Assembly (NCBI GenBank): GCA_963727625.1
Contig: CAVSHR010000002.1
Coordinates: forward strand, 320,001 to 384,000
DNA: 64,000 bases
Source of the DNA: an uncultured delta proteobacterium
Lineage (GTDB): Bacteria > Desulfobacterota > Binatia > UBA9968
Reading direction: 5' to 3'
The notes beneath the pieces are model-generated. The model searched no databases. It was not told the DNA's origin and was given only the letters and a program-made list of their open reading frames with translations. This document shows, in pieces, positions 1-64,000 of this stretch (position 1 is its first letter; every line of letters starts with the position of its first letter). The translations under genes were made by a program, and so were the position numbers.

Positions 1-108
1 CTCCTGCGCATGGCCAGTGTTCGTTACCATAAAAAACGAGCTAAACAACAGTATGAATACCCCCGCCCCGATGTATCGCTGAATCTGACTACCGTAATCT
101 ATCTTCAT
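1..108 (-). CDS. Exported protein, N-terminal fragment (runs off window start)
   Basis: Manual translation from ATG at 108: MKIDYGSQIQRYIGAGVFILLFSSFFMVTNTGHAQE, a Sec signal peptide ending GHA|QE. AAGGAG SD just upstream. Confidence 0.7.
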   Translation of the reverse strand, partial: MKIDYGSQIQRYIGAGVFILLFSSFFMVTNTGHAQE

Positions 109-211
109 CACCGTCTCCTTCTTCCTGTTGTCTGTGACTTACATGAACTGAATTTGGCGGTCAAGTGTTTCTATGTCTGACGCTGATTTCAAAATAGTTT
201 TAGATTGTTGA

Positions 212-227
212 AGCCAAAAGCATGCCA
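212..227 (-). promoter_or_regulatory. Sigma54 -24/-12 promoter candidate
   Basis: Minus strand TGGCATGCTTTTGGCT has GG-N10-GC spacing, ~105 nt upstream of the ATG at 108. Confidence 0.6.
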
Positions 228-428
228 CGAAAGCGCGCCATCGAATTTACACCGGAAACTTGGCAATTCAGGGAGCTTAGCGGACGAAACTCCTTGTTAA
301 GGATGAGTTCCTAGCCCGCTGTCGGTGACAAAAAGTTGCACTGCTGTCAACATAAGGACAAAATGGCGCTAGACCTTGCCGGCGAATCTGAGTTTGCAGC
401 TCCCCGGCCGATCGGTTATTTTTAATCC

Positions 429-1634
429 GTGTCGGACGCGGCGAAACAACCCGTGATCGTGCTTGGCGTCAGCGGCGGGATCGCCTGCTACAAAGCGGTC
501 GAGCTCGTGCGTTTGCTGGTCAAAACCGGCTTCAGGGTCCAGGTGATCATGACCCGGGGCGCCATGGAGTTCGTCGCGCCGCTAACATTTCAAACGCTTT
601 CCGGCAATCCCGTCAGCACGGAAGCTTTCAGTCTAACCCAAGAGTCGCAAATCGGCCATATCAATCTTGCCGATGCGGCCGATCTATTCGTTATCGCTCC
701 CGCCACCGCCAACGTGATCGGTAAAATCGCCGGCGGCATCGCCGACGATTTGTTGACGACGGTGCTGATGGCGACGCGGGCGCCGGTATTGATCGCGCCG
801 GCGATGAACATCCACATGTACGAAAACCCGATCCTGCAGGAAAATATCCGCAAGCTCAGCAGGGTCGGATATCACCTATTGGAACCCGCCGAAGGCTACC
901 TGGCTTGCGGCTATGAGGGAAGGGGACGTTTGCCCGATCCGGACAAGATTGTCGAGGAGATTAGGCGTTTGCTCAAAAAGAAAGATCTAACCGGCGAGCG
1001 GTTCTTGATTACGGCCGGCCCCAATCGCGAACCGATAGACCCAGTCCGCTATCTCTCTAATCGATCGTCGGGAAAGATGGGATATGCGTTGGCGCGGGCG
1101 GCGTTGAACCGCGGCGCGGAAGTAGCGTTGGTCAGCGGCCCGACCGCCCTCGATCCGCCGGCCGGCGCACGGCTGATCCCGGTGGTTACCGCGGCGGAAA
1201 TGCGCGCGGCGGTGCTTATGGAATATCCGCAGTGCACCGCGGTGATGATGGCGGCGGCCGTCGCCGACTACCACGCCACAGCGGTGGCGGAAAAGAAAAT
1301 CAAGCGCGGCAAGGAGGCCATCGAGATGCGCCTGGAGCCGAACCCGGATATTCTCAAGGAGTTGGGGAATAACAAGGACGGCAAATGGCTGGTCGGTTTC
1401 GCCGCCGAGACCGAGGATTTAACCGCCAATGCCGAGAAAAAGCTGCGCGAAAAAAATCTCGATATGGTGATCGCCAATAATGTCGCCGAGAGTGGCAGTG
1501 GATTCGACGGCGACACCAACATCGCGACCATCGTCGATCGCAGCGGCGTGGTTCGCTCGTTGCCGCTTATGAGCAAAGACGATTTGTCCGACCGCATCTA
1601 CGACCATTTTCTCGCCTTAAAAAGCCGTCGCTAA
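429..1634 (+). CDS. coaBC: Phosphopantothenoylcysteine decarboxylase/synthetase
   Basis: GVSGGIACYK, APATAN, PAMN, LACG, DPVRYLSNRSSGKMG and GFAAET motifs. Confidence 0.97.
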   Translation: MSDAAKQPVIVLGVSGGIACYKAVELVRLLVKTGFRVQVIMTRGAMEFVAPLTFQTLSGNPVSTEAFSLTQESQIGHINLADAADLFVIAPATANVIGKIAGGIADDLLTTVLMATRAPVLIAPAMNIHMYENPILQENIRKLSRVGYHLLEPAEGYLACGYEGRGRLPDPDKIVEEIRRLLKKKDLTGERFLITAGPNREPIDPVRYLSNRSSGKMGYALARAALNRGAEVALVSGPTALDPPAGARLIPVVTAAEMRAAVLMEYPQCTAVMMAAAVADYHATAVAEKKIKRGKEAIEMRLEPNPDILKELGNNKDGKWLVGFAAETEDLTANAEKKLREKNLDMVIANNVAESGSGFDGDTNIATIVDRSGVVRSLPLMSKDDLSDRIYDHFLALKSRR

Positions 1635-2261
1635 AAGGGCAACGCCGAGGGAGCTAAACCGGCGAAGTCTTTCGTCGCGCTGCTCTCGTCCGAAATCAAT
1701 CGTCTTATCCGCCGTCGAGCGGGAGCTGGCGGCGGCCTTGAGCGAAATCGGCGGGCGCAGCGAAATCGTGCGATGGACCGCGTCGAAGTTTTATGAAAAT
1801 GAGCTGGGGCCGGGTTTACTGTGCCGATTTTTTTCGCTGTCGAATTTAGCATTGCCGGAACAGCCCGCCGCCGCCAAGCTCAAGAGCCAGGCGGTCAAGG
1901 CACGCTCTAGGGTCGCATCTTCGCCGGCCCGGCGAGTGAATTTCGATTCCGGGTTTTGTCGATGCTCGCAAAGTCGTCCTGGCTTCGACCAAGGACGCCG
2001 GTCAACGGATCGACTCGATCTCCGGCGTTTACGGTGAAGCGACGCTGCTTTATTACTATAGCGATTTTCACGGTTTGCCATACACCTATGCTGTTTATCT
2101 GTGGCCGGATGCGTGCCCATTCTTCACTCAATCGCGCGGCGATGATTTTCAGTAGTTAAGGCAGCTCGACTGAATTGGCCCATTTGCCTTTTGCACTGCA
2201 GCGATATTGCTACCGATAACTCTCCGGTGATAAGATCCGCGGGGAGAGGAGTTGAGCGGAC

Positions 2262-3023
2262 GTGGCGGAATCCAGTGATAACGCAGAAATCAACATGTTA
2301 GTTGTCTCGTTGCGGCGCCACTTAGAGAGGCGCCAGCGCGCCGGCATTGGTTTGCTGCCGCGAGATGAGCCGAGCGCGGCCGAGCCGAAGGTCAAGGGAG
2401 AAGACAGCTTGTTAGGAAACCCGGAAGTTGATCTTTTTGCCAACCCGTCACCAGGAGCAGACGCTCGCAGTCTTGAAGAGCTGCGCGCCGCGATCGGCGA
2501 TTGCCGGCGCTGCAAGCTTTGGTCCGGACGGACAAACCTGGTATTTGGCATCGGCAATCCGCGCGCGCGATTGATGTTCGTCGGCGAAGGGCCGGGACGG
2601 GACGAAGATCTCCAAGGAGAACCGTTTGTCGGCCGCGCCGGCCAACTGCTGACCGACATCATTACCAAGGGTATGGAGCTTAAGCGGGAAGATGTTTATA
2701 TAGCCAATGTGGTCAAATGCCGGCCGCCGGATAATCGCAATCCCGAGCCGGATGAAGTCGCGGCCTGCGAGCCTTTTTTGAAAAAACAAGTCGATCTCAT
2801 TCGTCCGGAAATCATCGTCGGCCTCGGCAAGTTCGCGGTGCAAACCTTGCTGCAAAGCAAAGTCCCCATAAGCAAGCTGCGCGGGAATTGGCATCATTAT
2901 CACGGCATCAAACTGATGCCGACCTTTCATCCGGCGTACCTGTTGCGCAATCCGGCGGACAAGAAGCTGGTTTGGGAAGACATTAAGAAAGTTATCAAAG
3001 AGCTGCGCGGTGAGATTACTTAA
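2262..3023 (+). CDS. Uracil-DNA glycosylase family 4 (Fe-S)
   Basis: CRRCKL, GEGPG, PFVGRAG, KCRPPDNR and TFHPAYLLR motifs. Confidence 0.93.
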   Translation: MAESSDNAEINMLVVSLRRHLERRQRAGIGLLPRDEPSAAEPKVKGEDSLLGNPEVDLFANPSPGADARSLEELRAAIGDCRRCKLWSGRTNLVFGIGNPRARLMFVGEGPGRDEDLQGEPFVGRAGQLLTDIITKGMELKREDVYIANVVKCRPPDNRNPEPDEVAACEPFLKKQVDLIRPEIIVGLGKFAVQTLLQSKVPISKLRGNWHHYHGIKLMPTFHPAYLLRNPADKKLVWEDIKKVIKELRGEIT

Positions 3024-4323
3024 AATCTTTTTCTTCATCTTTCTGATGGCCGCTGGTGTCTCGGCGCTGGCGCAGCCAAAAGTTGGCGCGGGCCCGCATG
3101 TCGATCTCATCTCTATCGACGGCAGTATCAATCCCGCGGTGGACGATTTCATCCGAGAAAGCATCGGCCGGGCGAAAGCCGACGGCGCGCGCGCCCTAAT
3201 CATTCAACTGGACACGCCGGGCGGGCTGTTGACCTCGACTCGAACTATCGTCAAGGAGATGCTTGGCACGCCGGTGCCGATTATAGTTTACGTCGCGCCA
3301 AGTGGCGCGGGCGCGGGGTCGGCGGGAGTGTTCATCACGATGGCGGCGAATATCGCGGCGATGGCGCCCGGAACCAATATCGGCGCGGCTCATCCGGTGG
3401 CCAACGGCGGCCAGGAAGTCAAAGGCGTGATGGGCGAAAAGATCGAGAATTTCACCGCGTCGTTTAGCGAAAGCATCGCCCAGCAACGCGGCCGCAATAC
3501 CCAATGGGCGATTCAGGCGGTGCGCAAGAGCGTGTCGATCACCGCAAAGGACGCGCTCAAAAAAAACGTCATCGATATCGTCGCGCGGGACATGGACGAT
3601 CTGCTCAAGCAGGCCGACGGACGCAAGGTCGAGATCGAAGGGCGAAAAGAAGTGTTGTCGCTCAAGAACGTTCGCGTCTTGCGCCATGAGATGAGCTTGA
3701 AGCAGAAGGTGCTCAACACCATCGCTGACCCCAACATCGCCTATCTATTGATGATGGCCGGCATCCTCGGCCTGTACATGGAATTCTCCCATCCGGGCAC
3801 TTTCTTTCCGGGCATAACCGGCGCGATTTGCCTGCTCCTGGCGTTCGCCTCGCTGCAACTGTTGCCGATCAATTATACCGGGCTGGTGCTGATGCTACTC
3901 GGTGTCGCGTTGCTGGTCGGCGAGGCGTTTTTCCCGAGCTTCGGTGTTTTAGGGATCGGCGGGATTGTTTCACTCGCGCTCGGCTCATTGCTATTGTTTG
4001 ATACGCAGACGTCCGACTTCGGTGTCGACAAGTCGATCATTTTTACCGCCGTCGGCACGGTTGGGAGCTTCGTGCTGGCTGTCAGCTATCTGGTTTTTCG
4101 CTCGCAGAAGGCGCGACCGGCGCTCGGCATGGAAGGCCTGATCGGCGAGATCGGCGAAGTGCGCGAGAAGCTTGCGCTCACGGGCAAGATCTTCGTGCAT
4201 GGCGAATACTGGAATGCGAGCGCCGACCGTGAGATCGACATCGGCGAAAAGGTGCGTGTGGTCAGTTACGACGGCATGCGCCTAACGGTTACCAAGGTTT
4301 CCGACGGGGAAGCCAAGAGCTAG
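3010..4323 (+). CDS. nfeD: NfeD-family membrane-bound serine protease (long form)
   Basis: Signal peptide, [26 protein letters not shown] region, C-terminal OB fold (VHGEYWNA). Adjacent to an SPFH gene. Confidence 0.92.
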
Positions 4324-4334
4324 GAGGAAACACC

Positions 4335-5093
4335 ATGTTCGGATTAGGTGTGCCTGCAACATTTCTGCTTATCGTCGTAGTGCTGCTCGTCAGCGGCATC
4401 AAGATTTTAAAAGAATACGAGAGGGCGGTGGTGTTTCGCCTGGGCCGCATGGTCGGCTCGCGCGGTCCCGGCATCACCTACATCATTCCCGGCATCGAAA
4501 AAATGGTCAAGATGGATCTGCGCACGGTGACCATGGATATCCCGCCGCAGGACGTGATCACACGCGACAATGTCTCGGTCAAAGTCAACGCGGTGCTCTA
4601 CTTCCGCGTGTTGGACCCGAATCGAGCGGTGGTCGAGGTCGAGAATTATTTGTTTGCCACTTCCCAGCTCGCGCAGGTGACGCTTCGAAGCGTGTGCGGT
4701 CAGGCGGAGCTCGACGAGCTGTTGGCGGAACGGGAGCGGATCAACAGCCGCATCCAGGAAATACTCGATCAGCAAACCGATCCCTGGGGTATCAAAGTCG
4801 TCCTGGTCGAGTTGAAACATATCGACCTGCCTCAGGAAATGCAGCGGGCCATGGCAAAACAGGCCGAGGCCGAGCGCGAACGGCGCGCCAAGGTGATTCA
4901 CGCCGACGGCGAATTCCAGGCGTCGCAGAAGCTGGCGGACGCGGCCGAAGTGATCGGCACGCAGCCAATGGCGTTGCAGCTGCGCTTCTTGCAGAGTCTG
5001 GTCGAAGTGGCCTCTGAGAAAAATTCGACGACGATCTTTCCAGTGCCCATCGATTTGCTGACCCCGTTCCTCAAGAAGGACAATCCGACATAG
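4335..5093 (+). CDS. SPFH/band 7 (stomatin/slipin) protein
   Basis: [21 protein letters not shown] and [13 protein letters not shown] motifs. AGGAGG SD. Confidence 0.95.
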
Positions 5094-5145
5094 ATTAGCC
5101 GATCGTTAAACGCTCACCTCCCCCTCCGGGTTTCGCCTTAAGGTC

Positions 5146-5187
5146 AAGTCCCCGGGGGGCACGCTATGTCGTGCCCCCCGGGGACTT
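5146..5187. terminator. Strong 18-bp hairpin between SPFH and queA (terminator or stabiliser)
   Basis: AAGTCCCCGGGGGGCACG-ctatgt-CGTGCCCCCCGGGGACTT is a perfect inverted repeat with only a short T tract. Confidence 0.55.
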
Positions 5188-5196
5188 TCATTCGCG

Positions 5197-6237
5197 ATGA
5201 ATCTCGAAGAATTCAACTACGAACTGCCCCGCTCATTGATCGCCGCGTTGCCGAGCCGCGAACGCGCAGGTTCGCGTCTGCTCGTGCTCCGTCGTGAGAC
5301 CGGCGAGATCGTGCACAGCGTGTTTTCCGAGCTCGGCGATTATCTCGATCCGGGCGATCTGCTGGTGCTCAATGACACCAAAGTATTTCCCGCGCGTCTG
5401 CGCGGCGCCAAGGCGAGCGGCGGCCAGGTCGAGGTGCTGTTGCTGGAACAATTTTTAGAGTCAGGCCGGAGCCTCTGGATCGCCATGGTCGACGCCGGCA
5501 AGAAGCCGCGGGTAGGCACCTGGTTGCGTTTTGGCGACGCGATGAGCGCAGAAGTCATCGGCGATTTGGGCCGAGGCCGTTTCGCACTCGAATTCCAGCA
5601 CCCAGGCGACTTTAACGCTCAGCTCGAAAAGCTAGGCGAGCCGCCTTTGCCGCCCTATGTGCGGCGCCAGCGCGGCGCCGAGTCGCTGGACCGCGAGCGT
5701 TATCAAACTGTTTACGCGTCGCATTCTGGCGCCATCGCCGCGCCGACGGCGGGTTTTCACTTCACGCCAGAGTTGTTTGCGAAGCTGTCGGCGCAGGGCA
5801 TCGACCGCGCGCTTTTGACCCTGCACGTCGGTGTCGGTACGTTTCAACCGGTGCGCGTGCGCGAAATTGAAAATCATCGCATGGAAGGAGAGCGCTATGC
5901 GCTCAGCGCCGAGAACGCGGCAAAAATCAATCAAGCAAAACAAGCCGGTCGCCGTGTGGCGGCGGTGGGCTCTACTAGCACGCGCGCCCTGGAGTGGATC
6001 GCGCTGCGCAAGGGCGAAATCGTCGCCGACGCGGGCATCACGCGGCTATATATCCGCCCGGGAGACCCGTTTCGCGTGCTCGACGCCTTGATCACGAATT
6101 TTCATCTGCCGGGGTCGACGCCGTTGATTCTGGTCGCGGCGTTCGCCGGCTTGGATCTCGTACGTTGCGCTTATCGGGAAGCGATCGAGAAGCAATATCG
6201 CTTTTACAGCTACGGCGATGCAATGCTGATACTTTAA
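5197..6237 (+). CDS. queA: S-adenosylmethionine:tRNA ribosyltransferase-isomerase
   Basis: NDTKVFPARL, PLPPY, RYQTVYA, AAPTAGFHF, LHVGVGTF and YRFYSYGDAM motifs. Confidence 0.97.
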   Translation: MNLEEFNYELPRSLIAALPSRERAGSRLLVLRRETGEIVHSVFSELGDYLDPGDLLVLNDTKVFPARLRGAKASGGQVEVLLLEQFLESGRSLWIAMVDAGKKPRVGTWLRFGDAMSAEVIGDLGRGRFALEFQHPGDFNAQLEKLGEPPLPPYVRRQRGAESLDRERYQTVYASHSGAIAAPTAGFHFTPELFAKLSAQGIDRALLTLHVGVGTFQPVRVREIENHRMEGERYALSAENAAKINQAKQAGRRVAAVGSTSTRALEWIALRKGEIVADAGITRLYIRPGDPFRVLDALITNFHLPGSTPLILVAAFAGLDLVRCAYREAIEKQYRFYSYGDAMLIL

Positions 6238-6238
6238 C

Positions 6239-6314
6239 ATTTGGATTTTGCATCGGCGATTTTGGATTTAAATGCCGGTGTGGCAGTCTTGAGCGATAAT
6301 CAAAAATCCCAAAT
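6239..6314. repeat. Short imperfect inverted repeat built of GATTTTG/CAAAATC-like units
   Basis: TTGGATTTTG...GATTTTGGATT ... AATCAAAAATCCCAAAT in the queA-tgt spacer. Confidence 0.5.
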
Positions 6315-6320
6315 TGCGTT

Positions 6321-7430
6321 ATGTCCAACCCACTCACTGTCATCAAGAACGACTCGAACAGCAAAGCCCGGATCGGCCGGCTGGTCACGGCGCACGGCGA
6401 AGTGGAAACCCCTTGTTTCATGCCGGTGGGCACCCAGGGCACGGTGAAGGCGGTGCTACCGCGGGATTTGAAAGAAATGGGTTGCCAGATTCTGCTCGGC
6501 AACACCTATCATCTTTATTTGCGGCCGGGTCATGAATTGATCCGGGAATTGGGCGGCTTGCACCGCTTCATGGGCTGGCCCGGGCCGATCCTGACGGATA
6601 GCGGCGGGTACCAGGTTTTTAGCCTCAGCGCGACACGCAAGATCACCGACGACGGCGCGCGCTTTCAGTCCCATTTGGATGGCTCTTATCACCTGCTCAC
6701 GCCGGAAAAAGCCGTGGAGATCCAGGAAGCGCTCGGCAGCGATATCGCGATGGTGCTCGATGAGTGCACCCCCGCCGACGCGACGCGCAGCTACGTCGAG
6801 GTTTCCACCGCTCGCACGGTGCGCTGGGCGGAGCGCTGTCTGCGCGCGCGCAGCAGGACCGAGCAATTGATGTTCGGTATCATTCAGGGCGGCCTGTTCG
6901 AGGATCTGCGGCGCCACTGCGTCGAAGCACTGGCGCCGCTGCCGTTCGAGGGCTTCGCGGTCGGCGGATTGGGCGTTGGTGAGGGTGCGGAACAGCTCAA
7001 CGCCGTCGCCAGGTTTACCGTCGGACTGCTGCCCGCCGACCGACCGCGTTACTTGATGGGCGTCGGGCGGCCGCAGGACATCGTCAACGCCGTCCGAGCC
7101 GGCTTCGATATGTTCGACTGCGTGATCCCGACGCGCAACGCGCGCAACGGCACGCTCTATACTTCCGGCGGCAAGCTAAATATCAAGCGCGCCGAGTATG
7201 CCACTGATCGGAGGCCGCTCGACCCGGCCTGCGGCTGCTACACCTGCCGCAATTTTTCGCGCGCCTATCTGCGCCATCTCTTTATGGCCGGCGAAATCTC
7301 TTCGGCGCAGTTAAATAGCTTGCACAATCTTTACTTTTATCACCGGCTCATGGATAAATGTCGGGAAGCGATTCGCACCGGTGATGCCGAGCTCTGGACT
7401 CAGCTGGAAAGCGTCGGCGATGGCCCGTGA
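6321..7430 (+). CDS. tgt: tRNA-guanine transglycosylase
   Basis: FMPVGTQG, NTYHL, DSGGYQVFS, DCVIPTRNARNG and zinc site CGCYTC...H. Confidence 0.97.
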   Translation: MSNPLTVIKNDSNSKARIGRLVTAHGEVETPCFMPVGTQGTVKAVLPRDLKEMGCQILLGNTYHLYLRPGHELIRELGGLHRFMGWPGPILTDSGGYQVFSLSATRKITDDGARFQSHLDGSYHLLTPEKAVEIQEALGSDIAMVLDECTPADATRSYVEVSTARTVRWAERCLRARSRTEQLMFGIIQGGLFEDLRRHCVEALAPLPFEGFAVGGLGVGEGAEQLNAVARFTVGLLPADRPRYLMGVGRPQDIVNAVRAGFDMFDCVIPTRNARNGTLYTSGGKLNIKRAEYATDRRPLDPACGCYTCRNFSRAYLRHLFMAGEISSAQLNSLHNLYFYHRLMDKCREAIRTGDAELWTQLESVGDGP

Positions 7431-7453
7431 CTCGGAAAATTTAGGAGGAAACA

Positions 7454-7789
7454 ATGGTTGAATTTGCCTATGCACAGGGAGCTCCCGGAGTGGGCGGGCC
7501 GGGACCGCTGGTAACGCTACTGCCGTTTGTTTTGATCTTCGTCATTATGTATTTCATGGTAATTCGCCCGCAGCAGAAAAAAGCAAAAGAACACCAGGAA
7601 ATGCTCAACAAGCTGAAACGAAACGACGAGGTGATGACCTCCGGCGGAATTTACGGTAAGGTGATCGACTTGAAGGAAACGGTGGTGACCCTGGAAGTGG
7701 CGCCGAACGTGAGAGTGCGCGTGCACCGGCCGCAAATCTCAGCCGTTCTCACCGGCGAGAAAACACCAACCAAGGAAGGGAGGGATTGA
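7454..7789 (+). CDS. yajC: Preprotein translocase subunit YajC
   Basis: YFMVIRPQQKK and VMTSGGIYG motifs. Conserved tgt-yajC-secDF order. Confidence 0.96.
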   Translation: MVEFAYAQGAPGVGGPGPLVTLLPFVLIFVIMYFMVIRPQQKKAKEHQEMLNKLKRNDEVMTSGGIYGKVIDLKETVVTLEVAPNVRVRVHRPQISAVLTGEKTPTKEGRD

Positions 7790-7793
7790 GAGA

Positions 7794-9395
7794 ATGCGGC
7801 AAAGCGTTCTAACCCGACTCACAGTGTTTGGGATTGCGACTTTAGCGGCGCTGGTCTATTTGGTTCCGACTTTTGTCGGGACTTTGCCGGATTGGTGGAG
7901 CAGCTTCATGCCGTCGGATAAAATCCATCTGGGATTGGATCTGCAGGGCGGCAGCCACTTGGTTCTTGAAGTTAAGGTCGACAAAGCGGTCGAGAATAAT
8001 CTCGACCGGATTCGCGCCGATCTGACCAACGTTTTGCGGGAGAAAGGGATCTCCGGTGTCGGCGTGGAAAAAATCGACGGCACGCAAATCCAGGTCAAGG
8101 CGCAGGCGGCGAACGCCGAACGGGTGCGCGGCTTGTTGAAGAGCGATTTCGGTTATCTAGTGGAAGCGCGAACACCGCAGACCGTCAGCGGGAACACGGA
8201 ATTTGATCTGACTCTGAGTAAAGAAGAGATGCGTTCCTTGCGCGACTACGCGGTGGATCAGTCCCTGGAAACTATTCGCAACCGGATCGATCAGTTCGGC
8301 GTCAGTGAGCCGATCATTCAACGCCAGGGGCAAACCAATATTTTGATTCAGTTGCCGGGCATTCAAGACCCCGAGCGCGCCAAGGAGATTATCGGCAAGA
8401 CGGCGCTCTTGGAGTTCAAGCTGGTCGATGACAACGCCAATATCGAGGACGCGCTCAAGAACGGTCCGCCGCCCGGCCGCCAACTGCTCTACGGCCACGC
8501 CGGTAAAAGCGAAGGCATCGGCGCCGAAAAGCAGGCCTATGTAGTCGAGTCGCGCGCGCTAATGACCGGCGAATATATCCAGGACGCGCGTGTGCGTCCG
8601 GCGCAGCAGCTGCAAGGCGCGTCGGTGGAGCTGATTTTAAACGGCGCCGGCGCGCGGATTTTTGAACAAATTACCGCGGCGAACGTGAAGCGGCGGCTGG
8701 CCATCGTACTCGACAATCGGGTCTATTCGGCACCGGTAATCCAGGAGCGGATCGGCGGCGGTCGAGCTTCGATCACGGGAAATTTCGATATTAAAGAAGC
8801 CAGGGACCTGGCAATCGTGTTGCGCGCCGGCGCGTTGCCGGCACCGGTCGAGATCGCCGAAGAACGGACCGTGGGGCCGTCTCTCGGACAAGACTCGATC
8901 CATCAAGGCGTTACTTCGTTTATTGTGGGCGGCTCGTTGGTGATCCTGTTTATGATCCTCTATTACAATGGCGCCGGCGTTCTCGCCGTGGTGGCGGTGG
9001 TGGTCAACATACTCTATATGATGGCGATTCTGGCTGGGTTTCAGGCGGTCTTAACGCTTCCGGGCATCGCCGGAATCGTGCTCACTATCGGCATGGCGGT
9101 GGACGCCAATGTTTTGATCAACGAACGTATCCGCGAGGAATTGCGGGGGGGGCGAGCGGTGCGCTCGGCAATCGAAGCGGGTTACAAGAATGCCTTGCCT
9201 GCGATCTTGGACTCGAACATCACGACTTTTCTTTCGGGCGTCATTCTTTTTCAGTTCGGCACGGGACCGATCAAAGGCTTCGCGGTAACGCTTTGCGTCG
9301 GCATTCTTACGACGATCCTAACGGCGGTGTATCTGACCCGGATCCACTACGATTATCGAATGAGCTCCCGGAAACTTGAACGCATCAGCATCTGA
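7794..9395 (+). CDS. secD: Protein translocase subunit SecD
   Basis: LGLDLQGG, RNRIDQFGVSEP, LRAGALPAP, GMAVDANVLINERIREE. Confidence 0.97.
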   Translation: MRQSVLTRLTVFGIATLAALVYLVPTFVGTLPDWWSSFMPSDKIHLGLDLQGGSHLVLEVKVDKAVENNLDRIRADLTNVLREKGISGVGVEKIDGTQIQVKAQAANAERVRGLLKSDFGYLVEARTPQTVSGNTEFDLTLSKEEMRSLRDYAVDQSLETIRNRIDQFGVSEPIIQRQGQTNILIQLPGIQDPERAKEIIGKTALLEFKLVDDNANIEDALKNGPPPGRQLLYGHAGKSEGIGAEKQAYVVESRALMTGEYIQDARVRPAQQLQGASVELILNGAGARIFEQITAANVKRRLAIVLDNRVYSAPVIQERIGGGRASITGNFDIKEARDLAIVLRAGALPAPVEIAEERTVGPSLGQDSIHQGVTSFIVGGSLVILFMILYYNGAGVLAVVAVVVNILYMMAILAGFQAVLTLPGIAGIVLTIGMAVDANVLINERIREELRGGRAVRSAIEAGYKNALPAILDSNITTFLSGVILFQFGTGPIKGFAVTLCVGILTTILTAVYLTRIHYDYRMSSRKLERISI

Positions 9396-9405
9396 GAGGA
9401 AAAAC

Positions 9406-10308
9406 ATGGAACTGATCAAGCCGGGCACCAACATTCCATTTACACGCTATCGTAAAATCGCGTTGATCCTTTCGACCGTGGTCAATCTGGCCGTGCTGCT
9501 GGCGCTTGTCCTAAAGGGACCGAATCTCGGCGTCGACTTCGCCGGCGGCACGATGGCTCAGGTGAAATTTCAGCAACAGGTTTCAATCCCGGAAATCCGG
9601 CATGCCCTCGACAAGGTCCATTTTACTGGCGCAGTGATCCAGGACTTCGGCGCGCCGGACGCTCATGAATATTTGATCCGGTTGGAGAAAACTTCAGTGG
9701 AGCTAGGTGCCTTGGGCGAGCAGATCAAAAAAACTTTGAGTGAGCAATTCGGCGCGAGCAAGTTCGAAGTGCGGAGAATCGAGTCGGTGGGACCCAAGGT
9801 GGGCGCAGATTTGCGTTTTCGCGGCGCGATGTCGGTCATCGCGGCGACCATCATGATGGGCCTCTACATCTGGTTTCGTTTCCAACTGCGTTTCGGTGTC
9901 GGCGCGGTGATCGCCTTGGTTCATGATCTGCTGGTTACGGTGGGTGCGCTGTTATTGGCTAATTACGAGTTCGATTTGACCATTGTGGCGGCGTTGCTCA
10001 CGGTCGTCGGCTACTCGGTCAACGACACCGTCATCGTCTGCGATCGGATTCGCGAGAATATGCGCAAGATCAAGCGCGAGACCCTCGAAAGCATCATCAA
10101 CACCAGCATCAACGAAACTTTGAGTCGAACCATTATCACGGTGAGTACCGCAATCATGGTGCTGGTCGCTCTCTATGTGCTCGGTGGTGAGGTCATTCGG
10201 CCGTTCGCGTTTACTTTGCTGGTCGGATTTTTTTCCGGCGTTTATTCGACCATTTTTATCGCCAGTCCGGTGATTTTGTTTTGGGAAAAGAAACCGGCCA
10301 GGAAATAG
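9406..10308 (+). CDS. secF: Protein translocase subunit SecF
   Basis: GVDFAGG, VGPKVG, GYSVNDTVIVCDRIREN, TLSRTI. ATG at 9406 follows a GAGG SD. Confidence 0.96.
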   Translation: MELIKPGTNIPFTRYRKIALILSTVVNLAVLLALVLKGPNLGVDFAGGTMAQVKFQQQVSIPEIRHALDKVHFTGAVIQDFGAPDAHEYLIRLEKTSVELGALGEQIKKTLSEQFGASKFEVRRIESVGPKVGADLRFRGAMSVIAATIMMGLYIWFRFQLRFGVGAVIALVHDLLVTVGALLLANYEFDLTIVAALLTVVGYSVNDTVIVCDRIRENMRKIKRETLESIINTSINETLSRTIITVSTAIMVLVALYVLGGEVIRPFAFTLLVGFFSGVYSTIFIASPVILFWEKKPARK

Positions 10309-10411
10309 CCGGCGCTGAAGTCGCAGTTAGGAACCGCGCGAAACGATTGCAAAGGCATTACGGTGAGAATCGAGCATTTCCTATTACAGCATTTACTTCT
10401 GATGCAGCGTT

Positions 10412-12151
10412 TTGACTGAAATGCTGACTGCTTCGCGTAAACGCTGGGTTATCAAAGAAGCCGACCCGCAAACCGTCGCCCGCCAAGGCCAACAACTCAA
10501 TATATCGCCTTTGTTGGCGCGCCTGCTGGTTTTGCGCGGTTTTGCCGACGCAGCATCGGCGCGCCGTTATTTGTCGTCGAGCCTACGCAGCGACCTGCCG
10601 TCACCGTTCGAAATGGCCGACATGGAGCCGGCGGTGCGGCGCATCGTTGCGGCGGTCAAGAGCAAAGAACAGATTGGTGTCTGGGGCGATTACGACGTCG
10701 ACGGCACCACCGGCGCTTCAATCCTGGTGTCGTTTCTTCGCGAGGTCGGCAGTGAACCGATCTATTACGTGCCGCACCGCATCGAAGAAGGCTACGGCTT
10801 GAATGTGGAAGGCTTGCGCCGGCTGAAACAACGCGGCTGCGATTTGGTCGTCACCGTCGACTGCGGCATCTCCAATGCGGCGGAAGTCAAGGCCGCCGCC
10901 GAGATGGGCCTCGAAGTGATCGTCGTTGATCATCATCAACCCCCCGAGGAGTTGCCGCCAGCCCTTGCGGTGATCAATCCGCACCGCAAGGACTGTTCCT
11001 TTCCCGATAATGAACTTTGCGCCGCGGGCCTGGCCTTCTATCTCGTGATCGGGCTGCGCGCCAGGCTGCGCGAAGCGGGCTGGTTTGAAAGCTCGACGGA
11101 TCCCGACATCCGGCGGTATCTCGATATTGTGGCACTTGGAACCATTGCCGATATGGTGCCGCTCAGAGGGGTCAATCGCACGCTGATTCGGCGCGGCTTG
11201 GTCGAATTGGGCACCTCGACGCGGCCCGGCGTGGTAGCGCTCAAACAGGTGTCGAGCATTGCCGCCGGCGAAGTGAGTGCGGGCCAGGTGGGCTTTCGCC
11301 TCGGCCCCAGGATTAATGCCGCAGGACGGGTCGACTACGGAATCAAAGTCGTCGAGCTGCTCACCACCGACTCGCCCGAAGTTGCGTTGCGCATCGCCCG
11401 AGAGTTGGACGAGCACAACAGCGAGCGACGCACAATCGAGGCGGGCGTGCTCGAGCAAGCGCTGGCGCAGGCGCAGGCCGTCATGGCGCGCGGCGATCAC
11501 CGTTCACTTGTGCTCTCTGGGGAAGGATGGCATCCGGGCGTGCTCGGCATCGTCGCCTCGCGCATCGTCGAAAAATTTTATCGCCCCACCGTGGTGATCG
11601 GTTTCGCCGGCGGCACCGGCAAGGGCTCGGCGCGCAGCATTCGCGGCTTTCACATGGTCGAGGGTTTTCGTCGCTGCGCGCCGCATCTGGAAAAGTTTGG
11701 CGGCCATGAATATGCCGGCGGCTTGTCTATCAAGCTTGAGCGGCTCGAAGCTTTCACTAACGCATTCGAAGCCGTGGCGCGCCAAACGCTTGCCGACGAG
11801 GATCGGTTGCCGTTGCTCGAAGCGGACGCGTCACTGGTCTTTTCCGAAATTGGTTTACCGCTGGCGCGCGAGCTTGAAGTTCTCGAGCCGTACGGCATCG
11901 GCAATCCAGAGCCACTTTTCATTACCGCTGGGGTCGAGGTGTGCGGGCGAAAAATGTTCTCCGCTGGCGTCCGTTACCGCTTGCGTCAGGGAGGCCGGGT
12001 ACTAGGCGCGGTTATTTTCGGCGCCGGCGATGATTTCCCGGGTAAACCGGGCGAGACCATCGATGTAGCCTATCGCTTGAGCGAGAATGAGTGGAACGGC
12101 ACGACGAGCATGGAGTTGAAAATCGTCGATGTCCGGCCGGCGTCAGTTTAA
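10412..12151 (+). CDS. recJ: Single-stranded DNA-specific exonuclease
   Basis: GDYDVDG, TVDCG, DHH, PRINAAGR, GSARS and GGH motifs. Start may be ATG 10421. Confidence 0.96.
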   Translation: MTEMLTASRKRWVIKEADPQTVARQGQQLNISPLLARLLVLRGFADAASARRYLSSSLRSDLPSPFEMADMEPAVRRIVAAVKSKEQIGVWGDYDVDGTTGASILVSFLREVGSEPIYYVPHRIEEGYGLNVEGLRRLKQRGCDLVVTVDCGISNAAEVKAAAEMGLEVIVVDHHQPPEELPPALAVINPHRKDCSFPDNELCAAGLAFYLVIGLRARLREAGWFESSTDPDIRRYLDIVALGTIADMVPLRGVNRTLIRRGLVELGTSTRPGVVALKQVSSIAAGEVSAGQVGFRLGPRINAAGRVDYGIKVVELLTTDSPEVALRIARELDEHNSERRTIEAGVLEQALAQAQAVMARGDHRSLVLSGEGWHPGVLGIVASRIVEKFYRPTVVIGFAGGTGKGSARSIRGFHMVEGFRRCAPHLEKFGGHEYAGGLSIKLERLEAFTNAFEAVARQTLADEDRLPLLEADASLVFSEIGLPLARELEVLEPYGIGNPEPLFITAGVEVCGRKMFSAGVRYRLRQGGRVLGAVIFGAGDDFPGKPGETIDVAYRLSENEWNGTTSMELKIVDVRPASV

Positions 12152-12326
12152 CCCCAACTCGGTTTACGCTTTTCTCAAAGCGGTTGCCGAAGGGGTCGTG
12201 TTGTCACGCAAAGTTGCAGCGGTCGCAAAAAAGCCATCGCCAAGCATGCCAAAATCGACGACGGGCCGGACATCGGCCCCACCTATGAAGCTTTTGCACC
12301 CTACCCAAGTTTGGACGTTGATAGGG

Positions 12327-14165
12327 TCAATTGACGATCATCAGGTGACAGGTTCTCGGTAACCGCTTCATCAATCCCTTGACGACATGGCCGCGCAACA
12401 TGTGGTAGAAAGCCGAACGGCGCGAGGCGCCGATGATGACCGCATCGACGTCGAGCGCTTTGGCGGCGTTGGCAATAGCTTCGGCCGCGTTATGCGAAAC
12501 GGCCCAGATTGGAATCACTTCAATGTTCTTTTCGCGCACTCCGTGGAGGGCCGCGCGCAGAGTCCGCACGCCTTCCTCATTGGGAGCGTGCGGCGTGTCG
12601 CCGCTGAATAGTCCCGGCCACTCTTCGACGTAGACGCAATAAAGCGCCGCCTCGCCGCGTCCTTTGGCGCGGGTGATGCCCTCTTGGATAAGTCGCGGCG
12701 ACTCATCGCGCAGGGCTAACAGCGTCGACGAAGAATAGAGCGGTTTAACCTCGACGGCTTCCGCCAGGGTCATCAAGCCTTTGAGCTCATCTTCAACCAG
12801 GTCTTCAGAGGCTCGATAGGCGCGCGCCTGGAGGCGTTGAATGAAGGGGATGCGGACGAGCCAGTCGACGAACCAAGCGCGCCGCACCCCGACGGCGATC
12901 AACATGCCAATGGCGGTGACCGCTCCGCCAAAGTAGGTGGCCAGATGCTTCTCGACCAGATTGACGCCCCAGGCGACCATGACCATGAGCGTGGTAAACA
13001 CACCGAGCCAAAAGCCGGCGTCGCGTCGCCCGAGCTGCCAGCGAATAGTATCCAAGCTCAACGAGGAGAACACAAAGGCGCCCAGCAGGCCAAAGGCGTA
13101 CATGTCGCCGAGCACTTTCATCTCGCCTCCGCTCGAGATGATCACCAATATCGGAATCACCGTGGCAATGCCGACCGCGATATGCGGCGTATTGAATGGG
13201 ACATTGCGTACAGCGACGATCTTCGGCAAGAATCCGCCTTTCACCAAGGCGAGAAAGACATGATAGGAGCCGATGATGGCTGTGTTCGATGCGAACAAGA
13301 GCAAACTCGATGCGGTCAGAACCACGGCCAGTTTAATCCCAAAACCGCCGAGGATCATCCCCAACTCGGAGATAAACCGCTCGCTTTGAGTGGCTTTGAG
13401 TTGCTCGGGCAACAAGCCGATCGATAGCGCGGTCAACACCGGCGAGGTGACAACCATCGTGACGATCACCGCGACCATTGCCCACCGCGTCGTGCGGCGC
13501 AGCGGAAAACGCATGCTCGGGCTGAGCTGGCTGATGCTCTCCAAGCCGGAAAAAGCCAGCCAAGCGGAAGCGAAGCCAACGAGCAACTCGTAGTTGGAGA
13601 TTTCGTGGCCTGTGCCCAATTTGCTGATTACCGTGCTCCATTGAGCGCCGTCCATCGTGATCAATGCGATGCCGATAACGCACAGATTGACCAGAAACGA
13701 TGCGCAAGCCATGACCAGCGCCACGGTCGCGCTTTCGCGGATGCCGATCACGTTGAGCGCGGCGAGCACGCCTACGCCGATACATGAGAGCACCACGATG
13801 TGGTGATCGAGCGTGGTGAAGATGCTGCCGACATACTGAAATCCGGCGACCGCGGAAATCGCGGTGGTGAGAAAGTAGTCCACCGTGATGAGCATGCCGC
13901 CGAGGCAACCCCACATGGGGCCGAAGGCTTTGGTGGTGATCGTTACGACGCCGCCGCCCTCGGGATTGCGCCAGGAAATTTCGATGTATTTGAGCGATAA
14001 TAAGATAAAACCGCCGGTGGTGAGCAAGACGAAAAACGGCGTAGCGTCTTTGACATGGCCGTAGAGAATGCCCGGCACGTAGTACACGGACGTTCCGATA
14101 TCGCAAAAGACCACGGCCCACGCCAGGAACCAATTGAGCTGTCTTGTATCGCGGGTCGGTTGCAT
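12327..14165 (-). CDS. APC-superfamily (Kup/KimA-like) permease with C-terminal universal stress protein domain, copy 2
   Basis: About 12 TM segments, CDIGTSVYY in TM1, AFSGLESISQ, C-terminal USP (IIGASRRS..LRGHVVKGL). Confidence 0.85.
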   Translation of the reverse strand: MQPTRDTRQLNWFLAWAVVFCDIGTSVYYVPGILYGHVKDATPFFVLLTTGGFILLSLKYIEISWRNPEGGGVVTITTKAFGPMWGCLGGMLITVDYFLTTAISAVAGFQYVGSIFTTLDHHIVVLSCIGVGVLAALNVIGIRESATVALVMACASFLVNLCVIGIALITMDGAQWSTVISKLGTGHEISNYELLVGFASAWLAFSGLESISQLSPSMRFPLRRTTRWAMVAVIVTMVVTSPVLTALSIGLLPEQLKATQSERFISELGMILGGFGIKLAVVLTASSLLLFASNTAIIGSYHVFLALVKGGFLPKIVAVRNVPFNTPHIAVGIATVIPILVIISSGGEMKVLGDMYAFGLLGAFVFSSLSLDTIRWQLGRRDAGFWLGVFTTLMVMVAWGVNLVEKHLATYFGGAVTAIGMLIAVGVRRAWFVDWLVRIPFIQRLQARAYRASEDLVEDELKGLMTLAEAVEVKPLYSSSTLLALRDESPRLIQEGITRAKGRGEAALYCVYVEEWPGLFSGDTPHAPNEEGVRTLRAALHGVREKNIEVIPIWAVSHNAAEAIANAAKALDVDAVIIGASRRSAFYHMLRGHVVKGLMKRLPRTCHLMIVN

Positions 14166-14260
14166 CGAGGTGTTAGGAGGCAGTCAATATAGATATGAAA
14201 GCAGTCGGTTTCAATCTCGCAACTAGAGCCAAAGGTGCGGGTCGTGGTGGCAAGGCCGTT

Positions 14261-16099
14261 CTAATTGAAAATCATCAAATGACAATCGTGCGGCAGTTTC
14301 TTGGTCAGTCCTTTAATCACATGGCCTCGCAGCATGTGATAGAAGGCTGAGCGCCGCGACTGGCCAATGAGAACACCGTCGACATCGAGTGCTTTGGCCG
14401 CGTTGGCGATGGCCTCGCCGGCGTTGTGCGATACCGTCCAGATGGGTATGACTTCAATGTTTTTGTCCCGCACCTGCTGCAAAGCATGGCGTAACGTGCG
14501 AATGCCTTCTTCGTTGGGGCGGTGCGGCGTATTGCCATTGAACAGACCGGGCCATTCTTCGACATAAATGCAATAAAGCGTCGACTCGCCTCTGCCCCGA
14601 GCAAGGTTGATTCCGTGTTGAATCAGCGCGACATTTTCACCGCGAAGGGCCAAAAGCGAGGAGGCCGGATAAAGCGCTTTCAGCTCTACCGCGTCGGCGA
14701 GAGTTACCAGACCTTTCAGTTCTTCGTCTACCAACGCTTCGGAGGCGAGATAAGCGCGGGCTTGCAGGCGCTGAACGGCGGGGATTTGATGCAGAATGTC
14801 GACAAACCAAGACCGGCGCACGCCGATGGCGATGATCATTCCTATAATGGTCAAAGTCCCGCCAAAGATTGTGGCCAGCTCTTTGTAGACGAGATTCACG
14901 CTCCATGCCAATAAAACCATGCCGGTTGTGAGAACGCCGATCCAGAAAACAACGTCGCGCCGTCCCAGCCGCCAGCGAATCATGTCCAAGCTGAGCGATG
15001 AGAATACGAACGCGCCGAGCAGCCCGAAGGCATACATTTCTCCCAACAAGGCGATCTCTCCTTGAGTGGCGACGATGACCGCGAGGGGAACCAAGGTCGC
15101 GATAAAAATCGCGATGTGCGGACTGTTGAACCGGGTGCTCCGTAGCCCGATCACTCGGGGCAGAAAATTGCTGTTGGCAAGGGCTAGGAAGATATGGTAC
15201 GCGCCGATGATTGCAGTATTCGCCGCAAACAGAAGTAGGCAGGAAGCGCTGATCACCACTGCGAGTTTCAGGTTAAAGCCGCCAGAGAGCGACGCAATCT
15301 CCGAGATGAAGCGTTCGCTTTGGCTGGTTTTAAAATCGGGCGTCAGCAGATTAATCGACAAAAGGCTCAGCACCGGCGAAGTAAGGAGCATCGTGCCGAT
15401 GACGGCAAACATGGCCCATCTTGTGGTCTTCCGTAGCGGCAGGCGCATGGTCGGGCTCAACTGGCTGATGCTTTCCAGCCCCGAGAACGCCAGCCACGCG
15501 GCGGCGAAACCGACCAACAAGTCTGTGAAGGACATGTCGCGGCCCGGGGACAAGTTTGCCAAAGCGAGACTCCATTGCGTCGGAGAAAAACTAGCCAGCG
15601 AAACGATGATGACCACGAGATCTACGCCGAAGGCCACCAGCGCCATTAAGAGAGCCGCCGCGGCGCTTTCCCGGATTCCAATCACATTCAATACCGCGAG
15701 GGCGACGAGACCGGCGCAGGCCAAAAGAACAATGTGGTTTTCGAGAAAGTGGAGCACGCTGGCGATGTAGTGAAAACCGGACACGGTCGAGATCGCTGCA
15801 GTCAAGAAATAGCTTGTGGTGATGAGCATGCCGCCGAGGCAACCCCACATGGGGCCGAAGGCTTTGGTGGTGATCGTAACGACGCCGCCACCCTCGGGAT
15901 TGCGCCAGGTGATCTCGATGTATTTATGTGCCAGAGGAATAAAACCCAGGGACGTCAGCAAGATGAAAAAAGGCGTTTTGTCGGCGACGCTGCCGTACAA
16001 AATCCCCGGAACGTAATACACCGACGTGCCGATGTCACAAAAGACTACTGCCCAGGCCAGCAACCAAGTTAGTTGGCGGGTGTCTTTCGTAGGTTCCAT
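14261..16099 (-). CDS. APC-superfamily (Kup/KimA-like) permease with C-terminal USP domain, copy 1
   Basis: Full-length paralog of 12327..14165 with the same 612-aa length and motifs. Confidence 0.85.
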   Translation of the reverse strand: MEPTKDTRQLTWLLAWAVVFCDIGTSVYYVPGILYGSVADKTPFFILLTSLGFIPLAHKYIEITWRNPEGGGVVTITTKAFGPMWGCLGGMLITTSYFLTAAISTVSGFHYIASVLHFLENHIVLLACAGLVALAVLNVIGIRESAAAALLMALVAFGVDLVVIIVSLASFSPTQWSLALANLSPGRDMSFTDLLVGFAAAWLAFSGLESISQLSPTMRLPLRKTTRWAMFAVIGTMLLTSPVLSLLSINLLTPDFKTSQSERFISEIASLSGGFNLKLAVVISASCLLLFAANTAIIGAYHIFLALANSNFLPRVIGLRSTRFNSPHIAIFIATLVPLAVIVATQGEIALLGEMYAFGLLGAFVFSSLSLDMIRWRLGRRDVVFWIGVLTTGMVLLAWSVNLVYKELATIFGGTLTIIGMIIAIGVRRSWFVDILHQIPAVQRLQARAYLASEALVDEELKGLVTLADAVELKALYPASSLLALRGENVALIQHGINLARGRGESTLYCIYVEEWPGLFNGNTPHRPNEEGIRTLRHALQQVRDKNIEVIPIWTVSHNAGEAIANAAKALDVDGVLIGQSRRSAFYHMLRGHVIKGLTKKLPHDCHLMIFN

Positions 16100-16193
16100 G
16101 AATGCGGCGCGGGCGCGAAAATTCGATGCTTTTAAAGGGCTCTTGCATTGATAGCGTCGTTCGACTTATCATGCAACCGAAGATTGAGCCCCT

Positions 16194-17348
16194 ATGGCCC
16201 TGCCCGTACAATACTTCCAAAAACTCGTCGAGAGTTGCCCGGACATTATCATTTCCGTCGATACGCACGGAACCATCATTTTTTACAACGATGGGGCACG
16301 CCAAAACCTCGGATTCAGTTACGAAGAGGTTTTGGGAAAAAATGTCCTGGAAATCTATCCGAATCTCGACGAAGCGCGCCGGGTGATGGCCGCCATGCGC
16401 GCCGATGACGCCGCGGGTAGAGGCCATGTGCGTAATTTCGAAACGGTTTTCAAAACGAAAAAGGGCGAAGAAATACCGGTCGCCATTTCCGCGTCGATCA
16501 CCTATGACGAGCAGGGACGGGAAATCGGCTCCATCGGCTTCGCTAAGGATCTGCGCGAGCTCAGACGGCGCGATCAACTCGCTACCCTTGGTGAAATTGC
16601 CGTTGGTCTGTCCCACGAAATCAACAATTCGCTGGAGATCTTGGTTAATCAAACTGAGATGCTGCGTAAGTACTTGGGGCGAAAGGCCAGCGACGAGGAT
16701 TATTTGGTCGAATCGGAGCGGTTGGATTCGCTGGCATCGCAGATCAAGAAAATTCAAGATATCACGGGCCGCATCGGCCAGATGGTCGATGAAGGGGAGT
16801 ACGGTACAAAGGAATATTTGAAAGGCACAAGGATGACAGATTTGCACGTCGAGGAGGCGGCAAAACCCTGCCACAGATCGATGCCCGATGCGCGTTTTCC
16901 GTTGAACGGCTTGCGGGTGCTGATCGTCGATGACGACGCTGGAGTGTGCCAATCTCTCAAAGACCTGCTCGAGGCCGAGCGCTGCTGCATCGAGACCGCG
17001 TCTTCCGGCGTTATCGCGATGAAATGTTTGGAACGCGAACAATTTGAACTTGTCCTGAGCGACGTGGTCATGCCGGACATGGACGGCTATGAACTTTATC
17101 AAACCGTCAAAATGAAAAATCCTAAACTGCCGGTGGTGCTGATGACCGCGTTCAATTACGACAAGGATCATATCATCAAGCGCAGCTGCCTGGAGGGCTT
17201 GCAGGGTGTGATATTCAAAAAGCCGGTTAACCCGGCGATGCTTAAAAAAATCCTCTTACAGCAATGTCGCCCCGAGCAAGCCGACCCCGTTTCCGTGCCG
17301 CACGCGCCGCCCGCAAATATTGCTGCCGTTAGTTTAAAAACTGACTAG
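16194..17348 (+). CDS. PAS-HisKA-REC signalling protein lacking an ATPase domain
   Basis: N-terminal PAS (IIFYNDGA..LGFS.EEVLGK), H-box SHEINNSL, REC (LIVDDD, SDVVMPDMDG, KP). No N/G1/G2 boxes. Confidence 0.85.
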   Translation: MALPVQYFQKLVESCPDIIISVDTHGTIIFYNDGARQNLGFSYEEVLGKNVLEIYPNLDEARRVMAAMRADDAAGRGHVRNFETVFKTKKGEEIPVAISASITYDEQGREIGSIGFAKDLRELRRRDQLATLGEIAVGLSHEINNSLEILVNQTEMLRKYLGRKASDEDYLVESERLDSLASQIKKIQDITGRIGQMVDEGEYGTKEYLKGTRMTDLHVEEAAKPCHRSMPDARFPLNGLRVLIVDDDAGVCQSLKDLLEAERCCIETASSGVIAMKCLEREQFELVLSDVVMPDMDGYELYQTVKMKNPKLPVVLMTAFNYDKDHIIKRSCLEGLQGVIFKKPVNPAMLKKILLQQCRPEQADPVSVPHAPPANIAAVSLKTD

Positions 17349-17355
17349 CCATATT

Positions 17356-17703
17356 GTGAACAAAGAAGATTCTTACAATCAAGGGATGGAATGCTTCGCC
17401 CAGGACAAGTTGGACGAGGCGGTGGCCGCCTACCTGCAGGCGCTCGATGAGGATCCGAACTACGCCGACGCGCTGCACGCGTTGGCGATGACCTACGCCC
17501 ACCAGGAAAAGCTCGACCAAGCGATTGAAATCGGCAAACGGCTCATTGAAATTTCTCCGGACGACGAATTGGCCTATACCAGCCTGTCGATCTTCTACCA
17601 GCAAAAAGGCATGATCGCCGAGGCCGAACAAATCGCCGCTAAGGCGAGAACCCTCGGCTGGAAGCGCGAGCTGAACCAGAAGAAAGATCCCGACAAAGGT
17701 TAG
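17356..17703 (+). CDS. Tetratricopeptide repeat protein
   Basis: TPR-like helices (AYLQALDEDPNYADALHALA; PDDELAYTSLS). Confidence 0.85.
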   Translation: MNKEDSYNQGMECFAQDKLDEAVAAYLQALDEDPNYADALHALAMTYAHQEKLDQAIEIGKRLIEISPDDELAYTSLSIFYQQKGMIAEAEQIAAKARTLGWKRELNQKKDPDKG

Positions 17704-17940
17704 CGGACAGGTTCGAGACCTGTCGGCAAGCCTATCCAAATCAAAACCCGGCGCCGTCGCAAGCCGAAGATCGTCGCGCTCGCCTTCCGCTTGCTTTGTT
17801 TTGATCAAGCGGCATGTATTGCTCGGTTTTTTGCGACATTTCCCGGGGTCCTTGCAGTTTGGTTTTGGCTTGGATAATGAGTAGGAGGAGTGGCGCTTTG
17901 GGCGACCAAGAGTCCCTGGCGGCGCCGCGGAGAGAAAAGC

Positions 17941-18492
17941 ATGAATCTCGCGATGGGCCCGCTCGAAGACCTGGTCAAATTAATTGCCGATGAATCACGC
18001 GTTGACGCCAAAATTCGCGACACACAGGCAGCCCTGACGCTGGTCAAGAAGCGAGTTTCCGAGTCTCTCGCGCAGCACTATATTTCGACGCGTGAGCTGA
18101 GAATTCAACTGCCGGAGGATCTTATGAGGGAAGAACAATCTTACGAACGTTTGTTGCAGGCCCTGCAGGATATGAAGAATGAGATCGCCAAGCAGATACG
18201 GCCTGTCGAAGAGCAGATCATTCAAGCCAACGTCGAACACCTGCGCCAAACTTTCGCGCAAGAGAGCCGCCGCCTTTCGAAATGTCTGGAGGAAATCGAC
18301 GATAATATCCTCGCCTGCCGGCAGTATTTGCAAGATTACGAGCGCGTACGTTCGAGCCTTAATGGGTTGAACGATAAGCTGATCCAGTTGGGTGCCGAGT
18401 CTGTGCCCATACCCGACGGCCTACCGACCGCCGACTTGGGCGAAATCATCCGCCAGCGCATAGATCATCTGCGATCCCTGGGCAAGGTATAG
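17941..18492 (+). CDS. Hypothetical coiled-coil protein
   Basis: Heptad-like, E/Q/L-rich ORF. ATG 17941 follows GGAG; the alternative GTG at 17890 is too close to its SD. Confidence 0.75.
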   Translation: MNLAMGPLEDLVKLIADESRVDAKIRDTQAALTLVKKRVSESLAQHYISTRELRIQLPEDLMREEQSYERLLQALQDMKNEIAKQIRPVEEQIIQANVEHLRQTFAQESRRLSKCLEEIDDNILACRQYLQDYERVRSSLNGLNDKLIQLGAESVPIPDGLPTADLGEIIRQRIDHLRSLGKV

Positions 18493-18617
18493 CCAACAGT
18501 TAGGAATTCACTCAAACGGCTGGCTGCAGCGTCGCATCCTTGCCCGAGGAGCCCGAGCCCGAGCCCGGCCCGGCCGTATCCAGCTTGAATGGCGTCGGAA
18601 GAACCAACGCGCCGCAT

Positions 18618-19847
18618 TCACGTCTCCCATCCCGGTTTAGCGTCGCGCAAGCGCGAGCCATAAAGCACGACGTAAGCGACCAAGGTCACGGTTAGAAAAC
18701 CGCAGATGGCCACGGTCCACGGGGCGCCGATGGCCGTGGCGACCAGGCCGAACGGAAAACTGCCCATCGGTCCGAGGCCGCGGTTGATCAGGCCGAAAAG
18801 CGACATGATCCGGCCGCGATTGGATTCGTCGGCGTGCAGTTGCAACATCGTAGCAGTGGCCGAAAGAAACGTGGTCTGAAATCCGCCGGCAATGAACAGA
18901 AATACGAGCGAGAGCGGAAAGTGGCGCGATGCGGCGAAGAGTGCGATAGCCAAACCGAAACCGGCGGCTAGTGAGAAGAGCAAATGATGCGGCTTGGGGA
19001 AGCGGCGCACGGAGGCGAGGGTGAGCCCGCCCAAAATGGCCCCGGCGCCTGGCGCCATCAACAACAGCCCTAGACCGGGCGCGCCGACGTGGAGAATGTC
19101 GCGCGCGAAGACAGGCATGAACTGCGTGTAAGGCTTGGTGCAGAAAGTCACGATGCCGAGAACGGTCAGGAGCGCGAGAAATAGCGGCGTTTGCCATGCA
19201 AGTTGCAACCCTTCGACCATGTCTTGTGTGATTCCCTTCGAGTTCGCCGGCCGCTTCGCTTTGGGTATCTTGATCAGGAAGATCGTGATCAAGACAATGA
19301 AATTGCCGGCTGTGGCGACGAAAAAGCAGCCTTGGGTGTCGATCACCGGGATCAGCAGGCCGCCAATGGATGGACCGAACAGCATGGAGCCGTTGAAGAC
19401 CATCTGGTAGAGCGTCACGGCGTTGGGCAGATCCGATTGCGGCACGAGGTGGTGCAAAATCGACTGGCGCACCGGCTGTTCAAAGGATACGAAAAAACCG
19501 GTCATCGCGGAAAGCGTGAGCAGGTGCCATACTCGAATGGCGCCGAGATAGGTCATCACGCCGACAAACAGCGCCATGAGCAGAAACGCGACTTGGGTGA
19601 TGACGAAGATGGTTTTGCGATCGGCGCGATCGACCACCGCGCCGCCGAGAGCGGAAAAAAGCACGCGCGGCAGACCGAGACACAAGCCCTCGAGTCCCAA
19701 GTAAAACGGCGAGTCGGTGAGCTGAAAAATCAACCAGCTTTGGGCCGTGGTTTGCACCAACGTCCCGGTGTGGCCAAGCAGGAGCCCAATCCAATAAATT
19801 AAATAATCGCGGTGGCGAAAAGCGCGGAAGGTGTTGGCGAGTACCAT
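18618..19847 (-). CDS. MFS transporter (MFS_3/EntS-like)
   Basis: About 12 TM segments, GGAVVDRADRK motif A, RGRIMS in the second half. Confidence 0.9.
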   Translation of the reverse strand: MVLANTFRAFRHRDYLIYWIGLLLGHTGTLVQTTAQSWLIFQLTDSPFYLGLEGLCLGLPRVLFSALGGAVVDRADRKTIFVITQVAFLLMALFVGVMTYLGAIRVWHLLTLSAMTGFFVSFEQPVRQSILHHLVPQSDLPNAVTLYQMVFNGSMLFGPSIGGLLIPVIDTQGCFFVATAGNFIVLITIFLIKIPKAKRPANSKGITQDMVEGLQLAWQTPLFLALLTVLGIVTFCTKPYTQFMPVFARDILHVGAPGLGLLLMAPGAGAILGGLTLASVRRFPKPHHLLFSLAAGFGLAIALFAASRHFPLSLVFLFIAGGFQTTFLSATATMLQLHADESNRGRIMSLFGLINRGLGPMGSFPFGLVATAIGAPWTVAICGFLTVTLVAYVVLYGSRLRDAKPGWET

Positions 19848-20188
19848 GATGGACGAGTCGCGGTGTAGACCGATAGATCGCAGGCACTCCGACGAATGGC
19901 TCTACGGCCGAATCCCCGCCTTTCTGGACAGGCTCTGATGGGTCGGACCGTCGATCTCTTCACCGGACGGCAGCCCGGCGGCGATACGAAAAGTTTTAAT
20001 CACAGCGCGCGTTAACGGTTGTTCTCTGCCGACAAATTTCATGGCAAGCCTCGTGGGATGAATTCGCGTCGTGACCGCCGCAGATTTTCTCAACCCTTAG
20101 CACAATTTAAAACAAATCGTGGCGTAACCGGGCGAGATTCTTCAAAGCGAGGCTGGAAAAGTTCTCGTGGAGTTTAGTTCGAGTTCAA

Positions 20189-20263
20189 TGGTGGTCCCAA
20201 CGGGAATCGAACCCGTGTTCCCGACGTGAGAGGCCGGTGTCCTAACCGCTAGACGATGGGACC
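20189..20263 (-). tRNA. tRNA-Glu(CTC)
   Basis: GGTCCCATCGTCTAGCGGTTAGGACACCGGCCTCTCACGTCGGGAACACGGGTTCGATTCCCGTTGGGACCACCA folds as a cloverleaf with anticodon CTC and encoded CCA. Confidence 0.97.
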
Positions 20264-20264
20264 T

Positions 20265-20340
20265 TGGCTGAGGAGGTAGGACTCGAACCTACAATCGCCT
20301 GATCCAGAGTCAGGTGGCTTACCAATTAGCCGACTCCTCA
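20265..20340 (-). tRNA. tRNA-Gln(CTG)
   Basis: TGAGGAGTCGGCTAATTGGTAAGCCACCTGACTCTGGATCAGGCGATTGTAGGTTCGAGTCCTACCTCCTCAGCCA, anticodon CTG, encoded CCA. Confidence 0.97.
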
Positions 20341-20367
20341 AAGTGGCGAGTGATAAAATTAGAAGAA

Positions 20368-21798
20368 TTACTGGGGAGAGTCAAGTTGACGGATGTAAAC
20401 CAGTGCGGCTCGCAGGCGCCCAATCGTGCGCTCTTTACCGAGCACGGCGATGACCTCGTGAATCCCTGGGCTGACCGTGCCGCCGGTGAGCGCGACGCGC
20501 ACGGGCTGGGCGAGCTTGCCCATTTGAAGTCCGTGGGCTTCGAGGGTAGCGGTAAAAGCTTTCTCGATTGCAACTGCGTCGAACGTGGCAAGGGCGTCTA
20601 AATTTCGGATCAAACTTTCGATCGGCGCGGCGACGTCCGGCGTCAGAAGCTTTTTCGCCGCCTTTTCATCCGGGGTTATTTCGTCGCTCAAATAATAACG
20701 CGCGGCGTCGACCAACTCGGTGAGTGTCTTGGCGCGTTGTTGAAGCGTCGCGATCATCCGCTCCAGCCATTTCTTATCCTGCGGCACCGTCAGGCCTTTG
20801 GCCGCGATGTAGGGTTGGATTTCCTCGGCCAACTGGGCCAGCGAGCGGGATTTAAGATAGTGGAAGTTGACCCAGAGAAATTTCTCCGGATTGAAAACAC
20901 CCGCCGACTTGCCGACGTTCTCCAAGGAAAACTTCTCGACCAGCTCTCCGCGCGAAAAAATTTCCTGGTCGCCGTAAGACCAAGCGAGGCGCACCAGATA
21001 ATTGACCACCGCCTCGGGGAAATAGCCCATGTCGCGGTAAGCCATCACCGAAGTAGCCCCATGGCGCTTGCTGAGCCGCGCTTTGTCGGTACCGAGAATC
21101 AGTGGCACATGAGCGAATTGCGGCAGCTTGTCGCCGAAGGCCTGGTAAAGCTGGATCTGCCGCGGCGTGTTCGACAGATGATCATCGCCGCGAATGATAT
21201 GGGTGATGTTCATCTCGATATCGTCGACCACGACACAAAAATTATACGTCGGTGTGCCGTCAGAGCGGGCGATGATGAGATCGTCGAGCTCGCGGTTGTC
21301 AAAGACGACGTCACCTTTGATCAAGTCCTTGACCACGGTCGTGCCGTCGCTTGGCGAGCGGAAGCGAACGGTGAAGGGTCGGTCGATGGGCAGAGCGGGA
21401 ATCGCCCCTTCCGGCGGACGGCAGGTGCCGTCGTAGGCCGGTTTGCGTTTCTCTTTTTGCGCAAACTGACGCTTTGCGTCCAATTCCGCAGGCGTGCAGG
21501 TGCACGGATAGGCATTGCCTTTGGCAACCAGCTCTCTGACTTTCTCTTGATACAGTGAATAGCGTTCAGTTTGGTAGAACGGCCCTTCGTCGTAATCAAG
21601 TTCCAGCCAATTCATTGCGTCCAAGATCGCTCGGATCGCCTCCGGTGTGGATCTCTCGCGGTCGGTGTCCTCAATTCGCAGGATAAATTTGCCGCCATGG
21701 TGGCGCGCAAAAAGGTAGTTGAAAAGCGCGGTGCGCGCACCGCCGATATGCAGGTGGCCGGTCGGACTGGGAGCAAAACGGGTGCGAACTGGAGTCAT
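20368..21798 (-). CDS. gltX: Glutamate--tRNA ligase
   Basis: RFAPSPTG, HIGG, RIEDTD and RLSKRHGA motifs. Confidence 0.97.
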   Translation of the reverse strand: MTPVRTRFAPSPTGHLHIGGARTALFNYLFARHHGGKFILRIEDTDRERSTPEAIRAILDAMNWLELDYDEGPFYQTERYSLYQEKVRELVAKGNAYPCTCTPAELDAKRQFAQKEKRKPAYDGTCRPPEGAIPALPIDRPFTVRFRSPSDGTTVVKDLIKGDVVFDNRELDDLIIARSDGTPTYNFCVVVDDIEMNITHIIRGDDHLSNTPRQIQLYQAFGDKLPQFAHVPLILGTDKARLSKRHGATSVMAYRDMGYFPEAVVNYLVRLAWSYGDQEIFSRGELVEKFSLENVGKSAGVFNPEKFLWVNFHYLKSRSLAQLAEEIQPYIAAKGLTVPQDKKWLERMIATLQQRAKTLTELVDAARYYLSDEITPDEKAAKKLLTPDVAAPIESLIRNLDALATFDAVAIEKAFTATLEAHGLQMGKLAQPVRVALTGGTVSPGIHEVIAVLGKERTIGRLRAALVYIRQLDSPQ

Positions 21799-21804
21799 GG
21801 CGGT

Positions 21805-21833
21805 AAGCTAACAGGGCGCGGAAAAAGCGTCAA
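21805..21833 (-). promoter_or_regulatory. Sigma70 promoter of gltX (leaderless geometry)
   Basis: TTGACG-N17-TAGCTT-N6-ATG on the minus strand. Confidence 0.55.
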
Positions 21834-21895
21834 TGACGCATTAAAAATACGTTTTGATTATGCTATCATCGAGCGATCGTCGAGGAGAAAAGCCT

Positions 21896-23638
21896 GTGGA
21901 CACTAAGGCAATGGGGGATGACGCTAGACCGGTGGTGGGGAGCGGCGATGGCGTGCCCTCTCATTTTATTCGCAATATTGTCACCGAAGATCTCAAACAA
22001 GGCAAAAACCAGGGCCAGGTTCACACCCGGTTTCCGCCTGAGCCCAACGGCTATCTACACATCGGCCACGCCAAATCCATTTGCCTGAATTTCGGCTTGG
22101 CGGCGGAATTCAACGGACTCTGTAATCTGCGATTCGACGATACCAACCCGAGCAAAGAAGATGTCGAATACGTCGGGTCGATCAAGGAAGACGTCCGCTG
22201 GCTCGGCTTCGACTGGGGCGACCGAGAGCTTTACGCTTCGGACTATTTCGAGCGGCTCTTCGAGTTCGCCATTCAGCTGATCAAATCCGGCAAGGCGTTC
22301 GTCTGCGATCTGAACGCCGACCAGATGCGCGAATATCGCGGCACGCTGACCGAACCCGGGACAAACAGCCCCTTTCGGGATCGCTCGGTCGAAGAAAACC
22401 TTGATCTCTTCCAGCGCATGCGCGCGGGCGAATATCCCGACGGCAGCCGGACCCTGCGCGCCAAGATCGACATGGCCTCGCCCAATATCAATCTTCGCGA
22501 TCCGGTCATGTATCGTGTCTTGCGCGCGACCCACCATCGCACCGGCAACAAGTGGTGTGTCTATCCAACTTACGATTTCGCCCACGGGCAATCGGATTCT
22601 ATCGAAGGCATTACCCACTCGATTTGCACTCTGGAGTTCGAGGACCACCGCCCGCTCTATGATTGGTTTTTGCAGCACCTTGGGATTCACCACCCGCAGC
22701 AGATCGAGTTCGCGCGCTTAAATCTCACATACACGGTGTTGAGTAAGCGCAAGCTGCTGCAGCTGGTGCAGCGAAAAATTGTCAACGGCTGGGAAGATCC
22801 GCGCATGCCGACTCTGGCGGGCATGCGGCGCCGAGGTTACACGCCGGAGGCGATCCGCAATTTCTGCGAGCGCATCGGTGTGGCCAAAAGAAACAGCGTG
22901 GTCGATATCGCCATGCTGGAGCATTGCCTGCGCGAGGACTTAAACAAGCGCGCGCCGCGGGTTATGGCGGTCCTGCGGCCGATCAAAGTCGTGCTGGAAA
23001 ATTATCCGGAAGGGCAGGTCGAGGATTTGGACGCAGTCAATAACCCTGAAGACCCGAGCATGGGCACGCGTAAGGTGCCGTTTTCACGCATGCTTTACAT
23101 CGAACAGGATGATTTTCGCGAGGAGCCGCCCAAGGGTTTTTTTCGTTTGTCGCCGGGTAAGGAAGTCCGCTTGCGCTACGCATTTATCATCAAGTGCACC
23201 GGCCTTTCCAAAGATCCGAGCACAGGGGCTATTACCGAGCTTCACTGCACCTATGATCCCGAAACCAGGAGCGGTTCAGCGCAGAGCAAACGCAAGGTCA
23301 AAGCAACGATCCATTGGGTATCGGCGGCCCACGCCGTCGGAGCCGAGGTCAGACTCTACGACCACCTCTTCACCAAAGAGGACCCGGAGGATATTCCCGA
23401 AGGGGCGGATTGGCTCGCGAACGTCAATCCGAAATCTTTAGAGCGGCTGGCATCCTGCCGTGTGGAGCCCTGTCTCGCCAACGCAAAACCCGGCGAACGA
23501 TACCAGTTCGAGCGGCTGGGTTACTTCTGCGTTGATAGTGAGGAGTCTTTCGCGACAAAGCTGATTTTCAACCGATCGGTGACCCTGCGCGACACCTGGG
23601 CCAGGATGGAGAAGGGCGGCAAGGGGGCTCGTTCCTAG
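21896..23638 (+). CDS. glnS: Glutamine--tRNA ligase
   Basis: [30 protein letters not shown] and FERLGYF motifs. GTG 21896 follows GAGGAG. Confidence 0.96.
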
Positions 23639-23676
23639 TTGCGCGGAGATCGCGTGAAAACTTGCACTGCATTTAA

Positions 23677-24714
23677 TCATTCGCCGACGACCAAGGCTTG
23701 GCCGCCCGAGAGCCCCAGACATTCTTTCTCAAAGAGAGGTTTTGCGTCGACGTAAGATTCCACGATTCCCAGGCGATGCAGCAGTTTGATGATCTGAAAA
23801 GCCACGTCGATCTGGCCTGGAAGAAAGCCGTTGTTTGCAGAAAACGGGTACTTGTGGTGGTTGTCGTGCCACTCGGAAGCAAGATAGCCGTAGAACCATT
23901 GATTAAGAGCGTAGCTACTGTGATCAAACTCCCATCCGACTTTTTTGCCTCTCGGTTGGTTTCCTCCGTGGCCCCGCCAATTAAAATCACGGATCAAGAA
24001 AGTGATAAAAAAAATCGCCGCAAACCAAGCCCATAGGATATCGGAACCGTAAATCAGGAAAATACTAACTCCCCAAAATAGCTGAATGAAAGCTACACGG
24101 AAGAGGTAATATCTCAATTCCTCCACAGCGCCGGAACGTAAGAACTGTGCATAGCTGCTAGTTTTAAGCGGGATATGGGCGATGCTCGCGCATAACGTAG
24201 CATATTCCGCTGCAGAAATATTAGTATCTGTTTTTTGGGCTGATTCAGGGGCAAGGTAGCTGCCAAGCCATCCTAGATGTGGGCCGTAAGGGTCCCCAGG
24301 CTTTTCGGTTCGCTGATGATGAATCATGTGGGGAATGGCGTAGCATTCTTCCCGAAATAAAATCGGATTCGTCCAAAGAAACAATTTAGCAAAAAAATTG
24401 TTGTTAAATCGAAACGCGGCATGCGAACAATAACGGTGATACCAGAGGGTATTGTAAACAGTTCCGAGCACAAATACGGAAATCAGCATGAAAACAAGAG
24501 ATTGGATTGATATTCGCGCTATTAAAAAATATACGCACGCGACGAATGTAGAAAGATGAAACGCAAAATTTAGCACGGTTAAAGCACGAGAGGGATGCTT
24601 AACCACATTCATAGCATCACACCATTCGATTATGATTTCTGTTGTCGAGGGTGAGTGAGGTTTAGCGCTTGACGTGTCATGGCCAAACGTTGGCTCGATT
24701 ATCGGCAATTTCAT
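23677..24714 (-). CDS. Membrane fatty-acid desaturase (delta-9-like)
   Basis: His boxes HRYCSH, HMIHH and WHDNHH, plus TM segments. AT-rich. Confidence 0.9.
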   Translation of the reverse strand: MKLPIIEPTFGHDTSSAKPHSPSTTEIIIEWCDAMNVVKHPSRALTVLNFAFHLSTFVACVYFLIARISIQSLVFMLISVFVLGTVYNTLWYHRYCSHAAFRFNNNFFAKLFLWTNPILFREECYAIPHMIHHQRTEKPGDPYGPHLGWLGSYLAPESAQKTDTNISAAEYATLCASIAHIPLKTSSYAQFLRSGAVEELRYYLFRVAFIQLFWGVSIFLIYGSDILWAWFAAIFFITFLIRDFNWRGHGGNQPRGKKVGWEFDHSSYALNQWFYGYLASEWHDNHHKYPFSANNGFLPGQIDVAFQIIKLLHRLGIVESYVDAKPLFEKECLGLSGGQALVVGE

Positions 24715-25088
24715 TTAAGCAGATACCATTGAGGTGTGACGATTCTCTTCAAAACACTTCACATGGCGCTAGCCTTGCCCGTGCTGATTTGAATTTACAC
24801 TATCTATCGAAAATCTAGTAAAGATGTCAATCGGAGTTGCTGCAGCTGAGGGAATGTTCCTTCGGATATCGAAGCTTCAAGATACGCCCGGCCACGGACG
24901 TTGTCTGTGTTTGCGAGTCAGCAGGGTAACTTCAAAAGGATATGTCCTGCCGAATTTACGGATAAACAGAATCTACAACACGTCGTTCGATTGTTTTCGC
25001 TTGAGTTTTTATGCGAGAAGATTTTTGCAGAAACGACTACCCGTACGCCGCACCGACGTGACAAGAGCCTGAAGATAGCACCAGAGAT

Positions 25089-26408
25089 TTAGAACCTATA
25101 GTTTACCGAAGCTGCAACAAAATTGTTGAAAGTTGTATACCTGTCTTTGCCCGGCGCGCCGCTGAAGGGTATTCCAGTTGCCGGTAAGCCCTCTAATTCT
25201 CCGTTATTTACTTTTCGAGTTTTGTAAAGAACGGCCATATAGCCAAAATCAAGAGAAATTTTTTCCCATTTATAGCCGATTCCAGCGTTTAACGTCAGTA
25301 TGTCTCCGCCGGGTATGGCCGGATTTAAGGTCTTAGCTGGGATTGGCGTTTCCTCGACCGCAAGCCCTCCCCGGAGCTCCCAGTGAGGACTCAGCTTATA
25401 CGAGCTGCCCAAACGTAGCGTGCTCGTATTTTTCCAATTCTGTGGCAAACTGAAAGACGCGATCGGCAAGCCGAGAAGAGGAAGAAATCCGGGTGCCGGA
25501 GACAGAGTAGCGTTGAAACTCTTGAACTCGCTCCATCTCGTGTATTCATAAACTAATTCTGCGCTCCATGCCGGATCAATTTGCCAAAAAATTCCCACGT
25601 CAACTATTGGTGGCAATGGAATCGGTCTGACATTTGCTTTCACACTTGTCGGTGTGAAAGCGCCTCCAAACTTCGCGTCCGCCGAGTCGAAGCGGATGTC
25701 TGTTCGGGCACGATAAGTTAAACCTATTTTTATCACTTCAGTCGGCTTTACAAGAAGTCCTAGATTGTAAGTAAAGGCATTCGCGGTGTCAGTAACTCGA
25801 AGTCGTCCCTCAAATGTGCCACCCTGGGTAGCGCAGCCGCCATCGGCCAAAAAAGCATCGAGGCATAGAGAGCGGGTGAATAATCCCGATGCATGCACAT
25901 AACTGACACCGGCGCCCACGGAAAAATACTTTGATGGATGCCACGCGATACTGGGAGTTACATAAATTGTTTTGAGTTCGCTTCGATTAGCTGCAAACCG
26001 AGTAAAGTCCCGTTCGTATGTGGTGGCAAGACCAAAGGGCGAATAAGTCCCTATCCCTAGAGTGAAGTCGCTGCCCGGAATATGGTAGTTTGCGAACATT
26101 GACGCTATCAGATTGTCGTCGTGTTTGTTGACGGCTTTTCTCCCGCTATTTTCAACGCTGTTGACGGCATTGATGTAGACACCGTTGATCATCAGATTGT
26201 TTCCCGAGACCTCACCTAACGCGCCCGGATTGTAATAAGTGGCCGAGGCGTCATCTATGCCTGCGGTGAGAGCATTTGACAAAGCGACGCCGCGGGCCGT
26301 TTGATGCGGGATGATATAACCTCCGGCACTTACGCTCGGTATCCCATGGAAGATAAACGAGCCTGTTGTAATCACACAAATCAAGAAAATATTCGCTATT
26401 TTAGTCAT
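25089..26408 (-). CDS. FadL/OmpP1/TodX outer-membrane long-chain fatty-acid channel
   Basis: Signal peptide, DDASATYYNPGAL hatch motif, YSPFGL, YTRWS, C-terminal YRF. Confidence 0.9.
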   Translation of the reverse strand: MTKIANIFLICVITTGSFIFHGIPSVSAGGYIIPHQTARGVALSNALTAGIDDASATYYNPGALGEVSGNNLMINGVYINAVNSVENSGRKAVNKHDDNLIASMFANYHIPGSDFTLGIGTYSPFGLATTYERDFTRFAANRSELKTIYVTPSIAWHPSKYFSVGAGVSYVHASGLFTRSLCLDAFLADGGCATQGGTFEGRLRVTDTANAFTYNLGLLVKPTEVIKIGLTYRARTDIRFDSADAKFGGAFTPTSVKANVRPIPLPPIVDVGIFWQIDPAWSAELVYEYTRWSEFKSFNATLSPAPGFLPLLGLPIASFSLPQNWKNTSTLRLGSSYKLSPHWELRGGLAVEETPIPAKTLNPAIPGGDILTLNAGIGYKWEKISLDFGYMAVLYKTRKVNNGELEGLPATGIPFSGAPGKDRYTTFNNFVAASVNYRF

Positions 26409-26451
26409 TTAGCGTCCCTTATGGCATTTTGTATCCAACTCGTGTATAGCG

Positions 26452-26477
26452 TTGCTAAGTACTGCCAAAGTTTGCCA
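26452..26477. promoter_or_regulatory. Three direct repeats at 10-bp period in the divergent fadL/HTH spacer
   Basis: TTGCTA (26452), CTGCCA (26462), TTGCCA (26472). Confidence 0.45.
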
Positions 26478-26488
26478 TATGAGATATA

Positions 26489-26689
26489 ATGATGCAAGAA
26501 AAATTATTGACAATTGAACAGGTCGCGGCGTATCTGAAGGTCGACAAGTTCACTGTCTATCGTTTGGTTACAAAGCGGAAACTCCCCGCATTCAAGGTCG
26601 GGAACCAATGGCGCTTCAAACGGGAAATTATCGATGCTTGGCTGGAAAACAATTCTAACATGAAAGTAAGGGACGATAAGGCTCGCTAA
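26489..26689 (+). CDS. Small HTH_17 (Xis/BldC-like) DNA-binding protein
   Basis: LLTIEQVAAYLKV..TVYRLV..KLPAFKVGNQWRF pattern. Confidence 0.9.
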   Translation: MMQEKLLTIEQVAAYLKVDKFTVYRLVTKRKLPAFKVGNQWRFKREIIDAWLENNSNMKVRDDKAR

Positions 26690-26696
26690 TCATCCG

Positions 26697-27263
26697 ATGA
26701 AAACCATACTTGTGGGAGCACTTTTTACATATGGCATTGCGAGGCTTCTCGAAACCTTCAAAAAACGACCCAAGGTTCAAGGGCGAGTGGTTGCACCTTA
26801 CACCCTCTATCTTTTGGTGGGCGGACATATAGCAGTATTTTTGGCGGCTTTGCATGACGTGCGGAATCTTACGCCACAACTCGGCGCAGCGAATTTTGTC
26901 GGGCTCGCAATGGTAGTCGTTGCAGCGATCGGTCGTTTCTACTCGATAAAGACGCTGGGCCCGTATCATAGCATTCAGATTGAAATTCGAGAGAATCATC
27001 CGGTGATCAGCCACGGGCCCTATTTCTTTATTCGGAATCCTTACTACCTTAGCAACGCGATAGAGGTTGTGGGGTTTCCCCTCATAGTCAACTCAGTCCT
27101 CGGCACCGCCGTCGCGCTTTTGCTGTATTGGCCGTGCTTGTACTTGCGCGTCGTATTAGAAGAGCGGGCCCTGTTAGGAGCCATCAAGGCGCCGTTTTCC
27201 GACTATATGCACCGAGTGCCGCGCTTTGTTCCCACCGGGATTCGCGTTGGAGCATCGATATGA
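26697..27263 (+). CDS. Isoprenylcysteine carboxyl methyltransferase (ICMT/PEMT)-family membrane methyltransferase
   Basis: H.VISHGPYFFIRNPYY and EERAL...Y..RVPRFVP motifs, TM segments. Confidence 0.88.
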   Translation: MKTILVGALFTYGIARLLETFKKRPKVQGRVVAPYTLYLLVGGHIAVFLAALHDVRNLTPQLGAANFVGLAMVVVAAIGRFYSIKTLGPYHSIQIEIRENHPVISHGPYFFIRNPYYLSNAIEVVGFPLIVNSVLGTAVALLLYWPCLYLRVVLEERALLGAIKAPFSDYMHRVPRFVPTGIRVGASI

Positions 27264-28519
27264 ATGGACGGCTTCCTCGACGTGTAGTTGTCACCGGGCT
27301 GGGGATTTTATCATCCATCGGTATTGGTAAGCATGAGTTTTGGCAAGGGATTCGGTCCAATCAATGCGGTATCGGACCGATCACGCTTTTTAACGCCGAA
27401 TCTTTCACGGTCAGAATCGCGGGCGAAATCAAAGGTTTCGATGGCCATGATTTTTTCCCTCATGAGGTCGTGCGAAAGATCGACCGCTTCGCTTTACTTG
27501 GTTTAGCGGCTGCAAAGGAAGCAATCGGTGACTCGGGTCTGGAAGGCGAGTTCCGTAACGGCGCAGGTGGAAATGCTTGTGTTCTCGTCGCGTCCTCGAT
27601 CGGGGCACTGGCGCACGCGGAGCGGACCCATAAGATTTTTGTTGAAAAGGGATCGCGCAGAATCTCTCCATATTTTAATGCCAATGTAATCCCCAGCAGT
27701 TGCGCAACCCAAATCGCGCTGAAGTTTGGAATTCACGGAGACGTGCAAACGATCACCACGGCTTGTGCTTCCGGCACGACTGCCATCGGAGAGGCTTTCC
27801 ACAAGATTCGTGCTGGTCAAATTGACATGGCTGTCACAGGGGCATCGGAGACTCCCGTAACGCCGCTGGTAATTTCTACATTTTCCACCGTTGGTTTGCT
27901 ATCCACCGACAACGATTCGCCAAAGAGCGCCTGCCGGCCATTTAGTCGCGACCGCAACGGGACCGTTATTGCGGAAGGAGCCGGGATGGTCATATTGGAA
28001 GAACTCAATCACGCGCTATCGCGGGGCGCGCATATTTATGGCGAGATCATCGGCTATGGCTCGACATTCGACAGTTATCATGTCTTGCAGCCGTTGCCGA
28101 GCGCTCAATTCGCGGCGGAGGCTATTACAAAGGCGTTGGCCGACGGCGGGGTGATGCCGCAGGAGGTTGATTATTGCAATGCTCACGGCACCGCATCCTC
28201 ATTCAATGATAGAACTGAAACGATTGCGATCAAGCGGGCTTTCGGAGAGCACGCGCATCGTTTACCCATCAGTTCGACAAAGTCGCTTATCGGACACACG
28301 ATGGGTGCAGCTGGAGCCCTCGAATTTATCGCTTGCATTTTGATGTTAGAAAAGTGCTACATCCACCCCACACTGAATCTCCGCGAGCCTGATCCAGAGT
28401 GTGATTTGGACTATGTTCCCCTGCGTGGCCGGGAACAAGAATTGCGAACGGTCGTATCAAATTCTACAGGTTTCGGTGGATACAACGCTGCCTGCGTAAT
28501 CAGGAAATTTGAAAGATAG
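27260..28519 (+). CDS. Beta-ketoacyl synthase (FabF/KAS II-like)
   Basis: RRVVVTGLG, catalytic TACASG, NAHGT, KSLIGH, GFGG. ATG 27260 overlaps the upstream stop (ATGA). Confidence 0.92.
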   Translation: MNGRLPRRVVVTGLGILSSIGIGKHEFWQGIRSNQCGIGPITLFNAESFTVRIAGEIKGFDGHDFFPHEVVRKIDRFALLGLAAAKEAIGDSGLEGEFRNGAGGNACVLVASSIGALAHAERTHKIFVEKGSRRISPYFNANVIPSSCATQIALKFGIHGDVQTITTACASGTTAIGEAFHKIRAGQIDMAVTGASETPVTPLVISTFSTVGLLSTDNDSPKSACRPFSRDRNGTVIAEGAGMVILEELNHALSRGAHIYGEIIGYGSTFDSYHVLQPLPSAQFAAEAITKALADGGVMPQEVDYCNAHGTASSFNDRTETIAIKRAFGEHAHRLPISSTKSLIGHTMGAAGALEFIACILMLEKCYIHPTLNLREPDPECDLDYVPLRGREQELRTVVSNSTGFGGYNAACVIRKFER

Positions 28520-28524
28520 TTTCT

Positions 28525-30687
28525 TTGTACGCGCTCAACTTCATCGTCGGTGCTGTTTTCACCCTCGTCGCTGGCCTGTTTGTCTTTATTCGCGGCGAGT
28601 CCCGGTCCATGACGAGGCGGGCATGGCTTTTTCTTTGTCTAGCTACGAGTATTTGGCATCTCGGTCGTTTCCTGATTGCTATTTCCGGATCTCCGACGAC
28701 GGCAAACCGTGTTGTCTATTTGATCTATCTCGGCGCGATATTTATACCGCCTCTATACCTGCATTTCTCGCTTTCCTTGCTGAATGAAGAAACTGTCCAA
28801 CGTCGATATTTGGTTGTTGCCTATTCAATTGCTGGAATCGAAATAATTCTTTTGTTTAGCGGTCGTCTGACTTCCGGTGTTCGTTTGGACCCGGCTCTTG
28901 GGTACTATGAAATCCCGTCGACGATTTACATCTTGCATTTTTTGGCCTTTGTTCTGGTCCCGACGTACGGACTGTTAAAACTGGTAGCGCATTATCGCGC
29001 TAGCGATTTGCCGGTTAAGAAGAACCAATTAAAATACGTGATCTTTGCCAGCTTGATCGGGTTCCTTGGTGGTGGCACTTCGTTCTTGCCGATAATTCAA
29101 GCGCCAATTCCGCCTTTTGGTGCACCGCTAACCTATTTTTATACATTTCCAATTGCGTACGCGATTGCGCGTTACCGATTAATGGATATCGGCGTTGTAT
29201 TGCGAAAGGGGCTGATTTACGCGCTGCTCCTCCTCGCGTTGCTGGCGCCCTGTTTCGCGGTGGTGGTGATCAGCCAATATTTCGTCTTCGGAAGCATCAG
29301 CTATTCATTCTCAATCATAACTCTATTCTTGTTGACAGTTGTCGGATTCTTATTCCCTAAACTTCGATTCAAAACGGAAGACGCGCTTGAGCGCGCCCTA
29401 TTTAAGAAAAAATCAGATTTTCGAGAAACACTCCTCCAGTCAAGTAGAGACATGGTCTCGATTGTCGACATCAGAGCTCTTTCAAACAACCTCGTCCAAA
29501 CGATTGGCAAGTCCCTTGGAGTGGAGAAGGTCTCTTTGCTGCTCAAAAATGAGACTAATGGAAGCTATCGATTGGAGGCGTTTGTCGGGTTGAATTTTGA
29601 TCTGCCTGAAGGGGTTTCTCTATCCAAGGACGGACCCTTGATTCAAATTCTTCAAAGCAGACGGGAAGGGATCGTTAAAGAAGAACTTGAATGGGTGCCG
29701 GTCGGCCCCAACACTCCCAATACTATCGATACGATGGCCAAATTAGGCGCGGAACTCAGTTTGCCAATTATTTCGAAGGAGAAACTCATCGGGATCCTTA
29801 ACCTCGGCCAGAAGGATGACCAAACCATCTATTCCAGCGAAGACTTGGAGCTTCTCTCGACATTGGCAAATCAGGCGGCGATTGCGATCGAGAACGCGCG
29901 CCTTTATGAGAACCTAAAACAGTCTCAAGATACTCTGAGACGTGCGGATCGGCTGTCGTCCTTGGGGCTGCTGACCGCGGGTCTGGCCCATGAAATTCGC
30001 AACCCTTTGGTGGCGATCCGGACTTTTACCCAGTTGCTGCCGGAGCGCTACGACGACGCCGAGTTCCGCGAGGGTTTCCAGGGGCTCGCCCTTAAGGAAG
30101 TCGATCGGATTTGCGGCCTAATAAGCGATCTTTTGAGCTTTGCACGCCCATCTAAACCGAATGTGGCCCCAGAAAACATCAACGACATCGTCGACAATAT
30201 CGCGCGGATTCTGGAGACCCAGGCGAAGGAAAAAAATGTCGAAATTGTTCATGATTTTGGCGCCGATTTGCCCAAGGTGTGGATTGACAGAGAGCAGATG
30301 AAGCAGGTATTTATGAACCTCATTCTGAATGCTATTCAGGCCATGCAAGAAGGTGGATCGATCAGTATCGCGACCCGCGCAGTATCAAGGAGCGGAACTG
30401 AACCTTCAGGAGAATTCGTGCAGATCGAAGTTCGCGACACCGGCATCGGAATCCCGGAAGCAAATTTGCAGCATATTTTTGACCCTTTCTTTACCAGCAA
30501 GGACGAAGGCAGCGGGTTGGGTCTAGCAGTGTCGCATCAGATCGTGCAAGAACATGGCGGCTTTGTTACCGTCGAAAGCACGAAAGGTAAGGGAACCGCA
30601 TTTTTTGTCCATATTCCTATCGGCAAGCCGAACCGTTCGGCGAACAGTCTGCGCGCTCAAGTGAATGAAGCGAATCTTAGTCATTGA
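28525..30687 (+). CDS. Membrane sensor histidine kinase (HisKA_7TM-like N-terminus, GAF, HisKA, HATPase)
   Basis: About 9 TM segments with YAIARYRLMDI, GAF (YSSEDLELLSTLANQAAIAIENARL), AHEIRNPL, NLILNA, DTGIG, PFFTSK, GSGLGL. Confidence 0.93.
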   Translation: MYALNFIVGAVFTLVAGLFVFIRGESRSMTRRAWLFLCLATSIWHLGRFLIAISGSPTTANRVVYLIYLGAIFIPPLYLHFSLSLLNEETVQRRYLVVAYSIAGIEIILLFSGRLTSGVRLDPALGYYEIPSTIYILHFLAFVLVPTYGLLKLVAHYRASDLPVKKNQLKYVIFASLIGFLGGGTSFLPIIQAPIPPFGAPLTYFYTFPIAYAIARYRLMDIGVVLRKGLIYALLLLALLAPCFAVVVISQYFVFGSISYSFSIITLFLLTVVGFLFPKLRFKTEDALERALFKKKSDFRETLLQSSRDMVSIVDIRALSNNLVQTIGKSLGVEKVSLLLKNETNGSYRLEAFVGLNFDLPEGVSLSKDGPLIQILQSRREGIVKEELEWVPVGPNTPNTIDTMAKLGAELSLPIISKEKLIGILNLGQKDDQTIYSSEDLELLSTLANQAAIAIENARLYENLKQSQDTLRRADRLSSLGLLTAGLAHEIRNPLVAIRTFTQLLPERYDDAEFREGFQGLALKEVDRICGLISDLLSFARPSKPNVAPENINDIVDNIARILETQAKEKNVEIVHDFGADLPKVWIDREQMKQVFMNLILNAIQAMQEGGSISIATRAVSRSGTEPSGEFVQIEVRDTGIGIPEANLQHIFDPFFTSKDEGSGLGLAVSHQIVQEHGGFVTVESTKGKGTAFFVHIPIGKPNRSANSLRAQVNEANLSH

Positions 30688-32551
30688 CGAATCGGAGGTT
30701 GTCCGGGAGACCTTGGCGCTCATTCTTGGGAGGGAATTTGACGTCGTAAAGCGACCCCTTAGCACACGGGATTTCCCACTCGCCGCGGCGCGCGAAGCGG
30801 TCGACCTACTCATCCTCGGTGTGACGCCACAGTTGGGAATGGAGACGGCAGCGTTGTTGCGTTTTGCCGCTCAGTTGCCCTTCGCGATGCTATTGTTGGT
30901 GGATTCGAAAACGGTAGCGCGGGCGATTCAAGAAGAAACAGAGATCGGTTGTCTCACCAAGCCTTTCAATCCCTACGAGCTCCATGAAAAAGTCGCGAGC
31001 TTGCTGGCGCGGCGGATGTCGTTTCCGAAGCCGGCCATTTTGCGTGGCGCGCCGGAGCCGAAAGATTGCTCGGCTTATTTGGATTTCCCTTTTCTCAGCC
31101 GGAGCGCGGCGCTGCTGGCGCGACGCTTCGCGGCGGCGCGCTTGCCGCTGCTGATCTCCGGGGAGCTGGGTTGCGGCCAAGATCAAGTGGTTTCTGGAAT
31201 TTGCGGGCTCGATAACCTGTCAAATTTACGGCTCACCATCAACGCCGCCGAGGCGAGCGCCGAATACCTGACTCAAAAGCGCCACCAGCTGTCGTTGCAA
31301 GCGGAATTCGATACAACGTCGATCACACTGGTCATTGAAAATCTCGACAAGTGTTCGCCGGCTGGTCAGTCTCTGCTATTGAATTTCTTGGCGGAGGCAG
31401 AGGGTAAAGCGACCGGCATCCACTACTTGACCACGGCCCATGCAGACCTATTGGAAAAAGTTTATCGCGGCGAGCTGCTCGATGCCTTGTACTACAAGTT
31501 GGCTACGCTGACGCTGAAATTACCGCCCTTAAGGGAACGGTTGGACGATTTGCCGGTTTTGGCCGATTGGTTTGCCCGCGACTACGCTAGAAAACTTGGA
31601 TTGCCCGAGCCTACTATTTTACCGGAAGCGCATCTGCGGTTGAGAAATTACCTATGGTTCGGCAACTTGAGGGAAATGGAAACCGTATTGGCGCGCACCC
31701 TGGCGTTTCACCGTCAACCGCAGATCGACGGCGCCGATCTGATTTTCGATTTCAGTCCGATGCCGCAAGCGGGCCCGCTCAGCAATAGCGCTGAGCTTGC
31801 GCCCAGCGGCACTCAAACGGACCGAGCAGAAGCGGAGCCGAGGCTGGAGATTTATCGCGGCGCGCAGGCTTCCAACGGTTCCATCAACGGCCACGCAAAT
31901 TCGGTCGAATTAAACGCGGTTATTCATGAGCTCGCCCACGAATTCAAGAATCCCATGGTGACGATCAAAACCTTCGCGCAGTTGTTGGGGGACCGTTATC
32001 AAGACGAGAATTTTCGCACCCGTTTTCAAGAAGTGGTCGGCAACGACATCGAACGAATGGACGATCTCCTGGAAGTGATGATCGAATTCGCCGATTTCGC
32101 CCAACCCCGCTTGAGCAAGGTCGCGCTCGGCGAACCGCTCCGCACCGTGTTGACGGAACTCCACGGCGTATGCGCCAAGCGGCAGACCCGCTTCGAATGG
32201 AAGGGTAACGGCGCCACGGAAGCGGTGCAGGCGGACGAATCGCAGCTCGGCTACATCTTGAAAAATGTCATGCTGATGGCTCTTTCTGAGGCCAGAATGG
32301 GCAGTGAGATCGAGATCGACGTTTCGACACGGGGCGCCCTGGTAATCCGCTATCTGCGCGAAAGCGCGCGGGTGGCGTCGATCTCGCAATACCTGAACGA
32401 AGTCGGATCGGGGATGAAGGAGGGCATTCTTCCGCTGCGCGTGTTGCTGGCGAAGTATCTATTGGAAAGAAACGGTGGGCGCTTCGCGATCGATGCGTCC
32501 GACCGCGAGAAAGAAACCCTGAGAATGGAGTTCCCGATTGCAGAGCGCTGA
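30665..32551 (+). CDS. Degenerate REC-sigma54-AAA-HisKA-HATPase fusion protein
   Basis: Degenerate REC, Walker A altered to GELGCGQD, no GAFTGA, but LYYKL, LPPLRER and WFGNLREM retained. Intact H-box AHEFKNP; ATPase lacks G-boxes. Confidence 0.8.
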   Translation: MKRILVIDESEVVRETLALILGREFDVVKRPLSTRDFPLAAAREAVDLLILGVTPQLGMETAALLRFAAQLPFAMLLLVDSKTVARAIQEETEIGCLTKPFNPYELHEKVASLLARRMSFPKPAILRGAPEPKDCSAYLDFPFLSRSAALLARRFAAARLPLLISGELGCGQDQVVSGICGLDNLSNLRLTINAAEASAEYLTQKRHQLSLQAEFDTTSITLVIENLDKCSPAGQSLLLNFLAEAEGKATGIHYLTTAHADLLEKVYRGELLDALYYKLATLTLKLPPLRERLDDLPVLADWFARDYARKLGLPEPTILPEAHLRLRNYLWFGNLREMETVLARTLAFHRQPQIDGADLIFDFSPMPQAGPLSNSAELAPSGTQTDRAEAEPRLEIYRGAQASNGSINGHANSVELNAVIHELAHEFKNPMVTIKTFAQLLGDRYQDENFRTRFQEVVGNDIERMDDLLEVMIEFADFAQPRLSKVALGEPLRTVLTELHGVCAKRQTRFEWKGNGATEAVQADESQLGYILKNVMLMALSEARMGSEIEIDVSTRGALVIRYLRESARVASISQYLNEVGSGMKEGILPLRVLLAKYLLERNGGRFAIDASDREKETLRMEFPIAER

Positions 32552-33971
32552 AATAAAAAATGACATGAACCAGCCGCGGCTTTTGGTTGTCGATGACGAG
32601 GTGGGGGTGCGGCAGTCCCTGCAAATGGTTTTCAACAAGAATTACGTTGTTTTCGAAGCGTCCTCCGCCGACGAGGCGATTCAAAAAACCACCGAAGAAA
32701 AACCAGACGTCGTTCTATTGGACATCATGATGCCCGGCACCGACGGTCTCGCCGTGCTAAGACACATCAAGTCCATGCATCCCGACTGCCAGGTGATCAT
32801 GTTGACGGGTCTCAATACCGCACGTACGGCATTCGTCGCCAAGAGCACGGGCGCCTTCGACTACATTACCAAACCCTTCGATGTGGAAGAGCTGCGTCTC
32901 AAAGTGGAGCACGCGCTCGAGAAAATTCTCTTGTCGCGCGAGCTGGAGCGGTTGAAAGAAGAAGTTGGCCGAAAGTACGGCATCGAGCATATTATCGGCA
33001 AATCAGAGCAAATCGTCGACGTGTTCAAGGCCGTGAGCATGGTGGCGGCGAAAAAAACCACAGTGCTCATTACCGGAGAAAGCGGCACGGGCAAGGAGCT
33101 GATCGCGCGGGCGGTTCATTTCAACAGCGATCGGCGCTCGAAGCCGTTCGTCGTGGTCAATTGCGCGGCCTTGCCGGACACGCTGATCGAGAGCGAGCTG
33201 TTCGGTTACGAGCGAGGGGCGTTCACCAACGCGTCGCAGAAAAAGATCGGGCGGTTCGAATTGGCCCATGGCGGCACGCTGTTTCTCGATGAGATCGGCG
33301 AGCTGAATCTTGGCACCCAGTCAAAATTTTTGCGCGCCGTCGAGCAGGAGACTTTCACCCGGCTCGGCGGCACCGATGAGATCAAGGTTGACGTTCGGGT
33401 CATCGCCGCTAGCAATCGGGACCTCGAACAAATGGCCAAGAATGGGGAGTTTCGCCCCGACCTGTTTTACCGGCTGAACGTTGTATCCCTATTTCTTCCG
33501 CCGCTGCGCGAGCGGCGCGACGATATCGCGCTGTTGCTCGATCATTTTTTGCGGCTGAAGGCCCAAGAACATTCCATCGCGACCAAAACCTTATCTTCCG
33601 AGGTGGTTGATTTTTTCACGTCCTACCCATGGCCGGGTAATGTTCGCGAGCTGGAAAATCTCATCGAGCGGCTCACCATTTTAACTCCCCACGAAACCGT
33701 CATGCTGCGCGACCTCCCGATTGGGATGCGCTCGACCGATCAAACCGCGACGCTCAAAGAAGACGTGTTGAACGGCTCGCGGCCCCTTAGCGATGCCGTG
33801 GACGAGTTCGAGCGCGAGCTGATCGTCAAAGCCTTGCAGCGGACTGGCTTCAATCAGACCAAAGCCGCATCGCTGCTCGGAACCAGCCGGCGCATCCTCA
33901 AGTATCGGATCGAAAAGCTAAAGATCAATGACCCCAATGATATCGAACCGGAAGTGAAATTATCGCCATAA
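32538..33971 (+). CDS. NtrC-family sigma54-dependent response regulator
   Basis: REC (VVDDE, LLDIMMP, KP), GESGTGKE, ESELFG, GAFTNA, FLDEI, WPGNVREL, Fis-type HTH. Start may be ATG 32565. Confidence 0.95.
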   Translation: MQSAEIKNDMNQPRLLVVDDEVGVRQSLQMVFNKNYVVFEASSADEAIQKTTEEKPDVVLLDIMMPGTDGLAVLRHIKSMHPDCQVIMLTGLNTARTAFVAKSTGAFDYITKPFDVEELRLKVEHALEKILLSRELERLKEEVGRKYGIEHIIGKSEQIVDVFKAVSMVAAKKTTVLITGESGTGKELIARAVHFNSDRRSKPFVVVNCAALPDTLIESELFGYERGAFTNASQKKIGRFELAHGGTLFLDEIGELNLGTQSKFLRAVEQETFTRLGGTDEIKVDVRVIAASNRDLEQMAKNGEFRPDLFYRLNVVSLFLPPLRERRDDIALLLDHFLRLKAQEHSIATKTLSSEVVDFFTSYPWPGNVRELENLIERLTILTPHETVMLRDLPIGMRSTDQTATLKEDVLNGSRPLSDAVDEFERELIVKALQRTGFNQTKAASLLGTSRRILKYRIEKLKINDPNDIEPEVKLSP

Positions 33972-34061
33972 CCGGACAAATTTGTGCTGCGGGTTCTCGC
34001 CGAACACCTCGTTTTATAAAATTCACATTTAATATTAATGGCTTGAGTCGACTCTGGCGGG

Positions 34062-34077
34062 TGGCATATTCCTTGCT
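34062..34077 (+). promoter_or_regulatory. Sigma54 promoter candidate
   Basis: TGGCATATTCCTTGCT (GG-N10-GC with TTGC), preceded by an AT-rich tract at 34010-34040. Confidence 0.65.
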
Positions 34078-34091
34078 CGACTTTGCTGCCC

Positions 34092-35213
34092 ATGGATACC
34101 ACCAAACCGAACATCTTAGTGGTAGATGACGAAATGGGCCCGCGAGAATCACTCAAGATGATTCTCAACCCCTATTACAACGTTTACACCGCCGACCGGG
34201 GCGCACAGGCGGTCGAGATGCTCAAACAGTTCCCGGTCGATCTAGTCACTTTAGATCTCAAGATGCCCGGATTTAGCGGTATCAATGTCCTGGAAAAGGT
34301 CAAACAGCATGACCCGGACATCGAGGCGATCATCATCACGGGATACGGCTCCTTGGACACCGCGATCGAAGGGCTGCGGCTCGGCGCCTTCGATTACATT
34401 TCCAAACCCTTTGACGTCAATCATATTCTAGCGCTGGTGCGCCGTGGCTTGGAACGACGCAATGCCAAGGCGCAACTTCGACAGGTCAAATCGGATTTTC
34501 TCTCCAATATTTCGCATGAATTGAGGACGCCGCTCAGCGTGGTTGTGGGCTTCGTATATCTGTTGCTCAATCAGGTGATCGGCAAGCTCACCGAGGACCA
34601 GCAAAAGGTTCTCGAAACCGTCTATCGCAACTCTGAAGAATTGCTCGAGTTGATTGACAACGTGTTGTGGATGACTTCGCTCAACGCCGGTGATGCGCAA
34701 GCCACGCTGGAAAAATTCGACGCTCGGGGTTTGGTCAACGAGACGGTGAAACGATTCGAAAAATCGATTCGCGAAAAAGGTTTGCGGCTTGATATCCAGA
34801 TGGCCGACGGAGACATATCGATTGTCAGCGACCGGGCCAAGGTCGAGCGGGTTTTTCATAACGTTTTTAACAACGCGGTCAAGTTCACATCCGAAGGCGA
34901 GATTACTGTAGCGGTGCACCCTTCCTCGCGCCGGGACAGCGTTGAATTTGAAGTCATCGATACCGGAATCGGTATTGACGAAAGCAAGATCGACTCGATT
35001 TTCGAGCCCTTTCACCAGGCCGATAACTCGACGCAGCGATCCTATTCGGGACTCGGGATCGGCCTTACCGTTGCGCGCAGAATGGCGGAGTTGGTGGGTG
35101 GCAAGATTGCTGTGCGCAGCAAGCCGGGCGTGGGAACACGGGTAACGATGGCGTTTCCGTGCCAAGCCTCTGCGGCAGTGCCGTTGGCCGTCGAACAGCG
35201 CAAGTATGGATGA
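34092..35213 (+). CDS. Hybrid REC-histidine kinase (cytoplasmic)
   Basis: REC (VVDDE, LDLKMP), FLSNISHELRTPL, NNAVKFT, DTGIG, GLGIGL. Confidence 0.93.
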   Translation: MDTTKPNILVVDDEMGPRESLKMILNPYYNVYTADRGAQAVEMLKQFPVDLVTLDLKMPGFSGINVLEKVKQHDPDIEAIIITGYGSLDTAIEGLRLGAFDYISKPFDVNHILALVRRGLERRNAKAQLRQVKSDFLSNISHELRTPLSVVVGFVYLLLNQVIGKLTEDQQKVLETVYRNSEELLELIDNVLWMTSLNAGDAQATLEKFDARGLVNETVKRFEKSIREKGLRLDIQMADGDISIVSDRAKVERVFHNVFNNAVKFTSEGEITVAVHPSSRRDSVEFEVIDTGIGIDESKIDSIFEPFHQADNSTQRSYSGLGIGLTVARRMAELVGGKIAVRSKPGVGTRVTMAFPCQASAAVPLAVEQRKYG

Positions 35214-35910
35214 TCATTGTTATATCTGGTGCCGCAACTGCGGCGCCGTTCATCACGTCAGCGCATTCGATCGCGAGCCGATTTACAGCTTTGCCGGTGG
35301 CGAAGTTGAAGAAATGCCCGCCAACGATTGGCGTGACTTCATGGACCGGCACGCGGGTCATCGCTTAGAGCCCCTGAAAGCCACCGGTGACGATTACTTT
35401 CCCGGCGGTAAAGCTTTTGACCCGATGAGCGCGGGATATATCGAGGTTAGCAACGGCACCGAGACCCTGCTGTTGCGCCGCAGCCGGTCAACGATTGAAG
35501 AGCCGTTCCATTATGAAATTGTCAACGGCCGTTTGGTTCAGACCGGCGTGAGCTTGGAAGTGCAAGAAGAGGCAATCCGCAAGGAGATGAAATTGCATTT
35601 CTGCTGGGCGCCGGGCGCGCCGCTCGCAGACGCAAAGATCGCGCGCTTTGTCGCTTTGTTTCGCGAAGTCGTTCGCGAGATTGATCCCGATGCGGTTTGC
35701 GAAAGCGGATATTCCGACGCGGATGACAACGTTGTCTACTGCCGACTTCACGTTGCGGTCATTGAAGCCTTGCTCGATCAATGCAGCCGCCACTTTCATC
35801 CGGCCGAATTGGTTTCATTGCGCCGCTTCATCGAGAGCCACCGCGACAGTGATGACGTGATGGCGTTGGTAAAACGGCGCGCTGTTTCAATCGAGCGGGT
35901 CGCTCACTAG
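35206..35910 (+). CDS. Hypothetical protein with putative metal-binding CxxC...HxxH motif
   Basis: WCRNCGAVHH and FMDRHAGH. Start overlaps the kinase stop. Confidence 0.75.
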   Translation: MDDHCYIWCRNCGAVHHVSAFDREPIYSFAGGEVEEMPANDWRDFMDRHAGHRLEPLKATGDDYFPGGKAFDPMSAGYIEVSNGTETLLLRRSRSTIEEPFHYEIVNGRLVQTGVSLEVQEEAIRKEMKLHFCWAPGAPLADAKIARFVALFREVVREIDPDAVCESGYSDADDNVVYCRLHVAVIEALLDQCSRHFHPAELVSLRRFIESHRDSDDVMALVKRRAVSIERVAH

Positions 35911-36060
35911 CCTCGCGACCCATCTTTTATTCCGTTAAAGTTACACTAACTCGATTCAATGGGCGAGTCCTAGACTCGGTCTCGGTAAGCGATCGGACTG
36001 AGTAGTCATTCTCCCGGCTCGTTCTGCGACATCTGCAACGAACAAAGCCCGGGTGGCAAG

Positions 36061-36423
36061 TCATCGCCACGCGGGCTTTGGTGAATCGCTCACGAAAAAC
36101 CCAAAGTTAGAGATGCCTATGATTTCGGCGACCACGGAACGGATTTCTTCGTATTTCTTCAAGGTCGCTTCATTGTTGCCGAACTTGTCCATGTTTTCAT
36201 TGCCCTTTTGCCCCAAGTCGACAGCGCGGACAAATACAAAAGGATTTGCCGCGCCGACCATGGAAACTTCCAGCGCGTCCAAAGCGGGAAATTTTACCGC
36301 TTCTCTAACTTTTCCGGTGGGCAAGGGTTTACCAGCGACCGAACCGCCCGAACCGATGAAGTGGAACGTGCCATCGCTATGGAACTCGCGGTCCCTGACT
36401 TCAAACTCGGTTAGGATACCTAT
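36061..36423 (-). pseudogene. PrpF-family isomerase internal fragment
   Basis: GGSVAGKPLPTG..VSMVGAANPFVFVRAVDLG..E.IR matches the PrpF mid-region. No N- or C-terminal parts; in-frame stop upstream. Confidence 0.7.
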
Positions 36424-36563
36424 CTAGGCAAATCGTTTTCCCGGAAAGAAAATCGGCTTGCTGCTTCCGCCCCGTAAATCGCACATGGAAATTTCATAGG
36501 GCTCCTGCGTCGTTGATGCGGCGCTCAACGTATAAACCTTTGCCACGGCTTTCAAACACTTGA

Positions 36564-37115
36564 TTAATGGGCTGCGTCGACTATCACTTCATCGGCTCGA
36601 TCGACTTCTTTTAGCTTCACTTGCACATTTTTGCCGGACGGTAGAGCGATTTTCTTGCCGACATAACTGGCGGCAATGGGCAGCTCCCGGCCGCCGCGGT
36701 CGATCATGACCGCGAGATGGATCATGCGCGGCCGCCCAAGGTCGATCAGATGGTCCACTGCGGCGCGCGCGGTCCGTCCGGTATTTAGCACGTCGTCGAA
36801 CAGCACGACTATCTTGTTGGCGATGTCGAAGGGAATCCGCGTGTGGTCGATGGTGCCGCCGGGCAAGAGCGAGTTCAGATCGTCGCGATATAACGTGATG
36901 TCCATTTCGCCGACTGGAATCTCTTTGCCGTGGCGCTTTTTGATCAGCTGTGCAAGGCGCTTGGCGAGATAAGGACCGCGCGTGCGCACGCCGATAAACA
37001 CCACCTGATCGAGATCGCCGTACTGGCGCGCCATCTCCCGGCTGAAACGCTCCAGTATCGCTTTGATTTGCATGGCGCTGAGAATCCGTTTTTTCTTGGC
37101 CTCAGAGTTTTTCAT
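36564..37115 (-). CDS. pyrR: PyrR-family regulator/phosphoribosyltransferase (divergent)
   Basis: GVRTRG, DITLYRDDL, DDVLNTGRT, DRGGRELPI..YVGK. Confidence 0.85.
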   Translation of the reverse strand: MKNSEAKKKRILSAMQIKAILERFSREMARQYGDLDQVVFIGVRTRGPYLAKRLAQLIKKRHGKEIPVGEMDITLYRDDLNSLLPGGTIDHTRIPFDIANKIVVLFDDVLNTGRTARAAVDHLIDLGRPRMIHLAVMIDRGGRELPIAASYVGKKIALPSGKNVQVKLKEVDRADEVIVDAAH

Positions 37116-38391
37116 TAGCCACTCGAATCATGGTCTCCATCAGCAATTGGGCGCCGAGGGCGATATCCGCGGAATCGGTCCACTCCAGCGGGTTATGACT
37201 GATGCCGCGCCGGCTCGGCACGAAGATCATTCCTGCTCGTGTGATCTTAGCCATCTGCATGGCGTCATGGCCGGCGCCCGACGGCATGATCTCATAGTCG
37301 ATCCCTTTCTCGTCGCACAGCCGCCTGCTCACACGCAGCAAGCGATCGTCCATCGGCACCGGGTCTTCCTCGCGGATTTTCAAGACTTCAACGGCTACAG
37401 CGCGCTGCCGGGCGATGGCCCGCGCTCGTTCTTTCACCAAGCGTGCCACGCGGTTCTTCGACTCAGCCGAGGTGCCGCGAATGTCGACAGCGAGCTCTGC
37501 TCGGCCCGGCACAGCATTAATGACCCCAGGTTCGAGCTTCATTGCCCCCACCGTGCCGACAACCCGGCCTTTGCTCATGGAAGAATTTTTCCGGCAGACT
37601 TGTTCGACATATTGGATCAATTGCGCCGCCGCGACCAGAGCATCCTTGCGCATTTCCATCGGCGTGGTTCCCGAGTGATCGGTGCGGCCTTTGAAAATCA
37701 CGCGGAAGCGGCTCGGCGCCGCGATCGATGTTACCAAACCGATTCTCTTTCGTTTCGCCTCGAGGATCGGACCCTGCTCGATATGGAGCTCCAAATAGGC
37801 CTTAAGACTTTCAGGGCTGCGCTTGAGGCCATGCAAGTTTCGTCGAAATATGCCGAGACCGGCGAGCACGTCCGCCAGCTTCGTGCCCTCGGGATCGACC
37901 GCGTTGGTCAAGTCTTTGGGGTGCACTTCGCCGGCGACCAGGCTGCTGCCCAAGGTTGAGAAGCCGAAACGACTCGACTCTTCACCGACGAAGCAGATCA
38001 CCTCGAGGGGCGAGCGCACGGCGATGTGATTCTCTTTGATCGTCCGCACCGCTTCGAGGGCGCCGATCACTCCGACCGGTCCGTCGTATTTGCCGCCGTG
38101 GATGACCGTGTCGAGATGCGAGCCGGAGGTGACCGCTGGCGCCCGCGGATTGTTGCCATCGAAACGGCCGAAGATGTTGCCGATCGCGTCGATGTGGATC
38201 TTGAGCCCAGCCTGGCGCATTAAGTGGATTAGCAGCTGGCGACTGCGCAGCTCTTTGATGGAAAAAACCAGGCGGGTAACCGATCCGCGATCACCGATGC
38301 CGATGCGCCCGATGGCGTTCAGGTCGTGCATCAGCCGCCGCTTGTTGATGGCGGTATATTTCGCTGCTGCGGGGTGCCGATCTGGCTTCAT
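37102..38391 (-). CDS. M20-family Zn-dependent N-carbamoyl amidohydrolase (allantoate amidohydrolase/beta-ureidopropionase-like)
   Basis: GSHLDTV, GKYDG, EESSRF, ELHIEQG, HSGTTPM, SGAGHDA, GISHNP. Confidence 0.92.
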   Translation of the reverse strand: MKPDRHPAAAKYTAINKRRLMHDLNAIGRIGIGDRGSVTRLVFSIKELRSRQLLIHLMRQAGLKIHIDAIGNIFGRFDGNNPRAPAVTSGSHLDTVIHGGKYDGPVGVIGALEAVRTIKENHIAVRSPLEVICFVGEESSRFGFSTLGSSLVAGEVHPKDLTNAVDPEGTKLADVLAGLGIFRRNLHGLKRSPESLKAYLELHIEQGPILEAKRKRIGLVTSIAAPSRFRVIFKGRTDHSGTTPMEMRKDALVAAAQLIQYVEQVCRKNSSMSKGRVVGTVGAMKLEPGVINAVPGRAELAVDIRGTSAESKNRVARLVKERARAIARQRAVAVEVLKIREEDPVPMDDRLLRVSRRLCDEKGIDYEIMPSGAGHDAMQMAKITRAGMIFVPSRRGISHNPLEWTDSADIALGAQLLMETMIRVANEKL

Positions 38392-38514
38392 TCCCGATTA
38401 TAATACCAGCTTCTCCGGGCGCTGAAAATCCGGTCTCCTGCCGGCGCACTTTATTGGAAAGGACGAACCGCTGTGTTATGACCTGCTCATCTCGTAGTTT
38501 GAAAGGTAGTTCCC

Positions 38515-39183
38515 ATGAGCGAAGTGTCCCAAAGAGTTGCCGAGATGCTGCTGTCCACTGAGTCCATTGCGGTTTACAAAGATAAGCCGTTCGTGTTTGT
38601 TTCCGGCCGCATCTCGCCGGTCTATATCGACTGCCGCAAGCTTTTGTCCTTTGCCGCCGAGCGCGAATATATCGTCACGGCGTTGGCCAACATGGCCGAG
38701 ACTGACATCGGTCTCGATAACATCGATGTCGTTGCCGGCGGTGAAACCGCCGGAATTCCCTATGCGTCTTTCGTCTCTCACCTGATTAAGAAATCGATGA
38801 TTTATATCCGCAAACAGCCAAAAGGGTACGGCGGCACCAAACAGATCGAAGGGATTCTAGAGCCGGGCAAGCGGGTGTTGCTCGTTGAAGACCTGATTAC
38901 CGACGGTCTAAGCAAGCTACGTTTCAACATCGGCATACGAGGGGCCGGCGCCAAGATGACCCACTGCCTCTGCGTGTTCGACTACGCGTCCGATCGACTA
39001 AACCAGCATGAAGGCCAGGTCAACCTGGCCAAGAACGATATCGCGCTCCACGTACTGGCCAATTGGGATGACGTTTTGGACACCGGTTTGAGTAAAAGTT
39101 ACTTCAGCGAAGAATCGAGCCGGCAAATTATCGAATTTCTCAAAGATCCGGAAAATTGGGGCCGGAAGATGGGCTTTGTTTAG
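38515..39183 (+). CDS. pyrE: Orotate phosphoribosyltransferase
   Basis: SGRISPVYIDCR, GGETAGIP, YIRKQPKGYG, LVEDLITDG. Confidence 0.9.
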   Translation: MSEVSQRVAEMLLSTESIAVYKDKPFVFVSGRISPVYIDCRKLLSFAAEREYIVTALANMAETDIGLDNIDVVAGGETAGIPYASFVSHLIKKSMIYIRKQPKGYGGTKQIEGILEPGKRVLLVEDLITDGLSKLRFNIGIRGAGAKMTHCLCVFDYASDRLNQHEGQVNLAKNDIALHVLANWDDVLDTGLSKSYFSEESSRQIIEFLKDPENWGRKMGFV

Positions 39184-39450
39184 CGGCGCAAGCGCGGATT
39201 TCGCTTTCCGTGTAAAGATACTACTCATAGATTCCCATCCAGTTCGCGATAGCCGCTGGTTAAATCCTTGAACGGGTTGTTTTTTCCGGAGACCGGCAAT
39301 TTCCCCGTGTAAAATTTATGCACGCGTCTCTGAATTCTTGGTGAGTTTTCTGTCGAGTCGGTGCACATGGGCATCCGTTCGCCTCGCCGACAATCTGATA
39401 GGCCTGTTTAAGTTTCCGTATTTCAACGCTAATTCAAACTCTCTCCGGCG

Positions 39451-39466
39451 CGGCATTGGTATTGCG
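39451..39466 (+). promoter_or_regulatory. Sigma54 promoter candidate for the ABC operon
   Basis: CGGCATTGGTATTGCG (GG-N10-GC with TTGC). Repeated CCGTGTAAA at 39208 and 39305 upstream are possible enhancer sites. Confidence 0.55.
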
Positions 39467-39613
39467 AATACCTAATACGATCGAAAAAACTGCCGTACTA
39501 TTCGCAAGCTCCGCCTCGCCGCATTCCTCTGCCAGCGGTTACTTGCGCCATCGTCGGCGCTGGAGAAACGTTTTGTCATCATTAATCAGGACCGACAGAA
39601 GGAGGAAACAGCC

Positions 39614-41188
39614 ATGAACCAACTGGACCGTCGCACCTTTTTAAAGGAATTAGGAATTTTGAGCGGCACTGCGCTCGGCTTGAGTGCTTTCGAGCCGCGC
39701 TGGGTTTACGCGGCTGGAGAGACGCTGCGCTACGGTGTCAATTCGCGAGATATTCGCCGGCTCGATCCCATGGCCGGGCCTAACTCCAATGACAAGACTG
39801 TGCTGGGGGCGATTTTCAACGGCTTGTTGCGGACGAAGCCAGGCGAGGTCAATGCCGAGCGGCTGCAGCCCGATCTGGCACTCAGTTGGGAGTCCTCAAA
39901 GGACCTCAAGACCTGGACTTTCAAGCTGCGCCAGGGCGTGGAGTTTCATCGCGGCTACGGCGAGTTCACTGCGGCCGACGTGGTGTTTTCTCTGGAGCGA
40001 GCCAAGGACAAAAAGACTAACGTGTATTACAAGAGCTACGCGCCTTTCGCCAAGATCGAAGCGTTGGACAAGTATACCTTGCGAGTTCATCTCAAGAGTC
40101 CGCAGACGGCGCTCTCTCTGTTGCCTACGGTGCTCGATTGGCAGGCCGGCATGGTGCTGAGCAAGAAGGCGGCCGAGAAACTCGGTGACAAGCTCAAAAC
40201 CACACCCATCGGGACCGGACCCTACGCGTTCAACGAGTATATTTCGCAGGAGCGGCTCGTCCTGGTGCGCAATGATAATTATTTTCGCGGCAAGCCGGGC
40301 TTTGAAAAAATTGAGTTCCGCATGCTGCCCGACCCGAGCAGCCGTACTCTGGCCTTCAAAGCGGGAGAGTTGGATGTCATGGACGTGGACCGCGAGCAGC
40401 GCGCCATCGATCAAGTGAAGGGCTCCGGGGTTGTCATCGAGTCGTTCGGACCGGCAAGCGTTCACGTGCTGCACATCGACCGCAACCGCAAGCCGTTGAA
40501 CGATCTCAGGGTGCGCCAAGCCATCGCCTATGCAATCAACCGCGACGACATCGTGCGGTTCATCGGCCAGGACGTCGCCGAGGCGCTCTATTCGGTCATC
40601 CCCGCGCAGTTCGTCGGCGGCCTCGACCCGGTGCCGGAAAAGCTCAAATATAACCATGACCCGGCGCGGGCCAAGAAGCTTCTGGCTGAAGCCGGTCTGC
40701 CGGACGGTTTTAGTATCGACCCGGTGTATATCAGCGAGCGGCCGCAGTTTCGTCGTCCCATGGAGATCATTCAAAACCAACTGGGTCAAGTCGGCATCAA
40801 AATCAATTTGAGCGTCATCGCTCATCCGGCGTGGCATACCAAGAACGACGAAGGCAGCAATCCGCTGGTGCTGCGCGCCGCTACCCGCTTCCCAACGGCG
40901 AATTTTATTCTCGAGGAGTTCTTCCTGGGCGGCGGCAAGCGCGATTTTTCCCATTTCTCCGCCGCCGATGCCGAGATTAAGCGTGCCCAGGCGGAAACCG
41001 ATCTTGAGATCCAAAAGAAACTCTGGCGCGAGGCGCAGATTAAGATTCTTGAGGACGTTGCGGCGGTCCCCACCCACATTCTCAATACGGTGGTTGCGCA
41101 CAAGGCCAAACTCGACTTGGGCTTCCCTAAGCTAGAGGCGTCGTTGAGCGGCGGCTTGCCGATCAAGTGGAATGCCCGACTGACCTAG
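39614..41188 (+). CDS. ABC transporter substrate-binding protein, family 5 (Dpp/Opp), Tat-exported
   Basis: DRRTFLK twin-arginine signal, PDLALSWE, TFKLRQGVEFH, PIGTGPY, RVRQAIAYAINR. Confidence 0.93.
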   Translation: MNQLDRRTFLKELGILSGTALGLSAFEPRWVYAAGETLRYGVNSRDIRRLDPMAGPNSNDKTVLGAIFNGLLRTKPGEVNAERLQPDLALSWESSKDLKTWTFKLRQGVEFHRGYGEFTAADVVFSLERAKDKKTNVYYKSYAPFAKIEALDKYTLRVHLKSPQTALSLLPTVLDWQAGMVLSKKAAEKLGDKLKTTPIGTGPYAFNEYISQERLVLVRNDNYFRGKPGFEKIEFRMLPDPSSRTLAFKAGELDVMDVDREQRAIDQVKGSGVVIESFGPASVHVLHIDRNRKPLNDLRVRQAIAYAINRDDIVRFIGQDVAEALYSVIPAQFVGGLDPVPEKLKYNHDPARAKKLLAEAGLPDGFSIDPVYISERPQFRRPMEIIQNQLGQVGIKINLSVIAHPAWHTKNDEGSNPLVLRAATRFPTANFILEEFFLGGGKRDFSHFSAADAEIKRAQAETDLEIQKKLWREAQIKILEDVAAVPTHILNTVVAHKAKLDLGFPKLEASLSGGLPIKWNARLT

Positions 41189-41240
41189 TGTGCAGGGTCA
41201 GTCATCGGGCTGAATTTCTGACAACGGGTGAAACCAGACC

Positions 41241-42183
41241 ATGCTGGCCTACTCTATCCGGCGCAGTCTGTGGGCGCTGCCCACGATGTTCGCGGTGTTG
41301 GTGTTCATCTTCGTGGTGATGCGGGTTTTGCCGGGCGATCCCGCCTACGCGATCCTCGGTGATGAAGCGCCGCCTGAAGCGCTCGACCAGTTTCGCCGCA
41401 ACTGGGGGCTCGACCGGCCCCTGCCGCAACAGTTTGCTATTTACATGAGCGGCTTGTTGACCGGCGACCTTGGGCTGTCGATGGCCAACCGCCAGCCGAT
41501 CTTGCCGCAGCTGCTGCGCGCCATGCCCTACACCTTGGACTTGACGATCGCCGGCTCGACCATCGGTTTGCTTTTAGGTATTCCCCTCGGCGTCTTTACG
41601 GCGCGCCATCGCAACAGCTCGGTTGACTATGTCGGCCGAATCGTCTCACTGGCAGGTCTGTCGGTGCCGTCGTTTTATCTGGGCATCCTGCTGATCTTTT
41701 TTCTGTCCTACAAGTATCAATGGTTTCCCGGTCATCGGCGGTGGCGATCTCAGCGATCCGTGGAGCCGATTGTATCACTTGATCCTGCCGGCCTTAAGCG
41801 TCGGCTTGTCGCAGACGGCGTACATCACGCGAATTACCCGGTCGTCATTTTTGGAGGTTGTCAATGCCGATTTCGTGCAGACGGCGCGAGCTAAGGGACT
41901 TAGCGAATGGCCGGTGATGTTCAAACACGCGCTGCGCAACGCGCTGGTGCCGGTCGTGTCGGTGGCCGGGATCTACGTGGGCATTTTGATCGGTAGCTCG
42001 ATCTTGGTGACGATTGTTTTCAACCGGCCCGGCCTCGGCAAATTGATGGTCGGCGCCATCAGCACCTACGACTACACGATGTTGCAATCGATCATGGCGT
42101 TCTACGCCGGCATCATCGTGATCGTAAATCTTTTGACCGACCTCGCCTACGGGCTGGTCGATCCGCGCATACGCTACAGTTGA
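41241..42183 (+). pseudogene. DppB-type ABC permease with a 1-nt frameshift near 41727-41730
   Basis: The N-half (to ..YQWFP) and C-half (VIGGGDLSDPWSRLYHLILPA..TARAKGL..HALRNAL..DPRIRY) are joined by TTTCCCGGTC with one extra base. Confidence 0.85.
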
Positions 42184-42193
42184 TGTTGATGGG

Positions 42194-43054
42194 ATGACAG
42201 TCATGGCTGAAACGGATCAACGACGAAATAGAATCGTTCGCGCCATCCGCAAAAATAAGACGACCATGACAGGGATCGTGCTGACGGTGTTGATCTTGCT
42301 GGTCGCGTTGTTCGGGCCCTGGCTCACGCCCTTCGATCCGTTGGAGCAGAACATCGCCCAGGGCGACCTGGCGCCTGGCGGCGAGCATTTTCTCGGCACG
42401 GACAATTTCGGCCGCGACGTGTTGTCGCGGATCATTCTCGGCACCCGAGTCTCTCTGGCTGTCTCGCTCTCGGCGGTGGGGCTTGCCATGGTCATCGGCG
42501 GTCTGTGGGGGATCGTTGCCGGTTACAAAGGCGGCAAAATCGACGCCCTGTCCATCCGATTCATCGACATGTTGATGACCTTTCCGACGATCATTCTGGG
42601 CCTGATGGTTCTGGCCGTTTTGGGCTCCGGCATGTTCAATCTGTCCATCGCGATCGCGGTGGCGATCACGCCACGCTTTGCCCGGATCGCGCGTGGCTCG
42701 GCGATCTCGCTCAAACAGCGTGATTTTATCCAGGCGGCCAGGGCATTGGGTATGAGCGATCTGCGCGTCATCTTGTTTCACATCGTGCCGAACATCGCCA
42801 ACGAGATTCTCGTCGTGGGCACGCTCTGGAGTGCCACCGCGATCTTGCAGGAAGCCAACCTGAGCTTCATCGGTCTAGGCGTCAGGCCTCCCATGCCAAG
42901 CTGGGGCGGCATGATTCGCGATGGTGTTAACCAGCTACTCTTCCAACCCTGGCTCTCGCTGGCGCCCGGCATCGCCATCTTCATCGTCGTCCTCGCCTTT
43001 AACATGATCGGCGACGGCCTGCGCGACGTCCTCGATCCGCGCACCGTGGAGTGA
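42194..43054 (+). CDS. DppC-type ABC permease
   Basis: HFLGTDNFGRDVLSR, AARALG, LSFIGLG, GDGLRDVLDPR. Confidence 0.93.
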   Translation: MTVMAETDQRRNRIVRAIRKNKTTMTGIVLTVLILLVALFGPWLTPFDPLEQNIAQGDLAPGGEHFLGTDNFGRDVLSRIILGTRVSLAVSLSAVGLAMVIGGLWGIVAGYKGGKIDALSIRFIDMLMTFPTIILGLMVLAVLGSGMFNLSIAIAVAITPRFARIARGSAISLKQRDFIQAARALGMSDLRVILFHIVPNIANEILVVGTLWSATAILQEANLSFIGLGVRPPMPSWGGMIRDGVNQLLFQPWLSLAPGIAIFIVVLAFNMIGDGLRDVLDPRTVE

Positions 43055-43161
43055 AGCGAAGGCTTTCGCCGGCCTCCAGACTGCCTTGCGACAGGTCCAG
43101 CGGCAAACACCCGTCGCCCGCGATTGACATAAATACGCGCCGTCGGCTACGCTTCTGCGCC

Positions 43162-44625
43162 ATGCGAATATTAATTCAGAACGCGCACGTCGTGACCATG
43201 AACGAGCGCAACGAGGTCATCGACAAGGGCACCATCGCCATCGATGGCAAACGCATCGTTTACGTCGGCCCCACCGAATGGACGCCGGCAGGGCCATTCG
43301 ACCGGACAATCGACGCCGATCGATTGATCGCTATGCCCGGCATGGTTAATGGGCACTGCCATTCGCCGGCGAATCTGGTGCGCGGCATGCTGCCGAGTAA
43401 ACCGCTGGAAATCTGGCGTGCCTACTACCGGGCGTCGCTGCGCGGCATGCGCGACGAAGACTTTTACGCCAGCGCGCTGCTTGGCGGCCTGGAGATGCTC
43501 AAGAACGGCGCCACCACGGTGCTCGATCACTTCGCCGGCAACCCGGCCTGCCGCTTCATGGGCGCGGGCGCGGCGATCCAGGCGATGCGCGATCTCGGCC
43601 TGCGTCACGTAGCCTCGCTGACGATCACCGACAAAAACTACGAAGATACAATTCCACTCGGCACCACCGATTCGGGTCTGAACGAGGAGATCAAGCGCAT
43701 GAGCGCGAACGAGGCCAAGTCCGCCCATGAGTGGCTCGACGAATGCGAGGCTTTTATCGAAGCTTTCCATGCGCCGGAAAAGCTCACTACAACCTGTCCC
43801 GGGCCGTCCGCGGTGCAGCGCTGCAGCGACGAGCTGCTGACCCAGTCGGCGGCGCTGGCGCGGCGAAAAAATTTGCCCATGCACATTCATCTCGCTGAGA
43901 CCAGGGCGCAGGCCGTGATGGGGCGGCAGCTTTACGGGACGTCGCTGCTCAGGCATTTAGACGCCATCGGCGCCGTGAGCGGCAATCTCTCGCTGGCGCA
44001 CTCGATCTGGATCGACGACGATGACGTCGAACTTTTCGCGGAACGGGGCGCCACGCCAGTGCACAATCCGGCGAGCAATTTGCGCATCGGCAGTGGCTTG
44101 GCGCCGCTCAAACGGTTTCTCGCCGCCGGGGTCAATGTCGGCTTGGGCACCGACGGCTCGGCTTCCAACGATGGACAAAATATGTTCGACGCGCTGCGCC
44201 TAGCAGCTTTGATCCACAACCAGGCGGGGAGCGACTTCAAACATTGGGTGTCACCGGTCCAGGCGCTCGCCATGGCGACGCGCAACGGCGCGCGCGCCTT
44301 CGGCATCGACGCCGGTGTGCTAGCGTCGGGCAAGCTCGCCGATCTAATCCTGTTGCGGCGGGATACTCCTGCGTTCACGCCGCTCAACGACGTGATCGCC
44401 CAGATGGTCTATTGCGAAAACGGCAGCGGCGTCGACAGCGTGATCGTCGACGGCGAGATCGTCGTCGACGGGGGTCGCACCACCAAGGTCGATGAAGCGG
44501 AAGTTTTCAGGCTCGCGGTTCAGGCGCGCAGCCGGCTCGAGCCGTCGATTCAACGCGAACTGGCCGCTGCGCGGACGATGGAGCCGAGCTTGGCGGAAAT
44601 GTATTTTCGGGTATTTGCTAAGTGA
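43162..44625 (+). CDS. Amidohydrolase family deaminase/chlorohydrolase (MTA/SAH deaminase-AtzA-like)
   Basis: PGMVNGHCH, HIHLAET, LAHSIW, HNPASN, GTDG. ATG 43162 follows TTGACA-N18-TACGCT. Confidence 0.9.
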   Translation: MRILIQNAHVVTMNERNEVIDKGTIAIDGKRIVYVGPTEWTPAGPFDRTIDADRLIAMPGMVNGHCHSPANLVRGMLPSKPLEIWRAYYRASLRGMRDEDFYASALLGGLEMLKNGATTVLDHFAGNPACRFMGAGAAIQAMRDLGLRHVASLTITDKNYEDTIPLGTTDSGLNEEIKRMSANEAKSAHEWLDECEAFIEAFHAPEKLTTTCPGPSAVQRCSDELLTQSAALARRKNLPMHIHLAETRAQAVMGRQLYGTSLLRHLDAIGAVSGNLSLAHSIWIDDDDVELFAERGATPVHNPASNLRIGSGLAPLKRFLAAGVNVGLGTDGSASNDGQNMFDALRLAALIHNQAGSDFKHWVSPVQALAMATRNGARAFGIDAGVLASGKLADLILLRRDTPAFTPLNDVIAQMVYCENGSGVDSVIVDGEIVVDGGRTTKVDEAEVFRLAVQARSRLEPSIQRELAAARTMEPSLAEMYFRVFAK

Positions 44626-44672
44626 AGGAGTTTATACTTCTCGGATGGCCATTAAGCCAGGTCGGATCGGTC

Positions 44673-44963
44673 TCAGTGCAATTTCTGGCCGTCACCCGAA
44701 TGACGTAACCTTGTGGCATTATCCTCATGGCAAAGTTCGGGGCTGTCATAACCGCGAACTACGGCGTCATGGAGATGAAATTCACAAACGCCAGCGTGGT
44801 CGAATTCTAAACAACTTATTTGTTCCGAACTCGGTCGCTTCCGGGCGCTCCTGATGGCGCTACCAAAAAGCAGCGCCATCAGGGCGCAGCCCATGGAGGA
44901 GGCGATAATCGTCCCCATCACTAGAATCGTTTGAGGCATTTGTAAGTTCTCGGTAACTCTCAT
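44673..44963 (-). CDS. Possible small membrane protein
   Basis: One hydrophobic segment. TTGACC-N18-TATAGG lies just upstream. No recognisable family. Confidence 0.3.
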   Translation of the reverse strand: MRVTENLQMPQTILVMGTIIASSMGCALMALLFGSAIRSARKRPSSEQISCLEFDHAGVCEFHLHDAVVRGYDSPELCHEDNATRLRHSGDGQKLH

Positions 44964-45150
44964 CCCGCCCTATATCCCAAGCGCGGAGTGACGGTCAAGC
45001 GCAACGTCAAGAAAATCTCGGTGGATGGCTCGCCTGCATTTACAACGGCACTCCATGAGTGTGTGCCCGTAATTCGGCGGATGCGACCGTCGGCCAGCGT
45101 AACCGCGACGGCGCGGCCGGCCCGGAAAACGCTAACCCCAAATCCTTTAG

Positions 45151-46554
45151 TTAAAGCGGCGGTCTTTGCTTATGCCAATCGGTTGCCTGCTCGTAGGCGT
45201 AGGCGGTGCGAAAGGCCATAGCTTCTTCAAAAGGTGGTGCAACGATTTGCAACCCGGCCGGCAATTTATCCGGCGTGAAGCCGCACGGGACACAGATGAC
45301 GGGCAAACCGGAAAGATTGAATGGATTGGTGAAGCTCGGCCGAAGATTTTGCTCGTTGGAGTTCACGGCGGTAAAGGCTTCGGCCGGGCGCGGCGCGCCG
45401 GGCACGGCGAAAACATCGACACGGAAAAAGTTGGCGCGGATCTTCTCGTTCAAAACCGCGCGGGCGCGCTGCGCAGCGAGATAATCCGCGGCGCTCAAGA
45501 ATGCCCCTTCGAGCAGGCGCCGCCTGACCGAGCTGCCGAATTTCATCGGAGTCGCTTGTAAGTTTTTCTCATGGTACGCGTATCCCTCGCACACGAGGAT
45601 CGTCTGATTGGCCTTGCGCGCCAGGGAAAACGGCCTGCCGTCGAGGTCGGTAATCGTCGCGCCGAGGCTTTTCAAGACTTCGAGGGCCGCGTTGAAGACG
45701 GTCTCGGTGGCGGGATCGATTCCAAGGTTTTCATCGAACCAACCGGCGCGCGGCACGCCGATATGCAGCCCTTTGATTCCGATTTTCATATCGGCTTGAA
45801 AATCCGGCATGGGCAGGTTGGCCGACGCCGGGTCTTTAGCGTCGTAGCCGGCGATCGCCTGAAGCAAGATGGCGCAGTCTTCGACGCAACGCGCCATCGG
45901 GCCGGCGTGATCGAGGGACCAGCTGAGCGGGACGACGCCATAGCGGCTCACCCGCCCGTAGTTCGGTTTGATGCCGACGATGCCGCAGTGTGATGACGGT
46001 GTTCGAATCGATCCGCCAGTATCCGAGCCAAGTGCGCCGAAGCACAGGCCAGCGGCAAGCGCCGCGCCGGAGCCGCTGCTCGAGCCGCCGGGGATATGGT
46101 CGGTGTTCCACGGATTTCTTACCGCGGGGAATGGCGCATCCACCGACGGCCCGCCGAACGCGAATTCGTGCATGCCGAGCTTGCCGAGCAGGATTGTGCC
46201 GGCCTCGCGGAGCTTGGTGGCGGTTGTGGCGTCGTAATCCGGAAACCAGTTCTCCAGCACCGCCGAATGACAGGTGGTGCGGATGCCCTTGGTCGCGTAG
46301 AGATCTTTGAGCGCGATCGGCATGCCATGCAGTGGCCCTCGGTCCTTGCCGGTTTGCAGTTCCTTTTCCGCCTGGCGCGCCTGCTGCAAAGCGAGATCGG
46401 CGGTGAGCGTGATGAAGCAATGAAGCTTGCCGTCGATCGCTTCGATACGGCGCAGCAACGCTTCGGTAAGCTCCACCGGCGTGAACTCCTTGCGGCGCAA
46501 CGCCGCGGCGATTTCGCTGATCTTTAAATAACAAAGCGCGTTGGGCTGCATCAT
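45151..46554 (-). CDS. Amidase signature enzyme (AtzE/GatA-like)
   Basis: PIALKD, GGSSSGS, GSDTGGSIRTP (Lys-cisSer-Ser triad). Confidence 0.92.
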   Translation of the reverse strand: MMQPNALCYLKISEIAAALRRKEFTPVELTEALLRRIEAIDGKLHCFITLTADLALQQARQAEKELQTGKDRGPLHGMPIALKDLYATKGIRTTCHSAVLENWFPDYDATTATKLREAGTILLGKLGMHEFAFGGPSVDAPFPAVRNPWNTDHIPGGSSSGSGAALAAGLCFGALGSDTGGSIRTPSSHCGIVGIKPNYGRVSRYGVVPLSWSLDHAGPMARCVEDCAILLQAIAGYDAKDPASANLPMPDFQADMKIGIKGLHIGVPRAGWFDENLGIDPATETVFNAALEVLKSLGATITDLDGRPFSLARKANQTILVCEGYAYHEKNLQATPMKFGSSVRRRLLEGAFLSAADYLAAQRARAVLNEKIRANFFRVDVFAVPGAPRPAEAFTAVNSNEQNLRPSFTNPFNLSGLPVICVPCGFTPDKLPAGLQIVAPPFEEAMAFRTAYAYEQATDWHKQRPPL

Positions 46555-46557
46555 TCG

Positions 46558-46755
46558 TTATTTCCTGCGATTGGCGGAAGCGTCGAAGGTTCCGGCGAGT
46601 TCATCATCGGGGCCAACCAACTCGCGCAGCTCGGAGGCTTGCTTGCGGGCTCGGTTGACGCCGGGGAGCAGCCGGTGCAGCTCATCGTCGACTAACCTGA
46701 GTCCGGCCTGTGCCGCGATGATCTGCAAATTTTCCAATGTTAGCTCGTCGGCCAT
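46558..46755 (-). CDS. Small AtzG/GatC-like amidase partner
   Basis: 65 aa, AAQAGLRL..EL..L...ELAGTF pattern, 3 nt upstream of the amidase, GAGG SD. Confidence 0.7.
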   Translation of the reverse strand: MADELTLENLQIIAAQAGLRLVDDELHRLLPGVNRARKQASELRELVGPDDELAGTFDASANRRK

Positions 46756-47231
46756 ATTTGTCCTCGACCGCTCCTCTATTACGCATCAAGATGATGCAAG
46801 CAACTCTGCTTTTAATTCGACGGGATACTCATTGTCAATTAATGGAAGGAGCAGCCAGCCATACTCGCGATGGGCGTTGGTTTTCTTTACGGACAATTAC
46901 CGGCCCGTAGCATCCTACCGAGTTCATTCGAGTTCTGTCACGTTTAGGTGCTTCTGGGTCCAAGGGTGGGTGGCTGCCAATTTCAGCAGCTCTCGTCGGC
47001 GTCGTTTGAATCGGCGCTTACGCAGCAATCTATCCTACCGGGTTGTCGAACACCCGGTTGCTTGTTTCTCACTGTCAGCGTGCTCGGGCTTCGCCGAAAT
47101 AGGCTAGTCCAAGACCTTCAACCCTAGCTTGGTCTGCGTTTTAACCCTCGCAGGTTATCGCCTATGAAGGCAAACCTTTGACGCCCAGCGCGAACGGCGC
47201 GAAATTCCCGTGGATTTTTCGGCTGGTGTTT

Positions 47232-48440
47232 CTAGCGCAGATTTCCTGTATGTCCTAACGAGTATCTTCCCGGTTGCGGCCAGACCGTGAGGCCATGGGG
47301 TTCGGACTTGTCCGGAATTTTCTTGACGGCGCCTGAATTCGTATCGATGACGTAAACCACGTTGTCGTAGCGGCCTGAAAGCCAAAGCTGTTTGCCATCG
47401 ATGCTCACATTCCCCATGTCGGGACTGCCGCCGCCGGGAATGGGCCAAGTCGTGGTGACCTTGCGTGTGGCAAAATCAATGACCGAGATGCTGCCCTTGC
47501 CTTTGGGCGGACCATAAACGCGGGCGACGCCGCGGTTGGCGACATAAAGCTTGGTGCCGTCGCGGCTGGGGTACAAACCGTGGGTGCCGATACCGGTTTT
47601 GATGTGGCCGATCTCGGTAAATTTCTCGCCGTCGACAATAAAAACCCCGGCTGCTTTCATATCGGCGACGTAGAACACTTTGCCGTCAGGCGAGATGCGC
47701 ACGTCTTGCGGCATTCCGCCTTTGGAAAATTTCAAATACCCGACCACTTTGCGCTCGACCATGTCGATTTTGGCAACCGTGCCGCCATATTCGCAAGTGA
47801 AAATGGCGTAACGGCCGTCGATGGAAAAATCAGCGTGATTGATTCCCGGACAGTTCGGCGTGTTGATGGAGTACTTGAGAGCCATGGTGTGCGGGTCGCG
47901 GAAATCGAGCCGTTTGTGAGCTTCAGCAACGACAATGGCGGCGCTGCCGTCCGGAGTGAAATACATATTGTACGGGTCGTCGACGGGGATGTTTTTGCCC
48001 GGCTTGCCGGTGAGCGGATCGATGGGCGTGACGCTGCCATCGGTGCGGCCTTCGGCGTTGTTGTTGACCCAGAGGGTTTTTAAATCCCAGGACGGGACGA
48101 CATGCTGCGGATGAATCCCGACTTTATATTTGTCGACGACCTTTAACGTTGCCGGATCGATGACCCAGACATCGTTGGAGCTGCGATTGGGCACGTAGAC
48201 GCGGTGCAGGTGTTTGGCGACCGTCGGGCTCAAATTGTCCGGCCGGGTTTCGCTATAGAGATTGTTGGGATTGATGACCGGCGGCATGCCGGGGACGGTT
48301 TGAATCGTTCGCTGCGGCGACTCCGCGGCGGGCCCCGGCAACGGCAAACCAAACAGCGCCGCGAGCAGAAAAGCCGCAACCGCTGGGACAAGAGCCCGAC
48401 GATGCCTCATGAACTTCACCTCCAACAGGACAATAGCCAT
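47232..48440 (-). CDS. Exported YncE/YVTN-type beta-propeller protein
   Basis: Signal peptide (probable start MRHRR at 48410), repeated YV.N, TPDG and SPDG blades. Confidence 0.88.
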   Translation of the reverse strand: MAIVLLEVKFMRHRRALVPAVAAFLLAALFGLPLPGPAAESPQRTIQTVPGMPPVINPNNLYSETRPDNLSPTVAKHLHRVYVPNRSSNDVWVIDPATLKVVDKYKVGIHPQHVVPSWDLKTLWVNNNAEGRTDGSVTPIDPLTGKPGKNIPVDDPYNMYFTPDGSAAIVVAEAHKRLDFRDPHTMALKYSINTPNCPGINHADFSIDGRYAIFTCEYGGTVAKIDMVERKVVGYLKFSKGGMPQDVRISPDGKVFYVADMKAAGVFIVDGEKFTEIGHIKTGIGTHGLYPSRDGTKLYVANRGVARVYGPPKGKGSISVIDFATRKVTTTWPIPGGGSPDMGNVSIDGKQLWLSGRYDNVVYVIDTNSGAVKKIPDKSEPHGLTVWPQPGRYSLGHTGNLR

Positions 48441-48512
48441 CGGTCGAACCGCATGTTTCGACCGATGGTCAGATGTTAGACGAAATAATATCGGAATTCG
48501 AGGATAGCGGAA

Positions 48513-50828
48513 CTATGCGGCGTTTTTTTTCTTGCTCTTCTGGATCGCCCAAAAAACATTCTCGGGCTTGAGCGGAAGGTCGTAAACGCGCACTCCGATG
48601 GCATCTGCTACCGCATTGCCAATCGCCGCCGGTGTCGGCGCGAGGCCGGGCTCGCCCAGGCCTTTTGCGCCGTACGGTCCTTCGGGCTCGGCGCACTCGA
48701 CGATGATCGGAATCATCTTGGGCACGTCGAGCGATGTGACAAGATGGTAATCAAGGAACGACGGATTGCGCACCTTGCCGGTTTTGTCGATGACCATTTC
48801 TTCATGCAATGCGGAGCCGATGCCCATGGCGACGCCGCCTTCGATCTGTGCCACGCAATTGAGCGGGTTGATCGCCTTGCCGACGTCGTGGGCCGCGGAC
48901 ATGCGCAACAAGCGCACTCTGCCACTTTCTTCGTCGACCATGACTTCGGCGGCTTGGGTGGCGTACATATAAAAGGCCGAGGCATGGTCGCTGTGGCCGG
49001 TTTCCAGGTCCAAGTCTTTGCCGATCTCGTAGGTGTAAGAGGCGTCGCCGCGCACGATGCCGTTGATGCCGAGCTTGCGCTTCACGACTTCCCCGATGGG
49101 CAACGCCTGTTGGGGCTGGTCTTTGAGGAAAACTTTGCCGTCGGCGTAATCTAGATCTGGCATTTTCGCTTCGAGCATGGGTCTTGCCGCCTCCATGATC
49201 TGGTGGCGTGCATGAATGGCCGCGCTGCGCACGGCGTTCCCCATGTGATAGGTGCTGCGGCTCGAAGTTGTCGACGCGTCGTAGGGGATCACATCGGTGT
49301 CGAGCTGGTGCATCCGAACTTTTTCCATGGGAACCTTGAGCTCTTCAGCCGCGACTTGCGAGAGAATCGTGTTGCAGCCCTGGCCGATCTCGACGGTTCC
49401 AGCGAACACCGTCACTTCGCCCTGGGCGTTCACGGTGACCCCGGCGTTGGAAGTGGTCGGCGAGCGTGTCGGCTTCTGGATGCAGGCGAAACCTTTGCCG
49501 ATCTTTACACCGGGCTGGGTTTGCTGCCTGGGCTCGCCCCAATCGATCGCCTCGGTGGCCTTGACGAGGGTCTCCTTGAGACCCACCGCATGAAGTCGTT
49601 CACCCCAGTAGGAAACGTCGCCTTCAACGAAAATATTTTTCATGCGAATTGACATGGGGTCCATGCCGAGCCGTTTGGCGAGCTCATCCATTTGCTGTTC
49701 GCCGGCCCAGGCGCCCTGGGGGATGCCGTAGCCGCGGTAAGAACCAGCGACTGGCTTGTTGGTGTAAACCGCATATCCGTCAACTTTGACATGTGGAATT
49801 CGGTACGGGCCGGGCGCAGGCAGACTGCCGCGAATGCAAACCGTCGGGCTCTTTTCGGCGTAGGCGCCGGCACCCCAATAGATGGTCATTTCCCGGGCAA
49901 CTAAAGTGCCGTCTTTCTTAACGCCGGACTTTGAGTAGACGACAGCTTCGTGGCGGGTCAGCGTCGAAATGAAAGTTTCCTCGCGGTTAAATTTCACCCG
50001 CACGGGCCGGCCGTTGGTGTGGAAGGCAAGGGCGACCGCGATGGGTTCGACTTTCAAGCCGCCTTTGGAGCCGAAGCCGCCGCCCTGGGCCGGATTGATG
50101 AAACGGATTTTGTCCTTGGGCATGTTCAACGCTTCGGTGATCTCGTGCAGCGCGCGAAACGGCGCGTCGTTGGCGACCCAGAGAGTCAAGCGACCGCTCT
50201 CTTTATCCCACTGGGCGTGAGCCGAGTGGGGCTCCATGGCTGCGTGTTGAATCATCGGCACGAAATATTTTTCTTCGATCACGAGATCGGATTCCTTAAA
50301 GCCCTGAGCGACATCACCGGTTCGCAGCTTGAAGTGTTCGGCAATGTTGGCGTGGGGCCCGGGTACGATGAAGTCGACTTTGCGGTATTTGTCAAAGTTC
50401 TCGTGAATCGCGATCGCATCCGGCTTGCAAGCTTGTTCCGGGTCGATGTAAACCGGCAAGTCCTCGTATTCGACCTCAATGAGTTTGACCGCGGCTTGGG
50501 CGGTGTCTTCGTCTTCCGCCGCTACCGCCGCCACCGGCTCGCCGATGTAGCGCACTTTCCCTTGGGCGAGAAACGGCTTGTCTTTAATGGATTCGCCGTG
50601 GGTCCACGGTGCATCCGCGCCGGTCACCACCGCGACGACGCCGGGCAACTGTTTGGCTTTCTCGGTGTTGACCTTTTTTATCTTGGCGTGGGCCTTGGTG
50701 CTGAAAAGCGTCTTGCCATAGAGCATATCGGGCAGTACGAGATCATAGCCATAGATGATCTGGCCCGTGACCTTTTCGTTGGCATCGACCCGGGTAACGG
50801 GTTTTCCGACGACTGTGAGTTCCGCCAT
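48513..50828 (-). CDS. Xanthine dehydrogenase-family molybdopterin-binding subunit
   Basis: RVDANEKVTG, QGGGFGSK, SYRGYG, EIGQG, QIEGG, AKGLGE. Confidence 0.93.
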   Translation of the reverse strand: MAELTVVGKPVTRVDANEKVTGQIIYGYDLVLPDMLYGKTLFSTKAHAKIKKVNTEKAKQLPGVVAVVTGADAPWTHGESIKDKPFLAQGKVRYIGEPVAAVAAEDEDTAQAAVKLIEVEYEDLPVYIDPEQACKPDAIAIHENFDKYRKVDFIVPGPHANIAEHFKLRTGDVAQGFKESDLVIEEKYFVPMIQHAAMEPHSAHAQWDKESGRLTLWVANDAPFRALHEITEALNMPKDKIRFINPAQGGGFGSKGGLKVEPIAVALAFHTNGRPVRVKFNREETFISTLTRHEAVVYSKSGVKKDGTLVAREMTIYWGAGAYAEKSPTVCIRGSLPAPGPYRIPHVKVDGYAVYTNKPVAGSYRGYGIPQGAWAGEQQMDELAKRLGMDPMSIRMKNIFVEGDVSYWGERLHAVGLKETLVKATEAIDWGEPRQQTQPGVKIGKGFACIQKPTRSPTTSNAGVTVNAQGEVTVFAGTVEIGQGCNTILSQVAAEELKVPMEKVRMHQLDTDVIPYDASTTSSRSTYHMGNAVRSAAIHARHQIMEAARPMLEAKMPDLDYADGKVFLKDQPQQALPIGEVVKRKLGINGIVRGDASYTYEIGKDLDLETGHSDHASAFYMYATQAAEVMVDEESGRVRLLRMSAAHDVGKAINPLNCVAQIEGGVAMGIGSALHEEMVIDKTGKVRNPSFLDYHLVTSLDVPKMIPIIVECAEPEGPYGAKGLGEPGLAPTPAAIGNAVADAIGVRVYDLPLKPENVFWAIQKSKKKNAA

Positions 50829-50846
50829 ATTCTGTCTCCTAAATAA

Positions 50847-50944
50847 GGTTCAAACCGTTTTATTGGTCTCTGTCTGGCGATTGTTTTCAGCCGCTCGGAA
50901 AATCCGTCGAATTGAACGATTTAAACGGCTTGAACTTATTGAAC
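50847..50944. repeat. Imperfect inverted element with 9-nt TTGAAC units
   Basis: GGTTCAAACCGTT ... TTGAACGAT TTAAACGGC TTGAACTTA TTGAAC. Confidence 0.45.
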
Positions 50945-51418
50945 ATTCTTATTCCGAATCATCGCCGCCGCGTCCTGAACCGCCTGGACGATCTTCGCGT
51001 AACCGGTGCAGCGGCACAGGTTTCCCGAGAGCGCGTATCGTATGTCTTCTTCAGTGGGGTTGTGATTGTCATCGAGCAGCGCCTTGGACATCATCAGCAT
51101 CCCCGGCGTGCAGTAGCCGCACTGAGCGCCGCCGTCTTGGATGAAGGCTTTCTGAATTGGATGCAGCTCGGGGCCGATCTTCAGTCCTTCAATAGTCACG
51201 ATGTCCGCACCGTCGAGCTCGCCGGAGAGAATCAGACAGGAATTGACCGGTTTGCCATTGAGAAAAACCGTGCAAGCGCCGCAATCGCCGGTGCCGCAGC
51301 CCTCCTTGGTTCCGGTGATGCCGATCTCATCGCGCAACAGGTCTAGCAGAAGCCGATGGTTCGGAACTTCTCGGCTCTCTCGCGTGCCGTTCAATGTGAA
51401 TTGGATTTGTTTCTTCAT
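50936..51418 (-). CDS. XDH-family [2Fe-2S] subunit (CoxS-like)
   Basis: GCGTGDCGACTV, QCGYCTPG, GNLCRCTGY. Confidence 0.95.
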   Translation of the reverse strand: MKKQIQFTLNGTRESREVPNHRLLLDLLRDEIGITGTKEGCGTGDCGACTVFLNGKPVNSCLILSGELDGADIVTIEGLKIGPELHPIQKAFIQDGGAQCGYCTPGMLMMSKALLDDNHNPTEEDIRYALSGNLCRCTGYAKIVQAVQDAAAMIRNKNVQ

Positions 51419-51436
51419 ACTAACCTCGAATCGAAT

Positions 51437-51514
51437 TGGAGCAATGGAGTGCTGGAGTATTGGGTCGGGATTCCGAAACCCATTACTCCATCATTCCAAC
51501 TCTCCATCACTCCA
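51437..51514. repeat. Inverted element of tandem 8-nt TGGAGTNN / NNACTCCA units
   Basis: TGGAGCAA TGGAGTGC TGGAGTAT TGGGT ... ACCCA TTACTCCA TCATTCCA ACTCTCCA TCACTCCA. Confidence 0.75.
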
Positions 51515-51518
51515 GTCT

Positions 51519-52427
51519 TTAATACCTTCTGTCGCGCCGATCGACCCACGAATTTGCCGGACCGACGGCGGCGTTGAGCAGGGCACGCTTGGTCATTACG
51601 CCCACCATAGCGCGGCGATAATCCGCCGAGGAGCGCACATCGCTGATCGGTTTGCTTTCCCGCGCCGCTTCGTCGCCGACTTTCGCGGCAATCTCTTCGG
51701 TCAAGATTTGGTTTTCGAGCAGAGCTTCAGAATTTTTCGCGCGGAGCGGGGTTGGCGCCACCGCGCCGAGGACGATCCGGACACCGCTACACTTCTTATC
51801 GCTGCCGAGATTATAAGCGACGGCGACCCCGATATAGGCGAGGTCCATCATATCGCGGGGCGAAAATTTAATGTATTCGCCGACCAGCTGAGGGCTGGTC
51901 TTTGGGATGGTGATCTCGGTCAAAATTTCATCCGGGTTCATGATGTTTTGACCCGGGCCACCAAAGAACTCTTCCATCGGCACCGTCCGTTCACTGCCGG
52001 CGCTGGCAATCTTCGCCGTCGCATTGAGCGCGATTAGGCTCGGCGCCACGTCGGCGGAGGGCGTGGCGTTGGCCATGTTGCCGCCGACGGTGGCGCGGTT
52101 TCTGATCTGGATCGATCCGACTTCGGCTGCGCTCTGGGCCAGAAAGGGATATTTTTTTTTGATCACCGGCGAAGTCTCGATGGAGTACATGGTGGTGAGC
52201 GCGCCGATGGTGATGCTGCCGTCGCCGTTCTCGCGCACACCGTCGAGGCCGGGCACGCGCTTGAGATCGACAATATATTTCGGCAGCAACCCTTTTTCCT
52301 TCATCGCGATGACCAGGTCGGTGCCGCCTGCGAGAAAACGGCCGCCGGGTCCTTTGTCTTTGAGTAGCCGGCTCGCCTCCGCTAGGGTTGTCGGCTGATA
52401 AAATTCGAATGGTTCAGTGCGTTTCAT
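51519..52427 (-). CDS. XDH-family FAD-binding subunit (CoxM-like)
   Basis: LAGGTDL, QIRNRATVGGN, SDVRSSADYR. Confidence 0.95.
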   Translation of the reverse strand: MKRTEPFEFYQPTTLAEASRLLKDKGPGGRFLAGGTDLVIAMKEKGLLPKYIVDLKRVPGLDGVRENGDGSITIGALTTMYSIETSPVIKKKYPFLAQSAAEVGSIQIRNRATVGGNMANATPSADVAPSLIALNATAKIASAGSERTVPMEEFFGGPGQNIMNPDEILTEITIPKTSPQLVGEYIKFSPRDMMDLAYIGVAVAYNLGSDKKCSGVRIVLGAVAPTPLRAKNSEALLENQILTEEIAAKVGDEAARESKPISDVRSSADYRRAMVGVMTKRALLNAAVGPANSWVDRRDRRY

Positions 52428-52433
52428 AAGAAA

Positions 52434-52497
52434 AGTGCTGAGGACGGAGTGCTGAGGAATGAGTAGAACCAGCCCTCAGCACTCATCACTCAGTCCT
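52434..52497. repeat. Inverted element of tandem 7-nt AGTGCTG/AGGACTG-like units
   Basis: AGTGCTG AGGACGG AGTGCTG AGGAATG AGT ... CTCAGCACTCATCACTCAGTCCT. Confidence 0.75.
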
Positions 52498-53867
52498 TAA
52501 ATCAAGGGTTTGAGGGCTTTGCCGATGGCCTTGCCGCAGGGTTCGCCGTCTCTCATCTGCACATGGCCACGCACGACGGTGAGCACCGGCATTCCTTTGA
52601 CTTTCCAGCCATGCCACGGCGACGGCTTGTTTTTGCTGTGCAGTTTGTTGACGTCGATGGTGCCTTCCTTGTCCATGTCGACGACCGTGATGTCGCCGTC
52701 TGAGCCGAGGCGGATTGCCCCTTTCCTTGGGTACACTTGCCAAACTTTGGCCGGGTTCTCGGAAGCAACCTTTACATACTGATTAAGCGTCAAGCGGCCC
52801 TTGTTGACTTCGGTCAAGATCAGCGGCACGCCGGTTTCCACGCCGCAGAAACCTGAAATGCAATCCCAGATCGCCGGCTTGGTGAGCTTGCCGTAAATGT
52901 CCGATCCTTTCTCCTCCAAAGTGTGCGGCGAGTGGTCGGTGGCGATGGAGTCGACGAATCCTTCGCGCAGACCCTGCCAGAGCACTTCGGCGTGGTCCTG
53001 GGTGCGCACCGGCGGGTTCATCTTGAGCAACGAGCCGACCTTGTCCATGTCGTTCGGTTCGCGGAGCAGATAGTGCGGGCCGGTCTCGGCGGTGATTCTC
53101 AAGCCGCGCGCCTTGGCGTCGCGGACCATGTACGCAGCCTGCTTCGAGCTCATATGAAAGACGTGCAACTTGGTGCCGAAGGTCTCGGCGAAGAAGATCG
53201 CGTGGTGCACCGATTCCGCCTCGCAGATGTCAGGCCGGGAAGCTTCCCAGTAGCGCGCGTCGTTCTTGCCTTCGGTTTTTAGCTTGTTGGTGCAGTAGGC
53301 CATGATCTGGCGGTTCTCGGCGTGAATACCGAGCGGCAGCTTGGACTGAGCGATGTAGTCGAACGCTTCCATGCACATGCCATCGTCCGGGAAGGGCAGG
53401 TTGCCGATGGTTTCGCCGAAAAAGATTTTGTAGCCGATGACGCCGGCGGCGGCCATCGGGAGAATATCTTTGGTATTCGTCTGCACGACGACGCCGGTGA
53501 TGCCGAAGTCGACGAGCGATTTGGCTTCGCCGAGTTCTTTCTTCACTTTGACCTGTTCTGCGTCGGCGGTCGGCGGCACCGTGTTCGGCATGTCGACGAC
53601 GGTGGTGATGCCGCCGCACACCGCGGCCGTAGATCCGGAATTGAAATCTTCTTTGTGAGTCATGCCCGGCTCTCTAAAATGAACGTGACCATCGAAGAGT
53701 CCCGGCAAGATATGCTTGCCTTTGACATCGATTTCCTCTTTGCCTTGAGGCAATGAGTCGTCCGTGCCGATCGCCACGATCTTTTCGCCGCTGACGGCGA
53801 CGCCGCCTTTAAAGGTCGCGTCGGGGGTGACCACCCAACCGTTTTTTATTATTAAATCTGCTGCCAT
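52497..53867 (-). CDS. Cyclic amidohydrolase (dihydroorotase/allantoinase family)
   Basis: DGHVHFREPG, DMPNT, HAEN, HVFHMS, KMNPP, ATDHSPH. Confidence 0.9.
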   Translation of the reverse strand: MAADLIIKNGWVVTPDATFKGGVAVSGEKIVAIGTDDSLPQGKEEIDVKGKHILPGLFDGHVHFREPGMTHKEDFNSGSTAAVCGGITTVVDMPNTVPPTADAEQVKVKKELGEAKSLVDFGITGVVVQTNTKDILPMAAAGVIGYKIFFGETIGNLPFPDDGMCMEAFDYIAQSKLPLGIHAENRQIMAYCTNKLKTEGKNDARYWEASRPDICEAESVHHAIFFAETFGTKLHVFHMSSKQAAYMVRDAKARGLRITAETGPHYLLREPNDMDKVGSLLKMNPPVRTQDHAEVLWQGLREGFVDSIATDHSPHTLEEKGSDIYGKLTKPAIWDCISGFCGVETGVPLILTEVNKGRLTLNQYVKVASENPAKVWQVYPRKGAIRLGSDGDITVVDMDKEGTIDVNKLHSKNKPSPWHGWKVKGMPVLTVVRGHVQMRDGEPCGKAIGKALKPLI

Positions 53868-53897
53868 TTTGCTTCCTTTCTACTGTGATTTGATTTT

Positions 53898-54620
53898 CTA
53901 AATGTCGCTCGCTACGGCTTTGAGCCCGCGAATCGCCTGGCGGTGTTCAAGGTCGGCCATGACGTTTTTCTTGCCTGCTTGAATGTGGCCGCGCAAGACG
54001 GCGACGGCCTCCGCCGTGTCGCGCCGCTCCATGGCGTCGAGCAGCCGCAGGTGTTCCTGGTGCGCGGCGACGCCGCGCGCCTGATCGTACAGTCCGTCGG
54101 TTCTGCGCTTGAGCACGATGCGCTCGAAGACATGGCTCAGGGTGTTTTGCAAAATTTCGTTGCCGGTCAACTTGGCGATCTCAAGATGCACGTCCTGATC
54201 ATAAACTAGCCGCTCGCGGGTGAAGCGATTTTGCACGTCCTGGCCGTAAGCGTTCATCTTACCGCGCAGCTGGTAGAGCGCGGCGTCGGTGATCGTGGCG
54301 ACGGCTTTTTCCACCGCGAAAGCTTCCAACGCTTCACGCAGCTCATAGAGCTCTTCCGCCTCTTGCATTCTAATTTCTTTGCAGGTAAAACCGCGGTTCG
54401 GCAGGAAAGAGACATATCCTTCCTGGACAAGCCGAGTCAGTGCTTCGCGTACTGGAGTGCGACTAACGCCGAGACGTTCACTGAGCTGTTGGTGATGCAG
54501 TTTTTGTCCCGGCAGGATCTCGTTGCACAGAATCAAATTTTTAATTTGGTTGTAAACGCGAGCTGAAAGGTTTTCGACAGCGCGCGGTTTGTTTTTGCTT
54601 CTCTTGAGGGGGTAAGGCAT
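53898..54620 (-). CDS. GntR-family (FadR/FCD) transcriptional regulator
   Basis: LSERLGVSRTPVREAL HTH, FCD motif EHLRLLDAM..RD. ATG 54620 preferred as start. Confidence 0.92.
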   Translation of the reverse strand: MPYPLKRSKNKPRAVENLSARVYNQIKNLILCNEILPGQKLHHQQLSERLGVSRTPVREALTRLVQEGYVSFLPNRGFTCKEIRMQEAEELYELREALEAFAVEKAVATITDAALYQLRGKMNAYGQDVQNRFTRERLVYDQDVHLEIAKLTGNEILQNTLSHVFERIVLKRRTDGLYDQARGVAAHQEHLRLLDAMERRDTAEAVAVLRGHIQAGKKNVMADLEHRQAIRGLKAVASDI

Positions 54621-54629
54621 GAATGAAAT

Positions 54630-54690
54630 TTTTGTATGCAAAAGTTTATGCAACGCCGCAAAAACTATCTGATCCGGTGATCCTTGTCAA
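54630..54690 (-). promoter_or_regulatory. Sigma70 promoter and probable GntR operator
   Basis: TTGACA-N17-TAGTTT (54690-54662), with near-palindrome TTTTGTATGCAAAA at 54630-54643 and a second TATGCAA at 54647. Confidence 0.65.
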
Positions 54691-54714
54691 CGAAGAGAAT
54701 TTTGTGCTTGAAAA

Positions 54715-54730
54715 ATCATTTTAAAATGAT
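54715..54730. promoter_or_regulatory. Perfect 16-bp palindrome, candidate operator for the ABC-ubiD operon
   Basis: ATCATTTTAAAATGAT. Confidence 0.5.
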
Positions 54731-54836
54731 AAGGAAGCTTGCGGCTGTCGCGATTTGCGCGATGATCGGCAAGGGGCTGCGCGGTCATTTACCTGGCGTG
54801 AATCCGCCGATTAACATATTTTTTTGAGGAGGCATT

Positions 54837-55652
54837 GTGGCACAGACCAAGTTACAGGCGATTGGATTGCGGCACGAGTACTACCAACCGAGAACGGGTG
54901 GCAGACTCTTGGCCTTGGACAACATCAATCTGCAGGTTGAAGACGGCGAGTTCGTGACCATCGTCGGTCCCAGCGGATGCGGCAAGACCACCTTTATTAA
55001 CCTCTGCGACGGATTGCTCAAGCCAACCGCCGGAAAAATCATCATCGACGGAAAACCGGTTACCGGACCGGGCATCGACCGCGGCATGGTGTTTCAGGAT
55101 TCCTGCCTGATGCCCTGGCGCACGGTGCTCAAAAACGTCATATTCGGCTTGGAATGCCAAGGCATGGATAACGGCGAAGGCCAGGAGCGCGCTCGCGGGT
55201 TTATCAAGCTGGTCGGATTGCAGGGTTTCGAAGATCATTATCCGCACGAGCTTTCCGGAGGCATGCAGCAGCGCTGTAACTTGGCGCGCGCTCTCACCGT
55301 CGATCCCCAGATTCTCATTATGGACGAGCCATTCGCCGCCCTCGACGCTCAGACCCGGGAAATCATGCAAGCGGAATTGCTGCGCATTTGGCGAGAGGCG
55401 GGCAAGACTGTGCTCTTCATCACCCATCAGATCAACGAAGCAATTTACCTTGCCGACCGCGTCATCGTGTTCGGCTCGCGCCCCGGAAATGTGAAAGAGA
55501 CGATCAAGATCAACCTGGCGCGGCCGCGCGATCTGTCGATCAAACGCGATCCGAAATTTCTCGAATACGAAGACAGACTTTGGAACTTGATCGAGGAAGA
55601 GGTCAAGAAGACCATGGTCCAAGATCAGGTCGTGCACAACATCAATAACTGA
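54837..55652 (+). CDS. ABC ATPase, NitT/TauT type
   Basis: GPSGCGKT, LSGGMQQR, MDEPFAALDAQTR, SRPG. Confidence 0.93.
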   Translation: MAQTKLQAIGLRHEYYQPRTGGRLLALDNINLQVEDGEFVTIVGPSGCGKTTFINLCDGLLKPTAGKIIIDGKPVTGPGIDRGMVFQDSCLMPWRTVLKNVIFGLECQGMDNGEGQERARGFIKLVGLQGFEDHYPHELSGGMQQRCNLARALTVDPQILIMDEPFAALDAQTREIMQAELLRIWREAGKTVLFITHQINEAIYLADRVIVFGSRPGNVKETIKINLARPRDLSIKRDPKFLEYEDRLWNLIEEEVKKTMVQDQVVHNINN

Positions 55653-55673
55653 GAGGTTTAGACAGGGTTTTAC

Positions 55674-57368
55674 ATGGGAAGTCGTTTCAATTCCCAATCC
55701 CTGATTTTATTCGGCTGCACCGCTTTCGTCCTCTACCTCGCTGGGGTACCGCTCCTGATGTTGCTCTACGGCAGCTTGAGGAGCGCGCCCATCGGCGAGC
55801 CGGGAGCGACGTACACGATTCAGAATTACATCAAGGCGTATTTCGATAAGGAATTCTATTTACTTCTCTTAAATTCCGTCTACTACGCGCTCGGTACCTG
55901 CACGCTCACTTTTCTGATCGGTACCTTTCTCGCTTGGGTAAGCGAACGGACGAACACACCGTTGAAGAAGCTGTTCGTGGTTATGTCGCTGATCCCGTTT
56001 ATTATCCCCGGCATCTTGAGCACGATTTCGTGGATTCTTCTGCTCAGCCCGAAGATCGGTCTGATCAACATCGCGGTCAAGGATGTTCTTGGTCTGGAGT
56101 CGGCGCCGTTCAACGTTTATTCGATGTGGGGCATGATTTGGGCCGAATCGATTCATCTGTATCCTCTGGTGTTTCTGTTGATGTCCGCGGCTTTTCGCAA
56201 CATGGATACCTCACTGGAGGAGGCCGCGCTCACCGCCGGATCAAGCACCTTCCAAACTTTTTACCGGGTGACCCTGCCGCTCATGCGCCCGGCCATGTTC
56301 AGCGTGCTTTTAATCAACTTCATCCGCGGCATCGAGGCGTTCGAGGTGCCGGCGCTGATCGGCGTGCCGGCGAAGATTTCAGTCTTCACCACCAAAATTT
56401 TTCTCGCGATTCACCAATTCCCATCCGATTTTGGTTTAGCCGGCGCCTACGCGGTGACCCTATTGGCGATTAGCACGGTCGGCGTGCTCATCTACGGTCG
56501 GATCACCCGCGGCGAAGAACGCTACGCGACCGTGACCGGCAAGGGCTACCGGCCGCGGGTGATCGATCTCGGCCCCTGGAAATACGCCACGCTGGGAATT
56601 TCGTTTTTGATATTTTTTCTGGCGGTCGTTATGCCGGTTTTCGTTTTGCTCTGGTCGTCCTTTATTCCTTACTACGGCGTTCCGTCGCGCGAGCTGATGG
56701 CGAAGATGACCTGGGGAAACTATCAATACATTCTTAATTACCCTCTTGCATTAACCGCATTTAAGAATAGTTTTTATTTGTCGGTTGGCTCGGCGACCCT
56801 GGTTATGCTGCTCACATCGGTGATCGCTTGGATCACCGTTAAGACTAAACTGCCGGGAAGAGCCTTGTTGGACAATATGACATTCATCCCCATCGCCATG
56901 CCGGGCATCGTGTTGGGGGTGAGCTTGATTTGGGTTTATTTGACGCTGCCGATTCCCATCTATGGAACAATTTGGGTCTTGCTGCTTGCATATATAACCA
57001 AGTTTATGCCGTATGGGATCCGCGCCGCTTCGGCGTCGATGATTCAAATCAACAAGGAATTGGAAGAGGCTTCTTTGACGGCCGGGGGCACCTGGTTTCA
57101 GACTTTTAGAAAGGTCCTATTGCCGTTGTTGATGCCCGGATTCACCGCAGGGTGGATCTATATCAGCATCATCGCCTTGAGAGAGTTGTCGACGTCGATT
57201 TTGCTTTATTCTTACAACAGCACGGTGCTGTCGATCATGGCATTCGACCTCTGGGAGGGCGGCCAATACACTTACGTGTGTGCTCTCGGCGTGTTGATGG
57301 TGCTCTTGCTCGTCGCCATGGCGTTCACTGCGCGGAAACTCGGCGCAAAAATCGGTATCGCAGAATAA
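55674..57368 (+). CDS. ABC permease, Fe3+/FbpB-like (two fused domains)
   Basis: Two EAA loops (SLEEAALTAG, ELEEASLTAG) and YATVTGKG. Confidence 0.92.
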   Translation: MGSRFNSQSLILFGCTAFVLYLAGVPLLMLLYGSLRSAPIGEPGATYTIQNYIKAYFDKEFYLLLLNSVYYALGTCTLTFLIGTFLAWVSERTNTPLKKLFVVMSLIPFIIPGILSTISWILLLSPKIGLINIAVKDVLGLESAPFNVYSMWGMIWAESIHLYPLVFLLMSAAFRNMDTSLEEAALTAGSSTFQTFYRVTLPLMRPAMFSVLLINFIRGIEAFEVPALIGVPAKISVFTTKIFLAIHQFPSDFGLAGAYAVTLLAISTVGVLIYGRITRGEERYATVTGKGYRPRVIDLGPWKYATLGISFLIFFLAVVMPVFVLLWSSFIPYYGVPSRELMAKMTWGNYQYILNYPLALTAFKNSFYLSVGSATLVMLLTSVIAWITVKTKLPGRALLDNMTFIPIAMPGIVLGVSLIWVYLTLPIPIYGTIWVLLLAYITKFMPYGIRAASASMIQINKELEEASLTAGGTWFQTFRKVLLPLLMPGFTAGWIYISIIALRELSTSILLYSYNSTVLSIMAFDLWEGGQYTYVCALGVLMVLLLVAMAFTARKLGAKIGIAE

Positions 57369-57435
57369 TCTTGCGAGTTAAGGCTTGACGGGTCGGTGTC
57401 GCGCGATCTGCGGCAGCGGGCCGGTGGGAGGAGAC

Positions 57436-58584
57436 ATGGCAGAAAAAAAAGACATGGTGGAAATCGAATCGCTGGAGAAGTACTTCGGCGAGGACAAAGA
57501 GCGCGTCCATGTGCTCAAAGGCGTGACGCTCAATATTCCCGAGGGCTCTCTTTACACATTTCTCGGCCCGAGCGGTTGCGGCAAGACCACGACGCTACGT
57601 TGCGTGGCCGGTTTGGAAAGGCCGGACGGCGGCAAGATCAGCATCGGCGGTCATACGGTGTACGCGTCCGGTGAAAGAGTTTACGTTCCAACCAATAAGC
57701 GCCCCATCGGCATGGTGTTTCAGTCCTACGCGATCTGGCCGCATATGACCGTGGCCGAAAACGTTGCTTATCCTCTGACAATTCAGCGCAAGTCCAAGGA
57801 CGAGATCAAGCGGAGGGTGGGCGAAGTCCTAAAAATCGTCGGTCTCGACGGCCTGGAAGACCGTCCGGCGCCGAAGCTCTCCGGCGGCCAGCAGCAGCGT
57901 GTCGCTTTCGCCCGCGCCTTGATCAACGAGCCAAAGGTTATGCTCCTCGACGAGCCCCTGAGTAACCTGGATGCCAAACTGCGGGTGCAGATGCGCTCGG
58001 AGATCAAAGCGCTGCAGCGCAGGACCAGTATAACGACTATCTTCGTCACCCACGATCAGGCCGAAGCCTTGGCCATCTCCGACCAGATCGCAGTGATGCA
58101 TGGCGGTGTGCTGATTGAAGTCGGCGCCCCGCATCAGCTTTACTCCCGACCGACCCGCCGCTTCACCGCGACATTCTTGGGTTTAACCAACCTGATCGAC
58201 GGCAAAATCGTCGAGCTCAGCGGCAACGGCCAGCCGGGAAAAATCCAAACCAAAAAAGGCCTGCTATCATTCATCCCGGCGCCGGGCCTGAAGAAGGACC
58301 AGGCGGCGGTGCTATCGATCCGGCCGGAAAATATTCCGCTTTTCAAAGAGCAGCCGCAAGGGCTGGAAAACGTGCTGGAAGGAAAAGTGACCGAAGCGAT
58401 ATTCATGGGCGACGCCTATCAATGTAAGGTCGCCGTCGGCGATGATATACTGGCGGTGCACACCCATCCTTTCAACGCCGTGAGCCCCGGGGATAAAGTT
58501 TACCTCCAGCTCGATCCGGCTAGCTGCAACGGACTTCCCGCGGATGATAGGGAAGGTGTTGATGAATCGATGTTGGGGGACTAG
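57436..58584 (+). CDS. ABC ATPase, PotA/FbpC type with TOBE domain
   Basis: GPSGCGKTT, MVFQSYAIWPHM, LSGGQQQR, DEPLSNLDAKLR. ATG 57436 follows GGAGG. Confidence 0.93.
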   Translation: MAEKKDMVEIESLEKYFGEDKERVHVLKGVTLNIPEGSLYTFLGPSGCGKTTTLRCVAGLERPDGGKISIGGHTVYASGERVYVPTNKRPIGMVFQSYAIWPHMTVAENVAYPLTIQRKSKDEIKRRVGEVLKIVGLDGLEDRPAPKLSGGQQQRVAFARALINEPKVMLLDEPLSNLDAKLRVQMRSEIKALQRRTSITTIFVTHDQAEALAISDQIAVMHGGVLIEVGAPHQLYSRPTRRFTATFLGLTNLIDGKIVELSGNGQPGKIQTKKGLLSFIPAPGLKKDQAAVLSIRPENIPLFKEQPQGLENVLEGKVTEAIFMGDAYQCKVAVGDDILAVHTHPFNAVSPGDKVYLQLDPASCNGLPADDREGVDESMLGD

Positions 58585-58622
58585 AATGCCCCCAAGCCGA
58601 GATTGAAAGGAGACTTATTGAA

Positions 58623-60113
58623 ATGACCGCACTGGAGGCTAGGAAATTAGCCGAAGATGAAATGAAAGCCGGGAAAACCCCGAAGTACGCCGACCTGCGT
58701 GAATGGTTGGAGATTGTCGACAGCTTCGGCGAGCTGAAAAAGATCGATGGCGCCGATTGGAACCTCGAAATGGGCACTCTGGCCGAGCTTTTGTCCCGCG
58801 AGACCAAAAGCGGCTCTGTGCCCGCGGTTCTATTCGACAACGTACCGGGTTATCCAAAAGGTTTCCGCACACTGTTCGCACAAAACGCTTCGTTCAAACG
58901 CATGGCTTTGAATTTGGGCCTGGACATGAACCTTTCCAGTCTCGATTTGGTTCGTGCTTTCCGACAAAAACTAGTGAGCCATGAGCCGATTAAGCATAAG
59001 GTCGTCACTAAAGGCCCCATTCTTGAAAATGTCGATTCCGGCGACAAGGTCGACCTGCTTAAGTTTCCCGTTCCTTTCATGCACGAATTGGATGGCGGGC
59101 GTTTCATTGGCACCGCATGCTTGGTTACCACTCGCGATCCGGATGAAGGCTGGGTAAATTTCGGCGCCTATCGGGGCATGGTGCACGACAACAAAACCAT
59201 GGGTCTTTATATCTCGCCCGGCAAGCATGGCAGCATTCAGCGCAACAAGTACTTTGAACGAGGCAAGCCTTGCCCGGTGATCGTCTCCGTCGGCCAAGAT
59301 CCAGTCCTGTTCATGGTGTCCGGCAACGAGATCGACTACGGCGTGTCTGAATTCGATTATGCCGGTGGTCTCAAGGGCGCGCCCATCGAAGTCATTGAAG
59401 GCAAATCCACCGGCCTGCCGTTCGCGGCCCAAGCGGAAATCGTCATCGAAGGTTGGATGGACCCGACCGATAGAAAGACCGAAGGTCCGTTCGGCGAGTG
59501 GACCGGTTATTATGCCAGCTCGAGCCGTCCGGAACCGGTGATTCGCGTCGAAAACGTCTACTACAGAAACAATCCAATTCTCTGCTGCGCCCGTCCGGGC
59601 CGTCCGCCGTCGGATTATTCCATCGCTAAATGCATGGTGAAGGCGGCGTTGATTTGGGAGCAAGTTGAAAAAGCCGGTGTTCCCGATGTGCGGGGCGTGT
59701 GGTGTCACGAGGCTGGCGGTGGGCGCCTGTTCAACATCATTTCAATCAAACAGCGCTATCCGGGCCATGCACGTCAGGCTATGTTGGTCGCTTCCCAAGT
59801 TCATGCGGGCGCGTACCTTGGCCGCTATGTGATCGTCGTCGATGAGGACATCGATCCGACCAACACTTTCGACGTGATCTGGGCATTGGCCAGCCGTTCC
59901 GATCCTGTGGAGTCGATTGAAATTCTGCGCCGCTGCTGGAGCGGTCCGCTCGATCCGCGCATCCAACCGGGCAAAAAGGGCTTCAACTCCCGCGCGGTGA
60001 TCGACGCTTGCCGTCCGTTCGAGTGGATGAAAGATTTCCCGCCGGTGGCCGAGTCTTCGCCTGAGCTGAAGGAGAAGATCTACAACAAGTGGAAGAAGGT
60101 GATTGGAGGGTAG
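58623..60113 (+). CDS. UbiD-family prFMN-dependent (de)carboxylase
   Basis: DGGRF, NFGAYR, AEIVIEG, EGPFGEWTGYY, VVDEDID, VIDAC. Confidence 0.93.
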   Translation: MTALEARKLAEDEMKAGKTPKYADLREWLEIVDSFGELKKIDGADWNLEMGTLAELLSRETKSGSVPAVLFDNVPGYPKGFRTLFAQNASFKRMALNLGLDMNLSSLDLVRAFRQKLVSHEPIKHKVVTKGPILENVDSGDKVDLLKFPVPFMHELDGGRFIGTACLVTTRDPDEGWVNFGAYRGMVHDNKTMGLYISPGKHGSIQRNKYFERGKPCPVIVSVGQDPVLFMVSGNEIDYGVSEFDYAGGLKGAPIEVIEGKSTGLPFAAQAEIVIEGWMDPTDRKTEGPFGEWTGYYASSSRPEPVIRVENVYYRNNPILCCARPGRPPSDYSIAKCMVKAALIWEQVEKAGVPDVRGVWCHEAGGGRLFNIISIKQRYPGHARQAMLVASQVHAGAYLGRYVIVVDEDIDPTNTFDVIWALASRSDPVESIEILRRCWSGPLDPRIQPGKKGFNSRAVIDACRPFEWMKDFPPVAESSPELKEKIYNKWKKVIGG

Positions 60114-60136
60114 TTGAGATTTCGATTGCCGTATTA

Positions 60137-60179
60137 AACTAAAAAGGGCGACCGCTCATCACGGTCGTCCTTTTTAGTT
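60137..60179. terminator. Bidirectional intrinsic terminator
   Basis: AACTAAAAAGGGCGACCG-ctcatca-CGGTCGTCCTTTTTAGTT between convergent genes. Confidence 0.85.
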
Positions 60180-60215
60180 GTTTTCGGCAGCGAGGCTTTT
60201 AATAAGACACAGTCT

Positions 60216-62135
60216 TTACCACTTGCCGGCCACGGGAAGATCACCTGGCTGCCCAAAGCCTGTGATGTATTTATCAACATCGGCGCCATCCCATTGGCCG
60301 TTGCCGTTGAAGTCCAAGAACCATTCTCCGGTGGCAGCTCTTAGCACGCCGATCTTCGCCGTGCCGTTGCCGTTCCAGTCCCCCACGATCGGCAGATCAC
60401 CGGGTGAGCCGAACGGACCATAGCACCGGTCGATCGTACAACTATCGGCCTTTCCGTTGCCGTTGGCGTCCAGCATCCACATACCGGTCTGCGGGGTGAA
60501 TACACCGATCTGCGCAATCCCCGCGCCATTCCAGTCGCCCACAACGGGAACATCGCCCGCTTGGCCAAAGGGGCCCAAACAACGATCCCGGTGGCAACCA
60601 TCCCATTTGTCGTTACCATTACGATCGAAGTACCAGTAACCCGCTGTTGTCGTGGTGGTCGTCCTATGTTTTCTCTTCCCCGTGGTCTTGGTGGAGGCGA
60701 CCAGTGTGTAAACCCCGGGAGAAGTTTTCGGCGCGCCGTCCCAACTGCCGACTAACGGGGTTTCACGGTTACTCATGTTGTTATTCAAAGCAAAGTTAAA
60801 GCAAGTCTCTTGCGAGCATCCTTGCCCAGTCAAATCTCCGTTGGTGTCGAGCTCCCAACTCTTCTGCGTCGTGTCATAGAGGCCGGGGCTGAGTTGACCC
60901 GTACCATTCCAATCCCCAACGAGGGGCAGGTCAGTGTCGGCGCCGAATGGTCCGCCGCAAACATCGGTTGTGCACCCCTGCCACAGACCGGTGGGGTTCG
61001 TGATCAGATACCAAGCTCCCGTAGCCGGGCGATAGATGCCAACGTTGGCGACGAGTTTTTTGGTGAAACTCGCCGAGCACGACTTGTTGCCGTTAAGCGT
61101 CACCGAACCGTCGAGACAATCCGCATCGCCGCTCCAACCCGAAAAATCGGTATCAGTGGCGGGTGTTGCTGTAAGAGCGACGACCGTTCCTTCGGTGAAC
61201 TCGGCCACGCACTTCGTACCGCAATCGATTCCTGAAGCATGGCTTGTGATCTGGCCGGTGCCGGTTCCCGTGCGCACGACAGTCAAAGAATAAGTGATTA
61301 GTTTGAATGACGCCGTGCAGGTTTTATTGGCACTCATCGTCACCGACCCATCCACGCAATCGCTATCCCCAGACCAGCCGACGAAGGTGGATCCGGAAGC
61401 CGGTGTCGCCTGCAGAGTAACCGCAACTCCGGTCTGAAATGTCACCGAGCACGCGCTACCACAGTCGATCCCCGCTGGCGAGCTGACGATTTTACCGTTG
61501 CCGCTGCCGGCGCTGGTGACGACGCTCACTGAATTTGTCGTTAACAAGTAGCCGGTAGAATTGGCAGTGAAAGTTGCGGCGCACGACTTGTTGGCGTTCA
61601 TCGTGAGCGAACCGTCCAGGCAGTCGCTGTCACCGCTCCAGCCCGCAAATGAATAATCCCTTGCCGGCACCGCCTGTAAGCTGACCGTCGTGCCGCTCGA
61701 GAAATTCGCCACGCATTCCGTGCCGCAACTTATTCCCGACGGGCTGCTGCTCACCGTGCCGCCGACCTGCGATACGAGAGTCACGCTGTAGGTCGTCACC
61801 GGAGGCGGCGGAGTGGTGGCGCAGACCTCGGAGGTGTAAGCCGAGGCACCGGTGTCGTTAAAGGCATCTACGCGATAGCAATACGTGGTGCTATCGGCAA
61901 GGCCGGCGTCACTGTACGAGATCGAATTAACCGGGGCACTGGCAATCGCGATAAAAGCCCCGTTGACACCGATCTTACGCTCAATGTTGAATCCGGTTTC
62001 GTCATTTGAATTATCCGCCCACGATAATTGCGTCACAGCGGCATTTGCTTGGTCCTCGGGAATCGCCAGCGCGACCAGCGATGACAGCATGATGAGCGAA
62101 AAAACGAGAAGAGCTTTAGAAAAATTGTAACGCAC
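60216..62135 (-). CDS. Secreted repeat protein: FN3, three InlB-B/Flg_new-like repeats and C-terminal GDWNG beta-propeller-like repeats
   Basis: Signal peptide, LSWADNSNDETGFNIER..YCYRV (FN3), 3x S.P.GI.CG..C...F.GWSGD.DC..G.....K.C.A.F, repeated P.VGDWNG.G. GTG 62135 follows GGGAGG. Confidence 0.88.
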   Translation of the reverse strand: MRYNFSKALLVFSLIMLSSLVALAIPEDQANAAVTQLSWADNSNDETGFNIERKIGVNGAFIAIASAPVNSISYSDAGLADSTTYCYRVDAFNDTGASAYTSEVCATTPPPPVTTYSVTLVSQVGGTVSSSPSGISCGTECVANFSSGTTVSLQAVPARDYSFAGWSGDSDCLDGSLTMNANKSCAATFTANSTGYLLTTNSVSVVTSAGSGNGKIVSSPAGIDCGSACSVTFQTGVAVTLQATPASGSTFVGWSGDSDCVDGSVTMSANKTCTASFKLITYSLTVVRTGTGTGQITSHASGIDCGTKCVAEFTEGTVVALTATPATDTDFSGWSGDADCLDGSVTLNGNKSCSASFTKKLVANVGIYRPATGAWYLITNPTGLWQGCTTDVCGGPFGADTDLPLVGDWNGTGQLSPGLYDTTQKSWELDTNGDLTGQGCSQETCFNFALNNNMSNRETPLVGSWDGAPKTSPGVYTLVASTKTTGKRKHRTTTTTTAGYWYFDRNGNDKWDGCHRDRCLGPFGQAGDVPVVGDWNGAGIAQIGVFTPQTGMWMLDANGNGKADSCTIDRCYGPFGSPGDLPIVGDWNGNGTAKIGVLRAATGEWFLDFNGNGQWDGADVDKYITGFGQPGDLPVAGKW

Positions 62136-62200
62136 GGTGTCCTCCCAGCTGGGTCTGCGCAATCCGAAATTGCACGAGCTGAGTGGAGCACTGTGCGTCC

Positions 62201-62296
62201 TTTCGGCGGCTCTGCTACCATGTCCTGTCCTTGGGCGACAGGAGTTAGGTCAGAAGCTTTGCGTCCCAACCTTTCGGTTGGTTTGCCTTTATCGTA
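62201..62296 (-). ncRNA. Cyclic di-GMP-I (GEMM-I) riboswitch
   Basis: Minus strand CGATAAAGGCAAACCAACCGAAAGGTTGGGACGCAAAGCTTCTGACCTAA...ATGGTAGCAGAGCCGCCGAA has GGCAAAC, a GAAA tetraloop, GACGCAAAGC and the CTAA/ATGG receptor. Confidence 0.93.
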
Positions 62297-62348
62297 GACC
62301 TATTAAAAAACCTTTTATAAACTCATAAACTTACCTAAGTATTATTAA

Positions 62349-62364
62349 CGCAGGATGCGTGCCA
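62349..62364 (-). promoter_or_regulatory. Sigma54 promoter candidate upstream of the riboswitch
   Basis: TGGCACGCATCCTGCG: consensus TGGCACG with GG-N10-GC spacing. Confidence 0.65.
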
Positions 62365-62597
62365 CGCGATTGAGCAGAAGAATCATCAATAGATTCACGT
62401 CGAAAGCCCATTTTCCAAGATTAAGCGACTGAATTGCCTAGGCTCGATTACACTCAATGCGCACCGACCCATTATATCCGCCGCTGCAAAAGGAGTTTTG
62501 CCGCGACCGGTACGCGGTTTTACTGGGTTCCATTCCCTCGAATATCGTCGCGGTGGGTGTTCGGCTGACACTCGGAAATTGCTCCGATTGATTAGCC

Positions 62598-62748
62598 CGC
62601 GCACCTTGGCCGCTATGTGATCGTCGTCGATGAGGACATCGATCCGACCAACACTTTCGACGTGATCCGGGTATTGGCCAGCCGTTCCGATCCTGTGGAG
62701 TCGATTGAAATTCTGCGCCGCTGCTGGAGCCCCGCTTGATCCGCGCAT
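62598..62748 (+). repeat. Near-identical direct copy of ubiD segment 59810-59962
   Basis: Aligns over ~150 nt with a few substitutions and a 2-nt deletion. Confidence 0.95.
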
Positions 62749-62777
62749 TGACAGGACCTCGATTCCGGAATTATAAG
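62748..62777 (+). promoter_or_regulatory. Sigma70 promoter candidate for the VOC-cupin genes
   Basis: TTGACA-N18-TATAAG, followed by GGAGGTG SD. Confidence 0.5.
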
Positions 62778-62804
62778 CAAGATAGCAATCGCGGGAGGTG
62801 AAGC

Positions 62805-63575
62805 ATGGGAAAACTACGGCATATCGCTTTTATCTCGAAGCAACCGAAAGTGCTCAGCGATTTTTATCAGAAGCATTTCGGTTTCGAGGAATGCAAGGTG
62901 TTTCCAAGCGGGTCGCGCATGGTGATCGATCCGGCCTTTAATCTGGCGTTCCTGCAGAGCCGGGGCGACGAAGCAGGGGCAGTAGTCGGAACCCACCGCG
63001 CGGATGGTGCGGAACTAGAGCGGCAACCGGGGATTCATCACTACGGGTTTAAGGTCGACGACTTGAACGAATCGGTCGGCAGGCTCCCACCGTCGCTCAG
63101 CCGTGGCAAGAGCCCGCAGGTCTCGGCAGGTGTGGGCGGTCCCGAAGGCGCGCGGCCGGCGGAAATGCGCTTTATCGATCCATGGGGCAATAATGTCGAC
63201 ATCTCGTCGCGGGGCTTTCTCGGGCGCGAAGAGAAGAAATTGCCGGCGGTGACTTTGTTGGCAGTCAATGTCTCTAATCCAGGAGAAGCGGCTGATTTCT
63301 ATAAGCATCAATTCGATATGAATGTCGTTAACCAAGATAATCAGGGTGATGTGCGCTTGAGCGACGGCAAGGTCGCTTTACTACTAACCAAATCGCAGGT
63401 ACGGCCCAAAACCGGCGTGCAATACTTCGGCATTCAAGTAAATGGTCTTGCGGGGTTGAAGAAACGGTTGCAGGATGATGGCGTGGCGGTTTCCGACGAC
63501 GGACAGGGGCAAATTCAATTTACCGATCCAGAAGGCAATCGCGTGCTAGTCTCGGAAAGCGGTTGGGCGAACTAA
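62805..63575 (+). CDS. VOC/glyoxalase-superfamily protein (two domains)
   Basis: LRHIAF..DFY..FGF, GIHHYGF.V, F.DPWGN and FTDPEGN. Confidence 0.88.
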   Translation: MGKLRHIAFISKQPKVLSDFYQKHFGFEECKVFPSGSRMVIDPAFNLAFLQSRGDEAGAVVGTHRADGAELERQPGIHHYGFKVDDLNESVGRLPPSLSRGKSPQVSAGVGGPEGARPAEMRFIDPWGNNVDISSRGFLGREEKKLPAVTLLAVNVSNPGEAADFYKHQFDMNVVNQDNQGDVRLSDGKVALLLTKSQVRPKTGVQYFGIQVNGLAGLKKRLQDDGVAVSDDGQGQIQFTDPEGNRVLVSESGWAN

Positions 63576-63609
63576 GACTTCCAAGCGAAGAAAGGTTTGG
63601 CGATACAGA

Positions 63610-63984
63610 ATGCGTGTGCTCAAAATTGGCGAGCTCCAGGACAAGCCGATGGATACCGCAACGCCGATCTCCGGATGGACCGGCGGGCCGGTGAGCCGTA
63701 CACGGCAAGCGGTCATTGGCGACGGTCAGTCGGAAAACTTTCGTTGCAACGTCGTCAACTTCCGGGTCGGTGCGACGACCGGCTGGCATGTGCATGATTG
63801 CGACCAGATCCTCGTCGTCACAGCGGGGAAGGGAAAAGTTGCCACGGAAGCTGAAGAACGGGACATTACGGTGGGAGATATCGTCCATATCAAAGCGGGC
63901 GAAAAGCACTGGCACGGTGCTTCGGCCGAGTCGCCCATGTCGCATGTCACGGTGACCACGGTCGGCAGCAAATCAACCCATTAA
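63610..63984 (+). CDS. Cupin-domain protein
   Basis: WHVHDCDQIL and GDIVHIKAGEKHWHGA. Confidence 0.9.
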   Translation: MRVLKIGELQDKPMDTATPISGWTGGPVSRTRQAVIGDGQSENFRCNVVNFRVGATTGWHVHDCDQILVVTAGKGKVATEAEERDITVGDIVHIKAGEKHWHGASAESPMSHVTVTTVGSKSTH

Positions 63985-64000
63985 AATGCGCGGTCAGGCA

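Follow-up and report, generated by a model that had tools for sequence, protein, structure and literature searches.

A candidate lipid-signalling locus of uncultured Binatia in which an enzyme and a kinase membrane domain are exchanged together

Most knowledge of quorum-sensing chemistry comes from Proteobacteria and Firmicutes that grow in culture. In an uncultured delta proteobacterium of the Binatia, genes for lipid-type enzymes directly precede that of a multi-pass sensor kinase at the head of a sigma-54 relay, which raises the question of whether these enzymes make a molecule that the kinase reads. We analyzed a 64,000-nucleotide stretch of this genome (contig CAVSHR010000002.1 of GCA_963727625.1; the window), for which a preliminary description had proposed a lipid signal made by a ketosynthase, a methyltransferase and a desaturase, passed through a FadL channel and sensed by the co-transcribed kinase. 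The ketosynthase and ICMT-family methyltransferase, their linkage to the kinase and the sigma-54 promoter held up in our analysis; the roles proposed for the desaturase and FadL did not.

Gene content and layout of the locus

The forward-strand operon opens with a small HTH_17 (excisionase/MerR-type) DNA-binding protein (26489-26689; PF12728, 67.8 bits; TIGR01764, 62.5 bits), followed after 7 nt by an ICMT-family membrane methyltransferase (26697-27263), whose gene overlaps by 4 nt that of a FabF-like ketosynthase of cassette type I (27260-28519). By coordinates, a 5-nt gap leads to a sensor histidine kinase with HisKA_7TM, GAF, HisKA and HATPase domains (28525-30687), which overlaps a pseudo-activator (30665-32551) by 23 nt, and the latter overlaps an NtrC-type sigma-54 activator (32538-33971) by 14 nt. 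After a further 111 nt, a REC-HisKA-HATPase gene (34083-35213; Pfam) and a CCHH protein gene (35206-35910) follow on the same strand with an 8-nt overlap. A FadL/TodX-family outer-membrane channel (25089-26408), divergent from the operon, and a desaturase-like membrane protein (23677-24714) are encoded on the reverse strand. Pfam and NCBIfam matches and gene spacing bear out the tight coupling and, the desaturase apart, the gene families first read from the translations, as well as the view that this is not a housekeeping fab operon: no carrier or fab genes lie nearby, and the genome's 35 PP-binding matches all fall outside the window (C2:320001-384000), the nearest being at C2:219805 and C2:541283.

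The ketosynthase has the N- and C-terminal thiolase-fold domains (PF00109 and PF02801) and clears the broader subfamily model NF005589 (467 against a cut-off of 387), with a TIGR03150 score of 485.7 bits, slightly below the equivalog cut-off of 493.75. Its ACASG, NAHGT and TKSLIGH motifs, whose Cys, His and Lys-His we take to be the catalytic residues, align with the FabF copies of the same genome. Housekeeping FabF (KAS II) shares this fold and the Cys-His-His motifs, but we rejected that identity because the TIGR03150 cut-off is not reached, the window holds no fab/acpP context, and the protein, the third-best FabF match in its genome, belongs to a separate clade of kinase-linked ketosynthases, split by a starred branch (98*) from the genome's 648- and 557-bit FabF copies. 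Of 42 aligned ketosynthases, 41 retain the catalytic Cys and all have the first His, and from these residues the window enzyme looks active and catalytically intact. Against the signal reading, 7 of the 42 have Gln, Asn or Ser where the second catalytic His should be, and neither a thioesterase nor a carrier protein was found within the window. A FabF-type enzyme alone releases no product.

The methyltransferase matched PF04140 at 53.7 bits (gathering score, 24) and the PDB ICMT chains 5v7p (8e-7) and 4a2n (1e-5). It scored 52.8 bits with the equivalog NF040696, which acts on protein isoprenylcysteine, against a cut-off of 160, and also matched PEMT (38.4 bits) and, weakly, a lipid A methyltransferase model.

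Residues 1 to ~275 of the kinase form its membrane part (28525-29340, forward strand); PF16927 covers residues 8-222, and about eight hydrophobic segments occur up to residue 283. In a sample of 401 phylum genomes, 243 gave a kinase match at E <= 1e-5, with about 50 strong full-length matches. The pseudo-activator combines a weak receiver, a degenerate sigma-54 AAA domain and HisKA (Pfam); it was rejected as a functional NtrC-type activator, since the GAFTGA loop, the acceptor Asp (Gly here) and the Walker A Lys (Gln here) are all missing. Across its family, the loop is absent in 40 of 40 members, those with a receiver have the acceptor Asp replaced, near members show the same Walker A change to Gln, and the H-box AHExKNP is retained in 32 of the 40. 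The activator that follows has the receiver (PF00072), AAA+ domain (PF00158, 235 bits), GAFTGA-type loop (GAFTNA) and Fis-type HTH (PF02954, HTH_8) of an NtrC-type sigma-54 activator, with GESGTGKE and LFLDEIGE and intact Walker motifs, and is 72-96% identical among near loci. An assignment to PrsK/PrsR of the PEP-CTERM system was rejected (TIGR02916, 147.1 against 300; TIGR02915, 406.3 against 502.6).

A motif scan placed a sigma-54-type promoter, TGGCAT-N5-TTGCT, at 34062-34077 on the forward strand (TGGCATATTCCTTGC, one mismatch to the motif). This promoter, already pointed out in the preliminary description, is a real match and is conserved in relatives, the motif lying 5' of the receiver gene in 27 of the 29 near loci holding that gene and in 11 of 13 distant loci. 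In an alignment of 28 loci, the near-palindrome GGACAAATTTGTGC (33974-33987, strand unassigned), which lies some 90 nt before the promoter, is conserved at the 80% level; it is a candidate activator binding site. The alignment also shows ATGGA conserved 14-16 nt past the promoter, and the conserved ATG at 34092 is a likelier start of the REC-HisKA-HATPase gene than 34083. In the loci scanned, neither the enzyme operon nor FadL was preceded by a sigma-54 motif, so no autoinduction loop is visible, which weighs against a signal. In distant loci, REC-HD-GYP stood in place of REC-HisKA-HATPase in 5 of the 6 receiver proteins scanned. The CCHH protein had no Pfam or NCBIfam match and its AF2 model (pLDDT 88.9) no clear fold match; its 810 homologues are all unnamed, and C9, C12, H49 and H52 are invariant in 25 sequences.

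Exchange of enzyme and membrane domain among near relatives

The preliminary description had tied the kinase to its co-transcribed enzymes, and the comparison with about 30 close relatives (32 near loci) bears this out, since the ketosynthase co-varies specifically with the kinase membrane domain. The ketosynthase and kinase residues 1 to ~275 sort into the same discrete types, 31-51% identical between types, and the ketosynthase tree and the tree of kinase residues 1-290 both recover every type as a starred clade, with ketosynthase and membrane-domain sub-clades concordant even inside type I. Kinases of different types are 10-45% identical as far as about residue 220, and identity is high from about 281 on; the remainder of the kinase and the activator, 60-96% identical, follow a different tree from the cassette. 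In the near relatives, enzyme and membrane domain come in no fewer than four types, deeply diverged and interchangeable.

Three sister genomes (L002, L007 and L015) carry types I, II and III, with 88-95% identical flanking nucleotides and zero nucleotide similarity between the end of HTH17 and about kinase codon 270. The HTH_17 gene is the conserved left border of the variable cassette, as similarity between sister loci stops right after it, and the same right-hand border, the TM/GAF junction, was found in 12 pairs. On the tree of GAF domain, kinase core and activator, 8-10 type changes were needed, roughly as many as with shuffled labels (8.7-9.6). AU tests rejected types I and II as backbone clades (p 1.3e-49 and 5.5e-54, respectively); they did not reject type III (p 0.077), a result that counts against the signal reading. 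Mantel correlation of ketosynthase and membrane domain was r = 0.91 in near and r = 0.80 in far loci (0 of 2,000 permutations as high), against 0.01 and 0.26, respectively, for ketosynthase and kinase core; the partial r was 0.81. As the ketosynthase gene adjoins the kinase gene at its 5' end, a single recombination tract would carry both whether or not a functional tie exists, and it is just the recurrence of the borders that speaks for a selected unit. The ICMT gene is an optional cassette member, present among the near loci in the window, L001, L010, L011 and L015, and in 7 of 29 distant loci.

FadL and the desaturase-like gene, both cast earlier as parts of the system, lie outside the specificity unit, the former as a general accessory and the latter as a strain-specific one. 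The FadL protein matched PF03349 above the gathering score (211.1 bits over positions 8-421 of 421) and stayed below the E. coli FadL equivalog (91.6 against 585). It was found in 19 of the 32 near loci; its two sequence types do not track the ketosynthase types, and it is retained in class B loci, which have no lipid enzyme and a sensor module that is not lipid-related, an observation that speaks against the signal reading. In four distant loci (L120, L121, L122 and L130), FadL adjoins the ketosynthase. Three histidine boxes mark membrane fatty-acid desaturases; HRYCSH, HMIHH and HDNHH were read by eye in the desaturase-like translation as candidate boxes. Family support is weak: no Pfam family matched even at E 10, no PDB sequence matched, and the DesA NCBIfam model NF049918 gave 31.5 bits against a cut-off of 400. 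The gene was present in 1 of the 32 near loci (L005), with a 10% fragment in L003.

Recurrence across the phylum and other occupants of the enzyme slot

Further families of the phylum also carry the cascade, as one or more lipid enzymes, the 7TM-GAF kinase, the dead activator/kinase fusion and the NtrC-type activator, with the conserved sigma-54 promoter, receiver protein and unnamed CCHH protein. If the early proposal was right, lipid genes should stay with the kinase orthologs, and 23 of 29 distant loci, whose kinase N-termini are 29-41% identical, keep a ketosynthase and/or ICMT directly beside the kinase. Directly upstream of it were a ketosynthase in 18 loci and ICMT alone in 5, and wider flanks revealed a ketosynthase in 4 of these 5; the 6 loci with neither gene include 3 that end at a contig edge. 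In these loci the ketosynthase always has a sensor kinase as its neighbour. No HTH_17 protein was found in the distant loci at E <= 1.

Other enzymes also occupy this slot. L017 has a LuxD-like acyltransferase fused to a class I SAM methyltransferase and L014 the methyltransferase part of an L017-type fusion, both with a type IV membrane domain. L005 and L023 have an aldolase-fold enzyme and membrane domains that are mutually closest and related to type I (52-60% identical); because of this pairing, enzyme class and membrane-domain type are not strictly one-to-one, which counts against the signal reading. Further slot enzymes are an SDR between ketosynthase and ICMT, an SRPBCC protein, and a radical-SAM enzyme with a methyltransferase, and in 6 near loci the whole input end is VTC-MFS-PhnD plus a sCache-HAMP sensor. 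The slot is filled by a small-molecule or lipid enzyme, or else by a wholly different sensor module. Extra lipid genes lie nearby in some loci (desaturase-like in the window and L005, an SDR in L023, an ACP and a second ketosynthase in L003). The proposed methylated product gains support as a recurring methyl-ester theme from the repeated ICMT and the L017 fusion.

A self-made ligand, its alternatives and known systems

Enzyme and kinase membrane part swapped as a unit is the pattern expected of a self-made lipid signal with a matching receptor. The ICMT-type methyltransferase and FabF-like ketosynthase, using the cell's acyl carrier pool, would make a hydrophobic acyl-derived molecule, and the HisKA_7TM domain of the downstream kinase, to judge by co-inheritance, would recognize it within the membrane. 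The kinase core would pass phosphate to the NtrC-type activator, a route consistent with the observed architecture, while the dead AAA+/DHp fusion, keeping only its histidine, may modulate the relay. The activator would then fire the promoter at 34062 to express the receiver-kinase and the CCHH zinc-motif protein; elsewhere in the phylum, the receiver of most families is a REC-HD-GYP protein. We see about an even chance that the cassette enzymes make a hydrophobic ligand read by the co-inherited membrane domain, with specificity types like those of agr or phc. Given at least four deeply diverged, interchangeable types, the molecule would most likely be a cell-to-cell signal with specificity groups, as in those two systems. 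Against this, the GAF domain, which is not co-exchanged, could bind a cytoplasmic ligand.

DesK/DesR offers a comparison for membrane-lipid homeostasis, in which the 7TM domain would sense how much of a special lipid is present, or some physical property of the membrane it sits in, with the ketosynthase, methyltransferase, desaturase and FadL as remodelling outputs or feedback partners and nothing exported. Enzymes of membrane-lipid types (the PEMT and lipid A methyltransferase matches above), additional lipid genes clustering at the locus (window, L005, L023 and L003) and the missing autoinduction promoter in the loci scanned would all suit it. However, homeostasis gives sister genomes no reason to exchange discrete, deeply diverged enzyme and sensor types, the slot in other relatives holds an acyltransferase-methyltransferase fusion, an aldolase-like enzyme or a non-lipid module, and the only conserved sigma-54 target of the locus is the receiver and CCHH pair, with no lipid gene; we consider this explanation unlikely.

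Ketosynthase and membrane domain would likewise co-vary through a co-evolving interface if the enzyme in the slot were a protein partner of the kinase that docks on its membrane domain from the cytoplasmic side and reports acyl-ACP or malonyl-ACP supply. The two genes are translationally coupled, and there is a precedent in the synthase CqsA, which is reported to inhibit the kinase activity of its receptor CqsS by binding to the intracellular domain (bioRxiv 10.64898/2026.05.05.722802). As CqsS combines both mechanisms, such a partnership need not exclude a self-made ligand. Yet unrelated folds (ketosynthase, ICMT, alpha/beta acyltransferase fusion, aldolase) sit beside homologous membrane domains, making a single docking interface unlikely, and nearly all the ketosynthases keep their catalytic residues, which leaves this idea rather improbable. 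We give slightly less credence again to linkage without function, with the kinase sensing something unrelated through its membrane or GAF domain and the upstream enzymes hitchhiking when recombination replaces a fast-evolving sensor end. Neighbouring DNA is co-transferred by default, 6 near loci have VTC-MFS-PhnD plus an sCache-HAMP sensor in place of the entire input end, and FadL varies too, independently of the ketosynthase. Hitchhiking does not readily account for adjacency kept across many phylum families at 29-48% identity, beyond any one recombination tract, for borders just past HTH17 and at the TM/GAF junction in independent pairs, or for the concordant sub-clades within type I.

The preferred reading, a self-made ligand, has partial counterparts in known systems. 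In Xanthomonas RpfF/RpfC/RpfG, a multi-pass kinase senses a fatty-acid signal (DSF) and governs a REC-HD-GYP protein, and distant relatives of the window locus have REC-HD-GYP as the sigma-54-driven gene; the window differs in lacking a crotonase-type RpfF, in its REC-HisKA-HATPase protein and in the interposed sigma-54 step. The Vibrio synthase and receptor genes cqsA and cqsS are adjacent, and CqsA is PLP-dependent. In Vibrio, the hydrophobic autoinducer CAI-1 is reported to bind in the transmembrane domain of the multi-pass kinase CqsS, which signals through LuxU to the sigma-54 activator LuxO; CqsA, however, is no ketosynthase, CqsS has a C-terminal receiver and LuxU where the window kinase has GAF and the AAA+/DHp fusion, and the window activator scores 336.8 with the LuxO NCBIfam model, far under the cut-off of 800. 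Ralstonia PhcB/PhcS/PhcRQ uses a methyltransferase-made fatty-acid methyl ester read by a membrane kinase of the same operon, with phcB and phcS under balancing selection (PMC6580516). The L017 fusion of an acyltransferase to a class I methyltransferase resembles this arrangement, whereas the window has an ICMT-family membrane methyltransferase and a ketosynthase, no PhcB-type enzyme, and a sigma-54-dependent output rather than PhcA. In agr, the maker genes and kinase membrane sensor (agrB, agrD and agrC) form one hypervariable block with a few discrete allelic types, and core and regulator are conserved (PMC10482373). The putative maker gene and sensor domain likewise co-vary here in discrete types, with conserved kinase core and regulator. 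No sequence relationship is expected, and agr has a peptide signal, a LytTR regulator and a known autoinduction promoter, whereas the window system has lipid-type enzymes, an NtrC-type sigma-54 activator and an added dead-activator fusion, with no autoinduction site found.

Genome comparison by itself thus picks out a candidate maker/receptor pair in bacteria that have not been cultured, indicates kinase residues 1 to ~275 as the specificity-bearing part, and ties three uncharacterized families (the dead AAA+/DHp fusion, the CCHH protein and the 500-residue aldolase-fold enzyme) to one pathway. The sister genomes with types I, II and III provide natural swap variants for cross-talk, and the activator with the promoter at 34062 defines a compact reporter. 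Even if the ligand turns out to act within the cell, exchange of a modular sensor input through recombination would make the locus unusual. Tentatively, and at somewhat short of an even chance, these loci may represent a phylum-wide, undescribed family of lipid cell-to-cell signalling in uncultured bacteria classed as Thermodesulfobacteriota or Binatia, a lipid counterpart of the agr pherotypes, in which a synthase (a FabF-like ketosynthase, alone or together with ICMT and SDR, or a non-homologous enzyme in its stead) and a 7TM receptor domain would be exchangeable specificity cassettes, and the sigma-54 relay that they feed, with its dead-activator adaptor and CCHH effector, would stay fixed.

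Gene content and a shared frame in near relatives

The locus comprises a FadL gene on the minus strand (25089-26408), followed by genes for an HTH_17 protein (26489-26689), an ICMT (26697-27263), a FabF-like ketosynthase (27260-28519), a HisKA_7TM-GAF-HisKA-HATPase kinase (28525-30687), a "dead fusion" of a weak receiver, a degenerate sigma-54 AAA+ domain and a HisKA domain (30665-32551), a complete NtrC-type activator (32538-33971) and a REC-HisKA-HATPase protein (34083-35213), all recognized by family matches, and finally for a protein without a family match, termed the CCHH protein (35206-35910). The ORFs thus carry the families named in the preliminary description, which had proposed a quorum-sensing-like lipid-signal system at 23677-35910, and are as tightly spaced as it stated, with overlaps or gaps of ≤7 nt except for the 111 nt before the REC-kinase gene. 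The absence of an ACP near the operon was also confirmed, as 0 of the 35 carrier-protein matches of the genome fall in the window. The gene described as a desaturase (23677-24714) is the weak point; it has three His boxes, with no sequence match in Pfam or PDB and only 31.5 bits against a DesA model, and among near loci was found as a gene only in L005.

Just upstream, at 20368-23638, a GluRS-type synthetase gene (minus) lies back to back with a GlnRS gene (plus). G+C content is 0.44-0.55 from 23.7 to about 30.7 kb versus 0.55-0.59 in the flanks, a difference that is suggestive only. A promoter/terminator scan resembled shuffled sequence (10 versus 10.2 and 20 versus 17.2) and carries no evidential weight. 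A search of sequencing runs returned four DNA runs with small shares (0.06-0.11) and no RNA run among those listed. Elsewhere in the source genome, carrier-protein domains occur in very long ORFs on three contigs (C4, 1.53-1.63 Mb; C2, 541-546 kb; C7, 65-90 kb), and the many PP-binding matches (35) suggest that the organism is rich in NRPS/PKS-type clusters.

Scanning species-representative genomes with the kinase yielded 80 loci, 32 of which (L001-L032, from MAGs labelled delta proteobacterium, Binatia, Syntrophobacteraceae and others) have the window's frame; the other 48 match generic kinase or activator domains only. This frame begins with glnS, the conserved left anchor, followed by the divergent FadL, HTH17 and a variable block, and ends with the kinase core, dead fusion, activator, REC-kinase and CCHH protein. 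One member, L001, comes from a contig labelled Chloroflexota and has 74-92% protein identity to the window over the whole operon, pointing to either incorrect binning of the contig or very recent transfer.

The input type was readable in 26 of the 32 near loci. Sixteen of them carry a ketosynthase with a 7TM-GAF kinase, accompanied by an ICMT in L001, L010, L011 and L015. In two others (L017 and L014) the enzyme is a LuxD-like acyltransferase-SAM methyltransferase fusion, of which L014 retains the methyltransferase part only, since its contig begins there. In two more, the enzyme position preceding the kinase encodes a 500-residue protein without a Pfam family (L005:8337-9824 and L023:8262-9884; 56% identical), which has 380 homologues, all unnamed, and in which many His, Cys and Asp positions are invariant. 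Its fold is similar in part to that of class II aldolases (Foldseek E 3e-4, TMt 0.45-0.52), and a protein atlas search with the L005 copy gave no usable match. The remaining six (L021, L022 and L024-L027; e.g., L026:6229-10774) encode an sCache-HAMP kinase, with a core 73-86% identical to that of the window kinase, together with a VTC-domain protein, an MFS transporter and a PhnD-like binding protein. Replacement of the whole input end in these near relatives indicates that the cascade can take a non-lipid module as its input.

Enzyme and kinase membrane domain are exchanged as a block

Across the 12 loci holding every part, mean pairwise identity was 50% for the ketosynthase (range 34-85%) and 45% for kinase residues 1-290 (31-84%), with means of 78% for kinase residues 461-720 and 84% for the activator. 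The ketosynthase and kinase residues 1-290 sort into matching groups: type I (the window, L001-L004, L010 and L032, plus L005 by its TM domain, the kinase membrane part), type II (L006-L008 and L031, plus L018 by TM domain), type III (L011-L013 and L015, plus L009 by TM domain) and type IV, based on the TM domain only (L014 and L017). The TM tree (20 rows) and the ketosynthase tree both recover each type as a starred clade and agree on the sub-clades of type I. The types are dispersed over a tree of the GAF domain, kinase core and activator, requiring 8-10 changes versus a shuffled mean of 8.7-9.6, and starred sister pairs of differing type are seen (L002/L007, L032/L018 and L005/L031). AU tests (17 rows, LG+G4, quick search; L014 was left out because of a wrong gene pick for the activator, and L010 and L015 for want of a full activator) rejected a backbone clade for type I (p 1.3e-49) and type II (p 5.5e-54) and did not reject one for type III (p 0.077).

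The borders of the exchanged unit are visible in the nucleotide sequence. To the left and right of the variable block, L002, L007 and L015 share 87-95% identity, with no nucleotide similarity between the end of HTH17 and about kinase codon 270; L005 and L031 show the same break. In 12 pairs of unlike type, kinase identity is 10-45% to about residue 220, intermediate to residue 280 and high beyond, a profile that identifies the exchanged protein part as the HisKA_7TM domain (Pfam residues 8-222). A search for meaningful direct or inverted repeats at the cassette borders found none. Ketosynthase and TM distances were correlated in Mantel tests (0.91 in near and 0.80 in far loci; 0 of 2,000 permutations as high), versus 0.01 and 0.26, respectively, for the ketosynthase and kinase core. 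Because the two exchanged parts are adjacent on the DNA, co-transfer alone is no proof of a functional link, for which the recurring borders and deep conservation are stronger arguments. A complex prediction of the ketosynthase with kinase residues 1-460, run without controls, scored 0.00 and has no weight either way.

Conservation across the phylum and the kinase-linked ketosynthase

Of 401 genomes sampled from the phylum, 243 gave a match to kinase residues 1-460 (E ≤ 1e-5), with about 50 strong, full-length matches. Among the 29 best-matching loci of other genomes, a ketosynthase lies directly upstream of the kinase in 18 (two also with an ICMT) and an ICMT alone lies beside it in five, four of which have a ketosynthase further upstream when wider flanks are included; neither gene was seen in the last six, three of which are cut by a contig end. 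KS-kinase and (FadL)-KS-SDR-ICMT-kinase are the recurrent gene orders, the second of them, with FadL, being present in a complete genome of 2.54 Mb (G039), and other enzymes include a radical-SAM enzyme with a methyltransferase (one locus) and an SRPBCC protein (two loci). Downstream, the dead fusion and activator recur, along with a homologue of the CCHH protein and a receiver protein, which was REC-HD-GYP in 5 of the 6 cases scanned; HTH_17 was absent from the distant loci in a search at E ≤ 1. In one distant locus, the 951-residue kinase (L122:8735-11590) matches window kinase residues 1-230 twice at its N terminus, and its membrane domain thus appears duplicated.

The source genome has four FabF-like genes and one PKS module. 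The kinase-linked ketosynthase ranks third by score, slightly below the equivalog cut-off, and in a tree of 37 ketosynthases a starred branch sets the kinase-linked proteins apart from the 648- and 557-bit FabF copies; judged by sequence, the window's ketosynthase is distinct from the housekeeping copy. The fourth gene (433 bits; contig C9, 335756-336985) falls inside the kinase-linked polytomy, with no sensor kinase within 10 kb. Of 42 aligned ketosynthases, 41 retain the catalytic Cys and all retain the first His, with the second His being Gln, Asn or Ser in seven. Between FadL and HTH17, L003 encodes on the opposite strand (6769-8309) an additional carrier protein and another ketosynthase, with 43% identity to that of the window.

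Sigma-54 output and relation to known systems

A sigma-54-type site, TGGCATATTCCTTGC, lies at 34062 within the 111-nt gap before the REC-kinase gene. Such a motif (at least 9 of 11 positions of TGGCAC-N5-TTGCA) immediately precedes the receiver gene in the window, in 27 of 29 near loci with that gene and in 11 of 13 distant loci; in the loci scanned, the enzyme operon and FadL showed no such motif upstream. Window-wide matches with ≤2 mismatches were no more frequent than expected (62 versus 71), so only positional conservation of the site counts. The alignment of 28 near loci also conserves a near-palindrome, GGACAAATTTGTGC (window 33974-33987), and an A/T-rich stretch. In 26 of these 28 loci the -12 element is followed at a distance of 14-16 nt by the receiver-kinase ATG (window 34062-34094), which implies a nearly leaderless sigma-54 transcript and a start codon at 34092.

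Two other cascade proteins are unusual. All 40 dead fusion members lack the GAFTGA loop and 32 of the 40 keep the H-box; the acceptor Asp of the fusion is replaced. The gene is missing in the sister group L002, L007 and L015, whose cascade is otherwise intact. The CCHH protein, with invariant C9, C12, H49 and H52 and 810 homologues, all unnamed, has a confident predicted model (pLDDT 88.9); a Foldseek search of PDB had no hit at E ≤ 0.001, and the best wide VIA hit (Z 6.0) covered the C-terminal helices only, with no clear fold match.

Full-text searches of the literature, outside subscription journals and supplementary files, turned up no account of this combination of genes. The closest working models are agr, phcB/phcS and CqsA/CqsS-LuxO, by likeness of logic and not by family membership. 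As described in passages of PMC10482373, agr has a hypervariable block, comparable to the unit exchanged here. phcB/phcS, reported in passages of PMC6580516 to be under balancing selection, has a signal described as a methyl ester. In CqsA/CqsS-LuxO, which has a sigma-54 activator, the ligand is described as binding in the TM domain and the synthase CqsA as binding its receptor CqsS. For the window locus, the analysis establishes which genes are present, that enzyme and kinase genes stay adjacent, that the enzyme is exchanged jointly with the membrane domain and that the sigma-54 site is conserved; on the proposed reading, the enzyme product would be the ligand of the kinase membrane domain and may act between cells, and the activator would fire the sigma-54 promoter.
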